This document shows positions 1 through 64,000 of a stretch of DNA of 64,000 nt, in pieces. Within the stretch, counting starts at the first letter, position 1, and each line of letters begins with the position of its first letter. Both the position numbers and the translations under genes were made by a program. The notes beneath the pieces were generated by a model. That model had not been told where the DNA came from. It was given only the letters and a program-made list of their open reading frames with translations, and made no database searches. Origin of the DNA: Candidatus Nomurabacteria bacterium (lineage in GTDB: Bacteria > Patescibacteriota > Patescibacteriia > UBA1558 > GWA2-36-10); NCBI GenBank assembly GCA_020632415.1, contig JACKFO010000002.1, positions 514,732-578,731 of the forward strand. The letters run 5' to 3'.

Positions 1-117
1 AACATCTTTTTTATCTTGATCTAAAAAGTGTAATTTACCCGAATTATCCTTAATCAACAAATTATCAGCGATATTTTCCTCACTAATATTTGACTGTGGA
101 TTTGTTTCTTCTGGCAT
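1..117 (-). CDS. 5' fragment of a CDS whose remainder lies outside the window (N-terminus MPEETNPQS... only)
   Basis: ATG at 115-117 on the minus strand, reading frame open to the window edge; too short to assign a product. Confidence 0.25.
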   Translation of the reverse strand, partial: MPEETNPQSNISEENIADNLLIKDNSGKLHFLDQDKKDV

Positions 118-220
118 TATCTTGCTCAAAATTAAAATTAAAATTTAAAGAAAAAAATATCTTTTAGTGTTTATATTATAACATATTTTAAACTCTGGAA
201 CAAACAAAAAAAGTAAACAA

Positions 221-258
221 AAACCCCACTGTCTAGCAAGCTAAACAGTGGGGTTTTA
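221..258 (-). terminator. Rho-independent terminator downstream of efp (bidirectional hairpin)
   Basis: CCCCACTGT ... ACAGTGGGG stem followed by a T-tract; A-tract on the other side. Confidence 0.6.
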
Positions 259-272
259 AAATTTAAAAAAAT

Positions 273-830
273 CTATACTCTTTCCACGTATTCTCCGGTT
301 TCAGTATTAATTCTAATTTTGTCTCCTGATTTAATAAACATTGGAGTTCTGATTTCAACACCAGTTTCTAGAGTCACAGCCTTAGTTGTCGAACCAGCAC
401 TATTACCTTTGACACCATCGGGAGCAGAAGTGACTTCTAGCTCAATCTTGGTTGGCAAAGCAACGGTTACTGGTTTGTTATTAAAAATCAAGACATCAAC
501 AGTCTGACCTTCTTTTAAATATTTGGTCATTGCTCCCAAAGAATCTTCTGAAAATTGAAACTGCTCAAAATCTTCATTGTCCATGAAGAAAAAATCATCG
601 TCTTGTTGATAGAGAAAATTGGCCTGCTTTCTTTGCAAATCAGCTTCCGCTACTGAATCTGAGCCGGAAAAAGTTTTTTCTAAAGTAGAGCCTGAAACTA
701 AATTTTTCAGTTTAGTTTTTAAAACCGCTCCACCCCTAGCGACTTTGATGTGCTGGGTAAAAACCACTTGATAAGGCTCATCATTGATCGCCAAAACTTT
801 TCCTAGTTTTATTTCGCTCATTGACAACAT
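273..830 (-). CDS. efp: Elongation factor P
   Basis: 185 aa; N-terminal KxG...VARGG and the OB-fold domain arrangement typical of EF-P; recognised by sequence similarity. Confidence 0.9.
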   Translation of the reverse strand: MLSMSEIKLGKVLAINDEPYQVVFTQHIKVARGGAVLKTKLKNLVSGSTLEKTFSGSDSVAEADLQRKQANFLYQQDDDFFFMDNEDFEQFQFSEDSLGAMTKYLKEGQTVDVLIFNNKPVTVALPTKIELEVTSAPDGVKGNSAGSTTKAVTLETGVEIRTPMFIKSGDKIRINTETGEYVERV

Positions 831-835
831 AGGGT

Positions 836-1054
836 TTATTTAGAAACAAATGGTAACATAGCCATAAAACGAGCACGTTTAATGCCTAAGGCTAATTTTC
901 TTTGATGTTTAGAACAAACACCACTTCGTCTTTTTGGTACAATTTTGCCATAAGAAGAAGTGAATCTTTGTAATTGTTGCCAATTTTTGTAATCAATTTC
1001 TTCAACATTGTTAACACAAAAATGACAATACTTATTTTTTAACTTTTTATGCAT
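836..1054 (-). CDS. rpsR: 30S ribosomal protein S18
   Basis: 72 aa; CHFC ... KRRSGVCSKHQRKLALGIKRAR motif of bS18; classic rpsF-ssb-rpsR arrangement. Confidence 0.9.
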   Translation of the reverse strand: MHKKLKNKYCHFCVNNVEEIDYKNWQQLQRFTSSYGKIVPKRRSGVCSKHQRKLALGIKRARFMAMLPFVSK

Positions 1055-1081
1055 AATTAAAATTCAATAGTTACTTATGAT

Positions 1082-1543
1082 TTAAAATGGAATATCTTCA
1101 ACACTGATTTCTTCCTCACTATTTAGAGTTTGATCACTGTTCTCAAAATTATCCTGAGGCTTATTGGTGTTAACTGACTTATTGGCAGCGCCGCCATCCC
1201 AATCTCCACCACCGCCAGCACGATCTAACATGATCATGTTTTCAGCGATAATTTCTGTACGATATTTTTTGACTCCATTTGGATCATCCCAAGAACGAGT
1301 TTGTAAACGACCTTCAATGTAAGCCTTACTACCCTTTTTTAAATACTGACCAGCAATTTCTGCTAAACGACGCCAAGCGACTACATTGTGGAATTCCACT
1401 TTCTCTTGTTTTTGACCACTTTGATCAGTCCAAACTAAATTAGTAGCAACTGAAAAAGAGGTAACGTTTTGACCATTTGGAATACTACGCATTTCTGGAT
1501 CACGCACAATATTACCAATGATCATGACTTTGTTTAAATTCAT
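1082..1543 (-). CDS. ssb: Single-stranded DNA-binding protein
   Basis: OB-fold SSB sequence, Gly-rich linker, C-terminal acidic tip ending DIPF. Confidence 0.9.
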   Translation of the reverse strand: MNLNKVMIIGNIVRDPEMRSIPNGQNVTSFSVATNLVWTDQSGQKQEKVEFHNVVAWRRLAEIAGQYLKKGSKAYIEGRLQTRSWDDPNGVKKYRTEIIAENMIMLDRAGGGGDWDGGAANKSVNTNKPQDNFENSDQTLNSEEEISVEDIPF

Positions 1544-1547
1544 AATT

Positions 1548-2033
1548 TTATTGGTCTTTTTCTAAAATTTGATCTAATTGTTGATCTAGGTGATCTAAAT
1601 TGACATTTTCTTTGACTACTTCTTCTTTTTCGTCTTTAAGATCTTCCTTTTTGTCACTATCCTTGGTTTTTCTCAAAACTCTTTCTGCTTTTGCATCTTT
1701 TCTATCTTCTTGACGATTATTACTAGCTGCTCTTACTTTACCGCTAATTTTAATAATCAAATGACGCAAAATATTCTTATTGTGTCTCAAAGCAGTATCA
1801 AGGTCTTTTAAGCTCTCTCTGCCTAGCTCTTCAAAATCAAACTCCAAAACATAATAAAAACCATGTTTTTGGTTCTCAATTGGATAAGCTAATCTTTTGC
1901 GACCCAAAGAGTTTGGTTCGACTTTAATAGTGGCTTTAGCCTTTTTTAAATTAGCCAAAACCTCTTCTTGAATAGCGCCGTGTTCATTTTCCGGCACTTG
2001 AGCGCTTACAATGTAAGCAAGTTCATAATGCAT
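1548..2033 (-). CDS. rpsF: 30S ribosomal protein S6 with K/D/E-rich C-terminal extension
   Basis: N-terminal MHYELAYIV...RLAYPI bS6 signature; synteny with ssb and rpsR. Confidence 0.85.
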   Translation of the reverse strand: MHYELAYIVSAQVPENEHGAIQEEVLANLKKAKATIKVEPNSLGRKRLAYPIENQKHGFYYVLEFDFEELGRESLKDLDTALRHNKNILRHLIIKISGKVRAASNNRQEDRKDAKAERVLRKTKDSDKKEDLKDEKEEVVKENVNLDHLDQQLDQILEKDQ

Positions 2034-2327
2034 AATATTTCCTTTCTAATTACCTTAATTTGCCAATTAAGGGCCGCAAATAACCATGCGACACGGTTAA
2101 TTAGTAAAAATCTAGAATACAATCTACTAGACTTTGCTTACTCTAACATAAAAGTAGCCTCGAGTCAATCCCATTAAAAATTTCAAAAATGAACAACTCT
2201 GATTCTAAAAAATATGCAAAAATAAACTAAGCGCTAGGTTTTATTAAAAATTTGCTTAATTCTGACTTTCGCTTTATTATTATAAAAAAGCTACTCTATT
2301 AAAAAAATACTAAAATTATCAAGAAGC

Positions 2328-3518
2328 ATGCAAAAATATATTTTCATTCTCGGTCAAGCAAGTGATTTGGCCAAACAAGAAATCCTTAGCTTCTTGGAGC
2401 TAAAAAAAGAATCGTCTGTTATTATCGGCTCTAATTTTATTATAGCCGAAAGCGACTTAAGCGCTGAGCAACTAATGCTTAATCTTGGCAGCACGATCAA
2501 AGTCGCTGTTTTTTTAGAAGAGCTAAAAGACATTGGTCAAATCACTGCTGAAAATTTTCTTAATTGGCTTGATCTTACTCCAGAAGAACATAAAATAAAT
2601 TTTGGCCTCAGCATTTACAATACCAAGGCTAAAGAAGCAAAGATCTTACAAAAAATTGCTTTTGCTGCTAAAAAAATCTTAAAAGAAAAAAATCAATCAG
2701 CTCGCTTGGTTACTGGCCAAAGCTTTGATTTATCTTCAGTGATTGTTGCTAAAAATAAATTAATTGGCCGTGAAATTCTTTTGATCAAAAATCAACAAAA
2801 ATGGTTAGTTGGAAAAACTCTGGCTGTCCAAGATTTTGAAAACTACGGTTTTCGAGACATGGAAAGACCCGCTAGAGATAGTCGCTCTGGCATGCTTCCG
2901 CCAAAACTTGCTCAAACGATGCTTAATTTAGCTGGCCCAAAAAGAGACTTAAAAATTCTTGATCCTTTCTGTGGTTCAGGTACTATTTTACAAGAAGCAG
3001 CTTTATTAAACTTCAAAAATATTTATGGCCAAGACTTAAGCTCAAAAGCTGTTCAAGATACTAAAGACAATATCGATTGGCTTAAAAATAATTTTCAAAT
3101 TGAATCAAAGATAGAAATAAAACAAGGCTCAGTTGAAAACTTAAGCCGAGAATTCAAAGAAAAAATAGACTTGATTGTTACTGAACCACTAATGGGTGAT
3201 GCTCGAAACATCCAAAGAATGGATAGCTCTCAAGAACTAGCTCAAGAAGCCGAAAAATTAAACGAGCTTTATTGCCAGGCTTTCTCAGAATTTCATAAAA
3301 TCTGCGCAGAAAAAGCTAAGGTAATTTTTATCTTTCCTATTTTTAATTTAAGAGATAAAAAAATCCCGAGCCTCGAAGAAAAACAAATCGAAGCTTTGGG
3401 ATGGAAAAGCATCAAGCCTGATTTTGATTCTCCTCTACTCTCAGAAAATAAAAATATAATCTACCAACGACCAGAACAAAAAGTTTTGAGAGAAATTACA
3501 ATTTGGCAAAAAAAATAA
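2328..3518 (+). CDS. Class I SAM-dependent RNA methyltransferase (THUMP-associated UPF0020 family, RlmL/Trm14-like m2G type)
   Basis: Motif I LDPFCGSGTILQEAA and a downstream EPLMG motif in the place of the DPPYG-type motif IV; N-terminal THUMP-like region. Confidence 0.5.
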   Translation: MQKYIFILGQASDLAKQEILSFLELKKESSVIIGSNFIIAESDLSAEQLMLNLGSTIKVAVFLEELKDIGQITAENFLNWLDLTPEEHKINFGLSIYNTKAKEAKILQKIAFAAKKILKEKNQSARLVTGQSFDLSSVIVAKNKLIGREILLIKNQQKWLVGKTLAVQDFENYGFRDMERPARDSRSGMLPPKLAQTMLNLAGPKRDLKILDPFCGSGTILQEAALLNFKNIYGQDLSSKAVQDTKDNIDWLKNNFQIESKIEIKQGSVENLSREFKEKIDLIVTEPLMGDARNIQRMDSSQELAQEAEKLNELYCQAFSEFHKICAEKAKVIFIFPIFNLRDKKIPSLEEKQIEALGWKSIKPDFDSPLLSENKNIIYQRPEQKVLREITIWQKK

Positions 3519-4763
3519 TCAAATATTATCACGCCAGACTATTTGATTGTTTACCAAGTCTAAATCTCGCCATTTTAAACTACCGCTTTTTTGATCAAGA
3601 TAGACGAGCTGCCCTGATTGTTTGAATAAATTTACCAAATAAAAAGCTGACAAAGTTGCTTCCTGAGTATTTAAATTTAACTTATCGCTCAGAATCATCT
3701 CAAAAAATATCCGCCGCAACAATAGCTTATCCTGACTATTCCAGGAAACTTGATCGCCATAACGAATACTCACAAAACGTTTTAATAAGCCTTGAAATCG
3801 CTTATCTTCAGCTAGCATTAAGTCTAGCGCTTTTTTTTCAATCATTACTTTAAGACAAGATAAAACTTTATCTTGATCTTGCAAGGCCAAAGCTTGCCAC
3901 AAAACGTCTCTAAGCTTATGCAAACTATTATCTGTTTCAGCCAAAATTAAATTAGTCGACAAAAGGCTATTCTGAATTTCTAAAAACTTTTGATAAATAT
4001 TCTTAACAATTTCTTTTAAACTTTGCTCTGGCTTTTCCGCTGACTTTTCTGTCACTTCTTCAACTAGCGAAATTCGCAAAACTACATCTGAGAGGTCTAT
4101 TTCTACCGGCAAATTATCATCATAAGAGGTCAAAAAATGTCTAACGCTTTCTAATTCTGATCTGGATAGCTCTAAAACATTTTGACTTTTGGCTAAATAT
4201 TTTGAGCGTTGCAAAGAATCATGATAACCGGCGCCTAAAAAATGAACATAATCATTGAGCCAATTAGCAACCGTTGGACTAACACTTCTTTTTTCTTTAC
4301 TGATTATTTTTTTTGAACTCAAACGATAGTCACTTAACTCTGGGTACTTCTCCAAAAGAAATTTTACCGCCCCTTTAATGAGCTGTGGTAATTTTTGATT
4401 AAGCCTCGCGCTTGTTTTTTCTAAAGCCTTAAACTTTGGCACCTTGCCACCCAAACGCAAAATCAAACGATCAACATTTTTCAAATATTCCTGCAAAGGC
4501 CAAAAAATTTGATAAGCCAATTCTAAAGACAAGGCTCTTAAGTCAAATTCTGTGGCTTTCTCCATTTTTTCTAATTCTTTTGGTAAATCTAAAACTGAAA
4601 TTTTTTTCAACCAAATTTTTTCTTCCAAATCCAAAACAAAATCTAACTGATCTTGATTTAAGGCAAATTGATCAGCTATTGCGATATTTTTATCAGTCAA
4701 TTCATCAGAAAATATTAAATCCTGAACCTCAACTGGTAAATTTGTTAATTCTTTAAAAGACAT
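3519..4763 (-). CDS. Hypothetical protein (414 aa, soluble, helical)
   Basis: Long ORF with the local codon usage; no recognisable motif. Confidence 0.5.
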   Translation of the reverse strand: MSFKELTNLPVEVQDLIFSDELTDKNIAIADQFALNQDQLDFVLDLEEKIWLKKISVLDLPKELEKMEKATEFDLRALSLELAYQIFWPLQEYLKNVDRLILRLGGKVPKFKALEKTSARLNQKLPQLIKGAVKFLLEKYPELSDYRLSSKKIISKEKRSVSPTVANWLNDYVHFLGAGYHDSLQRSKYLAKSQNVLELSRSELESVRHFLTSYDDNLPVEIDLSDVVLRISLVEEVTEKSAEKPEQSLKEIVKNIYQKFLEIQNSLLSTNLILAETDNSLHKLRDVLWQALALQDQDKVLSCLKVMIEKKALDLMLAEDKRFQGLLKRFVSIRYGDQVSWNSQDKLLLRRIFFEMILSDKLNLNTQEATLSAFYLVNLFKQSGQLVYLDQKSGSLKWRDLDLVNNQIVWRDNI

Positions 4764-4784
4764 TAAATAAAATTATTCAAAAAA

Positions 4785-7220
4785 CTAAACTTCTTCCTGA
4801 ATAGGCTCTTCTTCATCCTCTGGATTTGGCGCAACGCCGGCGTATGGTTTTGTAATCAAATTAGTTTTGAGTCTTCTTATCTCTGCTTGGCCATCTCTGA
4901 GTTTAGCTTCGCCTAATAGACCTCCTTGCTCCCTTCCCTCTTGAATCTTCTGCTGAGCCGCATCTAACTTAATATTTACAGCCACTTGCATCTGACCAGC
5001 TGTATTTCCCTCATCAGACATCGCGCGCATCTGACTTAAACTCAAATATTGAGCAATGCTCTTAAACATTGAGCTGCCAGGATTCATCTTAGCCAGATCC
5101 GAACCAGTCATTGTTTTAGCTAAGGCTTTGTCAGCAGAATCTGCTTTAAAGGCAAATTGATCACCAACCTCTGTACGAGCTCGCTCTTCTGCATGTTGAA
5201 CAGCAGCTTGATAAACAGCGCCTGTATTCGCTTCACCACTTTTGTATTTACCCAACAAAGCAGCTTGTCTCCAAACAACGCTATCTTCGTTGATTTCTTG
5301 TTCAGTTTTAGTTACGGTTTGAAATTGAGCAACCCCATCTACTTCTACTTGATTTCCATTTGCATCCAAAACAGCTTCCTGTACTTCTTTTTGCTTTACT
5401 ACATATGCCTTGGTATCGTTTGTTTCGTCAATGGTCTCCAAGTCATCAGTGGATAAAGTTTTGACATAAGCCAATATTGCTTCTTTAGATTCTTTATCCA
5501 TACTCTTTAGAACCTCATCTTGTTCTTTTGATTCCAATTGCAAAAAGCCCTTGGCTAACATTTGACCTTGTTGATAAGCTTGAGAATTTTTATCTCGAGC
5601 GGCAATCACATTGCCATTTTCATCTTCATCAAAAGTCCCTTTCATGCTCATCTTAGCATAACGCTCCTTGCCTTTATCAGTATCCAAAGCGTCTTGAATA
5701 GAACTTTCGGTATTGGCCATAGCATGAGAATTTTGTAATTTTGTTAAAGTATCCGTGTCATTGACAGCCTTTGCTCGATCAACCATTGCCAAAACTTCAT
5801 TTGTTGATTTCTTACTTAACTTTCCTTCTTCTAAATCTAATTTATCCAAAGCTCGACCAGAATACTTAGTCGGACTGCCAGCAAAATACAATCTCCTTTC
5901 TTCGCTGGTCATACCTTTGGTCGCTTCTTCCATCTTTGCTTGTTTTCTAGTCTGACGATCACGTTCCATTTGATTTAAGCTCATCCCAGCTCTTTTGATG
6001 CCTTGAATTTTTAAACCTGAACCAATATTTTTCAAAGCACCTCCTACAATAGGAGTCGTTGCTCTTCTCAAAGCTCCTTGAGCACCACCTTCGCCGGTAG
6101 TTCCTTTCCAAGCTAAGTTTCCAGTTTTACGATATAAAGACCCAACTCCTGAGCCCATTTTCTTGCCCCAATCCATGCCCATGACTGCAGAAGATGCGCC
6201 GATTTGTTGAGCAACTTTTAAAGAGCCAAAAAGCATTGCTAAACCAACGATGTATTTTAAAATATTATCAGCCTTACCAGCTTCTGATACTCCAAGCGAA
6301 GCAACGTTAATCAGCGAATTTTCGCCAGTTTGTGCTCCTTGTTTAGTCGAATCCGCGCCTGCAAAATTATTTATAATATCTTCCTTGCCAGTCTGACCAA
6401 CAATCGTAAAAGATAGCCATAGAAAGAAAGCTAAAACTGGGCCAATAATAATTTCTTTAGAAAGGGCTGAAAGCCAGGTTTGAAAATATTTTTTTGTATC
6501 TGGAAATGTATTAGCCACAAAAGCTAGTGGTGCTAAAACTACCAAAATCCATAAAAAAATAATCCTCATGACTAGAGTCAAGATAAAGGCCATGACAACG
6601 ACCGCCGCCAAAGCCACCATGATCGCTGCTAATAAATAAGCTAAAATTATTTGACCATCAATCTCTAAGCCAGAAAGACCACTTTCTTTGTTTAAAGAAA
6701 CCAATGTATCAATGCCTAAGGCTGAAGTAATATTTCCAGCAGCAACATTTTTCCAGGCATCAACAAAAGTCAACATAATAATTTGAAAAAAATCAACAAC
6801 TATCCCGACAATTAATTTACTAAAATTAATCAAGATAGCCATAATGATCAAATTTTTCAATAACTGTTTATAACCATAAGTCTGAATTTTTAAAATTGTC
6901 GCAAAAGACATTACCAGCAAAACAACAATGAAAAACATATTTGATAAGTCTCTCATCGCCTTCCAACCAACAGCTACTCCACTCATGTTAATAAAGTCGC
7001 TAAATTGCGCAATGATTGGCAAAATAATCAATTCTACTTCTAATAAAGCAATGAATGGCGAGAACAAAACCCAAAAAATAAGCTTGCCAATTACTTGCCC
7101 CAAAACATCAGCTGAAGCAACAAATGGCGCTGTCAAACCAACTACTAAAATTAGCACTAAGTAAGGTAAAAAACTATTTTTTCTGTAATTAATCTTGCTC
7201 ATCATCTTAAAATTTATCAT
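4785..7220 (-). CDS. Polytopic membrane protein (about 12 TM helices) with long C-terminal coiled-coil and acidic tail; possibly a VirB6/TrbL-like channel protein
   Basis: Hydrophobic segments through the N-terminal 400 aa, then a charged coiled-coil region; directly downstream of the giant secreted protein gene on the same strand. Confidence 0.5.
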   Translation of the reverse strand: MINFKMMSKINYRKNSFLPYLVLILVVGLTAPFVASADVLGQVIGKLIFWVLFSPFIALLEVELIILPIIAQFSDFINMSGVAVGWKAMRDLSNMFFIVVLLVMSFATILKIQTYGYKQLLKNLIIMAILINFSKLIVGIVVDFFQIIMLTFVDAWKNVAAGNITSALGIDTLVSLNKESGLSGLEIDGQIILAYLLAAIMVALAAVVVMAFILTLVMRIIFLWILVVLAPLAFVANTFPDTKKYFQTWLSALSKEIIIGPVLAFFLWLSFTIVGQTGKEDIINNFAGADSTKQGAQTGENSLINVASLGVSEAGKADNILKYIVGLAMLFGSLKVAQQIGASSAVMGMDWGKKMGSGVGSLYRKTGNLAWKGTTGEGGAQGALRRATTPIVGGALKNIGSGLKIQGIKRAGMSLNQMERDRQTRKQAKMEEATKGMTSEERRLYFAGSPTKYSGRALDKLDLEEGKLSKKSTNEVLAMVDRAKAVNDTDTLTKLQNSHAMANTESSIQDALDTDKGKERYAKMSMKGTFDEDENGNVIAARDKNSQAYQQGQMLAKGFLQLESKEQDEVLKSMDKESKEAILAYVKTLSTDDLETIDETNDTKAYVVKQKEVQEAVLDANGNQVEVDGVAQFQTVTKTEQEINEDSVVWRQAALLGKYKSGEANTGAVYQAAVQHAEERARTEVGDQFAFKADSADKALAKTMTGSDLAKMNPGSSMFKSIAQYLSLSQMRAMSDEGNTAGQMQVAVNIKLDAAQQKIQEGREQGGLLGEAKLRDGQAEIRRLKTNLITKPYAGVAPNPEDEEEPIQEEV

Positions 7221-7226
7221 AAAAAA

Positions 7227-10200
7227 TTAATCTTGGTAGATTACAATTCTACCTGGATAAGAAATAGTTGTTGTTTCTCCCCAATTATCTACCACTCTCA
7301 CTTGTGGCGTGTAACAAGAGGCGTTTTCAATATCACCGCAAGCATAAATAGGGTCATAAGAATATTGTTGATAAAAACTCTTATAACCAACGTGACAAGC
7401 TCGTGATAAACCAGAAAAGCCCATCAAATAAACATCACTACCCGGAATAAAGCCCGTTGGCGTCGGATCACAATAGACACTTGGCATATTATTTTTGTAC
7501 TTACCAGTTCCCCCAACGGTAAAGCCTCCATCGCCATAAGGATCTAGCTGAACTTCTGTCACTGGCATGTGATCAGGGTGAGCGTAATAATAAAATTTAA
7601 TATCTGTAAACAAATCACCACGACCAACAATGTTAGCGTTATTCTGATTGTTAATCGTGATCCCTGGCTTATCTCCAGGACATAGACTGTCTCCACAAAC
7701 CTGATAAATCTTTGGCGGATAATCGGGACCAGCGTCAGGATTGACATTAGTTGCGTCATTAATCTCTGGATAAGCACTAAACTGATAACCAGAGCTAGGA
7801 TCCCACTGTAAATTATAAACCTTGGCAAATAAATACTTCATTCTACTTTTTGCTGTATCAAAATCTGTATCAGAAAAGAAAATACTCACCTGATTTGCCC
7901 CTTCGGCAATATTCAAAGGAGTTTTAGTAGTAACTGGCTGACTCAAAACACTATTATGAGCACTGCCAAAATATTTATTCATATCAATACCAGCAATTTG
8001 CTGTAAATAAGCTTGATTGCTTTGAGAATAAATCAAATTATCATAATACCAAGCAGACCAACCTCTGTTCAAAGTTGGGTTTTCTGAACTACGCCACCAA
8101 ATATCTGTTCTGACCCAAGATCTATCATCATCACCTTCGGCGGCCACTTGGGAAATCGTTTGACATTGTTGGAGGCAATCAAGGCCCGTGCAATCTGTAC
8201 TGAATTTCTCTACTTGATAACCAGCTGCGGCAACACAAGCATCTTCAATGCCAGATTCCAGACAACTCTGAGCTTCACTGACCAAGCTAGCATTAACCCC
8301 TGCTTTAGCTACGATATTTGTGCCGCTAATTTGTAAAATTGTTGCCAAACAGCCCGTAATAGAACTAGGTGTAGAAACCCAATCGCCACTAACTGGATCA
8401 TATGATTCGTTGTAAGTCACTTCTCCATACTCACTACAATACGGAGTAGCCAAAGGATCAGACAAAGCTTCTATGCACTGTTTAAATTGACAGTTCAAAT
8501 CCGAACCACAACCAGCAGCTGGAATAGTAATGCCGTTATAAGTTGCTTTTGTGTTTAAACAAGCCCTTCCGTAAGTAGGCTCAGCACAGTTAGTTTCGGT
8601 GCAAGTCAAATCAGCACTTGAACTATCTGCTCGCAAATAATAATTATAAGTCAAAGGATTACAATATCTTTGACCATATTGCTTTCTTTCTCCATAAAAG
8701 CCACAATGACTATTACCACGCCAGTCACGAACTTCTACCTGATGAGTGCCAGCAGGACAAACCTCAACATGCCAATTATCACAAGCAAAACCATCTGAAT
8801 AAAATTCGGCCCCGTTTGCCAATACTTTGTCATTGTCACTACCGCTAGCTCCCTCATCTAAATTCCAAGTGCCATCCCCTTTTACTGCTTCATCAAAATA
8901 ATAATATTCGATGTTTCCAGCAACGCCATCAAAAAGCAAAGCTAAATCATCTGGGTGAATCACTATATTATCAAAACTAATCTCCCCAAAATCAGAGGCC
9001 TGAAAAAATGCGCCGTCATTTATACATTCCCTTCTGTCCTCTGTGTTAGCGTTTTCTCCGCCACAAGTAGCATTAGAGTCATCTCTAATCAAAGCTTGGA
9101 CAGAATCATTAAATGTAAATGCTTCTTCATTTAAATAATTAGCATCAATAAATGAACCAAAACTCTCTGCCTTATTAATATTAATTTTTGAACCAGCAGG
9201 TACTTTTAATAACACAGTACAAGAGGAGCCACTATCATCTCCAAAACCATTTTCTGTTGAACCACAATAATAACGATCTTCTAAGGTAATAAATTCATCA
9301 CTAACTGCACACATTTCTAAATCAGCTCCTGTGTCACTATAAAATCCAGCAGTAGTAAAATTGTTATACAAACTTTGCGCTCCTTGGATTTCATCTACAG
9401 GATACCATTGATTACAGTAATTTTTTATGTCTACTCCATTAAGCTCATCTATTGGCACAGCAGTAGAAGCGTCAGTCTCCAAACAAATACCAGGCCAATT
9501 TAAGAAAGTCTCGATTTTTGTAGGTAAAGTACATTTTCCTGTATTATCTCCGCATTGACCATCACTTACGCACAAAGACCCCTCAACTCGTCCATCTTCC
9601 GGATCGTCACCAATGATTGTACAAACGCCACTAGTAGTGTCGGCATTTTTATTACCAAAATATTTAACAAAACCACCTAAACCATAAGTAATTTTCTTAT
9701 ATTTTAACTCGCAGTCATTATCACCAGTCTCACAAATATTGGCATTGGCAAAAAATTGCACCGTGCTTTCTTTGTCCGCTCTGATTCGATTTGCATACGG
9801 CGCATCTTGCTGAGCATAGGCTCTAGTATCTAAATGAAGAATATCATCACTAGCATCTGGGTTGAGCCAACAAATTTGGTCTTTACAAGTTCCTGTGTAG
9901 CCTAAGGCTGAACAAGAAGCTAAATCTTCAGCAGCCGTACAAGTAACATCACTTTCATAAACCAAACGCAGATCAGTTTCTGTGTCTACTTGCGAAAAAT
10001 TATAGACTTTCAAATCTTGAACTGGAAAAAATTCTGGAATCGAATAACCAAGATATTCCTTGTCTGGCCAGGAAATGCGCTCAGTCGTAGAAGTAGCACG
10101 ATCTTGATATTCAACGATTGTCAAAGGAATAGCATCTGTATAAGTAGACCATTGAGCGCATTGAGTAATATTGTTAGCATCTGAATACTCTGTGCAACTA

Positions 10201-13200
10201 TCAATGGCATCACAGATAATTTTATAAGAAGAAGTCTGTTCGTCAAAAACCGCTGTCGAAGATTTACAGGATAGCCATTCAGCACATTGCCTGTCTTTAC
10301 GAACTTTAACTAAGACATTAGCATTATCTCCACTTTCTGGATTGACTGGTCTACCTTCTACCAAATTATTTTGATAGCTAGCCACGGCATCGTATTGAGT
10401 AATGACCTCGCTATGTTCACCATTCCAATTATTTGCTTCATAGAGCAAAATGCAACCGCTGTTTTGATCAAACTGACCATTACAACTACTTTCGTCTATC
10501 TTATCATTGTTGTAATAATAATAAGATTGACAAGAGCCTTCAACTTCTACATCACAACCGCTCGGATCCAAAGGATCTCTGAACTCAGTACACAAGTTTT
10601 TCTCAGCTGGACAGCTAGCAGCCCAAGTTGGGGCCAAAGTAAAATTACCATCTGGACTACAACTTTCTGGCGCAGCTGTTTCTAAACTTGCAGTCTTAAA
10701 CCAGCCACTAACAATATTTCCAGCAAGGTTAACATTTTTTTGATAAGTACAATTACGATTACCAGGATCTTTAAAATAATAACTACCTTTATCAGAATTA
10801 TAAGCCTGACAATACAAGGCGTCACTCGTACAAAGAGTATTTTGATAATTATCCGGATCGTTAATCTTATAAACCGTACTATAGGTTTCTATTGTATTAT
10901 TCGCTTGATCAACTTGCGGCAAACCCAAAGCCGAACAACCCTTGTAGGCCTCTGGACAATAGTGCTGTCTATCTGGGACTAAATAGCTCACTGTATCAGC
11001 TGTAATGTCTAGACGAGAGTAATCGTCAATATGAAAAGTCTCTGCAAAAGGACTTTCTGAATTTTGCGTATCAATCACCGCCATACAACCAATCGCCTCT
11101 TCTCGACAAAGGCTAGAAAAAGATTTTAAATTATAATCATTGTTATTTGTATCAGTATACGCCTGGCAACCTAAGTAAGCTCCTGTAAAAGGTGTGTCAC
11201 AACTTACTGGAGTCTTCCAAGAATCTTTTACAAAACTCAAAGATTCTTCTACTTCCTTCAAGATAACATTGTCTAAAAATACTTCTCCACTGCCGCTAAA
11301 TTGTAGCCGTAAGACGACATTATCAACAGTAGCTAATTCTAAATTATCAACCGATGATATTTGATATAAACGCCAGTCACCAAAACCAATTGGCCCGATA
11401 ATTCCGATTTCGTGTTCTGCATCACCGTCATATAAAACCGCTCGAACGCTATTTAAATTTCCAGTATTTTTCATCCACCAAGAAACTTGGAAAATCTTAT
11501 CACTCTGAATTTCCGGCAAAGACCTTTGGATCGTAGCATTGGCTCCCGCTTTCAAAGAATGACCATTGTTAGCCAAAGATTCATTAGAAAGATTTAAGCC
11601 TGCGCCAGTCCAAGGACTATAACTACCATTTTCAAAATTATCTAAAAATATTCGATGCAAATTATTTGCTGCTTCTCCCTCGTATACTCGACAACCAGCA
11701 TTTTGCGCCTGACAAGAATAGCTCAAATCAGCGATCGCCTGATACTCTTGACCAGTCGCCGTTCTACGATAAGCACTACACTGATCAGAAGCGTAAATTA
11801 CTTTATCTTGCAAACGATAATGAGAATTTCCTTCGATGTCAAAAAATTCTCGACAATTTGGATCAAAAATTGGGTCATCAAAAGGATTTGCTGGAGTTTC
11901 TGGACCACAAGCCGCTGGAGTAATATCCACACAAGTATTTGTGCCAACTTCAACGTCAGTACAAGGAGCATCGTCAAGATTGCTCTTCAGGAAAGTCCAG
12001 GTTTTTAATTGATATCCAGCAACATCGCTACCTTCCCAAGTATAATAAGTGCCAACATTATCAGCGTTTAATGGCACGCATTGTCTGAGATAACTATAGT
12101 ATTCCTTTCCTTCTCCGCCAGCTGCTACTTCATCTAAATTTGTAAACTCTTCACAACCAACTTCTGAAAGTGGGCAACTTAGAGCTGTATCTGGAATAAA
12201 ATTATAATATTCAGTATCAATGTCTCCTTCTATTAGATCAAAGTTATTTGGGCTTTGAGCAAAAGATGAGTAGCCAACACACTCTGCTGGACAAATGTCT
12301 CCAGCCGAAATAATGCCTGGGACCATTGGATCATTGTTTTCTGGAAAATAACCCTGACAACCGACTTCTTCAGCCAAACACATGACACGTTCGTCATCCA
12401 TAAAGATTCGGCCACCGTCTCCATAATTAGTAAAGGTACTGGCTGTAGTTTGCGTAGCGCCAACTTCTTCCAATTTCATAGCATCCATCAAAACATTGCT
12501 TGCGCTAACAAAAGATAAACCTAAGCTAGTATTTTCTATATCTGAAGCAAAGGTATGGACAATTTGATATGGTCTCCATTCTGGGACCAAAATTTCTGAT
12601 CGACTACTACTATCTGCTCCAGCGCTAATTCTAAAAGTTAAGTTAGTTCCGGCACTTGGTGCTTTGGCATAAAAGCTTAAAATGAAAGTTCTGTTTTTCA
12701 AAGCTAGTCCAGTATCAAAATTAGTAGAGACATTTTGATTAAATTTCAAAGCTGTTTTTCCAAGATAAGCATCATTAACAATTTCTTTGACTATTGCTCC
12801 ACCAAGATTCCAAGATTGAACTGTATCATTAACACCATCATTGGCTGTTCCTTGATAATAATCGAAATTTCCGTTAGGCAACAAGTTTATTCCTCTGCTT
12901 GCAGCCATCACAATAAATTCTTCACAACCAGCTCGATTTGAAGGACAGTTTGCTGACTTGTCATTTAAAAACAAATCATTGGAGTCAGAGGCAATGTCAG
13001 TCAAAACCCAATCGCCAGCATCATCTTTTTCTTGAGAATAACGCAAACAACCAGCTTCATCAGCCGTACAATAGTCAAGGCTTTGTTCTAAATAGGATTC
13101 TTTAGAATTATTTCCTTCAAAAGTCAAACAACCAGAATAAATATCACCATCTTCACAAAGATCACCGTCCAAACGCCAAATATTTTCAGACAAAGTACAA

Positions 13201-14873
13201 TAACCATACTGACCGTCTAGACAATTTCCTTGATCATCTTCTCGCAAACAAGTAGAAACATCAGCGCAATATTCTTGACGAGTGTTACTTTGATTTGATT
13301 CCAAAGTTGGCGCATAGACCAAAGCCTCACATCTTGCTGGTGGCAACTTCAAGACCCAGTTTGGATCAATCAAATGATAATAAGGATTATGTTGCTCATC
13401 AACACTAGGATCAATGCCATAAGGACAGCCAGTTTCATCTTCAAAACAAGCTATCGCTTCACCCAAGGTCACTGCTTCACCAGCCGGACTTCTTTGAGCA
13501 GCAAACTCCCAACCAACTGGAACTACATTTGCTTTTCTCAATTTAACTAAATTATGATAGCAGAAACCATCTTGATAACAATCATCGCTGTTATTACGAG
13601 GATCGTTTGGTCCGATAAAAGGCGTATTTGGATTTAATAAACCTTGGTCAATCAAATCTCCTATAGTTTTCTTTTGGCCAATTGTTTGTAAAAATTCTGC
13701 GCTAATCACACAATTGTCTGGATGACGAAAAGCTACCTGATCAGGACAAATTGCAAAATTCTCCAAAACACTATAGTTTTCAACCTGTCCAAAATCAACA
13801 GTAATTAAATCCCGAAAAACATCCGCCCCTCTTGGCGCTCGACGTAAATCTCCTCCACCGCGCAGTTGATCTAATAAACTTGTCCGGAAATCACCATCTT
13901 GAGCATACCAGCTATTAATCTGGCGCATGCCTTTTTCAACGGCTAATTTCAAAAGTTTTGAAGACAAGGTATTCATAAATAAATTACCAGCATCTTTCAA
14001 AACCGAGCTCCAACTGATTTTACCCTTAGCTGAATGCTGAGCAATCTCCGCTTCTCCTTGAAAAGCTAAATCCCACTTTGCTTCAGAAATTCTCATAATC
14101 TCTAAACAATGGGTTTTAACTTCATTGGTCACAGTAGTCCGAGAATCCAAAAATCCCTGACATTCCGAAGAAGAAATTTGAGACAACAAACGGGCCTGTG
14201 CTTTTTGTTCATCCAAAGCTCCAACTAAAGTCAAAGCCGTTCCTAAGTCACTATTCGAAAGATCAAACTGTATCCAAAAATCTTTCCAATCATCAACCGA
14301 ACCATAACGAGGGTCTAGCTTAACTTTCAAAAAATCTTGCCATTGACCAGCCCTAATTTGTCCAGAAAATTGAGACCAATTTTTTTGTACCTCTCGCCAA
14401 TTACATTTTGGTTCTGGCGGAGCTTCAGTGTCAATTAAACCTAAAGTTAAAGTTAATTTTACTTCAATCGAAGGATCGCAAAGATTAAAACCAAGATCCG
14501 AAAAACTTCCTTCAGTTAAAGTGCCAATGAATTCGCCAATTGCTGCTTCTTGTGATTTTCGTAAACTATCTTTGATTGAATCTGTTCGAAACAAAGGCTT
14601 GCCACCTTCTGCTCCCTCAGCAATTGAGCTGGCAATGTTATAAGCCAGGTTGTTTAAATACATCCGCGCGGTATTTTCAATCACCTGATTCAAAACAGTA
14701 TCTTTGACTTTCACTACCACTGCGCTAATCTTTTCCCAAATCCACTTAGCACTATTTACAGCTACAACATCTGGCGACAAAGCAAGAGCGGGCTTTGGGT
14801 TAAAAACTATTACTGGCCCGACTAAAAAAATTGCCAATAACATTGCGACTAAAAATTTCTTCGACTTATGCAT
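7227..14873 (-). CDS. Giant (2548 aa) secreted cysteine-rich surface protein
   Basis: Uninterrupted 7.6 kb ORF; N-terminal signal/anchor MHKSKKFLVAMLLAIFLVGPVIVFNPKPALA; very high Cys, Asn, Asp, Gly and Tyr content typical of the extracellular giant proteins of CPR episymbionts. Confidence 0.8.
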   Translation of the reverse strand: MHKSKKFLVAMLLAIFLVGPVIVFNPKPALALSPDVVAVNSAKWIWEKISAVVVKVKDTVLNQVIENTARMYLNNLAYNIASSIAEGAEGGKPLFRTDSIKDSLRKSQEAAIGEFIGTLTEGSFSDLGFNLCDPSIEVKLTLTLGLIDTEAPPEPKCNWREVQKNWSQFSGQIRAGQWQDFLKVKLDPRYGSVDDWKDFWIQFDLSNSDLGTALTLVGALDEQKAQARLLSQISSSECQGFLDSRTTVTNEVKTHCLEIMRISEAKWDLAFQGEAEIAQHSAKGKISWSSVLKDAGNLFMNTLSSKLLKLAVEKGMRQINSWYAQDGDFRTSLLDQLRGGGDLRRAPRGADVFRDLITVDFGQVENYSVLENFAICPDQVAFRHPDNCVISAEFLQTIGQKKTIGDLIDQGLLNPNTPFIGPNDPRNNSDDCYQDGFCYHNLVKLRKANVVPVGWEFAAQRSPAGEAVTLGEAIACFEDETGCPYGIDPSVDEQHNPYYHLIDPNWVLKLPPARCEALVYAPTLESNQSNTRQEYCADVSTCLREDDQGNCLDGQYGYCTLSENIWRLDGDLCEDGDIYSGCLTFEGNNSKESYLEQSLDYCTADEAGCLRYSQEKDDAGDWVLTDIASDSNDLFLNDKSANCPSNRAGCEEFIVMAASRGINLLPNGNFDYYQGTANDGVNDTVQSWNLGGAIVKEIVNDAYLGKTALKFNQNVSTNFDTGLALKNRTFILSFYAKAPSAGTNLTFRISAGADSSSRSEILVPEWRPYQIVHTFASDIENTSLGLSFVSASNVLMDAMKLEEVGATQTTASTFTNYGDGGRIFMDDERVMCLAEEVGCQGYFPENNDPMVPGIISAGDICPAECVGYSSFAQSPNNFDLIEGDIDTEYYNFIPDTALSCPLSEVGCEEFTNLDEVAAGGEGKEYYSYLRQCVPLNADNVGTYYTWEGSDVAGYQLKTWTFLKSNLDDAPCTDVEVGTNTCVDITPAACGPETPANPFDDPIFDPNCREFFDIEGNSHYRLQDKVIYASDQCSAYRRTATGQEYQAIADLSYSCQAQNAGCRVYEGEAANNLHRIFLDNFENGSYSPWTGAGLNLSNESLANNGHSLKAGANATIQRSLPEIQSDKIFQVSWWMKNTGNLNSVRAVLYDGDAEHEIGIIGPIGFGDWRLYQISSVDNLELATVDNVVLRLQFSGSGEVFLDNVILKEVEESLSFVKDSWKTPVSCDTPFTGAYLGCQAYTDTNNNDYNLKSFSSLCREEAIGCMAVIDTQNSESPFAETFHIDDYSRLDITADTVSYLVPDRQHYCPEAYKGCSALGLPQVDQANNTIETYSTVYKINDPDNYQNTLCTSDALYCQAYNSDKGSYYFKDPGNRNCTYQKNVNLAGNIVSGWFKTASLETAAPESCSPDGNFTLAPTWAASCPAEKNLCTEFRDPLDPSGCDVEVEGSCQSYYYYNNDKIDESSCNGQFDQNSGCILLYEANNWNGEHSEVITQYDAVASYQNNLVEGRPVNPESGDNANVLVKVRKDRQCAEWLSCKSSTAVFDEQTSSYKIICDAIDSCTEYSDANNITQCAQWSTYTDAIPLTIVEYQDRATSTTERISWPDKEYLGYSIPEFFPVQDLKVYNFSQVDTETDLRLVYESDVTCTAAEDLASCSALGYTGTCKDQICWLNPDASDDILHLDTRAYAQQDAPYANRIRADKESTVQFFANANICETGDNDCELKYKKITYGLGGFVKYFGNKNADTTSGVCTIIGDDPEDGRVEGSLCVSDGQCGDNTGKCTLPTKIETFLNWPGICLETDASTAVPIDELNGVDIKNYCNQWYPVDEIQGAQSLYNNFTTAGFYSDTGADLEMCAVSDEFITLEDRYYCGSTENGFGDDSGSSCTVLLKVPAGSKININKAESFGSFIDANYLNEEAFTFNDSVQALIRDDSNATCGGENANTEDRRECINDGAFFQASDFGEISFDNIVIHPDDLALLFDGVAGNIEYYYFDEAVKGDGTWNLDEGASGSDNDKVLANGAEFYSDGFACDNWHVEVCPAGTHQVEVRDWRGNSHCGFYGERKQYGQRYCNPLTYNYYLRADSSSADLTCTETNCAEPTYGRACLNTKATYNGITIPAAGCGSDLNCQFKQCIEALSDPLATPYCSEYGEVTYNESYDPVSGDWVSTPSSITGCLATILQISGTNIVAKAGVNASLVSEAQSCLESGIEDACVAAAGYQVEKFSTDCTGLDCLQQCQTISQVAAEGDDDRSWVRTDIWWRSSENPTLNRGWSAWYYDNLIYSQSNQAYLQQIAGIDMNKYFGSAHNSVLSQPVTTKTPLNIAEGANQVSIFFSDTDFDTAKSRMKYLFAKVYNLQWDPSSGYQFSAYPEINDATNVNPDAGPDYPPKIYQVCGDSLCPGDKPGITINNQNNANIVGRGDLFTDIKFYYYAHPDHMPVTEVQLDPYGDGGFTVGGTGKYKNNMPSVYCDPTPTGFIPGSDVYLMGFSGLSRACHVGYKSFYQQYSYDPIYACGDIENASCYTPQVRVVDNWGETTTISYPGRIVIYQD

Positions 14874-14878
14874 AAAAA

Positions 14879-15613
14879 TTATTCTTGAATGAGTCTATTT
14901 CTAATTTCTAATAATTGTTGCTCTGATAATTGTTTTATTTCTTCCTCGTCAGCATTTGGTTGTGCTAATAAAAATTCCCTCACTTGCTCAGGTGTAGTTT
15001 CATTATCTAAATTAGCTTGACCAATTTCACTTTCCTGCAAAATACTAAAAATATATAACAAATCATCATTACTCAAAGAATCCACTTCTTCTTGTTTAAA
15101 ACCGTTATCTAGCAAAAATACCCTAAACTGTTGCAAAGCAGCGTCTTGGATAGTTAACTCACCATCAACATTTACGTCTTCAATTACGTCTGCTAATTTA
15201 GTATTTGGCGTGATTAATCTTAATAAATTACAATCTTCACCATTGGGACAAAGCGGGTCATTAGCGCTTGAAACTTCTTCAAAATCAGAATAGCCGTCAG
15301 AATCAGTGTCTTCCAAAAAAATACTAGTGTTGTACTGATAAATTTCTTGAAAGTCTGTCAAACCATCGCCATCGGTATCTTTCTTTTTTAGATCTTCAAT
15401 TGTTTGTTCATTTTTTTGTTGATCATTGAGCAGTGTTTCCTTGATAAAATCAGGCACCTCTACTGCAAAATGTTTTTCTAAATTTTGCGTTTTAAAATAC
15501 CAAAAAGCAAACATTAAAACCGCTAAACTAAGCAACAAAAAAACCCAAAAAACTTTATTTTTCAGCACACTCTTAATGCTGGTTGTTTCTAGGTCTCTAT
15601 TGTTTTCTAACAT
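14879..15613 (-). CDS. Membrane-anchored protein with thrombospondin-type-3-like calcium-binding repeats
   Basis: N-terminal TM helix; DTDGDGLTDFQE and DTDSDGYSDFEE loops (DxDxDGxxD); paralog of 23531-25255 and 25260-26075. Confidence 0.6.
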   Translation of the reverse strand: MLENNRDLETTSIKSVLKNKVFWVFLLLSLAVLMFAFWYFKTQNLEKHFAVEVPDFIKETLLNDQQKNEQTIEDLKKKDTDGDGLTDFQEIYQYNTSIFLEDTDSDGYSDFEEVSSANDPLCPNGEDCNLLRLITPNTKLADVIEDVNVDGELTIQDAALQQFRVFLLDNGFKQEEVDSLSNDDLLYIFSILQESEIGQANLDNETTPEQVREFLLAQPNADEEEIKQLSEQQLLEIRNRLIQE

Positions 15614-15741
15614 GCATGGAAATTTTAGAAAATTAAAGATTTATCTTCACTTATTATAACATAAATAAAAAATTTGCCCAAGAGCAAAAAACAATCCGCA
15701 AGCTTAGATTAAGTCTGCGGATTGTTTCACAAATTTTGTCC

Positions 15742-16584
15742 TTATTTTCTAGAAATTTCTTCTGCCAAAGCCAACCAATCTTCAACCGCTAAATCCTCAG
15801 CTCGACTATTTTTATCTATTTTTATTTTTTCAAAAATAATCAATAAGCGTTCTTTTTCTAAACTTGGATCACTTAATAAATTATTAATCAACTTCTTTCT
15901 TTTGGCAGCCATTCCGCGATGAATCAATTGCCAGACCTGTTGCTCGTCAGCCTGATAATTCCAAGGATGGAGATTTTTGATTTGCAGAATAGCCGAGTCA
16001 ACTTTTGGTACTGGATAAAAATTTTCCGCTTTGACAATTGGACCCAAATTAGCTTCTCCATAAAAAGCCACGCTCAAAGACAGTAAGCTATGCTTTTGTT
16101 TATGCAAAACAACTCTTTCAGCTACTTCACGCTGCACCATCAAAGTCATGCTGCTTGGCTGATTTTTACTCAAAATAAATTTGCCAATTAACTTGCCAGT
16201 CAGATAATAAGGAATATTAGCTACTACTTTATAAGTTTTAGCTTTTTTAGCAAACAAAATATTTTGCCATTGCTGATCTGTCAAAGATAAAATATCTTGC
16301 CAAATTAGCTCTAAATTCTGATTAAGTTTTTCTAAATTAGCCAAAGGCTTTTCTAAACTACGATCAACTTCAAAAGCAACTACCTTTGCTTTTGTGGCCA
16401 ATAATTTTTGAGTCAAAGCTCCTAAACCAGGTCCGACTTCTAAGACCAAATCTGTTTTGGAAACCTCTGCTAAGTCAATAATCTCTTCTAAAACATCATC
16501 TGCTAATAAAAAATTTTGACCCCGTAAATGATTTGGGCTAATTTTATATTTTTTAAATAAAAATTGTAATTCTTCTAAGTTCAT
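15742..16584 (-). CDS. rsmA: 16S rRNA (adenine1518/1519-N6)-dimethyltransferase
   Basis: HLRGQNFL ... VLEVGPGLGALT SAM-binding motifs of KsgA/RsmA. Confidence 0.9.
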   Translation of the reverse strand: MNLEELQFLFKKYKISPNHLRGQNFLLADDVLEEIIDLAEVSKTDLVLEVGPGLGALTQKLLATKAKVVAFEVDRSLEKPLANLEKLNQNLELIWQDILSLTDQQWQNILFAKKAKTYKVVANIPYYLTGKLIGKFILSKNQPSSMTLMVQREVAERVVLHKQKHSLLSLSVAFYGEANLGPIVKAENFYPVPKVDSAILQIKNLHPWNYQADEQQVWQLIHRGMAAKRKKLINNLLSDPSLEKERLLIIFEKIKIDKNSRAEDLAVEDWLALAEEISRK

Positions 16585-16596
16585 TCGGCTAAAAAT

Positions 16597-17760
16597 TTAA
16601 AGTAACATATAAAGCAAAGACATTGAGCCAGCTAAAATAAAGGTCAATTTCATCGCGAATATTTCATCAGTAATGAAGAACAAGGCCGCATAAATAGCTA
16701 AAATTGCGATTAATTTTCCGACTACTAAGCTCATCTCAAAGAAAATAGCCGTTTCCATCACGCTGCGCTTTTTGGCTCTTTCATAAGTGATTGTCATCAA
16801 AGGAATAACGATGATATTTTTGGCTAAACGAGACATCGTGTCCACAAAAAATACTCCCATTTGATTAACCACAAAAATACGAATAAACCAAGCAATCGAA
16901 TAAAAAGCGCTGCCTAAATCCAAAACTGAACGTTTATTTTTTGAATCAGATAATTTTCCAACATACAAAGTAATCAAAACCGTAATCAATGTTGCTAAAG
17001 CGACAATCAAGCCCAAATCAAAAACATTGACAATAATAATTGAAATAAAAATTGGCCAAATCACCATCACAATCAATTCTTCGCCAAAGCCCAAATAAGC
17101 AAACAAGGATCGACGATTTTCTTTGCTAAACAAATCCTTGTAAGCTTGCCAATAACTAAAATTTTTATATTCAAATTTTTCTTTGGTAACTAAAGTTGGA
17201 ATATTAGAAAGCAAAAATATAATTGAAGCCATTGTAAACAAAGCACCGTAACCCCAATCATAAATGATAAAACCAGCTAAAGCTGGGCCGATGATATACA
17301 TCAAAGAGCTGCCAATATTAAAAGCACTAATTTCACGACCCTCTTCACTGTCATCAGAAAACTTAGCAAAGCCAGCATGATAGGCTGGCCAATAAAACAT
17401 TTTTTGTACCGCAAAAACCAAAGGCGCTAAATAAAACATCCAAGGATACGCTTGTACTAAAAATAAAGAGACATAAAACAAAGCAAAGAAGAGGCTGCCG
17501 ACAAAAATCCCCCATTCATATCCCTTGGCCCTGGCAAATTTTGCGCCCATTGGCATGATTAGTAAATAAGGAACGTAGACCAATAAATAAAAAAATATAA
17601 TCTGCTGTAAAGAATAGCCAAGTTGATATAAATAGATCGGCTCAAAAATTGTCACCATTGCCAAAGCAAGATTAAGCAAAATAGTAGAGACTAACATTTC
17701 TCTAACTTGCCTTTTCATCCGATGCGGCAACATGCTTGAAAAAAAATTTTGAATACTCAT
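16597..17760 (-). CDS. MFS-like polytopic transporter (paralog of 18377-19534)
   Basis: 10-12 predicted TM helices; N-terminal region aligns with the downstream paralog. Confidence 0.5.
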   Translation of the reverse strand: MSIQNFFSSMLPHRMKRQVREMLVSTILLNLALAMVTIFEPIYLYQLGYSLQQIIFFYLLVYVPYLLIMPMGAKFARAKGYEWGIFVGSLFFALFYVSLFLVQAYPWMFYLAPLVFAVQKMFYWPAYHAGFAKFSDDSEEGREISAFNIGSSLMYIIGPALAGFIIYDWGYGALFTMASIIFLLSNIPTLVTKEKFEYKNFSYWQAYKDLFSKENRRSLFAYLGFGEELIVMVIWPIFISIIIVNVFDLGLIVALATLITVLITLYVGKLSDSKNKRSVLDLGSAFYSIAWFIRIFVVNQMGVFFVDTMSRLAKNIIVIPLMTITYERAKKRSVMETAIFFEMSLVVGKLIAILAIYAALFFITDEIFAMKLTFILAGSMSLLYMLL

Positions 17761-17761
17761 T

Positions 17762-18373
17762 TTATATTTTTATTTTTAAAGCTCCAGCCCTTAAAAGACT
17801 AGCCTTATTCTCTTTATCAACTTTAATAATAGTCGATGCTAAAGTTTTCGGCAAATTGCCAACATTGATAAACAAGTCTGGCTGAAACTTAGCTTGGGCA
17901 AAAGATTTTCTGATTGCCTGAGGAGTATAAATATTAGCCCTTGTCGACAAATTAGCAGAAGTTGAAATAATTGGCGCTGCTAAATGACTCAATAACTCTG
18001 AAACAAAATGATGACTAGAAATTCGTAAAGCCAAAAAATCTTCAAAACACTGGTCAATGCCACAATAACGATAAGGCAAAACCAAAGTTAGCGGTCCAGG
18101 CCAATGTTTAGCTGCTAGTTCCAAAGCGAGTCTTGGAAAATGGACCAAAGTCGTAGCCGTCAATAAATCTGGGACAATGATTGGCAAAGGCTTGTCATCG
18201 CCCCGTCCTTTAATTTTATAAATTTTTTTAATTGCTTTCTGATTATAAAAATCTCCCCCCAAACCATATGAGGTCTCCGTTGGATAAATGATCGTTCCTC
18301 CTTTTTCAATCACTTTTATTGTCTCTCGAATAACTGCCAAAGCATTATCCTTATTCAATTTTATTTCTTTCAT
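17762..18373 (-). CDS. tsaC: L-threonylcarbamoyladenylate synthase (YrdC/Sua5 family)
   Basis: YPTETSYGLGGD and KIYKIKGRGDDKPLPIIV motifs of the YrdC domain. Confidence 0.85.
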   Translation of the reverse strand: MKEIKLNKDNALAVIRETIKVIEKGGTIIYPTETSYGLGGDFYNQKAIKKIYKIKGRGDDKPLPIIVPDLLTATTLVHFPRLALELAAKHWPGPLTLVLPYRYCGIDQCFEDFLALRISSHHFVSELLSHLAAPIISTSANLSTRANIYTPQAIRKSFAQAKFQPDLFINVGNLPKTLASTIIKVDKENKASLLRAGALKIKI

Positions 18374-18376
18374 AGA

Positions 18377-19534
18377 TTAACGTAACAAATTAACAAACAA
18401 AGCCATCACCCCTGCGACCACAAAGCTTGCTTGAACTGGTAAAAATAATAATAAAATAGCCACTAACACTAAACCAAAAACTCTCCCTGCGCCATCTGAC
18501 ATTTCTTTGATCACCGTATACTCATCGATATAATGTCCGCGATCAGCTGCTTTTTCATAAACTAAAGTATTTAAAGAAGTCTGTAAAACTATCAAAGCCA
18601 AAGCATGATAAGTAGAAACCAAAAAGACCTGCAAACCAGAGACTACTAAAGTTTTTAAAAACCAAGCGCTAGCATTTAAGGCTGCTCCGACTTTGACCAT
18701 CTTTCTTTTTTGCCAACGATCTAACAAATTACCGATAAATAATCGCAATACTAAACCAAAAAATAAAATGCCAGCGGTCAACAAGCCCATCACTTGATAT
18801 TTTTCATTTAAAATTGAAAAAATAAACAAAGGCCAAAACACTCCATTAACCAAATTTACTAAACCATCAGACATATAAGCAAAGACCATTCGTCGATTAA
18901 AAGGATGGAGAAAATAACTCCAAGTCTCGCGATAAGTCCAAGAAAATTCCTCTTTTGAATCTGGCAAAGTCAAAATTGGCCAAATTGAGAGTAGACAAAA
19001 ACCCAAGGATAAAACAACGACCACCGAAAAAGCCCAGCGATCTAAAATAAACCCAGCAATCAAAGGAGCAACAATGCTTAAAATTGAAGCAATGGAAAAT
19101 AAAATGCTAAATTGCTTACCACGACTTTTTTTATCAGACAACCTTGCGCTCTCCGTATGAAATGGTGTCCAAAATAAATTACGAACCCAAGTAATAGAAA
19201 ACCAAGCCAAAATACTATACAACAACGGATTTTCTGGAAAAAAATAAAAAGCGGCAAAATAAGGAATTCGGAAAATCACTGATAAAATCAAACTATTTTT
19301 GATTCCAATTTTGGTCATCAATTTAGCACCCCAAGGCAAGGTCAAAAAGTAAGCGCCATAACCAAAAATAAAATATAAAATTACCAAGTTAATATCTTTG
19401 TACTGCTGATATAAAAATATCGGAAAAAAGATACCAAAAATATTAGAACCAAAATCCAACAATAATTTACCAAGATATAAATTCACCAAGCCTTTGGCAA
19501 ATTTTACTTGCCTCAAATCTTGAATTAAACGCAT
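18377..19534 (-). CDS. MFS-like polytopic transporter (paralog of 16597-17760)
   Basis: Polytopic hydrophobic profile; shared N-terminal pattern IF(E/F)PI(Y/F)LYQ ... PxGAK with the paralog. Confidence 0.5.
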   Translation of the reverse strand: MRLIQDLRQVKFAKGLVNLYLGKLLLDFGSNIFGIFFPIFLYQQYKDINLVILYFIFGYGAYFLTLPWGAKLMTKIGIKNSLILSVIFRIPYFAAFYFFPENPLLYSILAWFSITWVRNLFWTPFHTESARLSDKKSRGKQFSILFSIASILSIVAPLIAGFILDRWAFSVVVVLSLGFCLLSIWPILTLPDSKEEFSWTYRETWSYFLHPFNRRMVFAYMSDGLVNLVNGVFWPLFIFSILNEKYQVMGLLTAGILFFGLVLRLFIGNLLDRWQKRKMVKVGAALNASAWFLKTLVVSGLQVFLVSTYHALALIVLQTSLNTLVYEKAADRGHYIDEYTVIKEMSDGAGRVFGLVLVAILLLFLPVQASFVVAGVMALFVNLLR

Positions 19535-19562
19535 TTTTATTTTTATTTTTTAAATTAACAGT

Positions 19563-21974
19563 CTAGATAACGATGCTGATAATTTTATTTTTAACGTAAA
19601 TAAATTTTTTGATTTCTTTACCTTCTGTGCTCTTAAAAATTTTTTCCAAAGCCAAAACTCTTTCTTCTAACTCTTTGCTATTTTCAGTATCCACCGGCAG
19701 CTCGATTGTCTCTCGTAATTTTCCATTGACTTGAATTCCAATTGTCAGATTATCAACTTTTGCTAAATTTTGATCATACTCTGGCCAAGTAGCGTAAGCC
19801 AAGCTTTCTTGATTGCCAAGTAATTGCCAAAGTTCCTCTGCTAGATGTGGAGCAAGCGGTGATAATAATAAAATAATTTTTTGCCAATCCTGAATAGCAA
19901 AATTATCCTGATCAACTTGATTAACAAAAATCATCAGAGTGGAAATCGCTGTATTAAAACGAAAATTTTCTAAATCTTCACTGACCTTTTTGATCGTCTG
20001 ATGAATTAATTTCAAATTTTCTGCTGAACTTTCTGTTTCTTTAACAACAAATTGTAATTGATAAAATTTCTTCAAAAAATTATGAACACCTTTGATGCTC
20101 TCGGTATTCCAAACTTTATCATCCTCAAAGGGCCCCATAAACATTTCGTACAAACGCAAAGTATCAGCGCCATATTCAGCAACAATCTGATCAGGATTGA
20201 TCACATTACCACGTGACTTGGACATTTTCACTCCTCCTTCGCCCAAAATCATTCCTTGATTGACCAGTTTCACAAAAGGCTCTTCAAAAGGCACAACTTT
20301 TAGATCATACAAAAACATATTCCAAAAACGAGCATAAAGTAAATGCAAAACTGCATGCTCTGCTCCGCCAATATATAAATCAACTGGTAAATATTTTTTT
20401 AATTTTTTTGAATCAGCAAAAACTTCCTGATTTTCTGGATCAATGTATCTAAGCCAATACCAAGAAGAACCGGCCCACTGTGGCATGGTATTAGTTTCTC
20501 TTTTGCCTGCTCCGCCACATTTTGGACAACTTGTCTTGACCCAATCTTCAATTTTGACCAAAGGCGATTCTCCAGTGCCTGTTGGCTCATATTTTTCAAC
20601 CTCAGGCAAAACTACTGGCAAATCAATTTCTGGCACTGCTTGAGGTCCACATTTCTGACAATGAATAATTGGGATTGGCTCGCCCCAATATCTTTGGCGT
20701 GAAAAAACCCAATCACGTAATTTGTAATTAATTGCTTTTTGGCCACAATTATTTTTTTCTAGCCAAGTAGTAATTTTTTCTTGTGCCTCAGCTGTTTCTA
20801 AATTATCAAAATCACCAGAATTAATTACTTTTCCGTCAGCTTCAATTGCAGCTAAACTCAAATCTCCTTGAGCAGCAACAACTTGTCTAATTGGTAAATC
20901 AAATTTTTTAGCAAAATCCCAATCTCGTTGATCATGCGCTGGCACAGCCATAATTGCCCCAAAACCATATGAAGCTAAAATATAATCCGCCACAAAAATC
21001 GGCAGAGCTTCTTGATTGACTGGATTTATCGCTGACAAACCATCAAGTCTAACGCCAGTCTTTTCTTTGGCTAAATCTGTGCGCTCTAGCTCTGATTTGT
21101 TTTTAGCAGCCTTGATATATTTTTCTACTTCTGACCAATTGCTAACTTTACTTTGTAAATTTTTTAGCAGCGCATGCTCTGGCGAAATAGCCAAATAAGT
21201 TGCGCCAAACAAAGTATCCGGGCGAGTAGTAAAAACTTTAATTTCTTCTTGACTATCTTTGACTTTAAAAATTACTTCCGCTCCCTCGCTTTTGCCAATC
21301 CAATTTTTTTGTAAAAGTTTAATCTTGTTTGGCCAATCTAAACCATCAATATTTTTTAACAAACGATCAGCGTATTTTGTAATCTTCAACATCCATTGTC
21401 TTAAATCTTTTTTTTCAACTGGAGTTGAGCAACGATCACATTTTCCAGCTACCACTTCTTCGTTGGCCAAACCTGTCTTACAAGATGGACACCAATTAAT
21501 CGGAACAATACTTTCGTAAGCTAAATCATTTTTAAAAAGCTGAACAAAAATCCACTGTGTCCATTGATAATATTTTGGATCAGTAGTGTTAATTTCTCTT
21601 GACCAATCATAAGAAAAGCCTAAAGACTTAATTTGACGACGAAAATTATCAATATTTTTTTCAGTGGTAACTTTTGGCTGAGTTCCAGTCTTGATCGCAT
21701 AATTTTCTGCCGGCAAACCAAAAGCGTCCCAACCCATTGGATGCAAAACTTCAAAACCACGTAAACGATAATAACGAGACATAATATCAGATGCGGTATA
21801 GCCTTCTGGATGGCCAACGTGCAAACCCTCTCCTGAAGGATAAGGAAACATATCTAAAACATATTTCTTTTCTTTTTGAGAATTTTCATTAACTGCAAAA
21901 GTCTGATTTTCCTCCCAATATTTTTGCCATTTTGCTTCGATTTTTTCTGGCTGGTACTTATCGCTCATAAACAA
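19563..21974 (-). CDS. leuS: Leucyl-tRNA synthetase
   Basis: HVGHPEGY (HIGH) and KMSKSRGN (KMSKS) motifs, editing domain, LeuS-specific N-terminus; the true start is probably the third Met (MSDKYQ). Confidence 0.95.
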   Translation of the reverse strand: MFMSDKYQPEKIEAKWQKYWEENQTFAVNENSQKEKKYVLDMFPYPSGEGLHVGHPEGYTASDIMSRYYRLRGFEVLHPMGWDAFGLPAENYAIKTGTQPKVTTEKNIDNFRRQIKSLGFSYDWSREINTTDPKYYQWTQWIFVQLFKNDLAYESIVPINWCPSCKTGLANEEVVAGKCDRCSTPVEKKDLRQWMLKITKYADRLLKNIDGLDWPNKIKLLQKNWIGKSEGAEVIFKVKDSQEEIKVFTTRPDTLFGATYLAISPEHALLKNLQSKVSNWSEVEKYIKAAKNKSELERTDLAKEKTGVRLDGLSAINPVNQEALPIFVADYILASYGFGAIMAVPAHDQRDWDFAKKFDLPIRQVVAAQGDLSLAAIEADGKVINSGDFDNLETAEAQEKITTWLEKNNCGQKAINYKLRDWVFSRQRYWGEPIPIIHCQKCGPQAVPEIDLPVVLPEVEKYEPTGTGESPLVKIEDWVKTSCPKCGGAGKRETNTMPQWAGSSWYWLRYIDPENQEVFADSKKLKKYLPVDLYIGGAEHAVLHLLYARFWNMFLYDLKVVPFEEPFVKLVNQGMILGEGGVKMSKSRGNVINPDQIVAEYGADTLRLYEMFMGPFEDDKVWNTESIKGVHNFLKKFYQLQFVVKETESSAENLKLIHQTIKKVSEDLENFRFNTAISTLMIFVNQVDQDNFAIQDWQKIILLLSPLAPHLAEELWQLLGNQESLAYATWPEYDQNLAKVDNLTIGIQVNGKLRETIELPVDTENSKELEERVLALEKIFKSTEGKEIKKFIYVKNKIISIVI

Positions 21975-22157
21975 GAAATCAAATAATTATAGCCAAATTT
22001 TAACAAAATATCACCAAAAAATCAAACAAAGGTTTTTACTTGAACAAGGATTTTACATTGACAAAAATCTTTTATTTTAGTATGATATCTTTTATAATAC
22101 AGTTATCTTTATTTAAATATTAATCATAACTATATTAGTATTCGAATAAAAAGATTT

Positions 22158-23477
22158 TTGACCAAATCTTTACTGAAAATTATTGATTATATTCTATTAT
22201 TAAAAAAACCCCTGGTGTTCTTAGGGCTTATTTTTTTTAAAAGCTTCAGAGCAAGTTTGAAACTTTTGGTTTTACCTTTTGTTTTGCCAATTTATCGCTT
22301 AATCCTCCGCTCAAAAGTATATTGGCGTAACTTGCGACAAGAAAATGTAGCTTATTTAAAATTTATCAAAAAATATTTACCACGCATCACAATTTTTATT
22401 ATTATCATTGCCGTCACTAGTAATAATCTTTTGGCCAAAACTTATGGCATCGATCAATACACAAATAATAATTTACTACCCGCCTTACTAAGTGACGCTG
22501 AAGCTGATTGGGCCGAGCTAATCGAAGAAGATGCTCTGATGGTCAATGAGCCAATTGCGATGAATCAATTTTCTGAAGAACAAGGAGCTTTAAGAGAAGT
22601 TGTGATTGACACTCCTTTTCCTGAAGAAGTCTATGATTCTGAACAAATCACAAACACCTCGCCAGATGAATCAAGTCTAGTTCAAGTCAGTCCTCAAGAG
22701 ACACAAAACACCAGAACTGAAACTGTAGTTTACACTGTTCAAACTGGCGATGTTCTAGGTAAAATTGCCGAAAAATTTGGACTTTCTACCAATACCATTC
22801 TCTGGGCCAATAATCTCACTTGGAATAGCACTATTAAGCCCGGACAAAAACTCACTATTCTCCCAAGCTCAGGAATCGAACACCAAGTCAAAAGCGGTGA
22901 TACAATTTTAGCTATTGCTAAAAAATATCAAGCAGAGGCTGATAAAATAATTTCTGAAAATAAATTAGCCGATGCTTCTGACATCAAGTCAGGAGACACG
23001 CTCTTTATTCCAAATGGTATTAAACCAACTCAAATTGTCTCTTCTTACCAACCAAAGACTAGTAACAATCCAGTCTATAGTGACGAAAAAGTTGCTCCAG
23101 CTAGTTCTGACTCTGGAACTAAATTACTCTGGCCAGTCTTAAGTCAACGAATTACTCAATACTATAGTTTGGTTCACACTGGCCTGGATATTGGAGATAA
23201 AACTGGCAATCCAATCTACGCTGCGGAAGCTGGAAAAGTTGAAATTGCCGGCTGGAATGCTGGCGGGTATGGAAACTACGTGATCATCAATCACGGTAAT
23301 GGCCTCAAAACTGTCTATGGCCACGCTAGCAAACTCTTGGTCAAAACTGGCGATACTGTTTCTCGTGGAGAAACCATTGCCTTAATCGGCTCCACTGGAC
23401 GTTCTACTGGACCTCATTTACACTTTGAAGTACGTGTCAATAATGTCCGTAAAAATCCATTGAATTATATTAAATAA
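22158..23477 (+). CDS. LysM-domain M23 family metallopeptidase (peptidoglycan DD-endopeptidase-like)
   Basis: N-terminal TM segment; two LysM repeats (TVQTGDVLGKIAEKFG, HQVKSGDTILAIAKKY); M23 motifs HTGLDIG ... HLHFEV. Confidence 0.85.
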   Translation: MTKSLLKIIDYILLLKKPLVFLGLIFFKSFRASLKLLVLPFVLPIYRLILRSKVYWRNLRQENVAYLKFIKKYLPRITIFIIIIAVTSNNLLAKTYGIDQYTNNNLLPALLSDAEADWAELIEEDALMVNEPIAMNQFSEEQGALREVVIDTPFPEEVYDSEQITNTSPDESSLVQVSPQETQNTRTETVVYTVQTGDVLGKIAEKFGLSTNTILWANNLTWNSTIKPGQKLTILPSSGIEHQVKSGDTILAIAKKYQAEADKIISENKLADASDIKSGDTLFIPNGIKPTQIVSSYQPKTSNNPVYSDEKVAPASSDSGTKLLWPVLSQRITQYYSLVHTGLDIGDKTGNPIYAAEAGKVEIAGWNAGGYGNYVIINHGNGLKTVYGHASKLLVKTGDTVSRGETIALIGSTGRSTGPHLHFEVRVNNVRKNPLNYIK

Positions 23478-23485
23478 ACTAATAA

Positions 23486-23519
23486 AAACCCGGCGCGTTT
23501 TTACGCGCCGGGTTTTTTA
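23486..23519. terminator. Bidirectional Rho-independent terminator between convergent genes
   Basis: CCCGGCGCG-loop-CGCGCCGGG perfect stem flanked by A and T tracts. Confidence 0.8.
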
Positions 23520-23530
23520 TTTGTCTAATT

Positions 23531-25255
23531 TTATACCTCTAACAATCCCTCACCATTTGGATTATAACCATTATTAACTTCTTCGCCATCAGAATAACCA
23601 TCACCATCGGTATCTGGATTGTTTGGATCGGTCAACCAAAACATTACTTCCGCGCCATCCAATAAGGTGTCTCCGTCAGTATCTGGATTGTTTGGGTCGG
23701 TAAAATAATCATTAAGCTCTTCACTATCTAATAGCAAATCCTCATCTGCATCTGGCAAAGTTCCACTAATACAATCTGTGCCCGCAAAACCTTCGCAATT
23801 CGTGAACGTTTTATTTTCCAGACAGGCTTCCAGTGCGCAACCCTCTTCTGTACAAGTTACTCCTGAAACATCATCGTTGTACACACAAAATTCAAAATCT
23901 TGTAAGTCTGCACTAGAAAATACAAAATAATTACTCCATTGATAATCATTTTCCAAATCTGGCCAACTAGGAACACCATCTATGCCATCACACATTTTTG
24001 AGCCCACTTGTGGAGGATTGAATTCTTTATTTTCCTGCAAACAAAAATTAACACCAGACTGAAGCTGCGCTAAATTTTCTAAACTAATTACAGAAAATAA
24101 CATTTCCGGCGATAAAATCGGCTCCCAATCGACACTTGGTTCAACAATGCTAACCAAAAACATTCGCTGAAATTCCTCCATGCTAATCGCATTTTCTGGG
24201 GCTAAAATTTCTTGCGCTGCTATATTTTCTAGCATTTGACTAACTAAAAAATTAATTTTTATTTTCTGACCATCCAAAGTTAACTCAAAATCTTCTAAGC
24301 TTAAATCAAAACCGAAAATGTTTTTGTTATTTTGATCCAACCAAAAACTAAAATTAATATTAGATAAAAGTTCTTGAAAATTCTGCCAATTTTCTGGTTT
24401 TTTAGTTTTAAAATCTTCAAAAGATTTTTTTGCTTCTTCGATTTTATTTGTTGCTACAAAACTATTAATGCCAATTATTATAAACTCACTAACATTTTCT
24501 GATTTTAAACTAAAATTTATTTTCTTCAAATCTACTTGTTCGGTTTTTTTATTCTCATGCGGATCACTGATTTTAAGTAATTTTTTATCTTTTAACTCAT
24601 TCAAAAAATTATTAAATTTTAAATTCCATCCTTTCAAATAACTTTGATATTCTACTAGATCTAAGCTTGGCGAAATACTATTTTCCTCTACAAAACCCTG
24701 GTCAATAGCAACCCAAGTATCATTAAAATTAACTGGAAAAAAACTAGCAAATTCTTCTGGAATACTAACTTGCGCGTAAAAGATGCTGTCCACTTTTTTA
24801 TTTTTCAAAGCTAAAGCAAAAGAGTCTTCGCCCGCTGTAAAATCTAAGCCTAGTTGACCCTCAAAATTCTGACCAGAGATCACACTGGAGCCATTAACTT
24901 TAACTCTTAAATTCTGCCCTAAATCAAAGACAAAAGAATCGTTTTTATCTAAACTAGCCAAGGCTAAATCAAAATCATAATTCATCTGGTAATTATCACC
25001 CGGCTCACCCCAAATCCATTGCATGTCTTTGACTAGTAACATCGCCTGACCTTGCGCATAATACCACCAGCCACCAACGCCGACTAAAACCACCACCAAA
25101 ACCATCATAATCCATAACCAAAGTTTTGATTTTTTCTTTGGCTCTGTTGCGGTTGGTAATTTAATCATTGCTGGTGATTCTTCTGATATTTTTGCTGGCT
25201 CAGTTTCAACAACAGCATCTGCTTGTTGTTTTTGATCTTGATTGTACTCTAACAT
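23531..25255 (-). CDS. Membrane-anchored extracellular protein with C-terminal TSP3-like calcium-binding repeats
   Basis: N-terminal TM helix; C-terminal tandem DPNNPDTDGD(T/G) ... GYSDGEEVNNGYNPNGEGLL motifs shared with 25260-26075. Confidence 0.6.
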   Translation of the reverse strand: MLEYNQDQKQQADAVVETEPAKISEESPAMIKLPTATEPKKKSKLWLWIMMVLVVVLVGVGGWWYYAQGQAMLLVKDMQWIWGEPGDNYQMNYDFDLALASLDKNDSFVFDLGQNLRVKVNGSSVISGQNFEGQLGLDFTAGEDSFALALKNKKVDSIFYAQVSIPEEFASFFPVNFNDTWVAIDQGFVEENSISPSLDLVEYQSYLKGWNLKFNNFLNELKDKKLLKISDPHENKKTEQVDLKKINFSLKSENVSEFIIIGINSFVATNKIEEAKKSFEDFKTKKPENWQNFQELLSNINFSFWLDQNNKNIFGFDLSLEDFELTLDGQKIKINFLVSQMLENIAAQEILAPENAISMEEFQRMFLVSIVEPSVDWEPILSPEMLFSVISLENLAQLQSGVNFCLQENKEFNPPQVGSKMCDGIDGVPSWPDLENDYQWSNYFVFSSADLQDFEFCVYNDDVSGVTCTEEGCALEACLENKTFTNCEGFAGTDCISGTLPDADEDLLLDSEELNDYFTDPNNPDTDGDTLLDGAEVMFWLTDPNNPDTDGDGYSDGEEVNNGYNPNGEGLLEV

Positions 25256-25259
25256 AATT

Positions 25260-26075
25260 TTATTCTAAAATTTTCCATTGATTATCTATTTTGATGAAAA
25301 CAAAAGTGCTTTCTTCAGACAATTGCTCATCCAAAAAAATATTTGTCTTAACTTTAACTTTATCATCAGCCAAGTCTTCTTGACTGATAATCTCAAAACT
25401 AACTTCTTTGTTTTGATAATAACTACGCATAAAAGATAGATTGGCCTGACCATCGCTTTGTAATAATTGGTATTCTGGATTTTCTTCAGCTAAAACACTT
25501 AGCCACAAATTTAAATTATTTTGATTAAAAGCCTGAGCCAAAAGATCTAATGTCGCCTGAGGATCGTCAGCGATTAATAAAGAAGAGTCTAACAAACCCT
25601 CGCCAAGTGGATTATAGCCATTATTAACCTCTTCGCCATCAGAATAACCATCACCATCTGTATCTGGATTAGACGGATCACTTAACCAAATGCTTAATTC
25701 ATCTTGATCACTTAAACCGTCTTGGTCAGTATCTATTATTATTTGATTATCATCTGTCTGGTCTGCAGGTTGATCTTCTGCCTGATTAGCTTGATCATTT
25801 GTTTCTTGATCAACTACTTCTTGTTGAGCATTTTGGTTCTCTGGCGTCACCAAAGCTCCTTTTGGTTTCAAAAAATACCAAAGTAAAATTCCCACAGTTG
25901 CTAAAATTAACAAAATCAAGACTGCCCATTGCCACTTTGGTGCGCCTTTTAAGCCACCGGAACTTGGCATTTCTGAAAATTGATCAGTTTCTTCCTCGGT
26001 GAGCTTAGAAGATTCGTTATTTTCTACTGAATTTTCTGCTAAGTCTTTAAAATTGTGAGCATTTTCTTCGGCCAT
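25260..26075 (-). CDS. Membrane-anchored protein with TSP3-like calcium-binding repeats (paralog)
   Basis: TM helix after an acidic N-terminus; DTDQDGLSDQDE and DPSNPDTDGDGYSDGEEVNNGYNPLGEGLL motifs. Confidence 0.6.
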   Translation of the reverse strand: MAEENAHNFKDLAENSVENNESSKLTEEETDQFSEMPSSGGLKGAPKWQWAVLILLILATVGILLWYFLKPKGALVTPENQNAQQEVVDQETNDQANQAEDQPADQTDDNQIIIDTDQDGLSDQDELSIWLSDPSNPDTDGDGYSDGEEVNNGYNPLGEGLLDSSLLIADDPQATLDLLAQAFNQNNLNLWLSVLAEENPEYQLLQSDGQANLSFMRSYYQNKEVSFEIISQEDLADDKVKVKTNIFLDEQLSEESTFVFIKIDNQWKILE

Positions 26076-26116
26076 ATAATTACTCCCTTTAAAATAAAAT
26101 AAATAATCAGCTAAAC

Positions 26117-27070
26117 TTAACCTCTAATTATTAAATAAACAATATAGGCTAAGTACAAAGACAGCATTACTATCCCCTGCCAACGTTGTAAAATATTTTT
26201 TTTACCGACAAACATAAACAAGAATAGCAAGGCTGTAGCTGAAATGACAATATAAATATCTGTATTTAAATTTAAATTAAAAACAATTGGCTTAATAGCC
26301 GCGCTTAATCCCAAGATCCAAAAAACATTAAAAATATTTGAACCAATAATGTTGCCAATCGCGATATCAGGATTATGTCGCCAAGCAGCCATCGCTGAAG
26401 CAGCGAGCTCTGGCAAAGAAGTACCAACAGCCACAATTGTCAAACCAATTAAACTCTCCGACATGCCAAAAAATTTTGCAATTTCAATTGCCCCATCAAC
26501 AATCCATTGCCCGCCAAAGGCTAAGCCTAAAGCGCCAGCAATAATCATCGCAATCGAAGTCCAAACTCCATATTTACGAACATCATCTCCTTCTCCTTCT
26601 ACCTTGGCGATGCCAAAAGTATAATAAAGAAAAATCACAAAAAATGATAATAAAATCAAACCGTCAATACGACTAAGCGCGCTGACATTCTGACCATCGA
26701 TCAAAAAATCATTAGCTAAAAACCATAAAACTATTACCGCCAATAAGCTAAAAGGAATTTCTTTCCAAGTAGTTCCTTTTTTTACCGCCAAGGGAAAAAT
26801 TACCGCTGAAATTCCTAAGATTAATAAAATATTGGAAATATTTGAACCAATAATGTTAGCTACTGCCAAATCTCCACTGCCATTGAAAGAAGCCACTAGA
26901 TTAACAACTAATTCCGGCGCTGAAGTTCCAAAAGAAACAATGGTCAAGCCAATCATTAAATCTGAGACCTTTAGTCTTTTGGCAATTGACGAGGCACCGC
27001 CGACTAACCAATCGGCTCCTTTGATCAAAAAATAAAAGCCAACAAGAAACAAAGATAAGGTAATATACAT
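26117..27070 (-). CDS. Ca2+/Na+ antiporter (CaCA family, YrbG-like)
   Basis: Two alpha-repeats GTSAPELVVNLVA and GTSLPELAASAMAA; about 10 TM helices. Confidence 0.85.
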   Translation of the reverse strand: MYITLSLFLVGFYFLIKGADWLVGGASSIAKRLKVSDLMIGLTIVSFGTSAPELVVNLVASFNGSGDLAVANIIGSNISNILLILGISAVIFPLAVKKGTTWKEIPFSLLAVIVLWFLANDFLIDGQNVSALSRIDGLILLSFFVIFLYYTFGIAKVEGEGDDVRKYGVWTSIAMIIAGALGLAFGGQWIVDGAIEIAKFFGMSESLIGLTIVAVGTSLPELAASAMAAWRHNPDIAIGNIIGSNIFNVFWILGLSAAIKPIVFNLNLNTDIYIVISATALLFLFMFVGKKNILQRWQGIVMLSLYLAYIVYLIIRG

Positions 27071-27177
27071 AAATATTTTTTCTTAAATCTTCTTTATTAT
27101 AACATAAGTTAACTTAAATAAAAAAGTCTTAGTTAAAAAATAACTAGACTTTTTTAAATTTAAATTTTAATAAATAC

Positions 27178-28515
27178 TTAAGCTGTCTGCTTTTCTGATT
27201 TTGCTTGTTTCAAAACTGCTTTTTCAAATAAAATTGCGCCCAAGACAGTTACTAAAATTACAGCTAACAAAGCAGATGAGGCCATGGTTTCATCTAAAGC
27301 GTGGTTAGCAAGAGCTACGGCTACAAAAACCAAGCCAACCTCACCGCGAATCGCCATCGCTAAACCAACAAGTTTGCCATCTTCTTTATTTTTAAATAAA
27401 TATTTAACTAAATATTTACCAAAGAAAGCTAAGATGGTAAACAAAATTGCCCAAAGCCAAACTTTCAGATCAACCAAAGCTGTACGTGGCAACATCGTTC
27501 CAATGCTAACCAAAAATCCACCAACAAAAATGTGCATATAGCCTTCAATTTTTTCCCAAGCGCTATGTTTGATTTCATTGTCTACTTTAGATAAAACTAC
27601 GCCAATACCAAAAGCTCCCAAGACTGGTTCTAAACCAAGCACTGCAGCCAATGAAGCGCCAATCATTAACATGCCAAAAAAGAAACGAGTGAAAATTCCA
27701 GTACTATTTTCTGAATAACTTCTATTTAAATAAGCAGCAATTTTTTCGGCTACTCCCCATTGCCATAAAACATAAGTACCAACTAAGAAAACCATCACGC
27801 CAATTGCCAAAGCTAAATACGGATTCATCGCGGCATGTTCTACTACCTCTGTAGCATGACCAACTACCTCTTCGCTACTAGCAGTACTAGCAACTTTGGA
27901 TAATACAGTCAAAATAATTACTCCCAAAATATCATCAATTACTGCTGCACCAACAATTTGATTGCCTAGATTGGTCTCTAATCTACCAGCGCGCTTCAAA
28001 GCTTCTACTGACAGACCAACTGAAGTGGCAGTAAAAACACCTCCTAAAAAAATACTAGCTACTAATGGCAAATGAATTAAATAATAACCCAAAGCTGTAA
28101 AAGTGATTAAAGGAATTAAAACTCCGCAAAAAGCCACTAAAGTTGCAATGCCAATATTTTTCTTCAACAATTCCATGTCAAAGTGCAAACCAGCTTCAAA
28201 CAAAATAAATAACACGCCTGCAAGTCTCGCCAACTCGACTCCTTCTGAATAAGGATTTAAAACACCTAAAACCGCTGGACCAGCGATAATACCCATGATG
28301 ATCTTACCGGCCATTGGAGCTATTCCTAAAGCTTTGGCCATCCTTCCGCCAAAAGAAGCAAACAAGGCCAAGAAGGCAATGTCAATCAACATTGGTAAAT
28401 AAGTGTTAATTTCCAAATGATGACTTAAGGCTAATTTCCCTTTAATAAAATACAAAATAACAGAAATAACTGCTACCTCCAAAACAAAAAGTAGGAGTGA
28501 TTTTATTTTTTTCAT
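27178..28515 (-). CDS. Monovalent cation:proton antiporter (CPA2 / Kef-NapA-type Na+/H+ exchanger)
   Basis: 445 aa, 12-13 TM helices, Na_H_exchanger-like core. Confidence 0.7.
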   Translation of the reverse strand: MKKIKSLLLFVLEVAVISVILYFIKGKLALSHHLEINTYLPMLIDIAFLALFASFGGRMAKALGIAPMAGKIIMGIIAGPAVLGVLNPYSEGVELARLAGVLFILFEAGLHFDMELLKKNIGIATLVAFCGVLIPLITFTALGYYLIHLPLVASIFLGGVFTATSVGLSVEALKRAGRLETNLGNQIVGAAVIDDILGVIILTVLSKVASTASSEEVVGHATEVVEHAAMNPYLALAIGVMVFLVGTYVLWQWGVAEKIAAYLNRSYSENSTGIFTRFFFGMLMIGASLAAVLGLEPVLGAFGIGVVLSKVDNEIKHSAWEKIEGYMHIFVGGFLVSIGTMLPRTALVDLKVWLWAILFTILAFFGKYLVKYLFKNKEDGKLVGLAMAIRGEVGLVFVAVALANHALDETMASSALLAVILVTVLGAILFEKAVLKQAKSEKQTA

Positions 28516-28598
28516 AAAAATTTCTTTTTTTCTTAATAATTAAAAAATAGGATGCCAACAGTATATCCTATTTCAAAAATATTTTCAAGATAAAAAAA

Positions 28599-28817
28599 TT
28601 AATGCTTCAATTCCTTTAAATCTTTATCTGGGGCAAATAAAATAAACAAGCCTAAAAAAATGCCTCCCACAGAAGTCCATAAGGTGTTTTCAGCAAAAAC
28701 AATCAAATCAACTAAATCTAATAAATGCCAAATCCCTCGCCAAATAAGAATAATGCCAGTGGCTGTGATTAAATTTTCTAAAAAATAAGAGATACTTAAA
28801 TTTTTTATTTTTTTCAT
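28599..28817 (-). CDS. Small membrane protein (72 aa, 2 TM helices)
   Basis: ORF with two hydrophobic helices just upstream of tRNA-Ala; weak support. Confidence 0.35.
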   Translation of the reverse strand: MKKIKNLSISYFLENLITATGIILIWRGIWHLLDLVDLIVFAENTLWTSVGGIFLGLFILFAPDKDLKELKH

Positions 28818-28837
28818 AAAAAAATCGATAATTATTT

Positions 28838-28914
28838 TGGTGGACTGTGCGGGAATCGAACCCGCGACCTCTGCAATGCGAATGCAACGCTCTAGCCAAC
28901 TGAGCTAACAGCCC
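28838..28914 (-). tRNA. tRNA-Ala (anticodon CGC), 3' CCA encoded
   Basis: Cloverleaf folded by hand: acceptor GGGCTGT/ACAGTCC with a G3:U70 pair, anticodon loop TTCGCAT, T-loop TTCGATT. Confidence 0.85.
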
Positions 28915-29019
28915 CTAAGTACTCAAAGATGATAATTTAAATCAGAAAAAAAGACAATAGTTAAAATAAAAATCATCTTGTTAAAAAACAAGAAGATTTT
29001 TATTTCGTGAAATTTTAAA

Positions 29020-29226
29020 TTATTTTTTAGATAATTTACCAACCACGAAAAGGAGATACAAACCTGACAAACCGACCAAATCATAGACAATGCGTGAAAG
29101 CATTGACATGTCGCCAAAAATTGTAGCAACTAAGTCAAACTTGAAAAAGCCGACTAGGCCCCAATTTAATCCCCCTACGATGACTAGGACTAAAGCGACC
29201 CAGTCTAAGGCACTTAATTTATTCAT
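29020..29226 (-). CDS. DUF378-family small membrane protein
   Basis: 68 aa with the ALDW...GGLNWGLVGFF...FGDMS pattern characteristic of DUF378. Confidence 0.6.
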   Translation of the reverse strand: MNKLSALDWVALVLVIVGGLNWGLVGFFKFDLVATIFGDMSMLSRIVYDLVGLSGLYLLFVVGKLSKK

Positions 29227-29295
29227 AGGCGTATTTTATTTTTTGATTAGAAAAATCGACCTATATTTATTATAACATAAAATAACAAAAAAATC

Positions 29296-29372
29296 TGGTC
29301 GGAGTGGTGGGACTTGAACCCACGACCTCATCGTCCCGAACGACGCGCGCTAGCCAACTGCGCCACACCCCG
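29296..29372 (-). tRNA. tRNA-Pro (anticodon CGG), CCA encoded
   Basis: Acceptor CGGGGTG/CACTCCG with a C1:G72 pair typical of bacterial tRNA-Pro; anticodon loop TTCGGGA; T-loop TTCAAGT. Confidence 0.85.
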
Positions 29373-29436
29373 AAAAATATAACATCGACATTATAAGATA
29401 AAAAACAAGCCCCTACAAGAGGCTTTGTTTAAACAA

Positions 29437-30466
29437 TTATTCTGTTTTCAATTTTCTATGATACCTCTCTAAAGCATACAAACCAACTTTGGCAATTGAT
29501 TCTGGACGAAAAAATGGCAAAGAATGATGCCCCATATTTTTGCCAATAATCATCCGCACATATGGACTATTGGGTAATAAATTTTTTTTCAAATACTCTT
29601 CACGTGGATCAAAAAAATCATCCCTAGAAAGACCTTCTTCTACAAACCTTCGTTCTTCTTCTGGCGGAACAATTTTATCTGGCTTAGAAATAGGATCACT
29701 CTCTCCGGATATAATTACTACTGGGACTTTTAACTTTGCTAAATTAGCATTAGCTGACGACATTTCAGATATTTCTTGACGCAATTTCTTTGGATAAGCA
29801 GATTTAAATTTTTTCATATCTCTAAAAACTCCGCCAACAATATCCACTAAAGCACCCGCTCCCTTGGCAACCATCATCAATCTTTGTTTTTTTGAATAAT
29901 TTGCCCGATACAATTGGCTCATAACACTAGCTCCGGTACCAAGGGCTGCATCACTGACAAAATCTTTACTCATTTTAAACTCATCTTGTTGATATAAACC
30001 TGTCGAATCTACCAAAACCACTCCCTCGACATCAACTTCATCTTGAATCTCGCCAGCTAAATCAATCGCCTGATCTCCTCCTTGGGAATAGCCAACTAAA
30101 GTTAACTTTTTTATGCCTTTCTCAATAATAAATTTTTTAAGCGCTTCTACCTTGTCTCGACTTAAATTTTCAAGATTCTCTAAATCAGCTAATTTTGTAA
30201 CCACAGCGTAGGAGGGACTTTCTGCATTTTCTGCTAAAGAACTTCCTATTTTTCTGACAATTTTTGAATGATTATCTGTCCCCCCACCCAGGAAGAAAAA
30301 TTACCGCTCGATCATTTTCAATCTCAATATTTTTTCCTTCAGTAGGTAAAAATTTTTCCCAAGATAAATCAATTTCACTGCCATCGACTGATTCGTATCT
30401 TTTACTTTGAATGCCCTCTTCGTTTTCTTGATCGCTAACTTCAAAATTAATATTTTCAAAACTCAT
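29437..30466 (-). pseudogene. Alpha/beta-hydrolase gene split by a single-base frameshift in a homopolymer
   Basis: ORF 30272-30466 ends ...FLPGWGDR* (HG/oxyanion-hole-like region) and ORF 29437-30204 carries the LVGYSQGG nucleophile elbow. Removing one C from the C6 run at 30280-30285 fuses both into one frame (...PGWGTDNHSKIV...AVVTKLAD...). Confidence 0.6.
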
Positions 30467-30482
30467 AAAAAATAAAATTAAC

Positions 30483-30941
30483 TTAAAGACTCATCAAAAT
30501 CGCTCCCCCGGTCAATAAAATCGCCCCAATCGCTTTGAGCCAAGTCAATTTTTCTCCTAAAAATAAAATCGCAAAAATCAACACAAAAACTACACTCAAA
30601 CGATCCAAAGAAGCAACACCGGTTGCTTGTCCATGTTTTAAAGCGAAAAAATAAAACAACCAAGAAAGCGCGCCGGCTACCCCAGACAAAACGATAAAAA
30701 TCAAAGCCTTGCTATGAATAGTGCTTAGTAATTCAAATTTTCCTAAAAAGAAAGAAACAATTACTAAAAATCCCGCCATTACTACCGCTCTCACACTAGT
30801 TGCCAAAGTGCTGTCTAAATTTTGAATGCCAATTTTACCAAAAATGGCAACCAAAGCAGCAAACCCAGCTGACAACAAAGCATAAACGATCCACAATTGC
30901 ATAAAATTAAAATCAATAATAATACCGACATTATAAAACAA
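30483..30941 (-). CDS. EamA/DMT-superfamily small membrane protein (4 TM helices)
   Basis: Four hydrophobic helices; EamA-like pattern; the start is more likely the internal Met (MQLWIVYALL) near 30869. Confidence 0.5.
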   Translation of the reverse strand: MFYNVGIIIDFNFMQLWIVYALLSAGFAALVAIFGKIGIQNLDSTLATSVRAVVMAGFLVIVSFFLGKFELLSTIHSKALIFIVLSGVAGALSWLFYFFALKHGQATGVASLDRLSVVFVLIFAILFLGEKLTWLKAIGAILLTGGAILMSL

Positions 30942-30973
30942 AAAACAGCGCTCAACAAGAGACTGTTTTTTCC

Positions 30974-31050
30974 TGGTAGTCGCACCTGGACTCGAACCGG
31001 GGACCTCTGCAATGTGAATGCAGCGCTCTAACCAACTGAGCTATGCGACC
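30974..31050 (-). tRNA. tRNA-Val (anticodon CAC), CCA encoded
   Basis: Anticodon stem CTGCA/TGCAG, loop TTCACAT, T-loop TTCGAGT; G1-U72 and one T-stem mismatch noted. Confidence 0.75.
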
Positions 31051-31053
31051 AAG

Positions 31054-31130
31054 TGGTCGTCCTGCCGGGACTTGAACCCGGGACCCCCACTTTATAAGAG
31101 TGGTGCTCTAACCAACTGAGCTACAGGACG
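31054..31130 (-). tRNA. tRNA-Ile (anticodon UAU), CCA encoded
   Basis: Acceptor CGTCCTG/CAGGACG, anticodon stem CCACT/AGTGG, loop CTTATAA, T-loop TTCAAGT. Confidence 0.8.
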
Positions 31131-31192
31131 ATATAAAAATATTATAACAAAATCATTATAGAGGAAGCACCTAATTTTGTGAAGTAAAAATT

Positions 31193-32350
31193 TTAATCTG
31201 GATTGTTAATCAACTTCAGCTTAGCTTGTAAATGCTCTAAAACTTCTTCTTGTGCTAAATCAATCTGTTTAGCTATGCTAAATTTTGCAAACTGACGAGA
31301 ACCCTCTCCTGACCAATTCTTAACTAGAGCTAAGGCGTCAATATTATTTTTACTATAAAGCCAAACCTCTGTGCTTTCAAAATCTAACTGATAAAAAATA
31401 ACTGCTACTTGAGATTGTGGCGTAGATAAGATCAGATCTCTAACTAATTCTTGAAAATCATCTGGCAAGTTTTCAACTTCTTGATGCTCTAAATAAGAAC
31501 TAATAATATTTCCTTTTTTACTAATTCGAGATAAAACTTTGCCCCAAACTTTTAAAACATCAATATTTTTTGTGCGGTACAAAACTTCGATCACCTTTGC
31601 TCGATCAGCTCCGCTAATAATCAAAGCACTCGCCAAATCCAAAGTTTGTGGCGTCACTTGTGCTGACTGAAAACTATTGGTAGCCGAAATCATCCCAGCA
31701 AGCAGCGCTGTAGCTATTTCTGGATTTAAATTTTTTTGTAAAAACTGATGTGAAACTTCTGCTAGAGAAGTAGCTGTCGTCTCGACAATGTTTAGCTGAC
31801 CAAAATTTTCATTAGCCACTTGTCGATCAATGTTGATAATTGGCTTCTGGTGAAAAAATTCTCTAGCCTGAGCAAAAGTAGCTCCTAAAGATTGTAAATT
31901 CTGAGCACCAAAACTGATAATCAAATCATAACGATAATCTTCTGAAAAAGATTTAATATCTGCTGGATTTAAAAATCCACCTTCAGGCAATAAATCAATC
32001 GCCAAGATATCGTCTTTGACGTCATAACTTAATTGTTTAATTTTGGTTTTTTTGAGATCAACTAAAATTTTGAACTTGCCGAAGGCTTCTAGTTTATCTT
32101 CAAAATCCAGATTAGCTGGTAAAAAATCTACGCGTGGCAAATGACCTGAAAAGACCAGATTTACCTTTTTATTTTTAGATAATAAAAAAATGGCCCAAGC
32201 AGCAGCCGTCGAAAGCACGTCTACATTGGGATTTTCCGGACCAGTCAACAAGATTTGATCCGCTTGATTTAACATTTTCTTTAATTGCTCAAGTGTTTCC
32301 ATTGATTTATTAATGATAATAACTGAAAAATATATAATAAATCGAAACAA
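31193..32350 (-). CDS. Hypothetical protein, possibly a degenerate DHH/DHHA1-like phosphoesterase homolog
   Basis: 385 aa soluble protein; overall layout resembles NrnA-like proteins but the DHH catalytic motifs are not evident; the start is possibly the internal Met (METLEQ) at 32302. Confidence 0.4.
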   Translation of the reverse strand: MFRFIIYFSVIIINKSMETLEQLKKMLNQADQILLTGPENPNVDVLSTAAAWAIFLLSKNKKVNLVFSGHLPRVDFLPANLDFEDKLEAFGKFKILVDLKKTKIKQLSYDVKDDILAIDLLPEGGFLNPADIKSFSEDYRYDLIISFGAQNLQSLGATFAQAREFFHQKPIINIDRQVANENFGQLNIVETTATSLAEVSHQFLQKNLNPEIATALLAGMISATNSFQSAQVTPQTLDLASALIISGADRAKVIEVLYRTKNIDVLKVWGKVLSRISKKGNIISSYLEHQEVENLPDDFQELVRDLILSTPQSQVAVIFYQLDFESTEVWLYSKNNIDALALVKNWSGEGSRQFAKFSIAKQIDLAQEEVLEHLQAKLKLINNPD

Positions 32351-32430
32351 ATGTCAATAAGAATTAGTCAAATTCGTTAAAAATATCAATATTTTTACAA
32401 AAAAAGATCAAGTTCAATCTTCTGACTGAC

Positions 32431-34491
32431 TTGACTTTTTTAGATATTTTTAGTAAAGTAAGGGCAAATTTAAAAAATAAAGATGCACTAAATGTTTTAA
32501 GCAGAAGTGTATTTTATTCTCAAAATCCTATGAATGTCAGCTCACTTGCTCGCCAACTAAAAGTCACCACCCAAGAAGTCTTAGAAAAACTTCCTAGCCT
32601 TGGTTTTGATATTGGCGCTCGAGCAATCAAAGTTGATGACAAATTAGTCCCAAAAATCGTTAGTGCTTGGAAGCGTGATGCCAGAAGAAACGCCTTACAA
32701 GAAGAAATGTCTGCTATTAGAGAAATTCATGGCAAAGATGATAAAAAAGGTGGGCCTGAAAAAACTAGAGAAATTTCTATTCCAGAAATAATTATCGTCA
32801 AAGACTTAGCTGAATTGATGAATTTTCCGGTAGCCAGATTAATGGGCGAATTAATGAAAAACGGCATCATGGTCTCTTTGAACGAAAAAATCGATTTTGA
32901 CACAGCAACTATTATTGCCGAAGACTTGGGATTCAAAGTTTTGAAAAGTGACCACGAAGTCATCGAAGAAGAAAATAAACGTGCTAAATTAGAAAAATTA
33001 TTATCCTCCCGAAAATCTAGCGACACTCGCCCACCGGTAGTTGTAGTCATGGGACACGTTGATCATGGTAAAACAAAATTACTAGATGCTATTCGTCAAA
33101 CTAACGTTGTCGATTCTGAAGCTGGTGGCATCACTCAACACATCGGAGCCTACCAAGTCACTACTCATGATCGTTTGATTACTTTTTTGGACACCCCTGG
33201 ACACGAAGCTTTCAAAGCAATGCGTTCCCGTGGTGGTCAAATCGCCGATGTCGCAATTTTGGTCGTCGCAGCTGATGATGGTTTACAACCACAAACTTTA
33301 GAGAGTATCTCAGTCATTCAAAAAGAGAACTTGCCTTTCATCGTTGCGATCAATAAAATCGACAAAGAAGGCGCTGATGTTAATCATGTCAAACAACAAC
33401 TAGCTGAAATCAACTTGAGCCCTGAAGACTGGGGTGGCAAAACAATTTGTCATCCGATTTCTGCCAAAGAAAATATCGGCATTAGCGAACTCTTAGATTT
33501 AATCTTATTAGTCGTTGACTTAAACGAGCTAAAAGCTGATGACTCTGGTCCAGCTGTTGGTACGATCATCGAATCACATATTGATAAAGGCGAAGGCCCA
33601 GTAGCTACTGTCTTGGTTCAAGCTGGAACTTTAAAAATCGGCGATACATTCATCGTCGGAGAAGTTTCTGGTAAAATAAAAACCTTAAAAGACTGGACCA
33701 ACAAAGATGTCAAAAAAGCCAAGCCTGCTACGCCAGTCAAAATCTTAGGCTTAAAGCAAGCTCCAGTTATTGGAGAAGTTTTGGAAGTAATTTCTGATAA
33801 AAAAGAATTCAAAAACCGTAGCAAAAACTTAAATGGCTACCAACAAAACAAAAGCAATAACAGTCAAAATAGCACTGATGATGAAACTACTAATGTTCTT
33901 AACCTAATCATCAAAGCTGACGTTTTAGGCTCTGCTGAGGCAATCGAAGAATCTCTAAATAAAATCAAAGTAGAAAATACTCGAGTCAAAGTTTTGAAAA
34001 AGGGCTTAGGCCAAATTACCGAAGCAGATGTTTTGAATGCTCAAGCTACTGAAGCGATTATCTTAGGCTTTCATATAAAAGAAAACAAAAACATCACTTC
34101 TCTAGCTGATGAAAAACATGTCAAAATTTTACACTTTGATATTATCTATAAACTTTTGGAAGATATCGAACGTCGTCTAGAGACAATCAAAGTCAAAAAG
34201 ACTGTCCATAATATTTTGGGCAAACTAGAAGTTTTGGCAATTTTCAAAACTAACAAAAACAGCATGATCCTCGGCGGCAAAGTTACTGAAGGTAAAATTG
34301 TCAAAGATAGCAAAATCAAAGTTTTGAAAAATGGCGAGATTGAAGCTGTCGGCGAATTAAAAAATTTGCAAGCAGCCAAAGAAAATGTCTCTGAAGTTTT
34401 AGCTGGTACTGAAGCTGGCCTTGAATACAAAGGTGAGCCAATTATTCAGGTTGGTGACACTTTAGAATTTTTCCAAGAAGCCTATGAGTAG
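32431..34491 (+). CDS. infB: Translation initiation factor IF-2
   Basis: G-domain VMGHVDHGKTKLLD, DTPGHEAF, NKID; C-terminal beta-barrel domains. Confidence 0.95.
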   Translation: MTFLDIFSKVRANLKNKDALNVLSRSVFYSQNPMNVSSLARQLKVTTQEVLEKLPSLGFDIGARAIKVDDKLVPKIVSAWKRDARRNALQEEMSAIREIHGKDDKKGGPEKTREISIPEIIIVKDLAELMNFPVARLMGELMKNGIMVSLNEKIDFDTATIIAEDLGFKVLKSDHEVIEEENKRAKLEKLLSSRKSSDTRPPVVVVMGHVDHGKTKLLDAIRQTNVVDSEAGGITQHIGAYQVTTHDRLITFLDTPGHEAFKAMRSRGGQIADVAILVVAADDGLQPQTLESISVIQKENLPFIVAINKIDKEGADVNHVKQQLAEINLSPEDWGGKTICHPISAKENIGISELLDLILLVVDLNELKADDSGPAVGTIIESHIDKGEGPVATVLVQAGTLKIGDTFIVGEVSGKIKTLKDWTNKDVKKAKPATPVKILGLKQAPVIGEVLEVISDKKEFKNRSKNLNGYQQNKSNNSQNSTDDETTNVLNLIIKADVLGSAEAIEESLNKIKVENTRVKVLKKGLGQITEADVLNAQATEAIILGFHIKENKNITSLADEKHVKILHFDIIYKLLEDIERRLETIKVKKTVHNILGKLEVLAIFKTNKNSMILGGKVTEGKIVKDSKIKVLKNGEIEAVGELKNLQAAKENVSEVLAGTEAGLEYKGEPIIQVGDTLEFFQEAYE

Positions 34492-34810
34492 ACGAACCGA
34501 ACAAGTTGCTGAATTGTTAAGACAAGAAATCAATCAAGTCTTAGTCAAAGATTTTGAAGCACCGCTGGGCTCCTTGATCGGAGTATCCGAAGTAGAAGTA
34601 GCACCTGATTTAAAACATGCCACCGCTTACCTAAGTATTATTCCTAGCAATAAAATCGGTTCTGGCTTACAAGCGGTTGAAAAATTTTCTGGACATATTC
34701 AGAAAAAAATCAACCAAAATTTAAAAATGAGATCTGTTCCTAAAATACATTGGCAACTCGATCAACGAGATTTGAAATACAAGATCATTGAAGACGCCAT
34801 CAAAGACTAA
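34484..34810 (+). CDS. rbfA: Ribosome-binding factor A
   Basis: MSRRTEQVAELLRQEI ... KH-like RbfA fold; overlaps the infB stop by 8 nt, as is typical. Confidence 0.9.
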   Translation: MSRRTEQVAELLRQEINQVLVKDFEAPLGSLIGVSEVEVAPDLKHATAYLSIIPSNKIGSGLQAVEKFSGHIQKKINQNLKMRSVPKIHWQLDQRDLKYKIIEDAIKD

Positions 34811-34821
34811 GGAGGAAAACC

Positions 34822-35103
34822 ATGGCCAGACGCCGTAATCACAGCGCCCCGGAAGCAAAGCCACTTCTTACTGTTCATTCTGTTCATTGTCAAAAATGCA
34901 AAAAAGAAAACCCCAGAGAACATCGTTTCTGTCGTTTTTGCAAACACATCATCAATCCCGACGCTCCAGAAGTTGAATCTGAGAATTGCTCACATAATGC
35001 CGTACCCGATGCTCAGCACAGTCTCCTGAGGTACAACTTCTGCCCGCAGTGCGGACTGGACATGCGTACCGGAATGATTGGATTTTTCAGCGTGGCCTTC
35101 TAG
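34822..35103 (+). CDS. Small zinc-ribbon protein (four CxxC pairs), GC-rich
   Basis: Strong SD GGAGG 6 nt upstream of the start; CQKCKK ... CRFCKH ... CPQCG Cys pairs; GC content far above the flanking genes. Confidence 0.5.
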   Translation: MARRRNHSAPEAKPLLTVHSVHCQKCKKENPREHRFCRFCKHIINPDAPEVESENCSHNAVPDAQHSLLRYNFCPQCGLDMRTGMIGFFSVAF

Positions 35104-35190
35104 CTCGACGAACTACAAATTCGACGAGCTTTTTTAATTAGCACCTTTTAGCCTTGACCAGAAGCTCTTTTTCCAGTAAACTACTTCGTT

Positions 35191-36156
35191 ATGCATGAAT
35201 ACCAAGCAATTAGCCAAAAAATAAAAGCTGAGATTGCACGAGCCCAAACAATCCTCGTTATTTCTCATCAAAAACCGGACGGTGATACCTTGGGTTCTAA
35301 TTTAGCATTCAGTCAAATCTTAAAACAACAAGGCAAAACAGTGACCAGCTTTTGTCTTGATCAAGTGCCAGAGCTTTTTCAATTTTTGCCCCACCACGAA
35401 CAAGTGACTAACAATCATTTGGTTTTCAGCAAACACTATGACTTGGTAATCGTCGTTGACTCTGGCAGCTTAAATTATGCTGGCGTAGAACTTTTGATCA
35501 CTGCTTTAAAAGACTATAAATTAATCAATATTGATCACCATGCTTCCAATCCTCTTTACGGCGATGTAAACCTAGTTATCCCTACTGCCTCTTCTTGTGC
35601 TGAAGTAATCTATCGCCTACTCAAAGATTGGCAAATAAAAATAAACTCTGAAGTCGCAACTTTACTTGCCTGTGGCATGATCACTGACACTGGTGGCTTC
35701 ATTAACCCAGCAACTAGCTATCAAGTTTTACAAGCTGCTGCTGATTTGATTGCTCAAGGAGCAAATTTAAGCCAAATCAGTAAAATCACTTTGGGCAATA
35801 AAAATGTCAACAACCTAAAATTATGGGGCCGCGCTTTTAGTCGCTTGCAGTATGTCAAAAAATATAATTTAGTTTATACTTTTATTACTCAAAAAGATTT
35901 TTTGGAATGTGAAACTGATGAAAATTCTGCTGAAGGAATTTCTAATTTTTTACACGTCTTACAAGATGCCAAAATTATTTTGGTTTTAAAAGAAAGCATT
36001 GACGGGCAAATTAAAGGCTCGCTACGAACCACTGAAGACGACATTGATCTGTCAAAATTAGCTGGAATTTTTGGCGGTGGCGGACACAAAAAAGCCTCTG
36101 GCTTTGCCTTGCCAGGCAGACTTAGTTATGATAAGAATAAATTAAGAATTATTTAA
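35191..36156 (+). CDS. nrnA: DHH/DHHA1 phosphoesterase NrnA (oligoribonuclease / pAp phosphatase)
   Basis: [17 protein letters not shown] and [10 protein letters not shown] motifs. Confidence 0.85.
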
Positions 36157-36167
36157 AGATAAAAAAT

Positions 36168-36746
36168 ATGCTAATCCCGACAGTCATCGAAAAAACGTCT
36201 TTAGGTGAACGCTCCTATGACATCTACTCTCGCCTGCTTAAAGACCGAATCATTTTTTTGGGTGAAGAAATTGACGAACACAGCGCTAACTTAGTGATTG
36301 CTCAATTGTTATTTTTGGAATCTCAAGATAAAGAAAAAGCGATCAAGATGTATATCAATTCTCCTGGTGGCTCAGTCACTGATGGTCTAGCGATTTATGA
36401 CACAATGCAATACATCTCTTGTCCAGTTTCTACAATCTGTGTTGGTTTAGCCGCCTCAATGGCTGCTGTCTTACTTGCCGCTGGCGCTGAAGGACAAAGG
36501 TTTGCTTTACCTAACTCCGAAATCTTGATTCATCAAGTAATGGGTGGAGCTTCTGGGCAAGCAAGTGACATCAAAATCAAAGCCGAGCAAATTTTGAAAC
36601 TAAAAAGTAGACTAAACAAAATTTTACAAAAACATACTAAACAAAATTTAAGTAAAATTGAAAAAGATACTGACCGCGATCATTATTTAACTGCCGAAGA
36701 AGCAAAAAAATATAATTTGATCGACAAGATTGTCTCCAATAAATAA
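36168..36746 (+). CDS. clpP: ATP-dependent Clp protease proteolytic subunit
   Basis: Catalytic Ser in [12 protein letters not shown], His in LIHQ; typical ClpP length. Confidence 0.9.
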
Positions 36747-36779
36747 ATTTCTCTTTTCAAAAAAATAAAAATGTGTTAA

Positions 36780-36907
36780 CATCTCAAACGAGGCGGTAAG
36801 GGTTTTTCAACTCTAAGTCAAACCGTCATGGGATCACCAGTGCATAGCATCATTCATGGTCGAAAGGCCTTGATTGTCGCCATGCGCTTGCTGGTGATCT
36901 TTTTTTA
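36780..36907 (+). ncRNA. Candidate structured RNA / terminator element in the 520-bp clpP-rny intergenic region
   Basis: Perfect 9-bp inverted repeat GATCACCAG ... CTGGTGATC (36831-36899) enclosing a 51-nt internal region, then T7; no ORF. Confidence 0.3.
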
Positions 36908-37271
36908 TCTCACAAAAAAATTCTAAAAATTAATTTTTTCCCACTAATTTAAGCAATTGACTTTTAGCTTTTTTTGTGGTTAAATAAGCTTAACAGTTTA
37001 GTAAAACTGTTCAGATAAAAATTAATTTACTGTTTTGGAAGCTTTTGATTTTATCTACTAGCCTAAACTTATAAAGAAGAAAATTAGCTAGTATTGGCAG
37101 AAAAATTTAAACTATTTTTTGTAAACACAACCTCTGAAATGTTTAAACTAGAAAAAAATACTACTCTAAACAAAAATCGCTTGTTAATTAAACAAGTGCT
37201 TTGTTTTTAAAATTTTTCTTGTAAAAATCTCCAAAAAAAGCCAAAAACAGTAATCCAAGAAAAGGCAAAAT

Positions 37272-38786
37272 ATGGAATACTTAATTATCGCTGGCGCCCT
37301 AGTCCTTGGCTTAATTTTTGGTTATCTACTAAAAAAAATATTACTAAGCAAAAGCGCTGCGCGTGCTGAAAAAAAAGCTGAGAATATTTTGGAAGAAGCT
37401 AAAAATAAAACCAAAAAACTAGAGCTAGAAGCAAAAGATAAGGCTCTCTCAATCATTGAGGAAGCAAAACGTGAAGAAAAAGAAAGACAAAAAAGAATCA
37501 ACGATTTAGAGAATCGCTTGAGTCAACGAGAGAGTTTATTTGATCGTAAACTTTTAGAATTGGAAGACAAAAAACAAAAGACTGAAAACACTCAAAAAGA
37601 GTTAGCTGCCAAAGCTGAAGAGATCAAAAAAATCAAAGAAGAGCAAATGGCAAAAATCGAGAAGATTGCTCAGTTAAATCAAGAAGAAGCTAAGGCTGTC
37701 TTACTCAAAAATGTAGAAACTAGAATGAAAGACGAGTTATTAACTCGCATTCGTAAACTAGAAAACGAAGGCAGTGAAGAGCTAGAATCAAAAGCTAAAA
37801 ATATTTTGGCTACTGTGATCGAACGTTGTGCTGCTCCCCACACCGCCGAAACCACCACAACTAATGTCCCTCTACCAAACGACGAAATGAAAGGTAGAAT
37901 CATTGGTCGTGAAGGACGTAATATCAAAACCATCGAACAACTTACTGGTGTCGAAATTATCATCGATGATACTCCAGAATCAATCATGATTTCTGGCTTT
38001 AATCCAATCCGCAGACATCTAGCTAAACGTGCTTTGGAAAAATTAATGGCTGATGGTCGGATTCACCCAAGCCGAATTGAAGAAGTTGTTGATCAATGTA
38101 AAAAAGACTTAGCTTTGGATATCAAAAAAGCTGGTGAAGAAGCGGCTTACAAAGCTGGCGTGGTTGGTTTGGATACTAAATTGGTCCAAATTTTGGGACG
38201 CTTAAAGTATCGTACTAGCTACGGTCAAAATCAATTGCAACATGCTTTGGAAGTTTCTCATCTTTCTGGCTTACTAGCCTCTGAGCTTGGTGCTGATGTC
38301 AATGTCGTCAAAAAAGGTGGCTTATTACATGATATTGGTAAAGCTTTGGATCATGAAATCCAAGGCTCTCACCCAGACATTGGCTATGACTTAATGAAAA
38401 AATTTGGCTTGTCAGAAGAAGTCGCTTACATGTCCATCGCTCATCATGAAAATGAACCAAAGACTTTGGAAGGAGTGATCGTCAAAATTGCTGACGCGAT
38501 TTCTGGATCACGTCCTGGTGCCCGTCGCGATAGCTTCGAAGAATACATTCAACGTTTAACTGAATTAGAAGCAACCGCCAAAAGTTTCAAAGGCGTAGAA
38601 AAAGCCTTTGCTATTCAAGCTGGTCGTGAAATCCGAGTGATGGTCGCTAGTGATGAAGTTGATGATTATGGTGCTAAAAAATTAGCCCGTGACATTGCTG
38701 ACAAAATTGAGGCTGAATTACGTTATCCTGGAGAAATCAAAGTCAACGTAATTAGAGAAAAAAGAATTGTTGAATATGCAAAATAA
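37272..38786 (+). CDS. rny: Ribonuclease Y
   Basis: N-terminal TM helix, coiled coil, KH domain (GRIIGREGRNIKTIEQLTGV), HD domain (LLHDIGKALDHE). Confidence 0.9.
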   Translation: MEYLIIAGALVLGLIFGYLLKKILLSKSAARAEKKAENILEEAKNKTKKLELEAKDKALSIIEEAKREEKERQKRINDLENRLSQRESLFDRKLLELEDKKQKTENTQKELAAKAEEIKKIKEEQMAKIEKIAQLNQEEAKAVLLKNVETRMKDELLTRIRKLENEGSEELESKAKNILATVIERCAAPHTAETTTTNVPLPNDEMKGRIIGREGRNIKTIEQLTGVEIIIDDTPESIMISGFNPIRRHLAKRALEKLMADGRIHPSRIEEVVDQCKKDLALDIKKAGEEAAYKAGVVGLDTKLVQILGRLKYRTSYGQNQLQHALEVSHLSGLLASELGADVNVVKKGGLLHDIGKALDHEIQGSHPDIGYDLMKKFGLSEEVAYMSIAHHENEPKTLEGVIVKIADAISGSRPGARRDSFEEYIQRLTELEATAKSFKGVEKAFAIQAGREIRVMVASDEVDDYGAKKLARDIADKIEAELRYPGEIKVNVIREKRIVEYAK

Positions 38787-39579
38787 AACAATCAAAATTA
38801 TTTTCTTTGGTGATATTGTCGGCTCACTTGGACGTAAAGCCGTCAAAGAAATCGTTCCGCTTTGGCAAAAAGAATATGCTCCTGATTTGATGATTGCTAA
38901 CATTGAAAATCTAGCACATGGCAAAGGTGTCACTCTCAAAACCGTGGAAGAAATCAAAAGCACCGGCATCCAACTCTTCAGCGGAGGCAATCATATTTGG
39001 GCCAAAGAAAGCATCGAAGATATTGCAGCTCAAACTCATTTTCCGATTGCTCTGCCAGCTAATGACTCTCAAACAACAGATAATTATCTTTGGCAAGATT
39101 TAGAAATCAAAGGCCAAAAAATTGTCTTGCTTAGTTTTTCTGGGCGGACTTTTATGAAAGATGATAATCTAAGTAATCCTTTTTTAAAAGCTGATGAGCT
39201 AATCAAAAAATTTCCTGATTCAATAATTATTGTCGATTTCCATGCTGAAGCCAGTTCTGAAAAAAGAGCATTTGGCTTATACTTAGATGGCCGAGTTTCT
39301 GCTGTTTTAGGCACGCACACTCATGTACCAACTAACGATGCGCAAATTTTGAATCAAGGCACGGGCTATTTGACGGACATCGGCATGATTGGATCCTATC
39401 CTTCAGTGATTGGCGTGAAGTCTGAAATCATTATTAACAAATTTTTAAGTGACGAGCCAAATGGTCGCCATGAATTTGCCGACTCTGGTCAAATCGAACT
39501 AAATGCAGTATTATTAGAAGTGGATACAGTCAGTAAAAAAACTGTCCAAATCCAAAATTTAAGACAAATTTTATCTTAA
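38767..39579 (+). CDS. ymdB: YmdB-family metallophosphoesterase (2',3'-cNMP phosphodiesterase, TIGR00282)
   Basis: IIFFGDIVG ... NIENLAHGKG ... HAE motifs; conserved rny-ymdB operon; 20-nt overlap with rny. Confidence 0.8.
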   Translation: MLNMQNKTIKIIFFGDIVGSLGRKAVKEIVPLWQKEYAPDLMIANIENLAHGKGVTLKTVEEIKSTGIQLFSGGNHIWAKESIEDIAAQTHFPIALPANDSQTTDNYLWQDLEIKGQKIVLLSFSGRTFMKDDNLSNPFLKADELIKKFPDSIIIVDFHAEASSEKRAFGLYLDGRVSAVLGTHTHVPTNDAQILNQGTGYLTDIGMIGSYPSVIGVKSEIIINKFLSDEPNGRHEFADSGQIELNAVLLEVDTVSKKTVQIQNLRQILS

Positions 39580-39597
39580 CTTTAAACGTCTAAGCCT

Positions 39598-39891
39598 ATG
39601 CACAAAGCAGAACTTATCGAGGCAATCGCCGCCAAAGCTGGTGTCGGAAAAAAAGACACCGAAGCAGTGCTGGATGCCTTAGAAAATTTAATCATCGAGA
39701 GACTAAAAATCGGAAAAGAAGTCACCCTGACTGGCTTTGGTACTTTTTCTGCTCGCACGCGTAATGCTCGCATGGGAGTTAACCCTCAAAACCCGAGTGA
39801 AAAAATTGAAATCCCAACAGTAGTTGTGCCAAAGTTCAAGGCTGGAAAAACTTTAAAAGACTCCCTGAAAAAAACTTCTGAACAAAACTAA
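39598..39891 (+). CDS. hup: DNA-binding protein HU
   Basis: MHKAELIEAIA ... GFGTFSARTRNARMGVNPQN ... arm motif. Confidence 0.9.
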   Translation: MHKAELIEAIAAKAGVGKKDTEAVLDALENLIIERLKIGKEVTLTGFGTFSARTRNARMGVNPQNPSEKIEIPTVVVPKFKAGKTLKDSLKKTSEQN

Positions 39892-39902
39892 CCTAATTAA
39901 AA

Positions 39903-39938
39903 AAACAAGCCCTAGATTTAAAGGGCTTGTTTTTTTAA
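39903..39938. terminator. Bidirectional Rho-independent terminator
   Basis: CAAGCCCT-loop-AGGGCTTG stem flanked by A5 and T7. Confidence 0.75.
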
Positions 39939-40738
39939 TTCGGAGAAATTATCAGTCCTCTTTTTGGGCCGCTAGCGCGGAGCTCTTTTTGGTTCCAGTC
40001 AAAAATACTTGCCAAGAGATGGTCTGCTTGATAAATAAAATCTGCTCCGTATCTTGTTCCTGGGTCATTACTAATCAAATAATTATCTTGATAACCTTTG
40101 ATGACCAACATGTGATAATCTGGCCCATTCCCGGAAAAATAAGGATTAGCTAACAAATGGCCATCAGCCGGAACAATCAAAGGTTTGCCATCATTTAAAA
40201 TATTTTTTATTTTGGCTAAATCTAAGTCTTCAATAATTTCTACTCGATAAGCAAAATTAGCTTCAATATAATCTTTCAACTCTGTGATTGTCAAATTATG
40301 ATGATCGCCCCAATTAGAAATTTGCCAATCAACCATTTCTTTTAAAACATCTGAAACCACTGCGGGCAAAGGTAACTTTTTGTTTTGATAATAATAATCC
40401 AGCATCAGAAAACTTGCCTCTTCACAAGCATCTTGCCAGGGTTGTGACCAATCAGATAGTGGCGCCTGAGAAGTAAAAGGTACGGCTAAATTAATCTGCG
40501 GACTGATCAGCTTTTCTTCTTTTATTATTTCTTGCTCTGGTAAATTTTGTTCAAGCTCTACATTTTCCGACTGCTCTTCAAAAATTTGCGAATCCTCTAT
40601 TTCTGCTTGTGAAAAATCATTTATATTTTGCGCTGGTGGCAAATCCAAGCTGATCACAGCTGGCTTATTTTTTTGCCAAACCCACAAAAAAATTGCCACT
40701 AGTAAAATTGAAATAACCAAAAATTTCTTCTTTATCAT
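39935..40738 (-). CDS. Secreted or membrane-anchored papain-fold (C39-like) cysteine peptidase homolog
   Basis: N-terminal TM/signal segment; candidate Cys (QDACEEASF) and His (DYHMLVIKGY) with downstream Asn/Asp; product assignment is tentative. Confidence 0.35.
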   Translation of the reverse strand: MIKKKFLVISILLVAIFLWVWQKNKPAVISLDLPPAQNINDFSQAEIEDSQIFEEQSENVELEQNLPEQEIIKEEKLISPQINLAVPFTSQAPLSDWSQPWQDACEEASFLMLDYYYQNKKLPLPAVVSDVLKEMVDWQISNWGDHHNLTITELKDYIEANFAYRVEIIEDLDLAKIKNILNDGKPLIVPADGHLLANPYFSGNGPDYHMLVIKGYQDNYLISNDPGTRYGADFIYQADHLLASIFDWNQKELRASGPKRGLIISPN

Positions 40739-40866
40739 ATGCTAACATCTTAGCAATAAAAAATACTTTTTTCCAGTAGCTCCAAATAGACAAAATTGAC
40801 AGAAAAAAAACTTTGGCTTAAGCTTAAATCAAACTTTGTTCTCTGTCACTTGGCACAAGGAGGAAC

Positions 40867-41041
40867 CATGACGCCATTCATGCAAGATCCGAGGGTGTTC
40901 TGGAGACTAGTCGGACTAGTCCTCGTCACCATCGCTTTCATCGCTATCGTCGCCTCTCCGTCGATCCGAAACGAGATCCTCGACTTCCCGTCAACCCAGA
41001 ACGAGATTCTCAACTCCCTACCCTCAGTTCTGACTCTCTGA
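40867..41041 (+). CDS. Small GC-rich membrane protein (57 aa) containing an internal 10-aa tandem repeat
   Basis: Perfect SD AAGGAGG 6 nt upstream of ATG 40867; single TM helix; repeat SIRNEILDFP/STQNEILNSLP; followed by a terminator; GC content well above the genome. Confidence 0.45.
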
Positions 41042-41069
41042 CCACCAACTGAGGCGACCAACCATGCAA

Positions 41070-41106
41070 TCGCGCTTTTGAGCCGTACCTCATCCCAGGG
41101 GTACGG
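41070..41106 (+). terminator. Rho-independent terminator
   Basis: CCGTACC-loop-GGTACGG stem followed by TTTTATTTTTTT. Confidence 0.7.
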
Positions 41107-41627
41107 TTTTATTTTTTTATAAAAATTTAAACAAAAAGAAAAGAGCCCGAACTTAGAAAGTTGGCTCCCGAAACTGTATTTTTTGATCTTACAAACCGAA
41201 GTTCGTGAGATCAAGTGAGTTGAGATCAATGCTTGATGCTCCACTCTGAAAAGAACTGATCAATTCACTTATGATGGTTAATATTTTTGTCAAAATATCT
41301 ACCGTCAAAGTAAAAATCTCTGGAGCGAACACTTTGAGTACTACGAGTAAAATGGCTAGTGCAAATAATCTGGACATATGATTACAAATTAAATCCCTAA
41401 GCCTGTAGCTAACACTGAAAATGACCGACATCATTTCCAAGGTCTCATAAGTACCCAAGTGTTCTCTGCAGGACTGTAAACTGGAATTTCCAGCTCACGA
41501 TCCTGCAGAGAAATACTCCAAATTGTAAGGTGCTCTTAATTTATCTATAACAAAAATAATAAAAACTGTCAATAATAAAAGCGCCGACTCCTCAAAGAAC
41601 CAGCGCTTCAAAATCCAAAGTTAACAG

Positions 41628-41822
41628 TCAATCAGGCTGCTGGCTTTGGACTTCAGTGGAAGAATCTAAGTCTTCCAAATCAAGAGGATAGCTCGCAGTG
41701 AACGTGTGCTCACCATCATACAAGACTAGAATTTCTTTTGGGCTACAAATGCCAAACTCATCTGGCACTATTTTGCCGTTTTTTCCAGTCAGCTTGTTGT
41801 GGACGCGTCTTTCCTGCTTCAT
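41628..41822 (-). CDS. Hypothetical small protein (64 aa)
   Basis: GGAGAG SD-like sequence upstream; weak hairpin downstream; no similarity recognised. Confidence 0.3.
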   Translation of the reverse strand: MKQERRVHNKLTGKNGKIVPDEFGICSPKEILVLYDGEHTFTASYPLDLEDLDSSTEVQSQQPD

Positions 41823-41897
41823 GGATTTTTCTCTCCTCTGCTAAAAGTGAATGAGCCGATAGCATAGAATAAAATATTTTAATCACTTTGTCAATTG

Positions 41898-43415
41898 CTA
41901 ACTCAAAATCCTTGCTCGATAACGTAAAGCTTCTAACAGATCACTTTCTACTATTTGTTCTCGTCCTGCTAGATCAGCAATGGTTCTGGCAACTTTCAAA
42001 ACTTTGAAATAAGCTCGTGCTGATAACTGTAATCTTTCACTGGCCGCTGATAAAAGCTCTTGCAAATCCCGATCCAGTGGACAAAGTCTTTTGACTTCTG
42101 TTGATGTCATTTGTCCGTTGAGCGAGCTTTTGCCTAAACGCTTTTGTTGTTTGCTTTGTGCTTTTTTAACTCGTTGACGAATCGTTTCTGAATTCTCTGG
42201 CTGACTTTGTCTTAAAATCAAATCTTCAGTTTTGACTTTGTTGACTTGCAGATGCAAATCAATCCGATCCAGTAAGGGTCCGGAAATTCTTTTTTGATAA
42301 CGCTGAATTTCCAAAGGAGAACATTTACATTTTTTATCTTGGTCAAGCAAATAGCCACAAGGACAAGGATTAGCGGTCGCGAGTAAAATAAACTTTGCCG
42401 GATAATTAACGCTGGCTTTTGCTCGAGAAACAGTCACCACTTGATCCTCTAAAGGCTGACGCAAAGCCTCCAAAACTGTTTTGGGAAATTCCAAAATTTC
42501 ATCTAAAAACAAAACATTATGGTGAGCCAAACTTATTTCACCAGGTTTAGGCCAAGAACCACCGCCGACCATAGCCGCCACTGAAGCCGAATGATGCGGC
42601 GCACGCATCAGACGACGATTAATCAAAGGCTCATCTTCTGATAATAAACCCGCTAAACTATAAATCTTGGAAGTTGTCAGGACCGCGTCCAAATCAGGCT
42701 CCGGCAAGATAGATAAAAAAGCTTTAGCAAGCATTGTCTTTCCTGCTCCTGGCGAACCAATCAACAAAACATTGTGATGACCAGCAGCAGCAATCTCTAG
42801 CATTCTCTTGGCCTGACTCTGACCTTTGACTTCCGCAAAATCAAAATCTGAACTAGCGCTCTGAAATTCTAATTTTTTAGTTTCCAAAGCTGGCAATAAA
42901 TTTCGACCAGACAAATGATGAATTAAGTCTAGCAAATTTTTAACTGGAATAATTTTTATTCCCGACAAAATCTCTAACTCCCGAGCATTTGCTTGTGGTA
43001 CATAAACCTCTTGAAAACCAAAATCTTTTAAAGCAGAAACTAAAACCAAAATTCCTGGAACAGACTTTATCTCGCCTTTCAAAGACAGCTCACCAATAAA
43101 AGCCTGGCGTAAGTCAGCCAAAATAACTTGCTTGCTAGCAGCCAAAATACTGATTGCAATCGCCAGATCATAAGCACCACCTTCTTTACGAATTTGCGCT
43201 GGCGCTAAATTGACCACCACTTTTTGACGCGGATAAGTAAGACCACTATTTTCTATGGCCGCCCAAACTCTTTCTCGTGCCTCCTGCACAGCAGCGTCGG
43301 GCAAGCCGACTAAAATAGTTTTTGGTAAATGCCGAGATAAATTTGCTTCCACCTCGACCACTACTCCATGCAAACCCCAAGGAGCAATACTGTAAACTTT
43401 TTGCATTTTAGACAT
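41898..43415 (-). CDS. comM: YifB/ComM-family Mg-chelatase-like AAA+ ATPase
   Basis: N-terminal Lon-like domain, Walker A GSPGAGKT, Walker B LFLDEI, C-terminal Mg_chelatase domain. Confidence 0.85.
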   Translation of the reverse strand: MSKMQKVYSIAPWGLHGVVVEVEANLSRHLPKTILVGLPDAAVQEARERVWAAIENSGLTYPRQKVVVNLAPAQIRKEGGAYDLAIAISILAASKQVILADLRQAFIGELSLKGEIKSVPGILVLVSALKDFGFQEVYVPQANARELEILSGIKIIPVKNLLDLIHHLSGRNLLPALETKKLEFQSASSDFDFAEVKGQSQAKRMLEIAAAGHHNVLLIGSPGAGKTMLAKAFLSILPEPDLDAVLTTSKIYSLAGLLSEDEPLINRRLMRAPHHSASVAAMVGGGSWPKPGEISLAHHNVLFLDEILEFPKTVLEALRQPLEDQVVTVSRAKASVNYPAKFILLATANPCPCGYLLDQDKKCKCSPLEIQRYQKRISGPLLDRIDLHLQVNKVKTEDLILRQSQPENSETIRQRVKKAQSKQQKRLGKSSLNGQMTSTEVKRLCPLDRDLQELLSAASERLQLSARAYFKVLKVARTIADLAGREQIVESDLLEALRYRARILS

Positions 43416-43551
43416 AAAAAAATCGCTTAATCTTCAAAATCAGAAAAGCGATCAATAAAACAAATTCTTTACGCCTCGCCGGCGGGGCTAAACGCAAAAT
43501 AAAAATCACTTTTCTTCTTCAAATCTATCTTATGATTTTTAAAAAAATTTG

Positions 43552-44439
43552 TCAATCCAACGGACTTTTTAAATTCTGCCAAAAATCCCGCGCCACGGCA
43601 GTATAAATTTCCGTAGTTTTGATACTCTGATGTCCAAGTAGCTTTTGGATATAACGAATGCTCACGCCACTTTCCAAAAGATGTGTGGCAAAACTATGTC
43701 GCAAACTATGGCAAGAAACATCAGTCTTGATCCCAACTTTTTGACAAGCATGTTCAAATATTTTCTGCGCTGTTCTGATCTGCAAATGTCCTCTGCTTTC
43801 TGTGCTGCTAAATAAATATTTTTGCTCTGCTGGCAAATCAGCTAAATATTTTTCTGCCAAATCTATACTTTTTTGACTAAGCAAAGTATAACGATCTTTG
43901 TTACCTTTAGCACCACGAACAAAAATATATTTATTTTCTAAATCTAAATCCGAAATTTTTAAAACTACCACTTCAGAAACTCGCAAACCAGAGCCATATA
44001 GTAAGCTTAAGATTAACTGATGTTTAAGATTTGCGGCGGCTGCTAAAATACTTTTAACTTGCTCTTTAGACAATACTTGCGGTAAATGCTTTTCGCGCTT
44101 CGGCCGAACCACATTAAAAAACAGCCGCCGTTTTAAAACTTGGCTGTAGTAAAATTTCAAAGCTGAGATCACACTGTTGAGAGAAGTGTTAGTATAATTT
44201 TGACCTTTTAAAACCAAAAGGTAATTTTTGATATCTTGCTGATCAACTTCGCGGGCAGATTTTTGCACAAAATCCAAAAATCTTTGATTATGACTAAGGT
44301 AAGACTTGATTGTCCGTCGACTAAACCCACGGATAATTAACTCTTGTGCCAGACTAGCTAAAGGATGTGATTTGGAAACTAACTGATTGTTTGTTGATAA
44401 TTTTTGGGGCTCTTCAGACCTTTCAAAATCGCTTTTCAT
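43552..44439 (-). CDS. Tyrosine site-specific recombinase (Xer-like length, IntI-like C-terminal motif)
   Basis: Catalytic R...K...HxxR...Y set: LLYGSGLRVSE, HSLRHSFATHLL, LLGHQSIKTTEIYTAV; C-terminus ends KSPLD as in integron integrases, but the IntI-specific additional domain between patches II and III is absent. Confidence 0.8.
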   Translation of the reverse strand: MKSDFERSEEPQKLSTNNQLVSKSHPLASLAQELIIRGFSRRTIKSYLSHNQRFLDFVQKSAREVDQQDIKNYLLVLKGQNYTNTSLNSVISALKFYYSQVLKRRLFFNVVRPKREKHLPQVLSKEQVKSILAAAANLKHQLILSLLYGSGLRVSEVVVLKISDLDLENKYIFVRGAKGNKDRYTLLSQKSIDLAEKYLADLPAEQKYLFSSTESRGHLQIRTAQKIFEHACQKVGIKTDVSCHSLRHSFATHLLESGVSIRYIQKLLGHQSIKTTEIYTAVARDFWQNLKSPLD

Positions 44440-44600
44440 AAGGCTTTGTGATTAATGTTTAAGTATTTACATCTTGGCTAAAAATAGCTAAACTGTCAAT
44501 ATATACGTAAATACCTTGTTAGGTGAAATTTTACGAAACAAAACAAATAAATATTTTAGATTACAAGTCCCTTTTAAAAAAGAGAAATAGAAATTAAGCT

Positions 44601-45587
44601 TTACTGTTCTTGTAAAGCTATTTTGTTTAGAATAGTGTTTTCTAGGTTGTAATTATTACCATGTTGTAATAAGCCTAAATAAGAAGGCAGATTTTTGTTA
44701 TTAACTTTTTTAAGCATTCTTTGTTTTGTTTTAGTTCTTAATACTCTATAATTTGGAAAATTAACATAACCTAAATAATCTACACCACTGGCTAAAGTGG
44801 TTAAAGATACTTTCTTTGGATGTAAGCTAAGTTGAAGTTTTTTGCCAAGAAAATTTTTAATTTGAGGAAGAAGTTTAAGTAAATCTTCCTTGCTTTGGGA
44901 AAGAAAAACAAAATCATCTGCGTAACGAATATAATACTTTTGTTTAAGTTTGTGCTTAACATATTGATCAAATTCATTCATGTAGATATTAATAAAGAGT
45001 TGAGAAGTGAGATTACCCAAAGGAAGTCCTTTGTTTGAAGAGGTTTCAAAGCTATCTATGACTTTACTTAAAAGCCAAAGAATGTTTTGATCTTTAATAT
45101 ATTGAGAAAGAATGTCTTTTAAAATGTTGTGGTCAATATTGGCAAAAAACTTCTGAATGTCACATTTGAGTACATAACAAGTTTTAGTGTTATTTTGACT
45201 TACTTTTAAAGAATAGCTTTTGAATTTATTAATTGCTTTATGTGTTCCTTTATTGTTTCTACAAGAATAGGAGTCTTGAGTGAAAGTATGATCAAAAAAA
45301 GGATATAGTTGTCTATATATTGCATGGTGCAATAATCTATCTTTAACTTGAGCTTTGTGAATGTTTCTGGGCTTAGGATCAGAGATATTAAATGCCTCAT
45401 ATCCTGAATGTTGGTAAGTAAAATTGGCAAGTGAGGTGTGAAGCTGTATAATGTTATCTATTAAGTGTAAAGAAAATAATAAGACATCTGCTTTATGTTT
45501 TTTACCTTGAATAAATTCAGTGTAAGCTGAAAGTAAGTTATCTAAAGAAATAATATCTTTATAAGTATGAATGAATTGCCTTTTCAT
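44601..45587 (-). CDS. Diversity-generating retroelement reverse transcriptase
   Basis: RT motifs including YIRYADDFVFL (YxDD) and LGNLTSQLFINIY, i.e. the DGR-specific (I/L)GxxxSQ in place of QGxxxSP; about 330 aa without an X/maturase domain. The ORF track extends to 45647, but the start is probably the Met of MKRQFIHTYKDIISLDNLL. Confidence 0.85.
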   Translation of the reverse strand: MKRQFIHTYKDIISLDNLLSAYTEFIQGKKHKADVLLFSLHLIDNIIQLHTSLANFTYQHSGYEAFNISDPKPRNIHKAQVKDRLLHHAIYRQLYPFFDHTFTQDSYSCRNNKGTHKAINKFKSYSLKVSQNNTKTCYVLKCDIQKFFANIDHNILKDILSQYIKDQNILWLLSKVIDSFETSSNKGLPLGNLTSQLFINIYMNEFDQYVKHKLKQKYYIRYADDFVFLSQSKEDLLKLLPQIKNFLGKKLQLSLHPKKVSLTTLASGVDYLGYVNFPNYRVLRTKTKQRMLKKVNNKNLPSYLGLLQHGNNYNLENTILNKIALQEQ

Positions 45588-45709
45588 AATGATATGCAAA
45601 AATCTGCCTTTAGGCCTGCCCCCCCAGAGGGATATACGACCTACCAATTTTAGATAAAGCCACTGCGGCTTACAAAATATGGCATAAGTATTTAATAGAT
45701 TTTCCGCGC

Positions 45710-45985
45710 TTGGATAGATATACTTTGGGCGAGAAAATAGATTTGCTTTTTTGTGATGTCATTGAATTATTATTAGAAGCAGTTCAAAGCCAAAAAGAGC
45801 TAAAATTAAAAATAGTGGATAAGGCCTGCGTCCGGCTGGATATGTTAAAATATTTTTTGCAAATTGCTTGGAATTTAAAAACAATGGATAATAAAAAATA
45901 TCTAATAATTTCCAATGCTTTAAATGAAGTGGGCAAAATGCTGGGCGGCTGGAAAAAACAGGTGCAAAATATTACTCTGAAATAA
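45710..45985 (+). CDS. avd: DGR accessory variability determinant (Avd, four-helix-bundle protein); the N-terminus probably extends upstream to about 45640 with a non-ATG start
   Basis: C-terminal ...LNEVGKMLGGWKK resembles the BPP-1 bAvd EVGRILGSWI region; the in-frame upstream extension (LDKATAAYKIW...) also aligns with the Avd N-terminus; opposite strand to the RT and target gene. Confidence 0.65.
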   Translation: MDRYTLGEKIDLLFCDVIELLLEAVQSQKELKLKIVDKACVRLDMLKYFLQIAWNLKTMDNKKYLIISNALNEVGKMLGGWKKQVQNITLK

Positions 45986-45996
45986 AAAAGAAACTG

Positions 45997-46126
45997 GCGA
46001 ACAGCCGCGAAGCGACAGTTGTCGATCCAGTCATTGTCGATCCAGTTGAGATTGAGCTTGCGCTTGCTGTCATTACTGTTGAGGTAGCCGACGTTACGGT
46101 TGCCATTCAGGTTCTGCCAGACGGAA
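45997..46126 (-). repeat. DGR template repeat (TR), 130 bp
   Basis: 130/130 alignable to the VR, with 23 mismatches, all at TR adenines on the minus (coding-sense) strand; TR in the target frame is rich in AAC/AAT codons. Confidence 0.9.
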
Positions 46127-46384
46127 AAGCCGTTTTGTACAAAATATCTTCTTTAGCACCACCTCTTGAATACTCTTGAGGTTGTATTTTATTTGAGATC
46201 TTTAAATCTACCAATATCTTGCACCAAGTTTCTTTTTTGTGAGAATTTTAAGGTAAGTACTCTAGAATAAAATAATTTATCCTACTCTATTCTCGCTTCT
46301 CCTTAAATTCAGAGTTCAACCGTTTCAAACCTTAGCCTGAAACTGTCTCGTTTACTATCCAAAAAATATTTTAACAAATTTTAA

Positions 46385-46440
46385 AGAAAAAGAAAAACTC
46401 CGTCTCTCACCTTCTTAGGGGATATTGAGACGGAGTGGGT
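46385..46440 (-). terminator. Hairpin plus T-tract downstream of the DGR target gene (terminator and possibly the DGR-associated stem-loop)
   Basis: CTCCGTCTC-loop-GAGACGGAG 9-bp stem; T-rich tract on the minus strand. Confidence 0.6.
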
Positions 46441-46506
46441 TGTTGACGCTGGCCAAGTGTCCAAGGGACAATCAAGTCCCGAGTGCACAAGTGACCAAGA
46501 TCAGGT

Positions 46507-47094
46507 TTACTTGCGAACAGCCGCGAAGCGACAGTAGCCGAGCCAGCCACTGCCGACCCAGCTGAGAAAGAGCCCGCGCCCGCTGACAAGACCGTTGAGG
46601 TAGCCGACGTAACGGTGGCCACTCAGGCTCTGCCAGACGGAACCCAGAGCGACGATCGGAAACTGACGCTGCAGCTCGGGGTATTCGATACCGAGAGCGA
46701 GCAGCTCCGACATCGTCGCCGGACGTAGGCCTTCCGCATCCAGAGCCTTGAGCACAGCATCCGTGCTCATGGACTTGTCGAAGTGCTTGAAGATGATCTC
46801 ACACTGATGCCGCTCGTCAGCCTGGAAGTTCCGATCATTGATATCGGAGTTGCTCCAATCGTAGTTTCCAAACCTCACGTTCTCGCTGATGTCACCAGTG
46901 ACGCTGATCTGGTAGATCTTGGCATTGTTGCCGACGATCAGGTTGGCCAGTTCCTTGCGAAGCGTGCGGTTGCTGATGATCTGACGCAGGTTGTCGTCGT
47001 TACCGCCCAACGAATTGACTTCGTCGGACAAGGCCTTGACGATTTCGAAACCGGTGCCGAGACCACTGACGAACTCACTCTTCTGGCGTGCCAT
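46507..47094 (-). CDS. DGR target protein with C-terminal variable region (likely CLec-fold ligand-binding domain)
   Basis: SD AAGGAG before the ATG (MARQKSEF...); the C-terminal 43 aa are encoded by the VR; GC content about 55% against a genome value of about 33%. Confidence 0.8.
   Translation of the reverse strand: MARQKSEFVSGLGTGFEIVKALSDEVNSLGGNDDNLRQIISNRTLRKELANLIVGNNAKIYQISVTGDISENVRFGNYDWSNSDINDRNFQADERHQCEIIFKHFDKSMSTDAVLKALDAEGLRPATMSELLALGIEYPELQRQFPIVALGSVWQSLSGHRYVGYLNGLVSGRGLFLSWVGSGWLGYCRFAAVRK
46512..46641 (-). repeat. DGR variable repeat (VR)
   Basis: See TR; the identical 3' segment (IMH-like GC-rich segment CTGTCGCTTCGCGGCTGTTCGC) is shared by TR and VR. Confidence 0.9.
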
Positions 47095-47433
47095 GATAGG
47101 CTCCTTCACAATTTAGCTCACCTCTTATCTTTGCCTCTTGCAAAGACACAAGGCCTGCTTGTTTAGAAACGGCTATTTCCATATAGCCGCAGCGGCCAAG
47201 TTAGAATGTTTTAATTCTAGCTTAAACGCTGAGGCTATATTTGCAAGTAAAATATCAATGAACTTAATAATAAATAAGTATATCATATATTAGCTATTCT
47301 GTCAAGCATTATAACAAAAACTGCCATATTTAGGCTAAAATTAGCTAAAATACTTATTTCTACCAAACATTCTTCTCTATTTCTCTTTTTTAAGGGACTT
47401 GTTTATTATATAGGTAATTTGTTTCGTAAAACT

Positions 47434-47637
47434 GTCACCCAACACCCGGTATGCGGTTCGCGAGAGACTACTAGAAAAATATACTTATTGCAAATAAGTA
47501 TATTTTCATTTAAAGTTAATAAGGTATATTTTTCTTCAGTCCTCGCTCTCGTAAATCCCTCGACTCCAACGCATGATTATAAGATTATATCATGCAGGAG
47601 TCTCGGGACTTCGCATACCGTGGACAGTTAGCTGAAA
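47434..47637 (+). repeat. Integron attC-like imperfect palindrome (long form, no ORF inside); first element of the cassette array
   Basis: Left arm CACCCAACACCCGGTATGCGGTTCGCGAGAG is complementary to right arm CTCGGGACTTCGCATACCGTGGACAGTTAGCTG; the terminal boxes ACCCAAC / GTTAGCT fit RYYYAAC / GTTRRRY. Confidence 0.6.
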
Positions 47638-47734
47638 TATTCCTTTTCTTTTAATGAATAAATAAGCTATTATTAAAAAACATTTTCAAATTTCTTTTTC
47701 TTTATTATAAAGGGGAACCTGCCTGTCGGCAGGA

Positions 47735-50700
47735 GTGGATGTTTCCTCCGCTACGCTTCGGAAACAATTTAATAATTTAAATACAATGAATCAATATTAC
47801 AGAGGCTCAGAGTGGCGCAAGTGGGATCTTCACATTCACACTCCAAAATCAATAATCCAACAATACAGCGGCGATACTGAGGCTGTTTGGGATATATTTA
47901 TTAAAAAACTTGCACAATTGCCACCGGAGTTAAAAGTAATAGCCGTTACTGACTATCTTTTTTGTGATGGGTATGAGTATCTACTTACGCGCAAGGACGA
48001 GATACCAAATATCAAATTGATCATTCCCAACATCGAATTCCGTCTCAATACGTTTAGCGGTACACCAAACAATACAAAGCGACACAATTTCCATGTACTC
48101 TTTGACCCGTCGGTTTTAATTCAAGATATCCGAGATCAACTGCTCAACTGTCTTTCAACCGGCTACAAAATCGAGGACGGCACCGAATGGTTACAAACAC
48201 CCACAGTTCGCTCACTTGAAGAATTAGGACGTCAGATAAAAGCCGCCGCTCCACCCGAGAATACTGTACATACCAAATCCGATCTGAAAGTCGGCTTTGA
48301 AAACATCACCTACAAACGTGAGGACATCGAAATATTACTTAATAAAAATTGTTTTAAGGGTCGTTTCGTAACTGCAGTCGGCTATTCCGAATGGGATCAA
48401 TCCAGATGGGACCAGTCAACCGCAGAAAAGCGTACACTGATAAATACCGCAAACTTTTCACTTACAAGCTTGAATGACCCAGCAAAAATCGAGGAAAACC
48501 GTAGAGATCTTACCGCCAACAAACTAAATAATATTGTGCTTCACTCTTCCGATTCTCATGACATTGATTGCGTGGGAGAGACAATGCTTTGGATAAAAGC
48601 CGATCCTACCTTTGCAGGCTTAAAACAGGTTTTAAATGAGCCAGAAGCACGTGTCTTTATTGGTGCGACACCTCCAAACTACAAACCAGAGCATAAGGTT
48701 ATTTCTCGTATTTCAATTCCATCATCAAACGGATGGTTTGCTGATGATTTCTCTATAGAATTGAATAGAGATCTTGTTACCGTTATTGGCGGACGTGGTT
48801 CTGGTAAGTCTGCCCTAGCAGAAGTAATCGCCTGTGGTGCTGGCAGTGAGGACGAAAGCGACGATGCATTCTTGAAGAAAGCTACAAAGCATCCCAACCC
48901 CATCAAAGGTGCGGAGATTTTTGTGGAGTGGGCTGATGGAAACACTACTAGCTTTAAGGTTGGCGAGCTTCCCGAAGATCAAGGACTCGTACGTTATCTC
49001 CCCCAAGGAGTTGTAGAAGAATTATGCTCTCACAAGAATAGTGAAAAGCTTCAGAAACAAATCGAGAATGTTATCTTCCAAGCTCTTGATGATACGGAAC
49101 GCATGGGGGCGTCTGATTTCGATGAGCTGCAAATACGTATCTTGAGCGGCTTCCAATATGAGAAGGAGCAAATTGTAAAAAAGGTCCGTGACATAAACCG
49201 AAAACTAAGCAGCCTATCAACTGTCCTCTCCGGTTTGCCGGATAAACAAAAAATTCTCGATGACAGCAAGAAAGAGCTAGAACGGTTGATTAAAAGCTTA
49301 CCAGAACTTCCTGCTGAGGACAAAAAAGGTCAGGAGGAACTTGCCGCACTTGCGGAAATAAAGAAGAAATTTGAAACGAAGATTATCGAGCTTCAAAAAC
49401 GTCTCAACAAGATATTTGAAGTAGAATCCAAAGTAAAAGTTTTCAAAACAAAGGTTAAGGAATTCGGAGAAGAAACGAGCGCACTATTGTCGGATCTTGG
49501 TATCACTGACACATCGGCTTTCGATGTAAATGTAGACGATATCAATATTAAGGCCGTGTTGGACGAGAAGAAAAACGAGATTACTAACGATCTCAGGATT
49601 CTCAAGGAAGGTACGAAATTGGATGTCGCTATTGTATTGGGTATGGAAACAAATCTTCCGTTTGATAACCTTCAGACACTTAACCAAGGTATTGAGGACA
49701 AGCAAAAAGAAACGCGCGCATTTGAAACCACAAAACTCAAGTACCAACAGCAAAAGAAAACCGCGCTTGCGCTCGAAAGCTCGATCCAGGCTCTTGAAAA
49801 TGAAATATCCAAAATCAGCACTGAATCTACTCCAGAAAAGGAACGACTGGAAAAAGAGCGCATAAACACGTACTGCTCATATTTCAAGTTACTAGGCGAA
49901 GAAAAAATACAAATGGAAGTATTATATAAACCGCTTCAAAAATCACTCTTAGCCGGAACAGACACCGATAAGAAACTTATGTTTGAGGCACAAATAAACT
50001 ATCGCTTGGAAGCACACAATAAAAATGGCCTCGACATCATTGACCGCACGCGCAAAGGAAATTTCCGCGAGCCTGGAAACCTCAAAACTGCGCTTACTGA
50101 ACTCTGGGATGAAACGGTAAGACATAACTTCGATAAAGATATTCTCGAAACAGAAATTAAAAAAATCATCGAAGCGTTTACGACATGTGATGGGGAAAGC
50201 GTCACAATTGAAAGTCAACTGCGCGATAATTACGGCATTGAGGATTTTTACAATTGGCTATTTGATCCGACCAATTTTGAAATTGTGTCTTCACTTAAAT
50301 TCGACGACACAAATCTCTACGTACTTTCACCTGGACAGAAAGGTATTATTTTACTCATGCTTTTCTTAGAGATCGATAAAGGAGATTATCGACCACTTAT
50401 CATCGACCAACCTGAAGAGAACTTGGATAACCTCTCAGTCTATAAAGACCTCATTAACTACTTCCGAGAACGCAAACAATACCGACAAATCATCATGGTT
50501 ACTCACAACCCGAACCTTGTCGTAAACACTGATGCGGAGCAGATTATCGTTGCCAGCTATAATGGCAAGCACATACCTCGTTTGACGTACAGCTCAGGAT
50601 CACTTGAGGATCAGGCAAAACAGATTCCAAATACATCGACTATGGAACTTGAAGATGGGATTATTGAGCAAGTTTGTAACATTCTTGAAGGAGGCGAACG

Positions 50701-50764
50701 TGCATTTGAAAAACGGAAGAAAAAATATCAAATATCTCAAAAAATGAAAAATCAAGAGTCATAA
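47735..50764 (+). CDS. PHP-domain phosphoesterase fused to an SbcC/Rad50-like coiled-coil ABC ATPase (about 1000 aa); candidate defence/conflict-system protein
   Basis: N-terminal PHP motifs WDLHIHTPKS, IAVTDY, HNFHVLFDP; Walker A VIGGRGSGKSAL; about 300-aa coiled coil; C-terminal signature LSPGQKG, Walker B LIIDQPEENLD, H-loop MVTHNPN. The start is either GTG 47735 (overlapping SD AGGAG) or ATG 47786. Confidence 0.75.
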   Translation: MDVSSATLRKQFNNLNTMNQYYRGSEWRKWDLHIHTPKSIIQQYSGDTEAVWDIFIKKLAQLPPELKVIAVTDYLFCDGYEYLLTRKDEIPNIKLIIPNIEFRLNTFSGTPNNTKRHNFHVLFDPSVLIQDIRDQLLNCLSTGYKIEDGTEWLQTPTVRSLEELGRQIKAAAPPENTVHTKSDLKVGFENITYKREDIEILLNKNCFKGRFVTAVGYSEWDQSRWDQSTAEKRTLINTANFSLTSLNDPAKIEENRRDLTANKLNNIVLHSSDSHDIDCVGETMLWIKADPTFAGLKQVLNEPEARVFIGATPPNYKPEHKVISRISIPSSNGWFADDFSIELNRDLVTVIGGRGSGKSALAEVIACGAGSEDESDDAFLKKATKHPNPIKGAEIFVEWADGNTTSFKVGELPEDQGLVRYLPQGVVEELCSHKNSEKLQKQIENVIFQALDDTERMGASDFDELQIRILSGFQYEKEQIVKKVRDINRKLSSLSTVLSGLPDKQKILDDSKKELERLIKSLPELPAEDKKGQEELAALAEIKKKFETKIIELQKRLNKIFEVESKVKVFKTKVKEFGEETSALLSDLGITDTSAFDVNVDDINIKAVLDEKKNEITNDLRILKEGTKLDVAIVLGMETNLPFDNLQTLNQGIEDKQKETRAFETTKLKYQQQKKTALALESSIQALENEISKISTESTPEKERLEKERINTYCSYFKLLGEEKIQMEVLYKPLQKSLLAGTDTDKKLMFEAQINYRLEAHNKNGLDIIDRTRKGNFREPGNLKTALTELWDETVRHNFDKDILETEIKKIIEAFTTCDGESVTIESQLRDNYGIEDFYNWLFDPTNFEIVSSLKFDDTNLYVLSPGQKGIILLMLFLEIDKGDYRPLIIDQPEENLDNLSVYKDLINYFRERKQYRQIIMVTHNPNLVVNTDAEQIIVASYNGKHIPRLTYSSGSLEDQAKQIPNTSTMELEDGIIEQVCNILEGGERAFEKRKKKYQISQKMKNQES

Positions 50765-50860
50765 ATTTTGGGCTCGGGCATTCACCCCTTTATCCCCTCT
50801 GCCCTTCGCCCAAAAATGAAAAAAAGAAATTCACTAAGAATAAATACTAAGAATTTAAGA

Positions 50861-50891
50861 AAAGGAATACATCAGCCAACAGCGGATGTCC
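50861..50891 (+). repeat. attC-like short element (left arm only): CAGCCAACAGCGGATGTCCGATAAGCAAG
   Basis: Its reverse complement is found split at both ends of the long element at 51264-51374. Confidence 0.55.
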
Positions 50892-50921
50892 GATAAGCAA
50901 GTTTAATTTTAATTAAAATAT

Positions 50922-51272
50922 ATGCAAGAAAAAACAAAAAAACATCTAGTGAGTTATTTAATAATCTACTTAATAGTATCTGGATTATTATTAGTATTAT
51001 TACGGGACATGTACTCTGCTTTGGTTAGTGGATTATCATTAGTATTATTATTCATAATACTACCTCACAGAATATATCTGCTATTTAAAAATCCAAAAGC
51101 AGAGAATAATATATCAGGAAAAAACATAGCCTTGATACTATTTGCATCTATACTATGTATAGCTGGTTTTTTCATGTACTTGCTAAATGAAAATCTATAT
51201 TGGCCAGGCAAAATATTATTCGTTATAGGATTAACATACATTGTAAGTGCTGTAAGAAATACTAAAAATTAA
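50922..51272 (+). CDS. Cassette ORF: small membrane protein (3 TM helices)
   Basis: 116 aa hydrophobic ORF bounded by attC-like elements. Confidence 0.4.
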   Translation: MQEKTKKHLVSYLIIYLIVSGLLLVLLRDMYSALVSGLSLVLLFIILPHRIYLLFKNPKAENNISGKNIALILFASILCIAGFFMYLLNENLYWPGKILFVIGLTYIVSAVRNTKN

Positions 51273-51374
51273 ACTTGCTTATCCAAATTCCACTTTCGCT
51301 TTTGCGGTTTGCTCCGCAAAATTATACCGCAACGCTCAAGTGAAACTTCGGACATCCGCGTAATGTTAGCTGAA
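51264..51374 (+). repeat. attC-like long element ending in CGGACATCCGCGTAATGTTAGCTGAAAT
   Basis: Equals the reverse complement of the 50861-50891 element with a 75-bp internal insertion. Confidence 0.55.
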
Positions 51375-51448
51375 ATAAATTTTTCCTTTTTACAATAAAA
51401 CAAACCAAAATAACAAAAATACTTATTTGATTTTTTTATCAATATTAT

Positions 51449-51925
51449 ATGGACTTCTCTCAAGTAGACAATCAGACTAAAACCGAATTTAGAGCAACGA
51501 GAATTTTTATTCGTAGTCAAAATTTAGACGATACCGAAAAAAATTTTAAAAAAGAAATCGATGATCTAAGTATAGATATAATATATATTCCAAAATCTTT
51601 AAAATTTCAAATTGTTTCAGTTGATGGCGGGCCAGATAAATTAATGTCCAAAGGAGAATATGAGTGGTCATTTTTATTAACAGATTTTTTTAGAATATAC
51701 ATTAAAGAACCAATACTAAAAAAGACTAAAAAATACGCCGGTCAACCAGGTCAAGACACAATACTTATAATTCACGCATTAAATATGCCTGCAACGGAAG
51801 AAATAATTACAAAAACAATTGAAGATAATAAAAATCATATTAATAAATTAGGTAATGATAGTGGATTTAATAAAATTTTTTTAATTTTTGATTCTAAAGA
51901 AAAAGTTTTTGATTTATTCAAATAA
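51449..51925 (+). CDS. Cassette ORF: hypothetical protein (158 aa)
   Basis: ORF between attC-like elements; no motif recognised. Confidence 0.4.
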   Translation: MDFSQVDNQTKTEFRATRIFIRSQNLDDTEKNFKKEIDDLSIDIIYIPKSLKFQIVSVDGGPDKLMSKGEYEWSFLLTDFFRIYIKEPILKKTKKYAGQPGQDTILIIHALNMPATEEIITKTIEDNKNHINKLGNDSGFNKIFLIFDSKEKVFDLFK

Positions 51926-51983
51926 AAAAATCAAATCATACTATTAAATAATAAAAACATTTAAAAATCTAAGAAAAAATTTA

Positions 51984-52006
51984 CATCACCCAACAGCGGA
52001 TGTGAG
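51984..52006 (+). repeat. attC-like short element CATCACCCAACAGCGGATGTGAG
   Basis: Consensus short form, repeated at least 8 times in the array. Confidence 0.55.
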
Positions 52007-52038
52007 GCTCCGCCTTTAAGAATAATATAAAATTAATT

Positions 52039-52608
52039 ATGGACTTATACCAAAAAACAGAACAATTTGTCATAGATTCCTTTACTAAAGCTGGAGATGA
52101 ACGTGGAATTAAACATTTCTTAAGAACTGTTTATTGGTTAGAGCAATTAAAGCCAAATGCTGATGAAGCATTAAAAATTGCTGCAGTTGCTCATGACATT
52201 GAAAGAGCTTTTAGAAAACAAGATTATGCTAATGTCTTTAATTCTGAAAAAGGTTTTGCTAGTGATGAACATTTGAGTTATCATCAAACTGAAGGAGCAA
52301 AAATAATCTCTGAGTTTTTGAAAAAAGAAGGTGCGGATAAAAAAATTGTAGAGCGTGTTAAAATGTTAGTAGAAAAACACGAGATTGGTGGCAATGAAGA
52401 TCAAAATCTAGTAAAAGATGCTGATAGTGTAAGCTTTTTTGAAAATAACGCTAATCACTTTATAGAAGTGAAAGTTAAACAGACAAGCAAAGAGAAAGTA
52501 AAAGATAAATTTGATTGGATGTTTAATAGAATTACTTCTGACAAAGCTAAAGAGCTAGCAAAACCTTGGTATGAAGAAGGATTGCATAAATTGTCCTTAC
52601 TGGATTAA
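52039..52608 (+). CDS. Cassette ORF: HD-domain phosphohydrolase
   Basis: H ... AHDIER ... D metal-binding pattern. Confidence 0.55.
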   Translation: MDLYQKTEQFVIDSFTKAGDERGIKHFLRTVYWLEQLKPNADEALKIAAVAHDIERAFRKQDYANVFNSEKGFASDEHLSYHQTEGAKIISEFLKKEGADKKIVERVKMLVEKHEIGGNEDQNLVKDADSVSFFENNANHFIEVKVKQTSKEKVKDKFDWMFNRITSDKAKELAKPWYEEGLHKLSLLD

Positions 52609-52629
52609 TTTTATATTATTCTTAAGCTT

Positions 52630-52725
52630 CGCCCAAATCACTCGTTCGTTTACGTGATGCGCTTCGCGCTATTATATCACGACACTCACTCGTGACTTCT
52701 CACATCCGCGATATGTTAGGTGAAA
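52630..52725 (+). repeat. attC-like long element (TCACCCAAATCACTCG ... CTCACATCCGCGATATGTTAGGTGAAA)
   Basis: Consensus long form; near-identical copies at 53913, 57196, 60218 and 62541. Confidence 0.6.
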
Positions 52726-52769
52726 CCGAGAATTTATAAAATAAATATTTCTATTACAAAAAAAATAAA

Positions 52770-53315
52770 ATGCGATACGTTATTGTCTGTAATTTAAATG
52801 GTGATGTTGTCAAATATCACAAACAATTAGTTAATGAAATAGCTAAAAATTTTAATATTGCTAAGCCAAAAAAACAAAATCTACAACCACATTTTACACT
52901 TAAGTATGGATTTGAAACTAATAATATAAAAACAATTGAAAAGGCAATAAAAGATTTCTGCGCTAGAAACCATAAAGCTTCTGTTAAAATTAATGGTTTT
53001 GGCAAATTTAGAAAAGATGTAATATTTTGTAAAGTTATTCTTTCAAAAAAAGCTTACGCTATATTCACTGAACTTTTAAATGACTTGAAAAAAATCCCCA
53101 AATTAACATGGAATAAGAATGATGGAAAAAGGCTAAAATTCCATGCTACCATAGCTGCAGATTGTGAAGACAAATATACTGAAATTCAAAAATATTTAAA
53201 AGGAAAAGAAAAAAACTTTACTACCTATTTTGACAACATCACCATACTACAACAACAAAGAATAGTTGATGGAATAAGTATTTGGAAAACATTTAAAAAA
53301 TTTCAAATTAAATAG
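52770..53315 (+). CDS. Cassette ORF: 2H-phosphoesterase (LigT-like) family protein
   Basis: Two HxT/Sx motifs: PHFTLKY and FHATIAA. Confidence 0.55.
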   Translation: MRYVIVCNLNGDVVKYHKQLVNEIAKNFNIAKPKKQNLQPHFTLKYGFETNNIKTIEKAIKDFCARNHKASVKINGFGKFRKDVIFCKVILSKKAYAIFTELLNDLKKIPKLTWNKNDGKRLKFHATIAADCEDKYTEIQKYLKGKEKNFTTYFDNITILQQQRIVDGISIWKTFKKFQIK

Positions 53316-53326
53316 CAAATTCTCGA

Positions 53327-53373
53327 CATCACCCAACAGCGGATGTGAAGTTCGTAAAATAAAGAAAATCACC
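53327..53373 (+). repeat. attC-like short element with extended arm
   Basis: CATCACCCAACAGCGGATGTGAAGTTCGTAAAATAAAGAAAATCACC is the reverse complement of the flank and end of the 53894-54009 element. Confidence 0.55.
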
Positions 53374-53375
53374 TT

Positions 53376-53897
53376 ATGAAATATACTATTCCAACAAAAC
53401 AATGGTTGAATCCTAAAGTGGAAATAAAAAACTCCTCTATTGCAAGTAGAGGAATATTTGCTAAAGAGTTAATTAAAAAAGATGAGGTAGTTGTTATTTG
53501 GGGTGGAGATAATTATACAGATTATCAAGGGATGCTCAAAGCTAAAAAAGAAGGTAAATTGGTAATGCATTGGGATGATGATCTATATAGTTTTGAGAAT
53601 AGACAAAGTGATGACACTTATTTTATAAACCATTCTTGTAATTCTAATCTTTGGTTAAAAGATCAATTTACTTTAATTGCTAAAAGAGATATAAATATTG
53701 GAGAGGAAATAACCATTGATTATGCTTTATTTGAAGGAGATGAAGATTATATAGCTCAATGGGAATGTAATTGTAAAGAAGTGGATTGTAGAAAAAAGAT
53801 TACTGGAAATGATTGGAAAATAAAAGCTGTACAAGAAAGATATAAAGATCATTTCTTGCCTTATATTAATAGAAAGATTAATAATTTAAACAAGTGA
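53376..53897 (+). CDS. Cassette ORF: SET-domain protein (putative protein-lysine methyltransferase)
   Basis: NHSCNSNLW and EEITIDY SET motifs plus a Cys-rich post-SET region CNCKEVDCRKK. Confidence 0.6.
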   Translation: MKYTIPTKQWLNPKVEIKNSSIASRGIFAKELIKKDEVVVIWGGDNYTDYQGMLKAKKEGKLVMHWDDDLYSFENRQSDDTYFINHSCNSNLWLKDQFTLIAKRDINIGEEITIDYALFEGDEDYIAQWECNCKEVDCRKKITGNDWKIKAVQERYKDHFLPYINRKINNLNK

Positions 53898-54009
53898 TTT
53901 TCTTTATTTCACTCACCCAAATCACTCGTTCGTTTACGTGATGCGCTTCGCGCTATTATATCACGACACTCACTCGTGACTTCTCACATCCGCGATATGT
54001 TAGGTGAAA
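53894..54009 (+). repeat. attC-like long element
   Basis: Identical to 52630-52725 from CCCAAAT onward. Confidence 0.6.
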
Positions 54010-54053
54010 CCGAGAATTTATAAAATAAATATTTCTATTACAAAAAAAATAAA

Positions 54054-54599
54054 ATGCGATACGTTATTGTCTGTAATTTAAATGGTGATGTTGTCAAATA
54101 TCACAAACAATTAGTTAATGAAATAGCTAAAAATTTTAATATTGCTAAGCCAAAAAAACAAAATCTACAACCACATTTTACACTTAAGTATGGATTTGAA
54201 ACTAATAATATAAAAACAATTGAAAAGGCAATAAAAGATTTCTGCGCTAGAAACCATAAAGCTTCTGTTAAAATTAATGGTTTTGGCAAATTTAGAAAAG
54301 ATGTAATATTTTGTAAAGTTATTCTTTCAAAAAAAGCTTACGCTATATTCACTGAACTTTTAAATGACTTGAAAAAAATCCCCAAATTAACATGGAATAA
54401 GAATGATGGAAAAAGGCTAAAATTCCATGCTACCATAGCTGCAGATTGTGAAGACAAATATACTGAAATTCAAAAATATTTAAAAGGAAAAGAAAAAAAC
54501 TTTACTACCTATTTTGACAACATCACCATACTACAACAACAAAGAATAGTTGATGGAATAAGTATTTGGAAAACATTTAAAAAATTTCAAATTAAATAG
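54054..54599 (+). CDS. Cassette ORF: 2H-phosphoesterase, exact duplicate of 52770-53315
   Basis: 181/181 aa identical, with identical upstream element and downstream left arm. Confidence 0.55.
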   Translation: MRYVIVCNLNGDVVKYHKQLVNEIAKNFNIAKPKKQNLQPHFTLKYGFETNNIKTIEKAIKDFCARNHKASVKINGFGKFRKDVIFCKVILSKKAYAIFTELLNDLKKIPKLTWNKNDGKRLKFHATIAADCEDKYTEIQKYLKGKEKNFTTYFDNITILQQQRIVDGISIWKTFKKFQIK

Positions 54600-54610
54600 C
54601 AAATTCTCGA

Positions 54611-54633
54611 CATCACCCAACAGCGGATGTGAG
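54611..54633 (+). repeat. attC-like short element
   Basis: CATCACCCAACAGCGGATGTGAG. Confidence 0.55.
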
Positions 54634-54704
54634 AAAAAAAGAGAAATAAAAAATTTGAAAAATAAAACCCTCTCGCCACAACAAGTGCAACGAGAGGGAA
54701 AATG

Positions 54705-55007
54705 TCAGTCTTCGATTTCCAGGTTTCCTCTACGGCAACTCAAATCATAATACCCGGAAAATTTAATCCGACAATCACGATCTTCATCCCCGGTGAAATA
54801 TGCGTCTTGAGATGCAAGAGTAATCAAAAACTGAGCACGTTTCTTGTCCATGGACTCAGCCGAGATTACGAAAAATTCGCAAGAACGAACAACGGTTTCT
54901 GAAGTGGTTCTCACGGTAAATCTGACCGTCTTACCCTCTTCAAAGAGAGCTAAGGCGAAATCCCATTTTCCGGGCCCATTAGTGATGACAAACTGCTTGG
55001 AAGACAT
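54705..55007 (-). CDS. Cassette ORF (inverted): hypothetical 100-aa protein, GC-rich
   Basis: ORF with its own terminator hairpin (CCCTCTCG/CGAGAGGG plus T-tract at 54664-54697). Confidence 0.4.
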   Translation of the reverse strand: MSSKQFVITNGPGKWDFALALFEEGKTVRFTVRTTSETVVRSCEFFVISAESMDKKRAQFLITLASQDAYFTGDEDRDCRIKFSGYYDLSCRRGNLEIED

Positions 55008-55159
55008 AACGACTTCCTCCTTTTGAAATGAACTGTGAATTTTAAGGCTTCACTTTGAACCTGTTCATCTTACGATGCACCAAGCTTAACAAAGCCTGGA
55101 ATTACTGAGAATTTAACATAATACTACGTAATTAACTTTTAGTCAAGTCACTAAGTTAA

Positions 55160-55262
55160 TTTTTTATTTCTCTTTTTCTCCAAATTGCCACCTCGTTACG
55201 GTAGTTGTATAATTATACTACCTTCACTCGGCGTCAACTTCTCACATCCGCGATATGTTAGA
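55160..55262 (+). repeat. attC-like long element variant carrying a consensus sigma70 promoter
   Basis: TTGCCA (55185-55190), 17 bp, TATAAT (55208-55213); ends CTCACATCCGCGATATGTTAGACG; about 95% identical to 63440-63545. Confidence 0.55.
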
Positions 55263-55398
55263 CGCCATCGTATTTTTCTCTTATAATCTTTTATTAAATT
55301 AAGAGATTATTTTTTATTTTTAAAGTAAAAGAAAAAGGACCACCCGGTAAGGGGCAACCCTTGATGTGAAGTGGAAGATGGAGCTTCCAAAATCTCAA

Positions 55399-55800
55399 CT
55401 ATCTGGACAGGACAGCTGCTCCAATAGCACGAGCTGCTTCCTGAGCATCTTTCTCTGTCCATCCAGACTGTTTCAAATCAGCATTGATCCGTTGCACATT
55501 GACTCTATCTGGGTGTGTAGCACACTCCTTGCAAATCATAACTCCCCTAGAAACTGAGACGTGCCCAGAAAAGACTGTGACGTCACAGTCTTGCGTTCTC
55601 AAACTCTGACGAATGGCAGTATCCTGGCCGAAGTACACAGTGGCACTCTCCTTCCAATTCCACCTGTCTCCGCAGTTAGGGCAGCCGCCGAAATGATGAA
55701 GATGACCGATGAAATTCTTCCAGACACTCGTCTTGGGGACGAAGTAACATCCGGAGAATACAAGAGCCAAGGTAATGAAAAGTGCGGTGTAGCTAAACAT
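55399..55800 (-). CDS. Cassette ORF (inverted): membrane-anchored Cys-rich protein, GC-rich
   Basis: Start chosen at MFSYTALFITLALVF with a GGAGAC SD; N-terminal TM helix; CPNCGDRW, CKEC. Confidence 0.4.
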   Translation of the reverse strand: MFSYTALFITLALVFSGCYFVPKTSVWKNFIGHLHHFGGCPNCGDRWNWKESATVYFGQDTAIRQSLRTQDCDVTVFSGHVSVSRGVMICKECATHPDRVNVQRINADLKQSGWTEKDAQEAARAIGAAVLSR

Positions 55801-55920
55801 GGTTGTCTCCAAAATCTGATTGTCGTTTAGGTCTGATTTAATATATAAATATAGCATATATTTCAAATTATGTCAAGTACCTAAAAATACTCCTGTAAAT
55901 AGAGAAAAATGCGACAAGCG

Positions 55921-56070
55921 TCCAACACCCGGTATGCAGTTTCCTCGCCTCCGCTAAAGCTACGGCGAAGTTCACCCAAATCGTGTCTTCCCTTATGCGG
56001 TTAGCTTCGCTATAATTATACCGCAGTCGGAAAGACACGACTTCGCATACCGTGGACAGTTAGGTGAAAT
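55921..56070 (+). repeat. attC-like full element without internal ORF
   Basis: Arms CAACACCCGGTATGCAG / TCGCATACCGTGGACAGTTAGGTG; nested CGTGTCTTCC/GGAAGACACG stem; internal TATAAT. Confidence 0.55.
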
Positions 56071-56113
56071 TATACAGATTTTTTCTTGTTTTTTAGACAC
56101 TAATAATATAAAT

Positions 56114-56788
56114 ATGGGACAACAATTCAAAGAGCATGTCCAACGCTCAAAAAATATTTGGATAATATTTATTTCTGTTTTGGGAATCGCCTTAATTGTT
56201 GGTGGAGGTATGTACTTATTACAACAGAATAAAATTATCAGTGTTCAAAAAGATTTACGGGTTTTAACATCTAATCTACAAAATCAAATCACCCAAAGTC
56301 AAACAGAAAATGAAATTTTAAAACAAAATGCCGCTAATCTTCAATCTGAATTGAATGCATTGAAAAATATATCAGAAAACAAAACTGATAATAATTCTTC
56401 AATATATTGTACTAGTGAACCAACGCCGACTGTAATCGGTCGGGATATTTATCCGATTAACGCTGATAAGTATGGCAATATAGGTTTTCTAGGAGAACTT
56501 TTTACAGCTGATGATTGTGGGTCAGATAGAGTTTCCATGATTTTCGGTGTAACTGGTAATAACTATACTCTCTGGCCAGATATTGGACTCAAAAATTATC
56601 CTTCAAAAGAATTATTATCAGTTTTACAATTAATTGGTTTTGAAACTGGCAGTACCTGTGGCGGTTCCTCAGACCTAGATACTTGCACTCATTGGTCGCT
56701 TAAAAAAACTATTCCCTTGAACGAAATTATAAAACTAAAACCATACGCTAAAGAAATAAAAAGTAGCGGCTGTATTAATTGTGGATAG
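56114..56788 (+). CDS. Cassette ORF: membrane-anchored coiled-coil protein with Cys-containing C-terminal domain
   Basis: TM helix at aa 15-35, then a Q/N-rich coiled coil. Confidence 0.45.
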   Translation: MGQQFKEHVQRSKNIWIIFISVLGIALIVGGGMYLLQQNKIISVQKDLRVLTSNLQNQITQSQTENEILKQNAANLQSELNALKNISENKTDNNSSIYCTSEPTPTVIGRDIYPINADKYGNIGFLGELFTADDCGSDRVSMIFGVTGNNYTLWPDIGLKNYPSKELLSVLQLIGFETGSTCGGSSDLDTCTHWSLKKTIPLNEIIKLKPYAKEIKSSGCINCG

Positions 56789-56803
56789 AAAAAATCTGCA
56801 TAA

Positions 56804-56826
56804 CATCACCCAACAGCGAATGTGAG
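56804..56826 (+). repeat. attC-like short element
   Basis: CATCACCCAACAGCGAATGTGAG. Confidence 0.5.
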
Positions 56827-56862
56827 GTTACGAGAAAATAACTAATAATCTTTATACTATAT

Positions 56863-57183
56863 ATGAATCTAGAAGAATTATTACAATTTATTAACAACGA
56901 AGATCAAAGATTGATCCAATTTAAGAATGGTAATAATGAAAAAGAAAGGATACTTTCAAGAACAGTAAAAATGACAGAAGAGTTAGGAGAATTATGTAAT
57001 GAAGTATTATCTTTTATTGGTGATCAAAGAAAAGAAAAACTAGAAAGAACAGATAAAGATAACTTACCAAATGAATTTGCTGACGTAATTATCACTACTC
57101 TACTTCTTGCTAAAACTATGAATGTAGATATAGTAAAAGCTTTAGAAGATAAAATTGAGAAAATAAAGAAGAGAAATTATTAG
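56863..57183 (+). CDS. Cassette ORF: MazG-like nucleoside triphosphate pyrophosphohydrolase
   Basis: EELGELCNEVL (EExGE motif), small all-alpha protein. Confidence 0.5.
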   Translation: MNLEELLQFINNEDQRLIQFKNGNNEKERILSRTVKMTEELGELCNEVLSFIGDQRKEKLERTDKDNLPNEFADVIITTLLLAKTMNVDIVKALEDKIEKIKKRNY

Positions 57184-57195
57184 TTATTTTCTCTT

Positions 57196-57292
57196 CACCC
57201 AAATCACTCGTTCGTTTACGTGATGCGCTTCGCGCTATTATATCACGACACTCACTCGTGACTTCTCGCATCCGCAATATGTTAGGTGAAAT
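57196..57292 (+). repeat. attC-like long element
   Basis: CACCCAAATCACTCG ... GTTAGGTGAAAT. Confidence 0.6.
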
Positions 57293-57314
57293 AATTTTAG
57301 AAATTTAAATACCA

Positions 57315-57689
57315 ATGAAAAGTAACCTCTACAAAAAAGAAAGTAAAATCCATGGATTAGGCATTTTTACTAATGCCCCAATTTTAAAAAATGCAGTTAT
57401 TTATAAAGTACCCTTAAATAAAATTTATCATGCCGCAAGAAAAAAATGTGCTTTTATAGGAAATAATATGTGGGTAGATGATGAAAAAATTCTAAATTTT
57501 ATTAACCACTCATGTAATGCAAACGCTAAACTAGATCTAAGTGATAAACCACAAATTATAGCGAAAAGAAAAATAAAAACCGACGAAGAGATAACTGTTG
57601 ATTACGACCAAACCGAGCTTAATGGAACAAAAATGATATGTTGTTGTAAAAGTAAAAAATGTAAAAAATACTTTCTAACCATTCAATAA
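57315..57689 (+). CDS. Cassette ORF: SET-domain protein (second paralog)
   Basis: NHSCNANAKL, EEITVDYD, post-SET CCCKSKKCKK. Confidence 0.55.
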   Translation: MKSNLYKKESKIHGLGIFTNAPILKNAVIYKVPLNKIYHAARKKCAFIGNNMWVDDEKILNFINHSCNANAKLDLSDKPQIIAKRKIKTDEEITVDYDQTELNGTKMICCCKSKKCKKYFLTIQ

Positions 57690-57690
57690 T

Positions 57691-58338
57691 ATGCTGCCAA
57701 AAATTGGAATTCTAGGAGGAATTGGCCCAGAAGCTTCTGCGGAATTTTATAAAAAACTAATTCAAAAATGCCAAAACTCCAAAATCAAAAATAATCAATC
57801 ATACCCTTATATTATTTTAGAGAGCATACCTGCTCCTGAGTTATTTTTGAAAAAGCCTAACTTGAAAATGTATGAAGACGGCATAAAAAATTTGGAAAAA
57901 TGTAAATCCAACTTCATAGTTATAATTTGCAATACTGCACACATTTTTTTCAAACATTTTCAGGCATTAGTAAAAATACCTATAATAAATCTGGAAGGCG
58001 AAATAGAAAAAGTCCTAAAAAAACAAAAAATTAAGTCGATTTTCATCTTAGGCTCTAGTGCTACAGCTAATAATTTATTCCGCTTTAAAAACATTGAGAC
58101 TAATTCACCTACTAAAGTTGAGCAAAATAAAATTGATAACATTATAAAAAATTATAATGCTGGAAAAAGTAAAAAATTACAAAAAAAAGATTTATTAAAA
58201 ATAGTTAATAAATACAAAAAACATACTTTACTTTTAGCTTGCACGGAAATATCTGCTATGTTGAAAGATGAAAATCTTAAATACATTGATACAATGGATG
58301 TTGCACTTGAGGTTACTTATACAAAGTGGAAAAAATAA
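57691..58338 (+). CDS. Cassette ORF: Asp/Glu racemase family (aspartate racemase-like)
   Basis: IGILGGIGPEAS N-terminus; catalytic Cys motifs CNTAH and ACTEIS. Confidence 0.65.
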   Translation: MLPKIGILGGIGPEASAEFYKKLIQKCQNSKIKNNQSYPYIILESIPAPELFLKKPNLKMYEDGIKNLEKCKSNFIVIICNTAHIFFKHFQALVKIPIINLEGEIEKVLKKQKIKSIFILGSSATANNLFRFKNIETNSPTKVEQNKIDNIIKNYNAGKSKKLQKKDLLKIVNKYKKHTLLLACTEISAMLKDENLKYIDTMDVALEVTYTKWKK

Positions 58339-58359
58339 AAAATTTCTAAAATTACATCG

Positions 58360-58389
58360 CACAACACCCGGTATGCGGTTCGCGAGAAC
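58360..58389 (+). repeat. attC-like short element, second sequence family (CACAACACCCGGTATGCGGTTCGCGAGAAC)
   Basis: Matches the left arm of the 47434 element. Confidence 0.55.
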
Positions 58390-58408
58390 TAAAGAAATAT
58401 AACAAACT

Positions 58409-58924
58409 ATGTTAGAAAATAATTACGATAAAGAATTAGAAAGAGCCATCCAGTTTCTTGTGTTTGCAATTACTGAATCTGGACATAACCCAAAACCAGT
58501 AATCTTACATAGTATTAAGGTAGCTTTATATTTACAAAATAAACAATATTCTAAAGATATTGCTATCGCCTCTTGTTTACATGACTTATTGGAAGATACA
58601 AAAATAAGTGAAGAAGATATAAAAAATGAATTTGGAGATAAAATATTAAATTTAGTTAAAGCAAATACTTTTGATACTTCAATTTCAGATAAAACTGAAC
58701 AATACAAAGAAATGTTTACAAGAACTGTCAAGGCTGGTAAAGAAGCAATGATTATTAAAGCTGCTGATATTCTAGAAAATAGTTATCATTGGAATAAAGC
58801 AATCAATGAAGAACAAGTAAATTGGTTAATTAATAAGGCAAAGTACTTCTTAGAACTCACAGCTATTGAACTTAAAGATGAAATTGTTTACAAAGATTTG
58901 CAAACACAAGTAAATAACTTTTAA
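58409..58924 (+). CDS. Cassette ORF: HD-domain protein
   Basis: H ... LHDLLEDT ... D pattern. Confidence 0.5.
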   Translation: MLENNYDKELERAIQFLVFAITESGHNPKPVILHSIKVALYLQNKQYSKDIAIASCLHDLLEDTKISEEDIKNEFGDKILNLVKANTFDTSISDKTEQYKEMFTRTVKAGKEAMIIKAADILENSYHWNKAINEEQVNWLINKAKYFLELTAIELKDEIVYKDLQTQVNNF

Positions 58925-58938
58925 TCAAATAATTTCTT

Positions 58939-59040
58939 TAGTCCTCGCTCACTGCAAATCCCTCACTCGTCACGGTGGTTATAAATTATACCACCTAAAC
59001 TCGTTCGGGACTTCGCATACCGTGGACAGTTAGGTGAAAT
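58939..59040 (+). repeat. attC-like long element, second family (ends TTCGCATACCGTGGACAGTTAGGTGAAAT)
   Basis: Right-arm partner of 58360-58389; internal TATAAATTATACC. Confidence 0.55.
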
Positions 59041-59099
59041 ATTCCTTTTCTTTTTTCAGATTGGTATCATCATTATTTAAATAATTTTATATAAACAAT

Positions 59100-59555
59100 A
59101 TGCCAAACTTTTTTAAGTATCCAGCTAAAAATTTCAAAAACCAAGATATAAAAATTAGCATTAATTCTGGACCAGTGATTATTGGTGAAGATGGAAGGTT
59201 TTTACTACATATTTCTAGTAGTACAGGAAAATATCAATTTACTGGCGGACGTCTTGACGATAGTAAATCACCAAAAGAGAATGCAATTTTTAGACCAAAA
59301 GAAGATGTTGGTTTAGAAGTGGAATTAATAAAAAATTTAAATCCTTTAGTTATCTCTGATGAAATTGAAAGAAATGGAGAAAAAGAAAAGTTGGTCTTAA
59401 TTCATTATTTAGCAAAATTGAAAGATGGATTTGAACCTGATCTGTCCAGGTGTTCTTGGTTTACATTAGATGAAGTAAAGGAATTAGAAAAAAATAATAA
59501 TGTTTCATCACCAAATATTCTAATTGGCTGTAAATATTTTACTCAAACAATTTAA
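59100..59555 (+). CDS. Cassette ORF: NUDIX-like hydrolase (tentative)
   Basis: Gx5Ex7-like box GGRLDDSKSPKENAIFRPKEDVGLEV, only a partial match to the Nudix signature. Confidence 0.3.
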   Translation: MPNFFKYPAKNFKNQDIKISINSGPVIIGEDGRFLLHISSSTGKYQFTGGRLDDSKSPKENAIFRPKEDVGLEVELIKNLNPLVISDEIERNGEKEKLVLIHYLAKLKDGFEPDLSRCSWFTLDEVKELEKNNNVSSPNILIGCKYFTQTI

Positions 59556-59582
59556 AAAAAGAAAAGGAATACATCACCCAAC

Positions 59583-59604
59583 AGCGGATGTGAGATTCGT
59601 AAAA
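59583..59604 (+). repeat. attC-like short element
   Basis: CATCACCCAACAGCGGATGTGAG. Confidence 0.55.
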
Positions 59605-59624
59605 TAAATAGTAAATAACTTAAC

Positions 59625-60191
59625 ATGACAAAATATATTTTGCACGGTGGCGCAACTAGTAAAGATTCGCCAGATAATAAAAAATTTTTCAATGAAGCAA
59701 TGAGCAGCTTACCAGATCAGGCCGTTATTCTTTTTGTGTATTTTGCCCGAGAGAAGGAACTGTGGCCAAAAATGTTAGAACAGGATAAATTACATTTTTC
59801 TCCTACCGATAAGCAAAAAGTTTTTAACTTCACTATCGCCGACGACAAAATATCTAACCTTATAGAACAAATTAAAAAAGCCGACTTAATATACTTAAGA
59901 GGTGGCCAAACAGATCGATTAAAAGACACTTTGAGTAAAGTTAAAAATCTAGGTGGTTTGTTAAAAGACAAGGTTGTAGTAGGTTCTTCGGCTGGAGCAT
60001 ATGTTTTGTCTAGATATTATTATACCAATAGCAAAGACATTATATTAAATGGTCTTGATATATTACCAATAAAAACTTTTTGTCACTATTCCGAAGAAAA
60101 AGCCGATAAACTAGATAAGCTAAAACAATACGAGGAGAATTTGAAAGTTTATGCAATACCAGAAGAAAAATTTTTTATTATAGAAGTGTAA
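59625..60191 (+). CDS. Cassette ORF: peptidase S51 (peptidase E / cyanophycinase-like) family protein
   Basis: YLRGGQT and VVGSSAGAYVLS (nucleophile Ser) motifs. Confidence 0.55.
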   Translation: MTKYILHGGATSKDSPDNKKFFNEAMSSLPDQAVILFVYFAREKELWPKMLEQDKLHFSPTDKQKVFNFTIADDKISNLIEQIKKADLIYLRGGQTDRLKDTLSKVKNLGGLLKDKVVVGSSAGAYVLSRYYYTNSKDIILNGLDILPIKTFCHYSEEKADKLDKLKQYEENLKVYAIPEEKFFIIEV

Positions 60192-60217
60192 GGTTAGTTA
60201 TTTGCTATTTATTTTAC

Positions 60218-60315
60218 TCACCCAAATCACTCGTCCGTTTACGTGATGCGCTTCGCGCTATTATATCACGACACTCACTCGTGACTTCTCACATCCGCGA
60301 TATGTTAGGTGAAAT
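60218..60315 (+). repeat. attC-like long element
   Basis: TCACCCAAATCACTCG ... GTTAGGTGAAAT. Confidence 0.6.
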
Positions 60316-60389
60316 GGTGTTTTTTTAGAAAATGAATGACCCCCAACGTACTGGACGCTGGGGGTCTTTGATTTTCTCAAACAGGCGCT

Positions 60390-60863
60390 CTACTTCAGAA
60401 GAATGTAGAGCATAGGAGCTGTGATTGCGATGAACTCTGCTGTAATGACACTACGTATAATGACTTTCCTGTCATCTATCCAAATGTACTTTTCTGTACT
60501 CAGTATAGCTGTGGCTCCAAACATTAAAGCAAATATCATTATTGAGCTTGCTATTGCTGTTTGAGAAGCAAAAAATAATGCCGTAGCAGAAGCAACCAAA
60601 GAACCAAAAAAAGCAGTAGAAAAAGCGGGCATAACTATACCATTTGATTTAATAAGGAAAGCACAAAAAAGTGAAAAAATAGTCACACTTACTAAGGCCA
60701 TTGATATAGACAGTATAATGCTATACTTTGCCCAGAGACAAAAATTTAGCCAAAAAAACAAAACAACGCCATTTGGTATCCAGACAACTGCTCTACTGGT
60801 GATTTTCGGTGGATCCTCTTTGAAAATACCCACCGGTCTACGGAAAAGATCTTGCGCGTTCAT
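60390..60863 (-). CDS. Cassette ORF (inverted): polytopic membrane protein, member of a three-gene paralog family
   Basis: 4-5 TM helices; C-terminal ...APMLYILLK conserved with 61251 and 63625; own terminator hairpin GACCCCCA ... TGGGGGTC at 60338-60366. Confidence 0.45.
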   Translation of the reverse strand: MNAQDLFRRPVGIFKEDPPKITSRAVVWIPNGVVLFFWLNFCLWAKYSIILSISMALVSVTIFSLFCAFLIKSNGIVMPAFSTAFFGSLVASATALFFASQTAIASSIMIFALMFGATAILSTEKYIWIDDRKVIIRSVITAEFIAITAPMLYILLK

Positions 60864-61004
60864 GATGGTTCTCCTTTGTTTGAGATTTATGTGATGAACA
60901 AAAACAAAATTAAATTACCATATATCTAATATTTTGCAAAGACTTATTCAAAGACCCCCTAAAAATAGTGTTTTTATTCAAAATAAAGGCAAAAACACCA
61001 CTTC

Positions 61005-61165
61005 TACCCAACACCGCGTATGAGGTTCAACTCCTCCACTAACGTGTCGTCGTTTCACCAAAATCGTGTCTTCCCTTATGCAGTTGATCTCTCGCCCAAC
61101 TCGGGATATAATTATACTGCAACGGTCAGACACGACTTCTCATACGCTGGACAGTTAGGTGAAAT
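61005..61165 (+). repeat. attC-like full element without internal ORF
   Basis: Arms CCCAACACCGCGTATGAGG / CTCATACGCTGGACAGTTAGGTG; internal TATAATTATAC. Confidence 0.55.
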
Positions 61166-61250
61166 GGTGCTTTTTAAGAAAAATGAAAAGCCCCTCAGCA
61201 CGTGGACACGAGGGGTCTTTGGTTTTCATTTGCAGGAAGTGTGAAATGTT

Positions 61251-61871
61251 TCAGGAAGCGATCGCCGTCTTGATCTGATCCTGATGCACGAAAATGTACC
61301 ACAACATCGGTGCAGCGAAGACGATAAACTCAGTTATTACACTAAGAAAAGCATACTTCTTAGAAAAATCTTCCTCATCAGCGCATTGAAACACGGGCGC
61401 AATAGCGATTGCGGCGTATACGGACAGTGCGACCAATAGAGTGTGTGAGGTGAATATGACTAGCACGCAGAATAATATGAGCGATGAAAGTACAGAGAGC
61501 ACAGCGTATGAACCTAATAAGACAAGTAGTCCAAATGCCATGGAAACTGCGGCTGCGGCGGATATAGCAAACATGGCCGCTAACATAGTATCGCCACTCA
61601 CCGCATTGACGATAAAAAAAGTCATCCAAGCGACGACGACGCTCGCCAACTTCCACCAAAAAATCCTGACCTTCGGATTCATGATTTCTGTGATTTCTCC
61701 ATAGGTGATTCTTCCCTGAACATTTCCTGAACTGAATCCATCAGTGGCCAAATCGCCACAGCCTGGCTTAGGTCGAAATCCGGCATTTCTTTCTGCTCGG
61801 ACAAACTCTTCCCTAGTGAGCTCGTGCCATGGCAACTTGCCTACGCGGAGCCAATAACGCTCTTGGTTCAT
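61251..61871 (-). CDS. Cassette ORF (inverted): membrane protein paralog with cytoplasmic N-terminal domain
   Basis: C-terminal FAAPMLWYIFVHQDQIKTAIAS conserved with 63625; downstream hairpin GCCCCTC ... GAGGGGTC. Confidence 0.45.
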   Translation of the reverse strand: MNQERYWLRVGKLPWHELTREEFVRAERNAGFRPKPGCGDLATDGFSSGNVQGRITYGEITEIMNPKVRIFWWKLASVVVAWMTFFIVNAVSGDTMLAAMFAISAAAAVSMAFGLLVLLGSYAVLSVLSSLILFCVLVIFTSHTLLVALSVYAAIAIAPVFQCADEEDFSKKYAFLSVITEFIVFAAPMLWYIFVHQDQIKTAIAS

Positions 61872-62007
61872 TGTCTAAGTCTCCTGCTGAAATGTGATGA
61901 ACTTCTCAATATGATAAATTACCATATATATACCATTCTGTAAATATACAGCAAAGGCCCCCTAAATAAAGAGGTTTTTCTAATAAAATAAGCAAAAAAC
62001 ACCACAT

Positions 62008-62027
62008 CTCCCAACAGCGGATGTGAG
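62008..62027 (+). repeat. attC-like short element
   Basis: CTCCCAACAGCGGATGTGAG. Confidence 0.5.
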
Positions 62028-62053
62028 GTTCGTAAGTTAGGTAATTATTTTTT

Positions 62054-62527
62054 ATGAAAAAAAATTGTTTATTCTGTAATAAAAAGGAAGATTGGATTTT
62101 TGAAAATAGATATTTTTATTCTGTATTTGACATTCATCCAGTATCTCCGGGTCATGCCTTGGCAATTCCTAAAAGACATATTGTCTCTCTATTAGATTTA
62201 ACAGATAATGAGTGGAATGAGCTAAAAAAATCTATTACTGAAACTATCAACATTATTGGATTAACAAATAAGAGGGAATTGTATTTAGAAATGAAGGAAA
62301 AAGAAATTACAAAAAAATCTCCTCTGTTCTGTAAAAAGATGTTAATACATTTGGGTATTAACAAAAAAACAAAAGATTTTAATATTGGAGTAAATGATGG
62401 TAGATTAGCAGGAAGAACAATAGATCACCTACATATTCAAATAATTCCTAGATATAAAGATGATGTCAAAAATCCAATCGGTGGTATTAGAACAATTATT
62501 CCTGGACTAGGAAATTACAAAAAATAA
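62054..62527 (+). CDS. Cassette ORF: HIT-family (histidine triad) nucleotide hydrolase
   Basis: CLFCNKK N-terminus and DHLHIQIIPR histidine triad. Confidence 0.65.
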   Translation: MKKNCLFCNKKEDWIFENRYFYSVFDIHPVSPGHALAIPKRHIVSLLDLTDNEWNELKKSITETINIIGLTNKRELYLEMKEKEITKKSPLFCKKMLIHLGINKKTKDFNIGVNDGRLAGRTIDHLHIQIIPRYKDDVKNPIGGIRTIIPGLGNYKK

Positions 62528-62540
62528 TTTCCTAACTTAC

Positions 62541-62643
62541 TCACCCAAATCACTCGTTCGTTTACGTGGTTGTGAGCTAACGCTCACATTTTACCACGAC
62601 ACTCACTCGTGACTTCTCACATCCGCGATATGTTAGATGAAAT
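62541..62643 (+). repeat. attC-like long element (variant centre, ends GTTAGATGAAAT)
   Basis: TCACCCAAATCACTCGTTCG ... CTCACATCCGCGATATGTTAGATG. Confidence 0.55.
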
Positions 62644-62754
62644 TTTCTTTAAAAATATTTTTTCATTTAAGTCCTTTTGAAATTTTTAGAAAAAGAAAAA
62701 GCCCACACAAGTGTGCAGGCCGAGCAGATCTATATATTCAACTGGAGAAGTTGT

Positions 62755-63003
62755 TTATTCAACCAAAGCAATAAATTGATCAGAATATTGTTTATCAAAA
62801 CAATGGACAAAATCATCACAATCTAAGACAACACACAGCTGAGGTTTGCCAAACGTTTCAGTGACTCCAGCAACCTCTCCTTTCGCATTTAATAGGGTGT
62901 AAGAAACACGATCATGTGGTTTGAAACCAAACTCAGAGCAAAGCTCTTCCGAGGTGTCAACCACAATAGGAATGCCGCTCAACGAAGTCATTTGCTTTTT
63001 CAT
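62755..63003 (-). CDS. Cassette ORF (inverted): hypothetical 82-aa protein
   Basis: ORF only. Confidence 0.3.
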   Translation of the reverse strand: MKKQMTSLSGIPIVVDTSEELCSEFGFKPHDRVSYTLLNAKGEVAGVTETFGKPQLCVVLDCDDFVHCFDKQYSDQFIALVE

Positions 63004-63221
63004 CTCAAACTCCGGAGATTTGATGTGCTATTTACGCTATGTTTAGCGTTTTCAAATAACTATATAATAAAAATCCATTCTTGTCAAGCAGGCAAAAATT
63101 TCAAAAGAATTAAGATAAATGTTAAAATATTTTTAAACAAAACCAACCCACGCTGCGCTCTCGGTCTGTCTTTTCTCGATTTAAAGATTAAATTAAGGAA
63201 GTTAAAGACAGAGCCTCGGGA

Positions 63222-63242
63222 CGTCCAACAGCGGATGTGAGA
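63222..63242 (+). repeat. attC-like short element
   Basis: CGTCCAACAGCGGATGTGAG. Confidence 0.5.
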
Positions 63243-63439
63243 GAAAAAGAGAAATAAAAAAAAGCCCTCTTGATGCTATCGCTGAGAGCAGAGAACAGAT
63301 GTCTTTTTTACGGATCGGCTTATGGTGCCTAGGGTTTCCCATTTACAATGCCTGGGCAATACCCCATCTGTTATGCAAATATACTAGCACATATTAAATA
63401 TTTTGTCAATAACTAAAATGGGTTAAAATTAACCTATTT

Positions 63440-63545
63440 TTTATTTCTCTTTTTCTCCAAATTGCCACCTCGTTTCGGTAGTTGTATAATTATACTACCT
63501 TCACTCGGTGACAACTTCTCACATCCGCAATATGTTAGGTGAAAT
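63440..63545 (+). repeat. attC-like long element with sigma70-like promoter (TTGCCA-17-TATAAT at 63462-63490)
   Basis: Near-identical to 55160-55262. Confidence 0.55.
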
Positions 63546-63624
63546 GATGTTTTTTAGAGAAAATGAAAAGCCCCTCGAATACATAGCAAACGAGGGGTCT
63601 TTGATTTCTGAAACAGGAGATGAT

Positions 63625-63984
63625 TCAGTGACCGATCATGGCCGTCTTGATCTGCCCCTGATGTGTCACAATGTACCATATCATCGGCGTAGCGATGATA
63701 ATTAACTCCGCCACCAGCGAAAGAAACACATACCCCTTGGTGAGGTTTTGTCTCTTGGTGTAGTAGGATCCGGCGAGCATGGCGACGATTGCGGCGACGA
63801 TTGCGGCGGCGATTGCGGCAATTGCGGTGGATGCAGCGGGCGCGGCGGCGATTGCGGCGATTGCGGCGGCGATTGCGGCTGATGCAGCGGGCGCGACGAT
63901 TGCGGCGGCGAGCATGGCAACGATTGCGGCAGCGAGCATGACGGCGATTGCGGCGATTAAGAGGGATGCAGGATCACCACTCAT
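63625..63984 (-). CDS. Cassette ORF (inverted): membrane protein paralog with Ala/Ile-rich tandem-repeat region; start may lie beyond the window edge
   Basis: C-terminal ATPMIWYIVTHQGQIKTAMIGH conserved with 61251; internal GC-rich 12-15-bp tandem repeats (ATTGCGGCGGCG-like) at 63770-63960; downstream hairpin GCCCCTCG ... CGAGGGGTC. Confidence 0.4.
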   Translation of the reverse strand: MSGDPASLLIAAIAVMLAAAIVAMLAAAIVAPAASAAIAAAIAAIAAAPAASTAIAAIAAAIVAAIVAMLAGSYYTKRQNLTKGYVFLSLVAELIIIATPMIWYIVTHQGQIKTAMIGH

Positions 63985-64000
63985 GCCTTTGGTGATAAAG

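What the first reader, a model, noticed from the sequence alone, without database searches (positions are those of the whole stretch)
47735..50764. PHP phosphoesterase fused to an SbcC/Rad50-like coiled-coil ABC ATPase as the first cassette
One polypeptide combines a PHP-type metal-dependent phosphoesterase (WDLHIHTPKS, HNFHVLFDP) with a split ABC ATPase head (Walker A GGRGSGKS; signature LSPGQKG; Walker B LIIDQPEE; H-loop THNPN) interrupted by an approximately 300-residue coiled coil. This is the Rad50/SbcC/SMC architecture, with a PHP nuclease in place of an Mre11/SbcD partner. Its position inside a cassette array, next to a DGR and a recombinase, is typical of defence islands. It could be a self-contained ATP-dependent nuclease immunity or conflict effector.
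Basis: partly seen in the sequence, partly recalled or inferred. Interest (0 to 1): 0.7.

Follow-up and report, generated by a model that had tools for sequence, protein, structure and literature searches.

The report
PHP nuclease–SMC-like ATPase defence gene
This gene encodes a single large protein that joins a metal-dependent PHP nuclease domain to a Rad50/SMC-like ATPase; it is an ordinary member of the already named TrlF/Ppl family of probable anti-phage proteins, unusual only in sitting as a very large cassette in an integron-like array of a tiny uncultured (CPR) bacterium.

Summary

The architecture is not new. The protein scores 572.6 bits (cut-off 350) over the full NCBIfam model 'TrlF family AAA-like ATPase'. 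A bona fide anti-phage Ppl protein fits that same model end to end, so Ppl is a sister clade with the same architecture.

Catalytic residues of both domains are nearly invariant across 77 relatives. Homologues are scattered across many phyla and more than 1,100 plasmids. In 28 of 79 genome loci they lie within four genes of Type I or Type III restriction-modification genes. No partner gene is conserved.

The most likely function is a single-gene, nucleotide-regulated nuclease that defends against phage or mobile DNA.

It is the second cassette, not the first: the neighbouring DGR is itself bounded by cassette sites.

Verdict: new member of a known kind, low to moderate interest.

The parts
47786..50764 (+). 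Coding sequence of the TrlF/Ppl-family PHP-ABC ATPase (992 aa plus stop). The mechanical ORF starts at GTG 47735, but ATG 47786 is the likely start.
   Evidence: 100% identity and coverage to the 992-aa NCBI protein; NF045780, 572.6 bits.
47786..48685 (+). PHP (polymerase and histidinol phosphatase) metal-dependent phosphoesterase domain, residues 1-300. Motif residues are D14, H16, H18, D56, E84, H103, D256 and H258.
48698..49105 (+). N-terminal lobe of the ABC ATPase head, residues about 305-440: Walker A GGRGSGKS (335-342) and Q-loop Q407.
   Evidence: (Rad50, SMC, AriA profile hits).
49118..49951 (+). Intramolecular coiled-coil insertion, residues 445-722 (about 280 aa). No CxxC zinc hook. 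Contains a conserved motif KETRAFETTKLKYQQQK at residues 640-657.
   Evidence: Helices 445-503, 510-570, 585-643 and 649-722 in the AF2 model. Foldseek matches to SMC, Rad50 and JetC arms. No C..C. Invariant T643, E647, K650, K652, Q654.
49976..50620 (+). C-terminal lobe of the ABC ATPase head, residues about 731-945: signature LSPGQKG (847), Walker B LIIDQPEE (871), D-loop D881, H-loop THNPN (906).
   Evidence: SMC_N; Ppl, AriA C-terminal hits.
47436..47638 (+). attC-like site upstream of the gene (R'' CACCCAAC ... R' GTTAGCT). It marks the end of the preceding DGR cassette and the start of this one.
   Evidence: (D6, D8). The bottom strand folds at -43.5 kcal/mol, z = -8.8, with R''/R' and L''/L' paired.
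47627..47652 (+). Left cassette boundary: the R' core GTTAGCT plus an extension that is an inverted repeat of 50857-50880.
   Evidence: (D8, I8).
50857..50892 (+). Right cassette boundary: the inverted-repeat extension plus the R''-L'' half (CAGCCAACAGCGGATGTCCG) of the cassette's own attC.
   Evidence: (D7).
51351..51376 (+). L'-R' half of the same attC (GACATCCGCGTAATGTTAGCTGAAAT). A 116-aa hydrophobic, probably membrane, ORF (50922..51272) lies between the two halves.
   Evidence: (D2, I6).
43552..44439 (-). Tyrosine recombinase at the head of the array. It is XerA-type ('recombinase/integron integrase') and falls below the classical IntI cut-off.
   Evidence: NF040815 253.3 bits against cut-off 220; TIGR02249 197.6 against cut-off 265.
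44518..44529 (+). attI-like core GTTAGGTGAAAT, 79 bp from the recombinase start codon. It is the first site of the array.
   Evidence: (D16).
44530..47435 (-). DGR unit occupying the first cassette position: RT 44601..45647, TR 45993-46126, VR 46509-46642 inside target gene 46507..47109.
   Evidence: D9, I10; 22 of 23 TR/VR mismatches fall at TR adenines.

Best explanation
The gene encodes a stand-alone, single-polypeptide defence nuclease of the TrlF/Ppl family. Shown here: an N-terminal PHP metal-dependent phosphoesterase domain, structurally closest to nucleic-acid-cleaving PHP enzymes, is fused to a Rad50/SMC-type ABC ATPase whose two head lobes are separated by a coiled coil of about 280 residues. 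All catalytic residues are conserved. The gene is horizontally mobile and keeps company with restriction-modification systems. Inferred: two copies engage head to head around ATP, as all Rad50/SMC-type ABC ATPases do. The head and coiled coil act as the nucleotide and DNA sensor that gates the PHP nuclease. By analogy with the related E. coli Ppl, nucleotide binding would keep the PHP 3'-5' exonuclease off. Phage-induced nucleotide depletion together with free 3'-OH DNA ends would switch it on, destroying replicating phage (and possibly host) DNA. In this genome it was acquired as an unusually large cassette (about 3.2 kb, or 3.7 kb with its attC) in the second position of an integron-like array headed by a XerA-type recombinase.
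Against: No member of this clade has been tested for phage defence. The protein falls far below the Ppl-specific cut-off (119.6 against 1000 bits), and the PADLOC Ppl model matches only the C-terminal 135 residues, so Ppl's mechanism may not transfer. The only experimental context for the name TrlF is a Photorhabdus temperature-restriction operon, in which no mutation mapped to trlF and its role was left open. The neighbourhood frequencies have no matched background control. Substrate (DNA or RNA, exo- or endonuclease), oligomeric state and trigger are all inferred. The predicted PHP site has Tyr where canonical PHP enzymes and Ppl have His (Y57).
Confidence: 0.7

Rival explanations
1. It is one component of a TRL-type (temperature restriction locus) growth-control system. 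As in Photorhabdus, TrlF would act with TrlG (AlbA_2 + HATPase_c_4) and the small regulator TrlR to arrest replication under stress, rather than act against phage.
For: The family takes its name from that operon. TrlG-like genes (AlbA_2 + HATPase_c_4 + HTH) lie directly downstream of the homologue in 4 of 79 loci.
Against: No TrlG-like sequence exists anywhere in the 64-kb window (tblastn, E up to 10, no hit). 75 of 79 loci lack it. In Photorhabdus all suppressor mutations mapped to trlG and none to trlF. The TRL operon itself looks like a defence island module.
Confidence: 0.08
2. It is a housekeeping DNA-repair or chromosome-maintenance protein, an SbcCD/Rad50-Mre11 or RecN analogue with a built-in nuclease, serving the host genome.
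For: The best PDB profile and fold hits are Rad50, SMC, RecN and MukB. PHP domains act as proofreading and repair nucleases in Pol III, PolX and EndoQ. CPR genomes are reduced and could use a fused enzyme.
Against: Scores on the Rad50 and SMC family models are negligible (11.1 against 700 and 12.7 against 567 bits). There is no zinc hook or hinge. The gene sits in a cassette array, not in conserved synteny, and its GC3 is an outlier. Close relatives are scattered across unrelated phyla, plasmids and a phage, next to R-M genes and recombinases.
Confidence: 0.05
3. It serves the mobile element rather than the cell. It would be a toxic or addictive nuclease that stabilises the cassette array, or a weapon against competing plasmids and other mobile elements, rather than a phage-triggered immune protein.
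For: Family members are very common on conjugative plasmids (820 of 1,142 matching plasmid records) and beside recombinases and IS elements. SMC-like relatives such as Wadjet JetC target plasmids. Chromosomal integron arrays are known to carry stabilising toxin systems (general knowledge, not tested here).
Against: No antitoxin-like partner is conserved. The nearest characterised relative acts against phage. This overlaps with the main explanation rather than excluding it.
Confidence: 0.12

Closest known systems
Ppl (E. coli and enterobacterial plasmid single-gene anti-phage system; NCBIfam NF042955, PADLOC Ppl)
   Same: Same full-length architecture: N-terminal PHP, split ABC ATPase, central helical insert. 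A bona fide Ppl fits the TrlF model end to end at 462.6 bits. The PHP and ATPase catalytic residues align identically. Both are single-gene and found on mobile DNA.
   Different: Different clade: 119.6 bits against a 1000-bit cut-off on the Ppl model. The PADLOC Ppl model matches only residues 844-978. The window protein is 992 aa against 895 aa for Ppl. It has Y57 where Ppl has His. It has not been tested.
TrlF of the Photorhabdus laumondii temperature restriction locus (trlG-trlF-trlR)
   Same: Same NCBIfam family. It was annotated as 'histidinol phosphatase' for the same PHP domain.
   Different: The window has no TrlG or TrlR partners. The Photorhabdus gene's own role was never established.
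Rad50-Mre11 / SbcCD
   Same: ABC ATPase head split by an antiparallel coiled coil and coupled to a metal-dependent nuclease. Best PDB profile hit is Rad50 at 1.1e-7, and Foldseek gives 6e-10.
   Different: The nuclease is a PHP domain fused in cis, not a separate Mre11/SbcD calcineurin-fold subunit. The coiled coil is short and has no CxxC hook. The protein is not a member by family score.
ABC-ATPase-plus-nuclease defence proteins: PARIS AriA/AriB, Gabija GajA and other OLD-family nucleases
   Same: An ABC ATPase sensor controlling a nuclease in phage defence. AriA is the second-best PDB profile hit at 3.9e-6. PADLOC AriA and GajA models give weak C-lobe hits.
   Different: Those systems use TOPRIM nucleases and have short or no coiled coils. 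Here the nuclease is PHP and the coiled coil is SMC-like.
SMC-like defence complexes: Wadjet JetC and Lamassu LmuB
   Same: Head plus coiled-coil fold matches (JetC 1e-9; LmuB 1e-5). All are in defence contexts.
   Different: Those are multi-subunit systems with kleisin-like and separate nuclease subunits. This is a single gene.

Membership tests
TrlF family AAA-like ATPase (NCBIfam NF045780) | Full-length match above the curated cut-off | tested here: met
   572.6 bits against cut-off 350; residues 6-982 onto model positions 1-944 of 944.
TrlF family AAA-like ATPase (NCBIfam NF045780) | N-terminal PHP phosphoesterase fold with conserved metal-ligand motifs | tested here: met
TrlF family AAA-like ATPase (NCBIfam NF045780) | Split ABC ATPase head with complete catalytic motifs and a central coiled coil | tested here: met
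   Walker A 335, Q407, signature 847, Walker B 871, H-loop 906. Helical 445-722. SMC and Rad50 fold hits.
TRL operon (Photorhabdus trlG-trlF-trlR system) | Adjacent TrlG (AlbA_2 + HATPase_c_4) and small TrlR regulator | tested here: not met
   No TrlG-like sequence in the window. Neighbours are a DGR target gene and a 116-aa hydrophobic ORF. TrlG-like gene is adjacent in only 4 of 79 homologue loci.
Ppl anti-phage protein (NF042955 / PADLOC PDLC02208) | Score above the Ppl-specific cut-off | tested here: not met
   119.6 bits against cut-off 1000, in two partial stretches. PADLOC Ppl matches only residues 844-978. The control Ppl scores 1351.7.
Ppl anti-phage protein (NF042955 / PADLOC PDLC02208) | Anti-phage activity; NTP-inhibited 3'-5' ssDNA exonuclease | not testable with these tools
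   Known for E. coli Ppl only from the literature (PMC11482910, PMC12904381).
Rad50 / SbcC / SMC proper | Membership by family model | tested here: not met
   Rad50 PRK03918 11.1 bits against cut-off 700. SMC_prok_B 12.7 against 567. Pfam SMC_N 36.1 against 40.
Rad50 / SbcC / SMC proper | Zinc hook (CxxC) or hinge at the coiled-coil apex, and a separate Mre11/SbcD or kleisin partner | tested here: not met
   No C..C anywhere and no Cys between residues 415 and 696. No such partner gene is adjacent.
Rad50 / SbcC / SMC proper | Vertical conservation and synteny in related genomes | tested here: not met
   Closest relatives are in unrelated phyla with unrelated neighbours. GC3 is an outlier.
Integron gene cassette | Bounded by attC sites with RYYYAAC / GTTRRRY cores that fold as single strands | tested here: met
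   R' GTTAGCT at 47627 and R'' CAGCCAAC at 50873. Twelve L/R site pairs, all in one orientation. The upstream attC folds with z = -8.8. No IntegronFinder-type attC model was available.
Integron gene cassette | Array headed by an integron integrase (IntI with its specific extra domain) | tested here: inconclusive
   The 295-aa recombinase passes NF040815 'XerA / integron integrase' (253.3 against 220) but not TIGR02249 IntI (197.6 against 265), where it matches in two stretches.

The most novel reading that the evidence does not exclude
The untested TrlF clade may not simply copy Ppl. With its longer SMC-like coiled coil and the conserved KETRAFETxKxKYQQQK element, it could sense DNA ends or structures directly, as Rad50 and Wadjet do, and license a cis-fused PHP nuclease. 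That would be a one-protein SbcCD-like immune effector. Its presence here would also show that integron-like arrays of CPR bacteria, run by a XerA-type recombinase, stockpile full-size defence genes and even a complete DGR as cassettes. These arrays would use attC sites whose loops themselves carry genes.
Probability: 0.15. Interest if true: 0.6.

Novelty: new member of a known kind. Interest (0 to 1): 0.27.

Why it matters
For the protein itself, little changes. It extends a named, very large family (about 1,760 clusters at 50% identity with E <= 1e-30) into a Nomurabacteria genome and supports the view that the family is a defence family. Two points have some value. First, the clade that carries most of the family's diversity has never been tested experimentally, so a cheap phage-challenge experiment would annotate thousands of genes. 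Second, the setting is unusual. A full-length 992-aa defence gene is carried as a cassette of 3.2-3.7 kb, whereas integron-borne defence systems are reported to be 'streamlined' to fit small cassettes (bioRxiv 10.1101/2024.07.02.601686). It lies next to a DGR that also appears to be a cassette, in an ultra-small CPR genome.

Tried and rejected

2. I looked for a solved Ppl/TrlF structure and found none. This covered phmmer, a profile search and Foldseek against the PDB.

3. I looked for a TrlG/TrlR partner in the window and found none. None of the window's neighbouring proteins recur beside homologues.

4. I asked whether homologues elsewhere are cassettes of the same attC family. The motifs GTTAGGTGAAAT and CACCCAACAGCGGATGT are absent from all 83 homologue loci.

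5. A metagenome scan with the 17-mer CCCAACAGCGGATGTGA gave 39 contigs. Each had one isolated match, no partner half-site and widely varying GC, so I treat them as chance hits.

6. Rfam found only four tRNAs in the window and nothing near the gene.

7. The promoter and terminator scan of 47100-51500 found no more sites than shuffled sequence. It gave no terminator and no convincing promoter for the gene.

8. A literature search for TrlF function found only the Photorhabdus preprint. The primary paper on the Ppl mechanism is not in the library, so I cite only the review's summary.

9. I tested whether the 123-nt right-hand attC module is a self-sufficient attC. It folds only weakly on its own (z = -1.5 to -2.1), so the question stays open.
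Full report
**Observation**

The window contains an uninterrupted + strand ORF at 47735..50764. The positions, numbered in the 992-aa protein, are WDLHIHTPKS 13, HNFHVLFDP 100, GGRGSGKS 335, LSPGQKG 847, LIIDQPEE 871 and THNPN 906.

The real start is almost certainly ATG 47786. The identical 992-aa protein is deposited as a hypothetical protein of a Candidatus Nomurabacteria MAG on an 842-kb contig. All homologues align from about that residue.

**Anatomy**

Pfam sees only a sub-threshold SMC_N match and no PHP domain. A profile of 14 N-terminal domains also fails to reach PHP structures or PHP Pfam models by sequence.

The full-length model (pLDDT 82.9) has four parts: the PHP domain, an ABC N-lobe (about residues 305-440), a helical segment (445-722) and an ABC C-lobe (731-945). 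Foldseek's best PDB hits are:
- an SMC head with coiled coil, 5e-10
- Rad50 in the Mre11-Rad50-Nbs1 complex, 6e-10
- Wadjet JetC, 1e-9
- MukB, RecN, Lamassu LmuB and PARIS AriA
- a PHP esterase, matching the N-terminus

A family profile against PDB sequences gives Rad50 at 1.1e-7, AriA at 3.9e-6, and SMC. The coiled coil has no CxxC hook.

**Conservation of the active sites**

I aligned 77 full-length relatives: 74 of roughly 27-74% identity from 79 genome loci, a bona fide Ppl, a Klebsiella plasmid TrlF and the query. The PHP residues D14, H16, H18, D56, E84, H103, D256 and H258 are invariant or nearly so. The same holds for the ATPase residues K341, Q407, S848, G850, D874, E877, D881 and H907. 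Ppl has the same residue at each of these positions.

One position differs. Y57 is His in Ppl and in 3 of the 77 sequences.

**What it belongs to**

NCBIfam places the protein in 'TrlF family AAA-like ATPase' (NF045780) with 572.6 bits against a cut-off of 350, covering the whole model. It also gives sub-threshold matches to the Spaf_1101 family and to 'anti-phage protein Ppl' (119.6 bits against a cut-off of 1000).

As a control I scanned a Ppl annotated on Klebsiella plasmid pKP91. It scores 1351.7 bits on the Ppl model. It also scores 462.6 bits, above the cut-off and end to end, on the TrlF model. hhalign of the family profile against this Ppl gives 99.5% probability. Ppl is therefore a clade that fits the same full-length family model and shares the architecture. 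The window protein belongs to the family but not to the Ppl clade.

The name TrlF comes from the Photorhabdus 'temperature restriction locus' trlG-trlF-trlR. There TrlF was annotated as a histidinol phosphatase, and no suppressor mutation mapped to it.

Ppl is a validated single-gene defence with ATPase and PHP domains (PMC11482910). A 2026 review describes it as a 3'-5' ssDNA exonuclease. NTPs bound to both the PHP and NTPase domains inhibit it. Phage-induced nucleotide depletion, together with 3'-OH ends made by phage homing endonucleases, activates it (PMC12904381).

**Distribution and neighbourhood**

The family is large. About 1,760 clusters at 50% identity match with E <= 1e-30, and most are 950-1050 aa and match over the full length.

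Relatives of 60-86% identity occur in several CPR lineages, WOR-3, Omnitrophota, Ignavibacteria, Rhizobiales, Zixibacteria and a Hodarchaeales archaeon. In the plasmid collection 1,142 records match, 820 of them conjugative, and the matches are annotated as TrlF family or Ppl. Seven phage records match.

I clustered the neighbours in 79 genome loci and annotated the clusters with Pfam. The recurrent neighbours are:
- Type III R-M methylase and restriction genes
- Type I HsdM, HsdS and HsdR
- SNF2 helicases
- DUF2130
- a TrlG-like AlbA_2 + HATPase_c_4 + HTH protein, in four loci only

In 28 of 79 loci, R-M components lie within four genes. A PADLOC scan of 119 immediate neighbours confirms Type III methylases (8), Type I specificity subunits (7) and Type I restriction enzymes (7).

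Other individual contexts point the same way:
- An 81%-identical copy lies directly after hsdM-hsdS-hsdR and before a Dcm methylase and a GHKL ATPase.
- An 86%-identical copy abuts a large serine recombinase.
- A Klebsiella plasmid copy sits beside an Abi protein and IS elements.

No partner gene is conserved. 109 of 158 immediate neighbours fell outside the recurrent annotated gene clusters. These frequencies lack a matched background, so 'enrichment' is not formally shown.

**Context in the window**

Upstream are ordinary host genes (infB, rbfA, clpP, rny, a YifB/ComM-type ATPase). Next comes a 295-aa tyrosine recombinase (43552..44439, minus strand). It passes the 'XerA / integron integrase' model but not the classical IntI model.

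From 44518 to the end of the window there is an integron-like array. An attI-like GTTAGGTGAAAT is followed by twelve pairs of half-sites, R''-L'' (CACCCAAC...) and L'-R' (...GTTAGGTG). All are in one orientation and they fall into two sequence types.

The site just upstream of the gene (47436-47638) folds strongly as single-stranded DNA (-43.5 kcal/mol, z = -8.8), with the R and L boxes paired. The gene is bounded by R' plus an extension (47627-47652) and by the inverted copy of that extension plus R'' (50857-50892). It therefore has cassette boundaries like the other genes of the array.

It is not the first cassette. The DGR lies between the attI-like site and the first attC. It has its own flanking inverted repeat, 44574-44602 with 47365-47393. 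The DGR consists of:
- RT, 44601..45647
- TR, 45993-46126
- VR, 46509-46642, with 22 of 23 TR/VR mismatches at TR adenines

The gene's GC (41%, GC3 40%) stands apart from host genes (GC3 29-32%) and from the small cassettes (GC3 20-27%). That fits recent acquisition. Integron cassettes are already known as banks of defence genes. However, those systems are described as streamlined to fit small cassettes (bioRxiv 10.1101/2024.07.02.601686). A cassette of 3.2-3.7 kb is atypically large.

**Mechanism**

Shown: the domain folds, intact catalytic motifs, family membership, mobility, R-M-rich neighbourhoods, the absence of a conserved partner, and cassette boundaries.

Inferred: ATP-sandwich dimerisation of the heads, a general property of Rad50/SMC-type ABC ATPases. 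Also inferred is control of the cis-fused PHP nuclease by the nucleotide state of the head and by DNA, and, by analogy with Ppl, activation by nucleotide depletion and free 3' ends.

My confidence is about 0.95 that this is a TrlF/Ppl-family PHP-ABC ATPase. It is about 0.7 that it is a defence or conflict nuclease. It is about 0.4 that the Ppl activation logic applies in detail.

**Rivals**

- A TRL-type growth-control module is unlikely, because no TrlG or TrlR is present.
- A housekeeping Rad50/SbcC/RecN-like repair role is unlikely. Family scores are negligible, there is no hook or partner, the distribution is patchy and the composition is foreign.
- An element-serving role, such as array stabilisation or anti-plasmid competition, is not excluded. 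It overlaps with the main reading.

**Novelty and score**

The architecture, however, is a named and widely annotated family with an experimentally characterised relative. This is a new member of a known kind. The residual interest lies in the untested clade and in the unusual CPR integron setting.

**Dead ends**

- A search for related arrays by attC motif found nothing: none in the 83 homologue loci, and only chance-like single hits in metagenomes.
- Rfam found only tRNAs.
- The promoter and terminator scan was uninformative.

Noticed in passing
window 44518-47638: A complete DGR occupies the first cassette position. It comprises RT 44601..45647, TR 45993-46126, VR 46509-46642 in target gene 46507..47109, with 22 of 23 TR/VR mismatches at TR adenines. 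It lies between an attI-like GTTAGGTGAAAT and an attC-like site, with its own flanking inverted repeat (44574-44602 / 47365-47393). One library search for DGR plus integron/attC found no report of a DGR carried as an integron cassette.
   Followed up: partly
window 50873-63545: In 8 of 12 attC-like sites the R''-L'' half and the L'-R' half are 486-741 nt apart and enclose a whole ORF. Six of these have Pfam domains: HD/DUF4202 52039, SET 53376, MazG 56863, HD_4 58409, peptidase S51 59625, HIT 62054. Each enclosed gene has its own unique inverted repeat extending the stem. The same attC type occurs without a gene at 47436-47638 (about 85-nt insert) and with a gene at 58358-59040. Under the canonical cassette definition, most cassettes would carry a second gene inside the attC loop, including the 116-aa hydrophobic ORF 50922..51272 in the TrlF cassette. 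This is unexplained.
   Followed up: partly
window 52632-53348 and 53916-54632: There is an exact 717-bp duplication: a 2H/LigT-like phosphoesterase gene plus the 110-nt right-hand attC module before it and the R''-L'' half-site after it. The copies are separated by the SET-domain gene. The boundaries fall inside conserved repeat sequence (CCCAAAT... and ...GGATGTGA), not at the canonical G|TT crossover point.
   Followed up: partly
window 51449-62527: The small cassettes are rich in nucleotide and phosphoester-acting enzymes: two HD-domain proteins, MazG-like, NUDIX, HIT, and LigT/2H in two copies. They also include two SET-domain proteins, an Asp/Glu racemase and a peptidase S51.
   Followed up: no
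window 60390-60863, 61251-61871, 63625-63984 (all minus strand): Three minus-strand cassettes encode small hydrophobic proteins that share a C-terminal motif (for example ...APMLWYIFVHQDQIKTAIAS and ...TPMIWYIVTHQGQIKTAMIGH). The last is largely Ala/Ile repeats encoded by GC-rich tandem repeats (63771-63971). No Pfam match was found for the two that were scanned; the third (63625-63984) was not scanned.
   Followed up: no
window 43552-44439: The recombinase heading the array is XerA-type: NF040815 'tyrosine recombinase/integron integrase' 253 bits against cut-off 220. It falls below the classical IntI model (TIGR02249, 198 against 265) and is only 295 aa long.
   Followed up: partly
window 49703-49756 (protein residues 640-657): A strongly conserved element KETRAFETTKLKYQQQK sits at a helix break in the returning arm of the coiled coil. 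T643, E647, K650, K652 and Q654 are invariant in 20 homologues of 47-71% identity to the query. Its function is unknown. It may be a joint, elbow or DNA-contact site.
   Followed up: no
window 47277-47305 (minus strand): The best sigma-70-like promoter match in the region (TTGACA-17-TATACT with an extended TG, 11 of 12) points into the DGR target gene. It lies in the AT-rich spacer just before the attC.
   Followed up: no
L082 (8001-12277) and L083 (841-13973): The two closest relatives with context (86% and 81% identity) are not in cassette arrays. One abuts a large serine recombinase. The other is wedged between a Type I R-M operon with a HARE-HTH protein and a Dcm methylase with a HATPase_c_3 protein.
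   Followed up: yes
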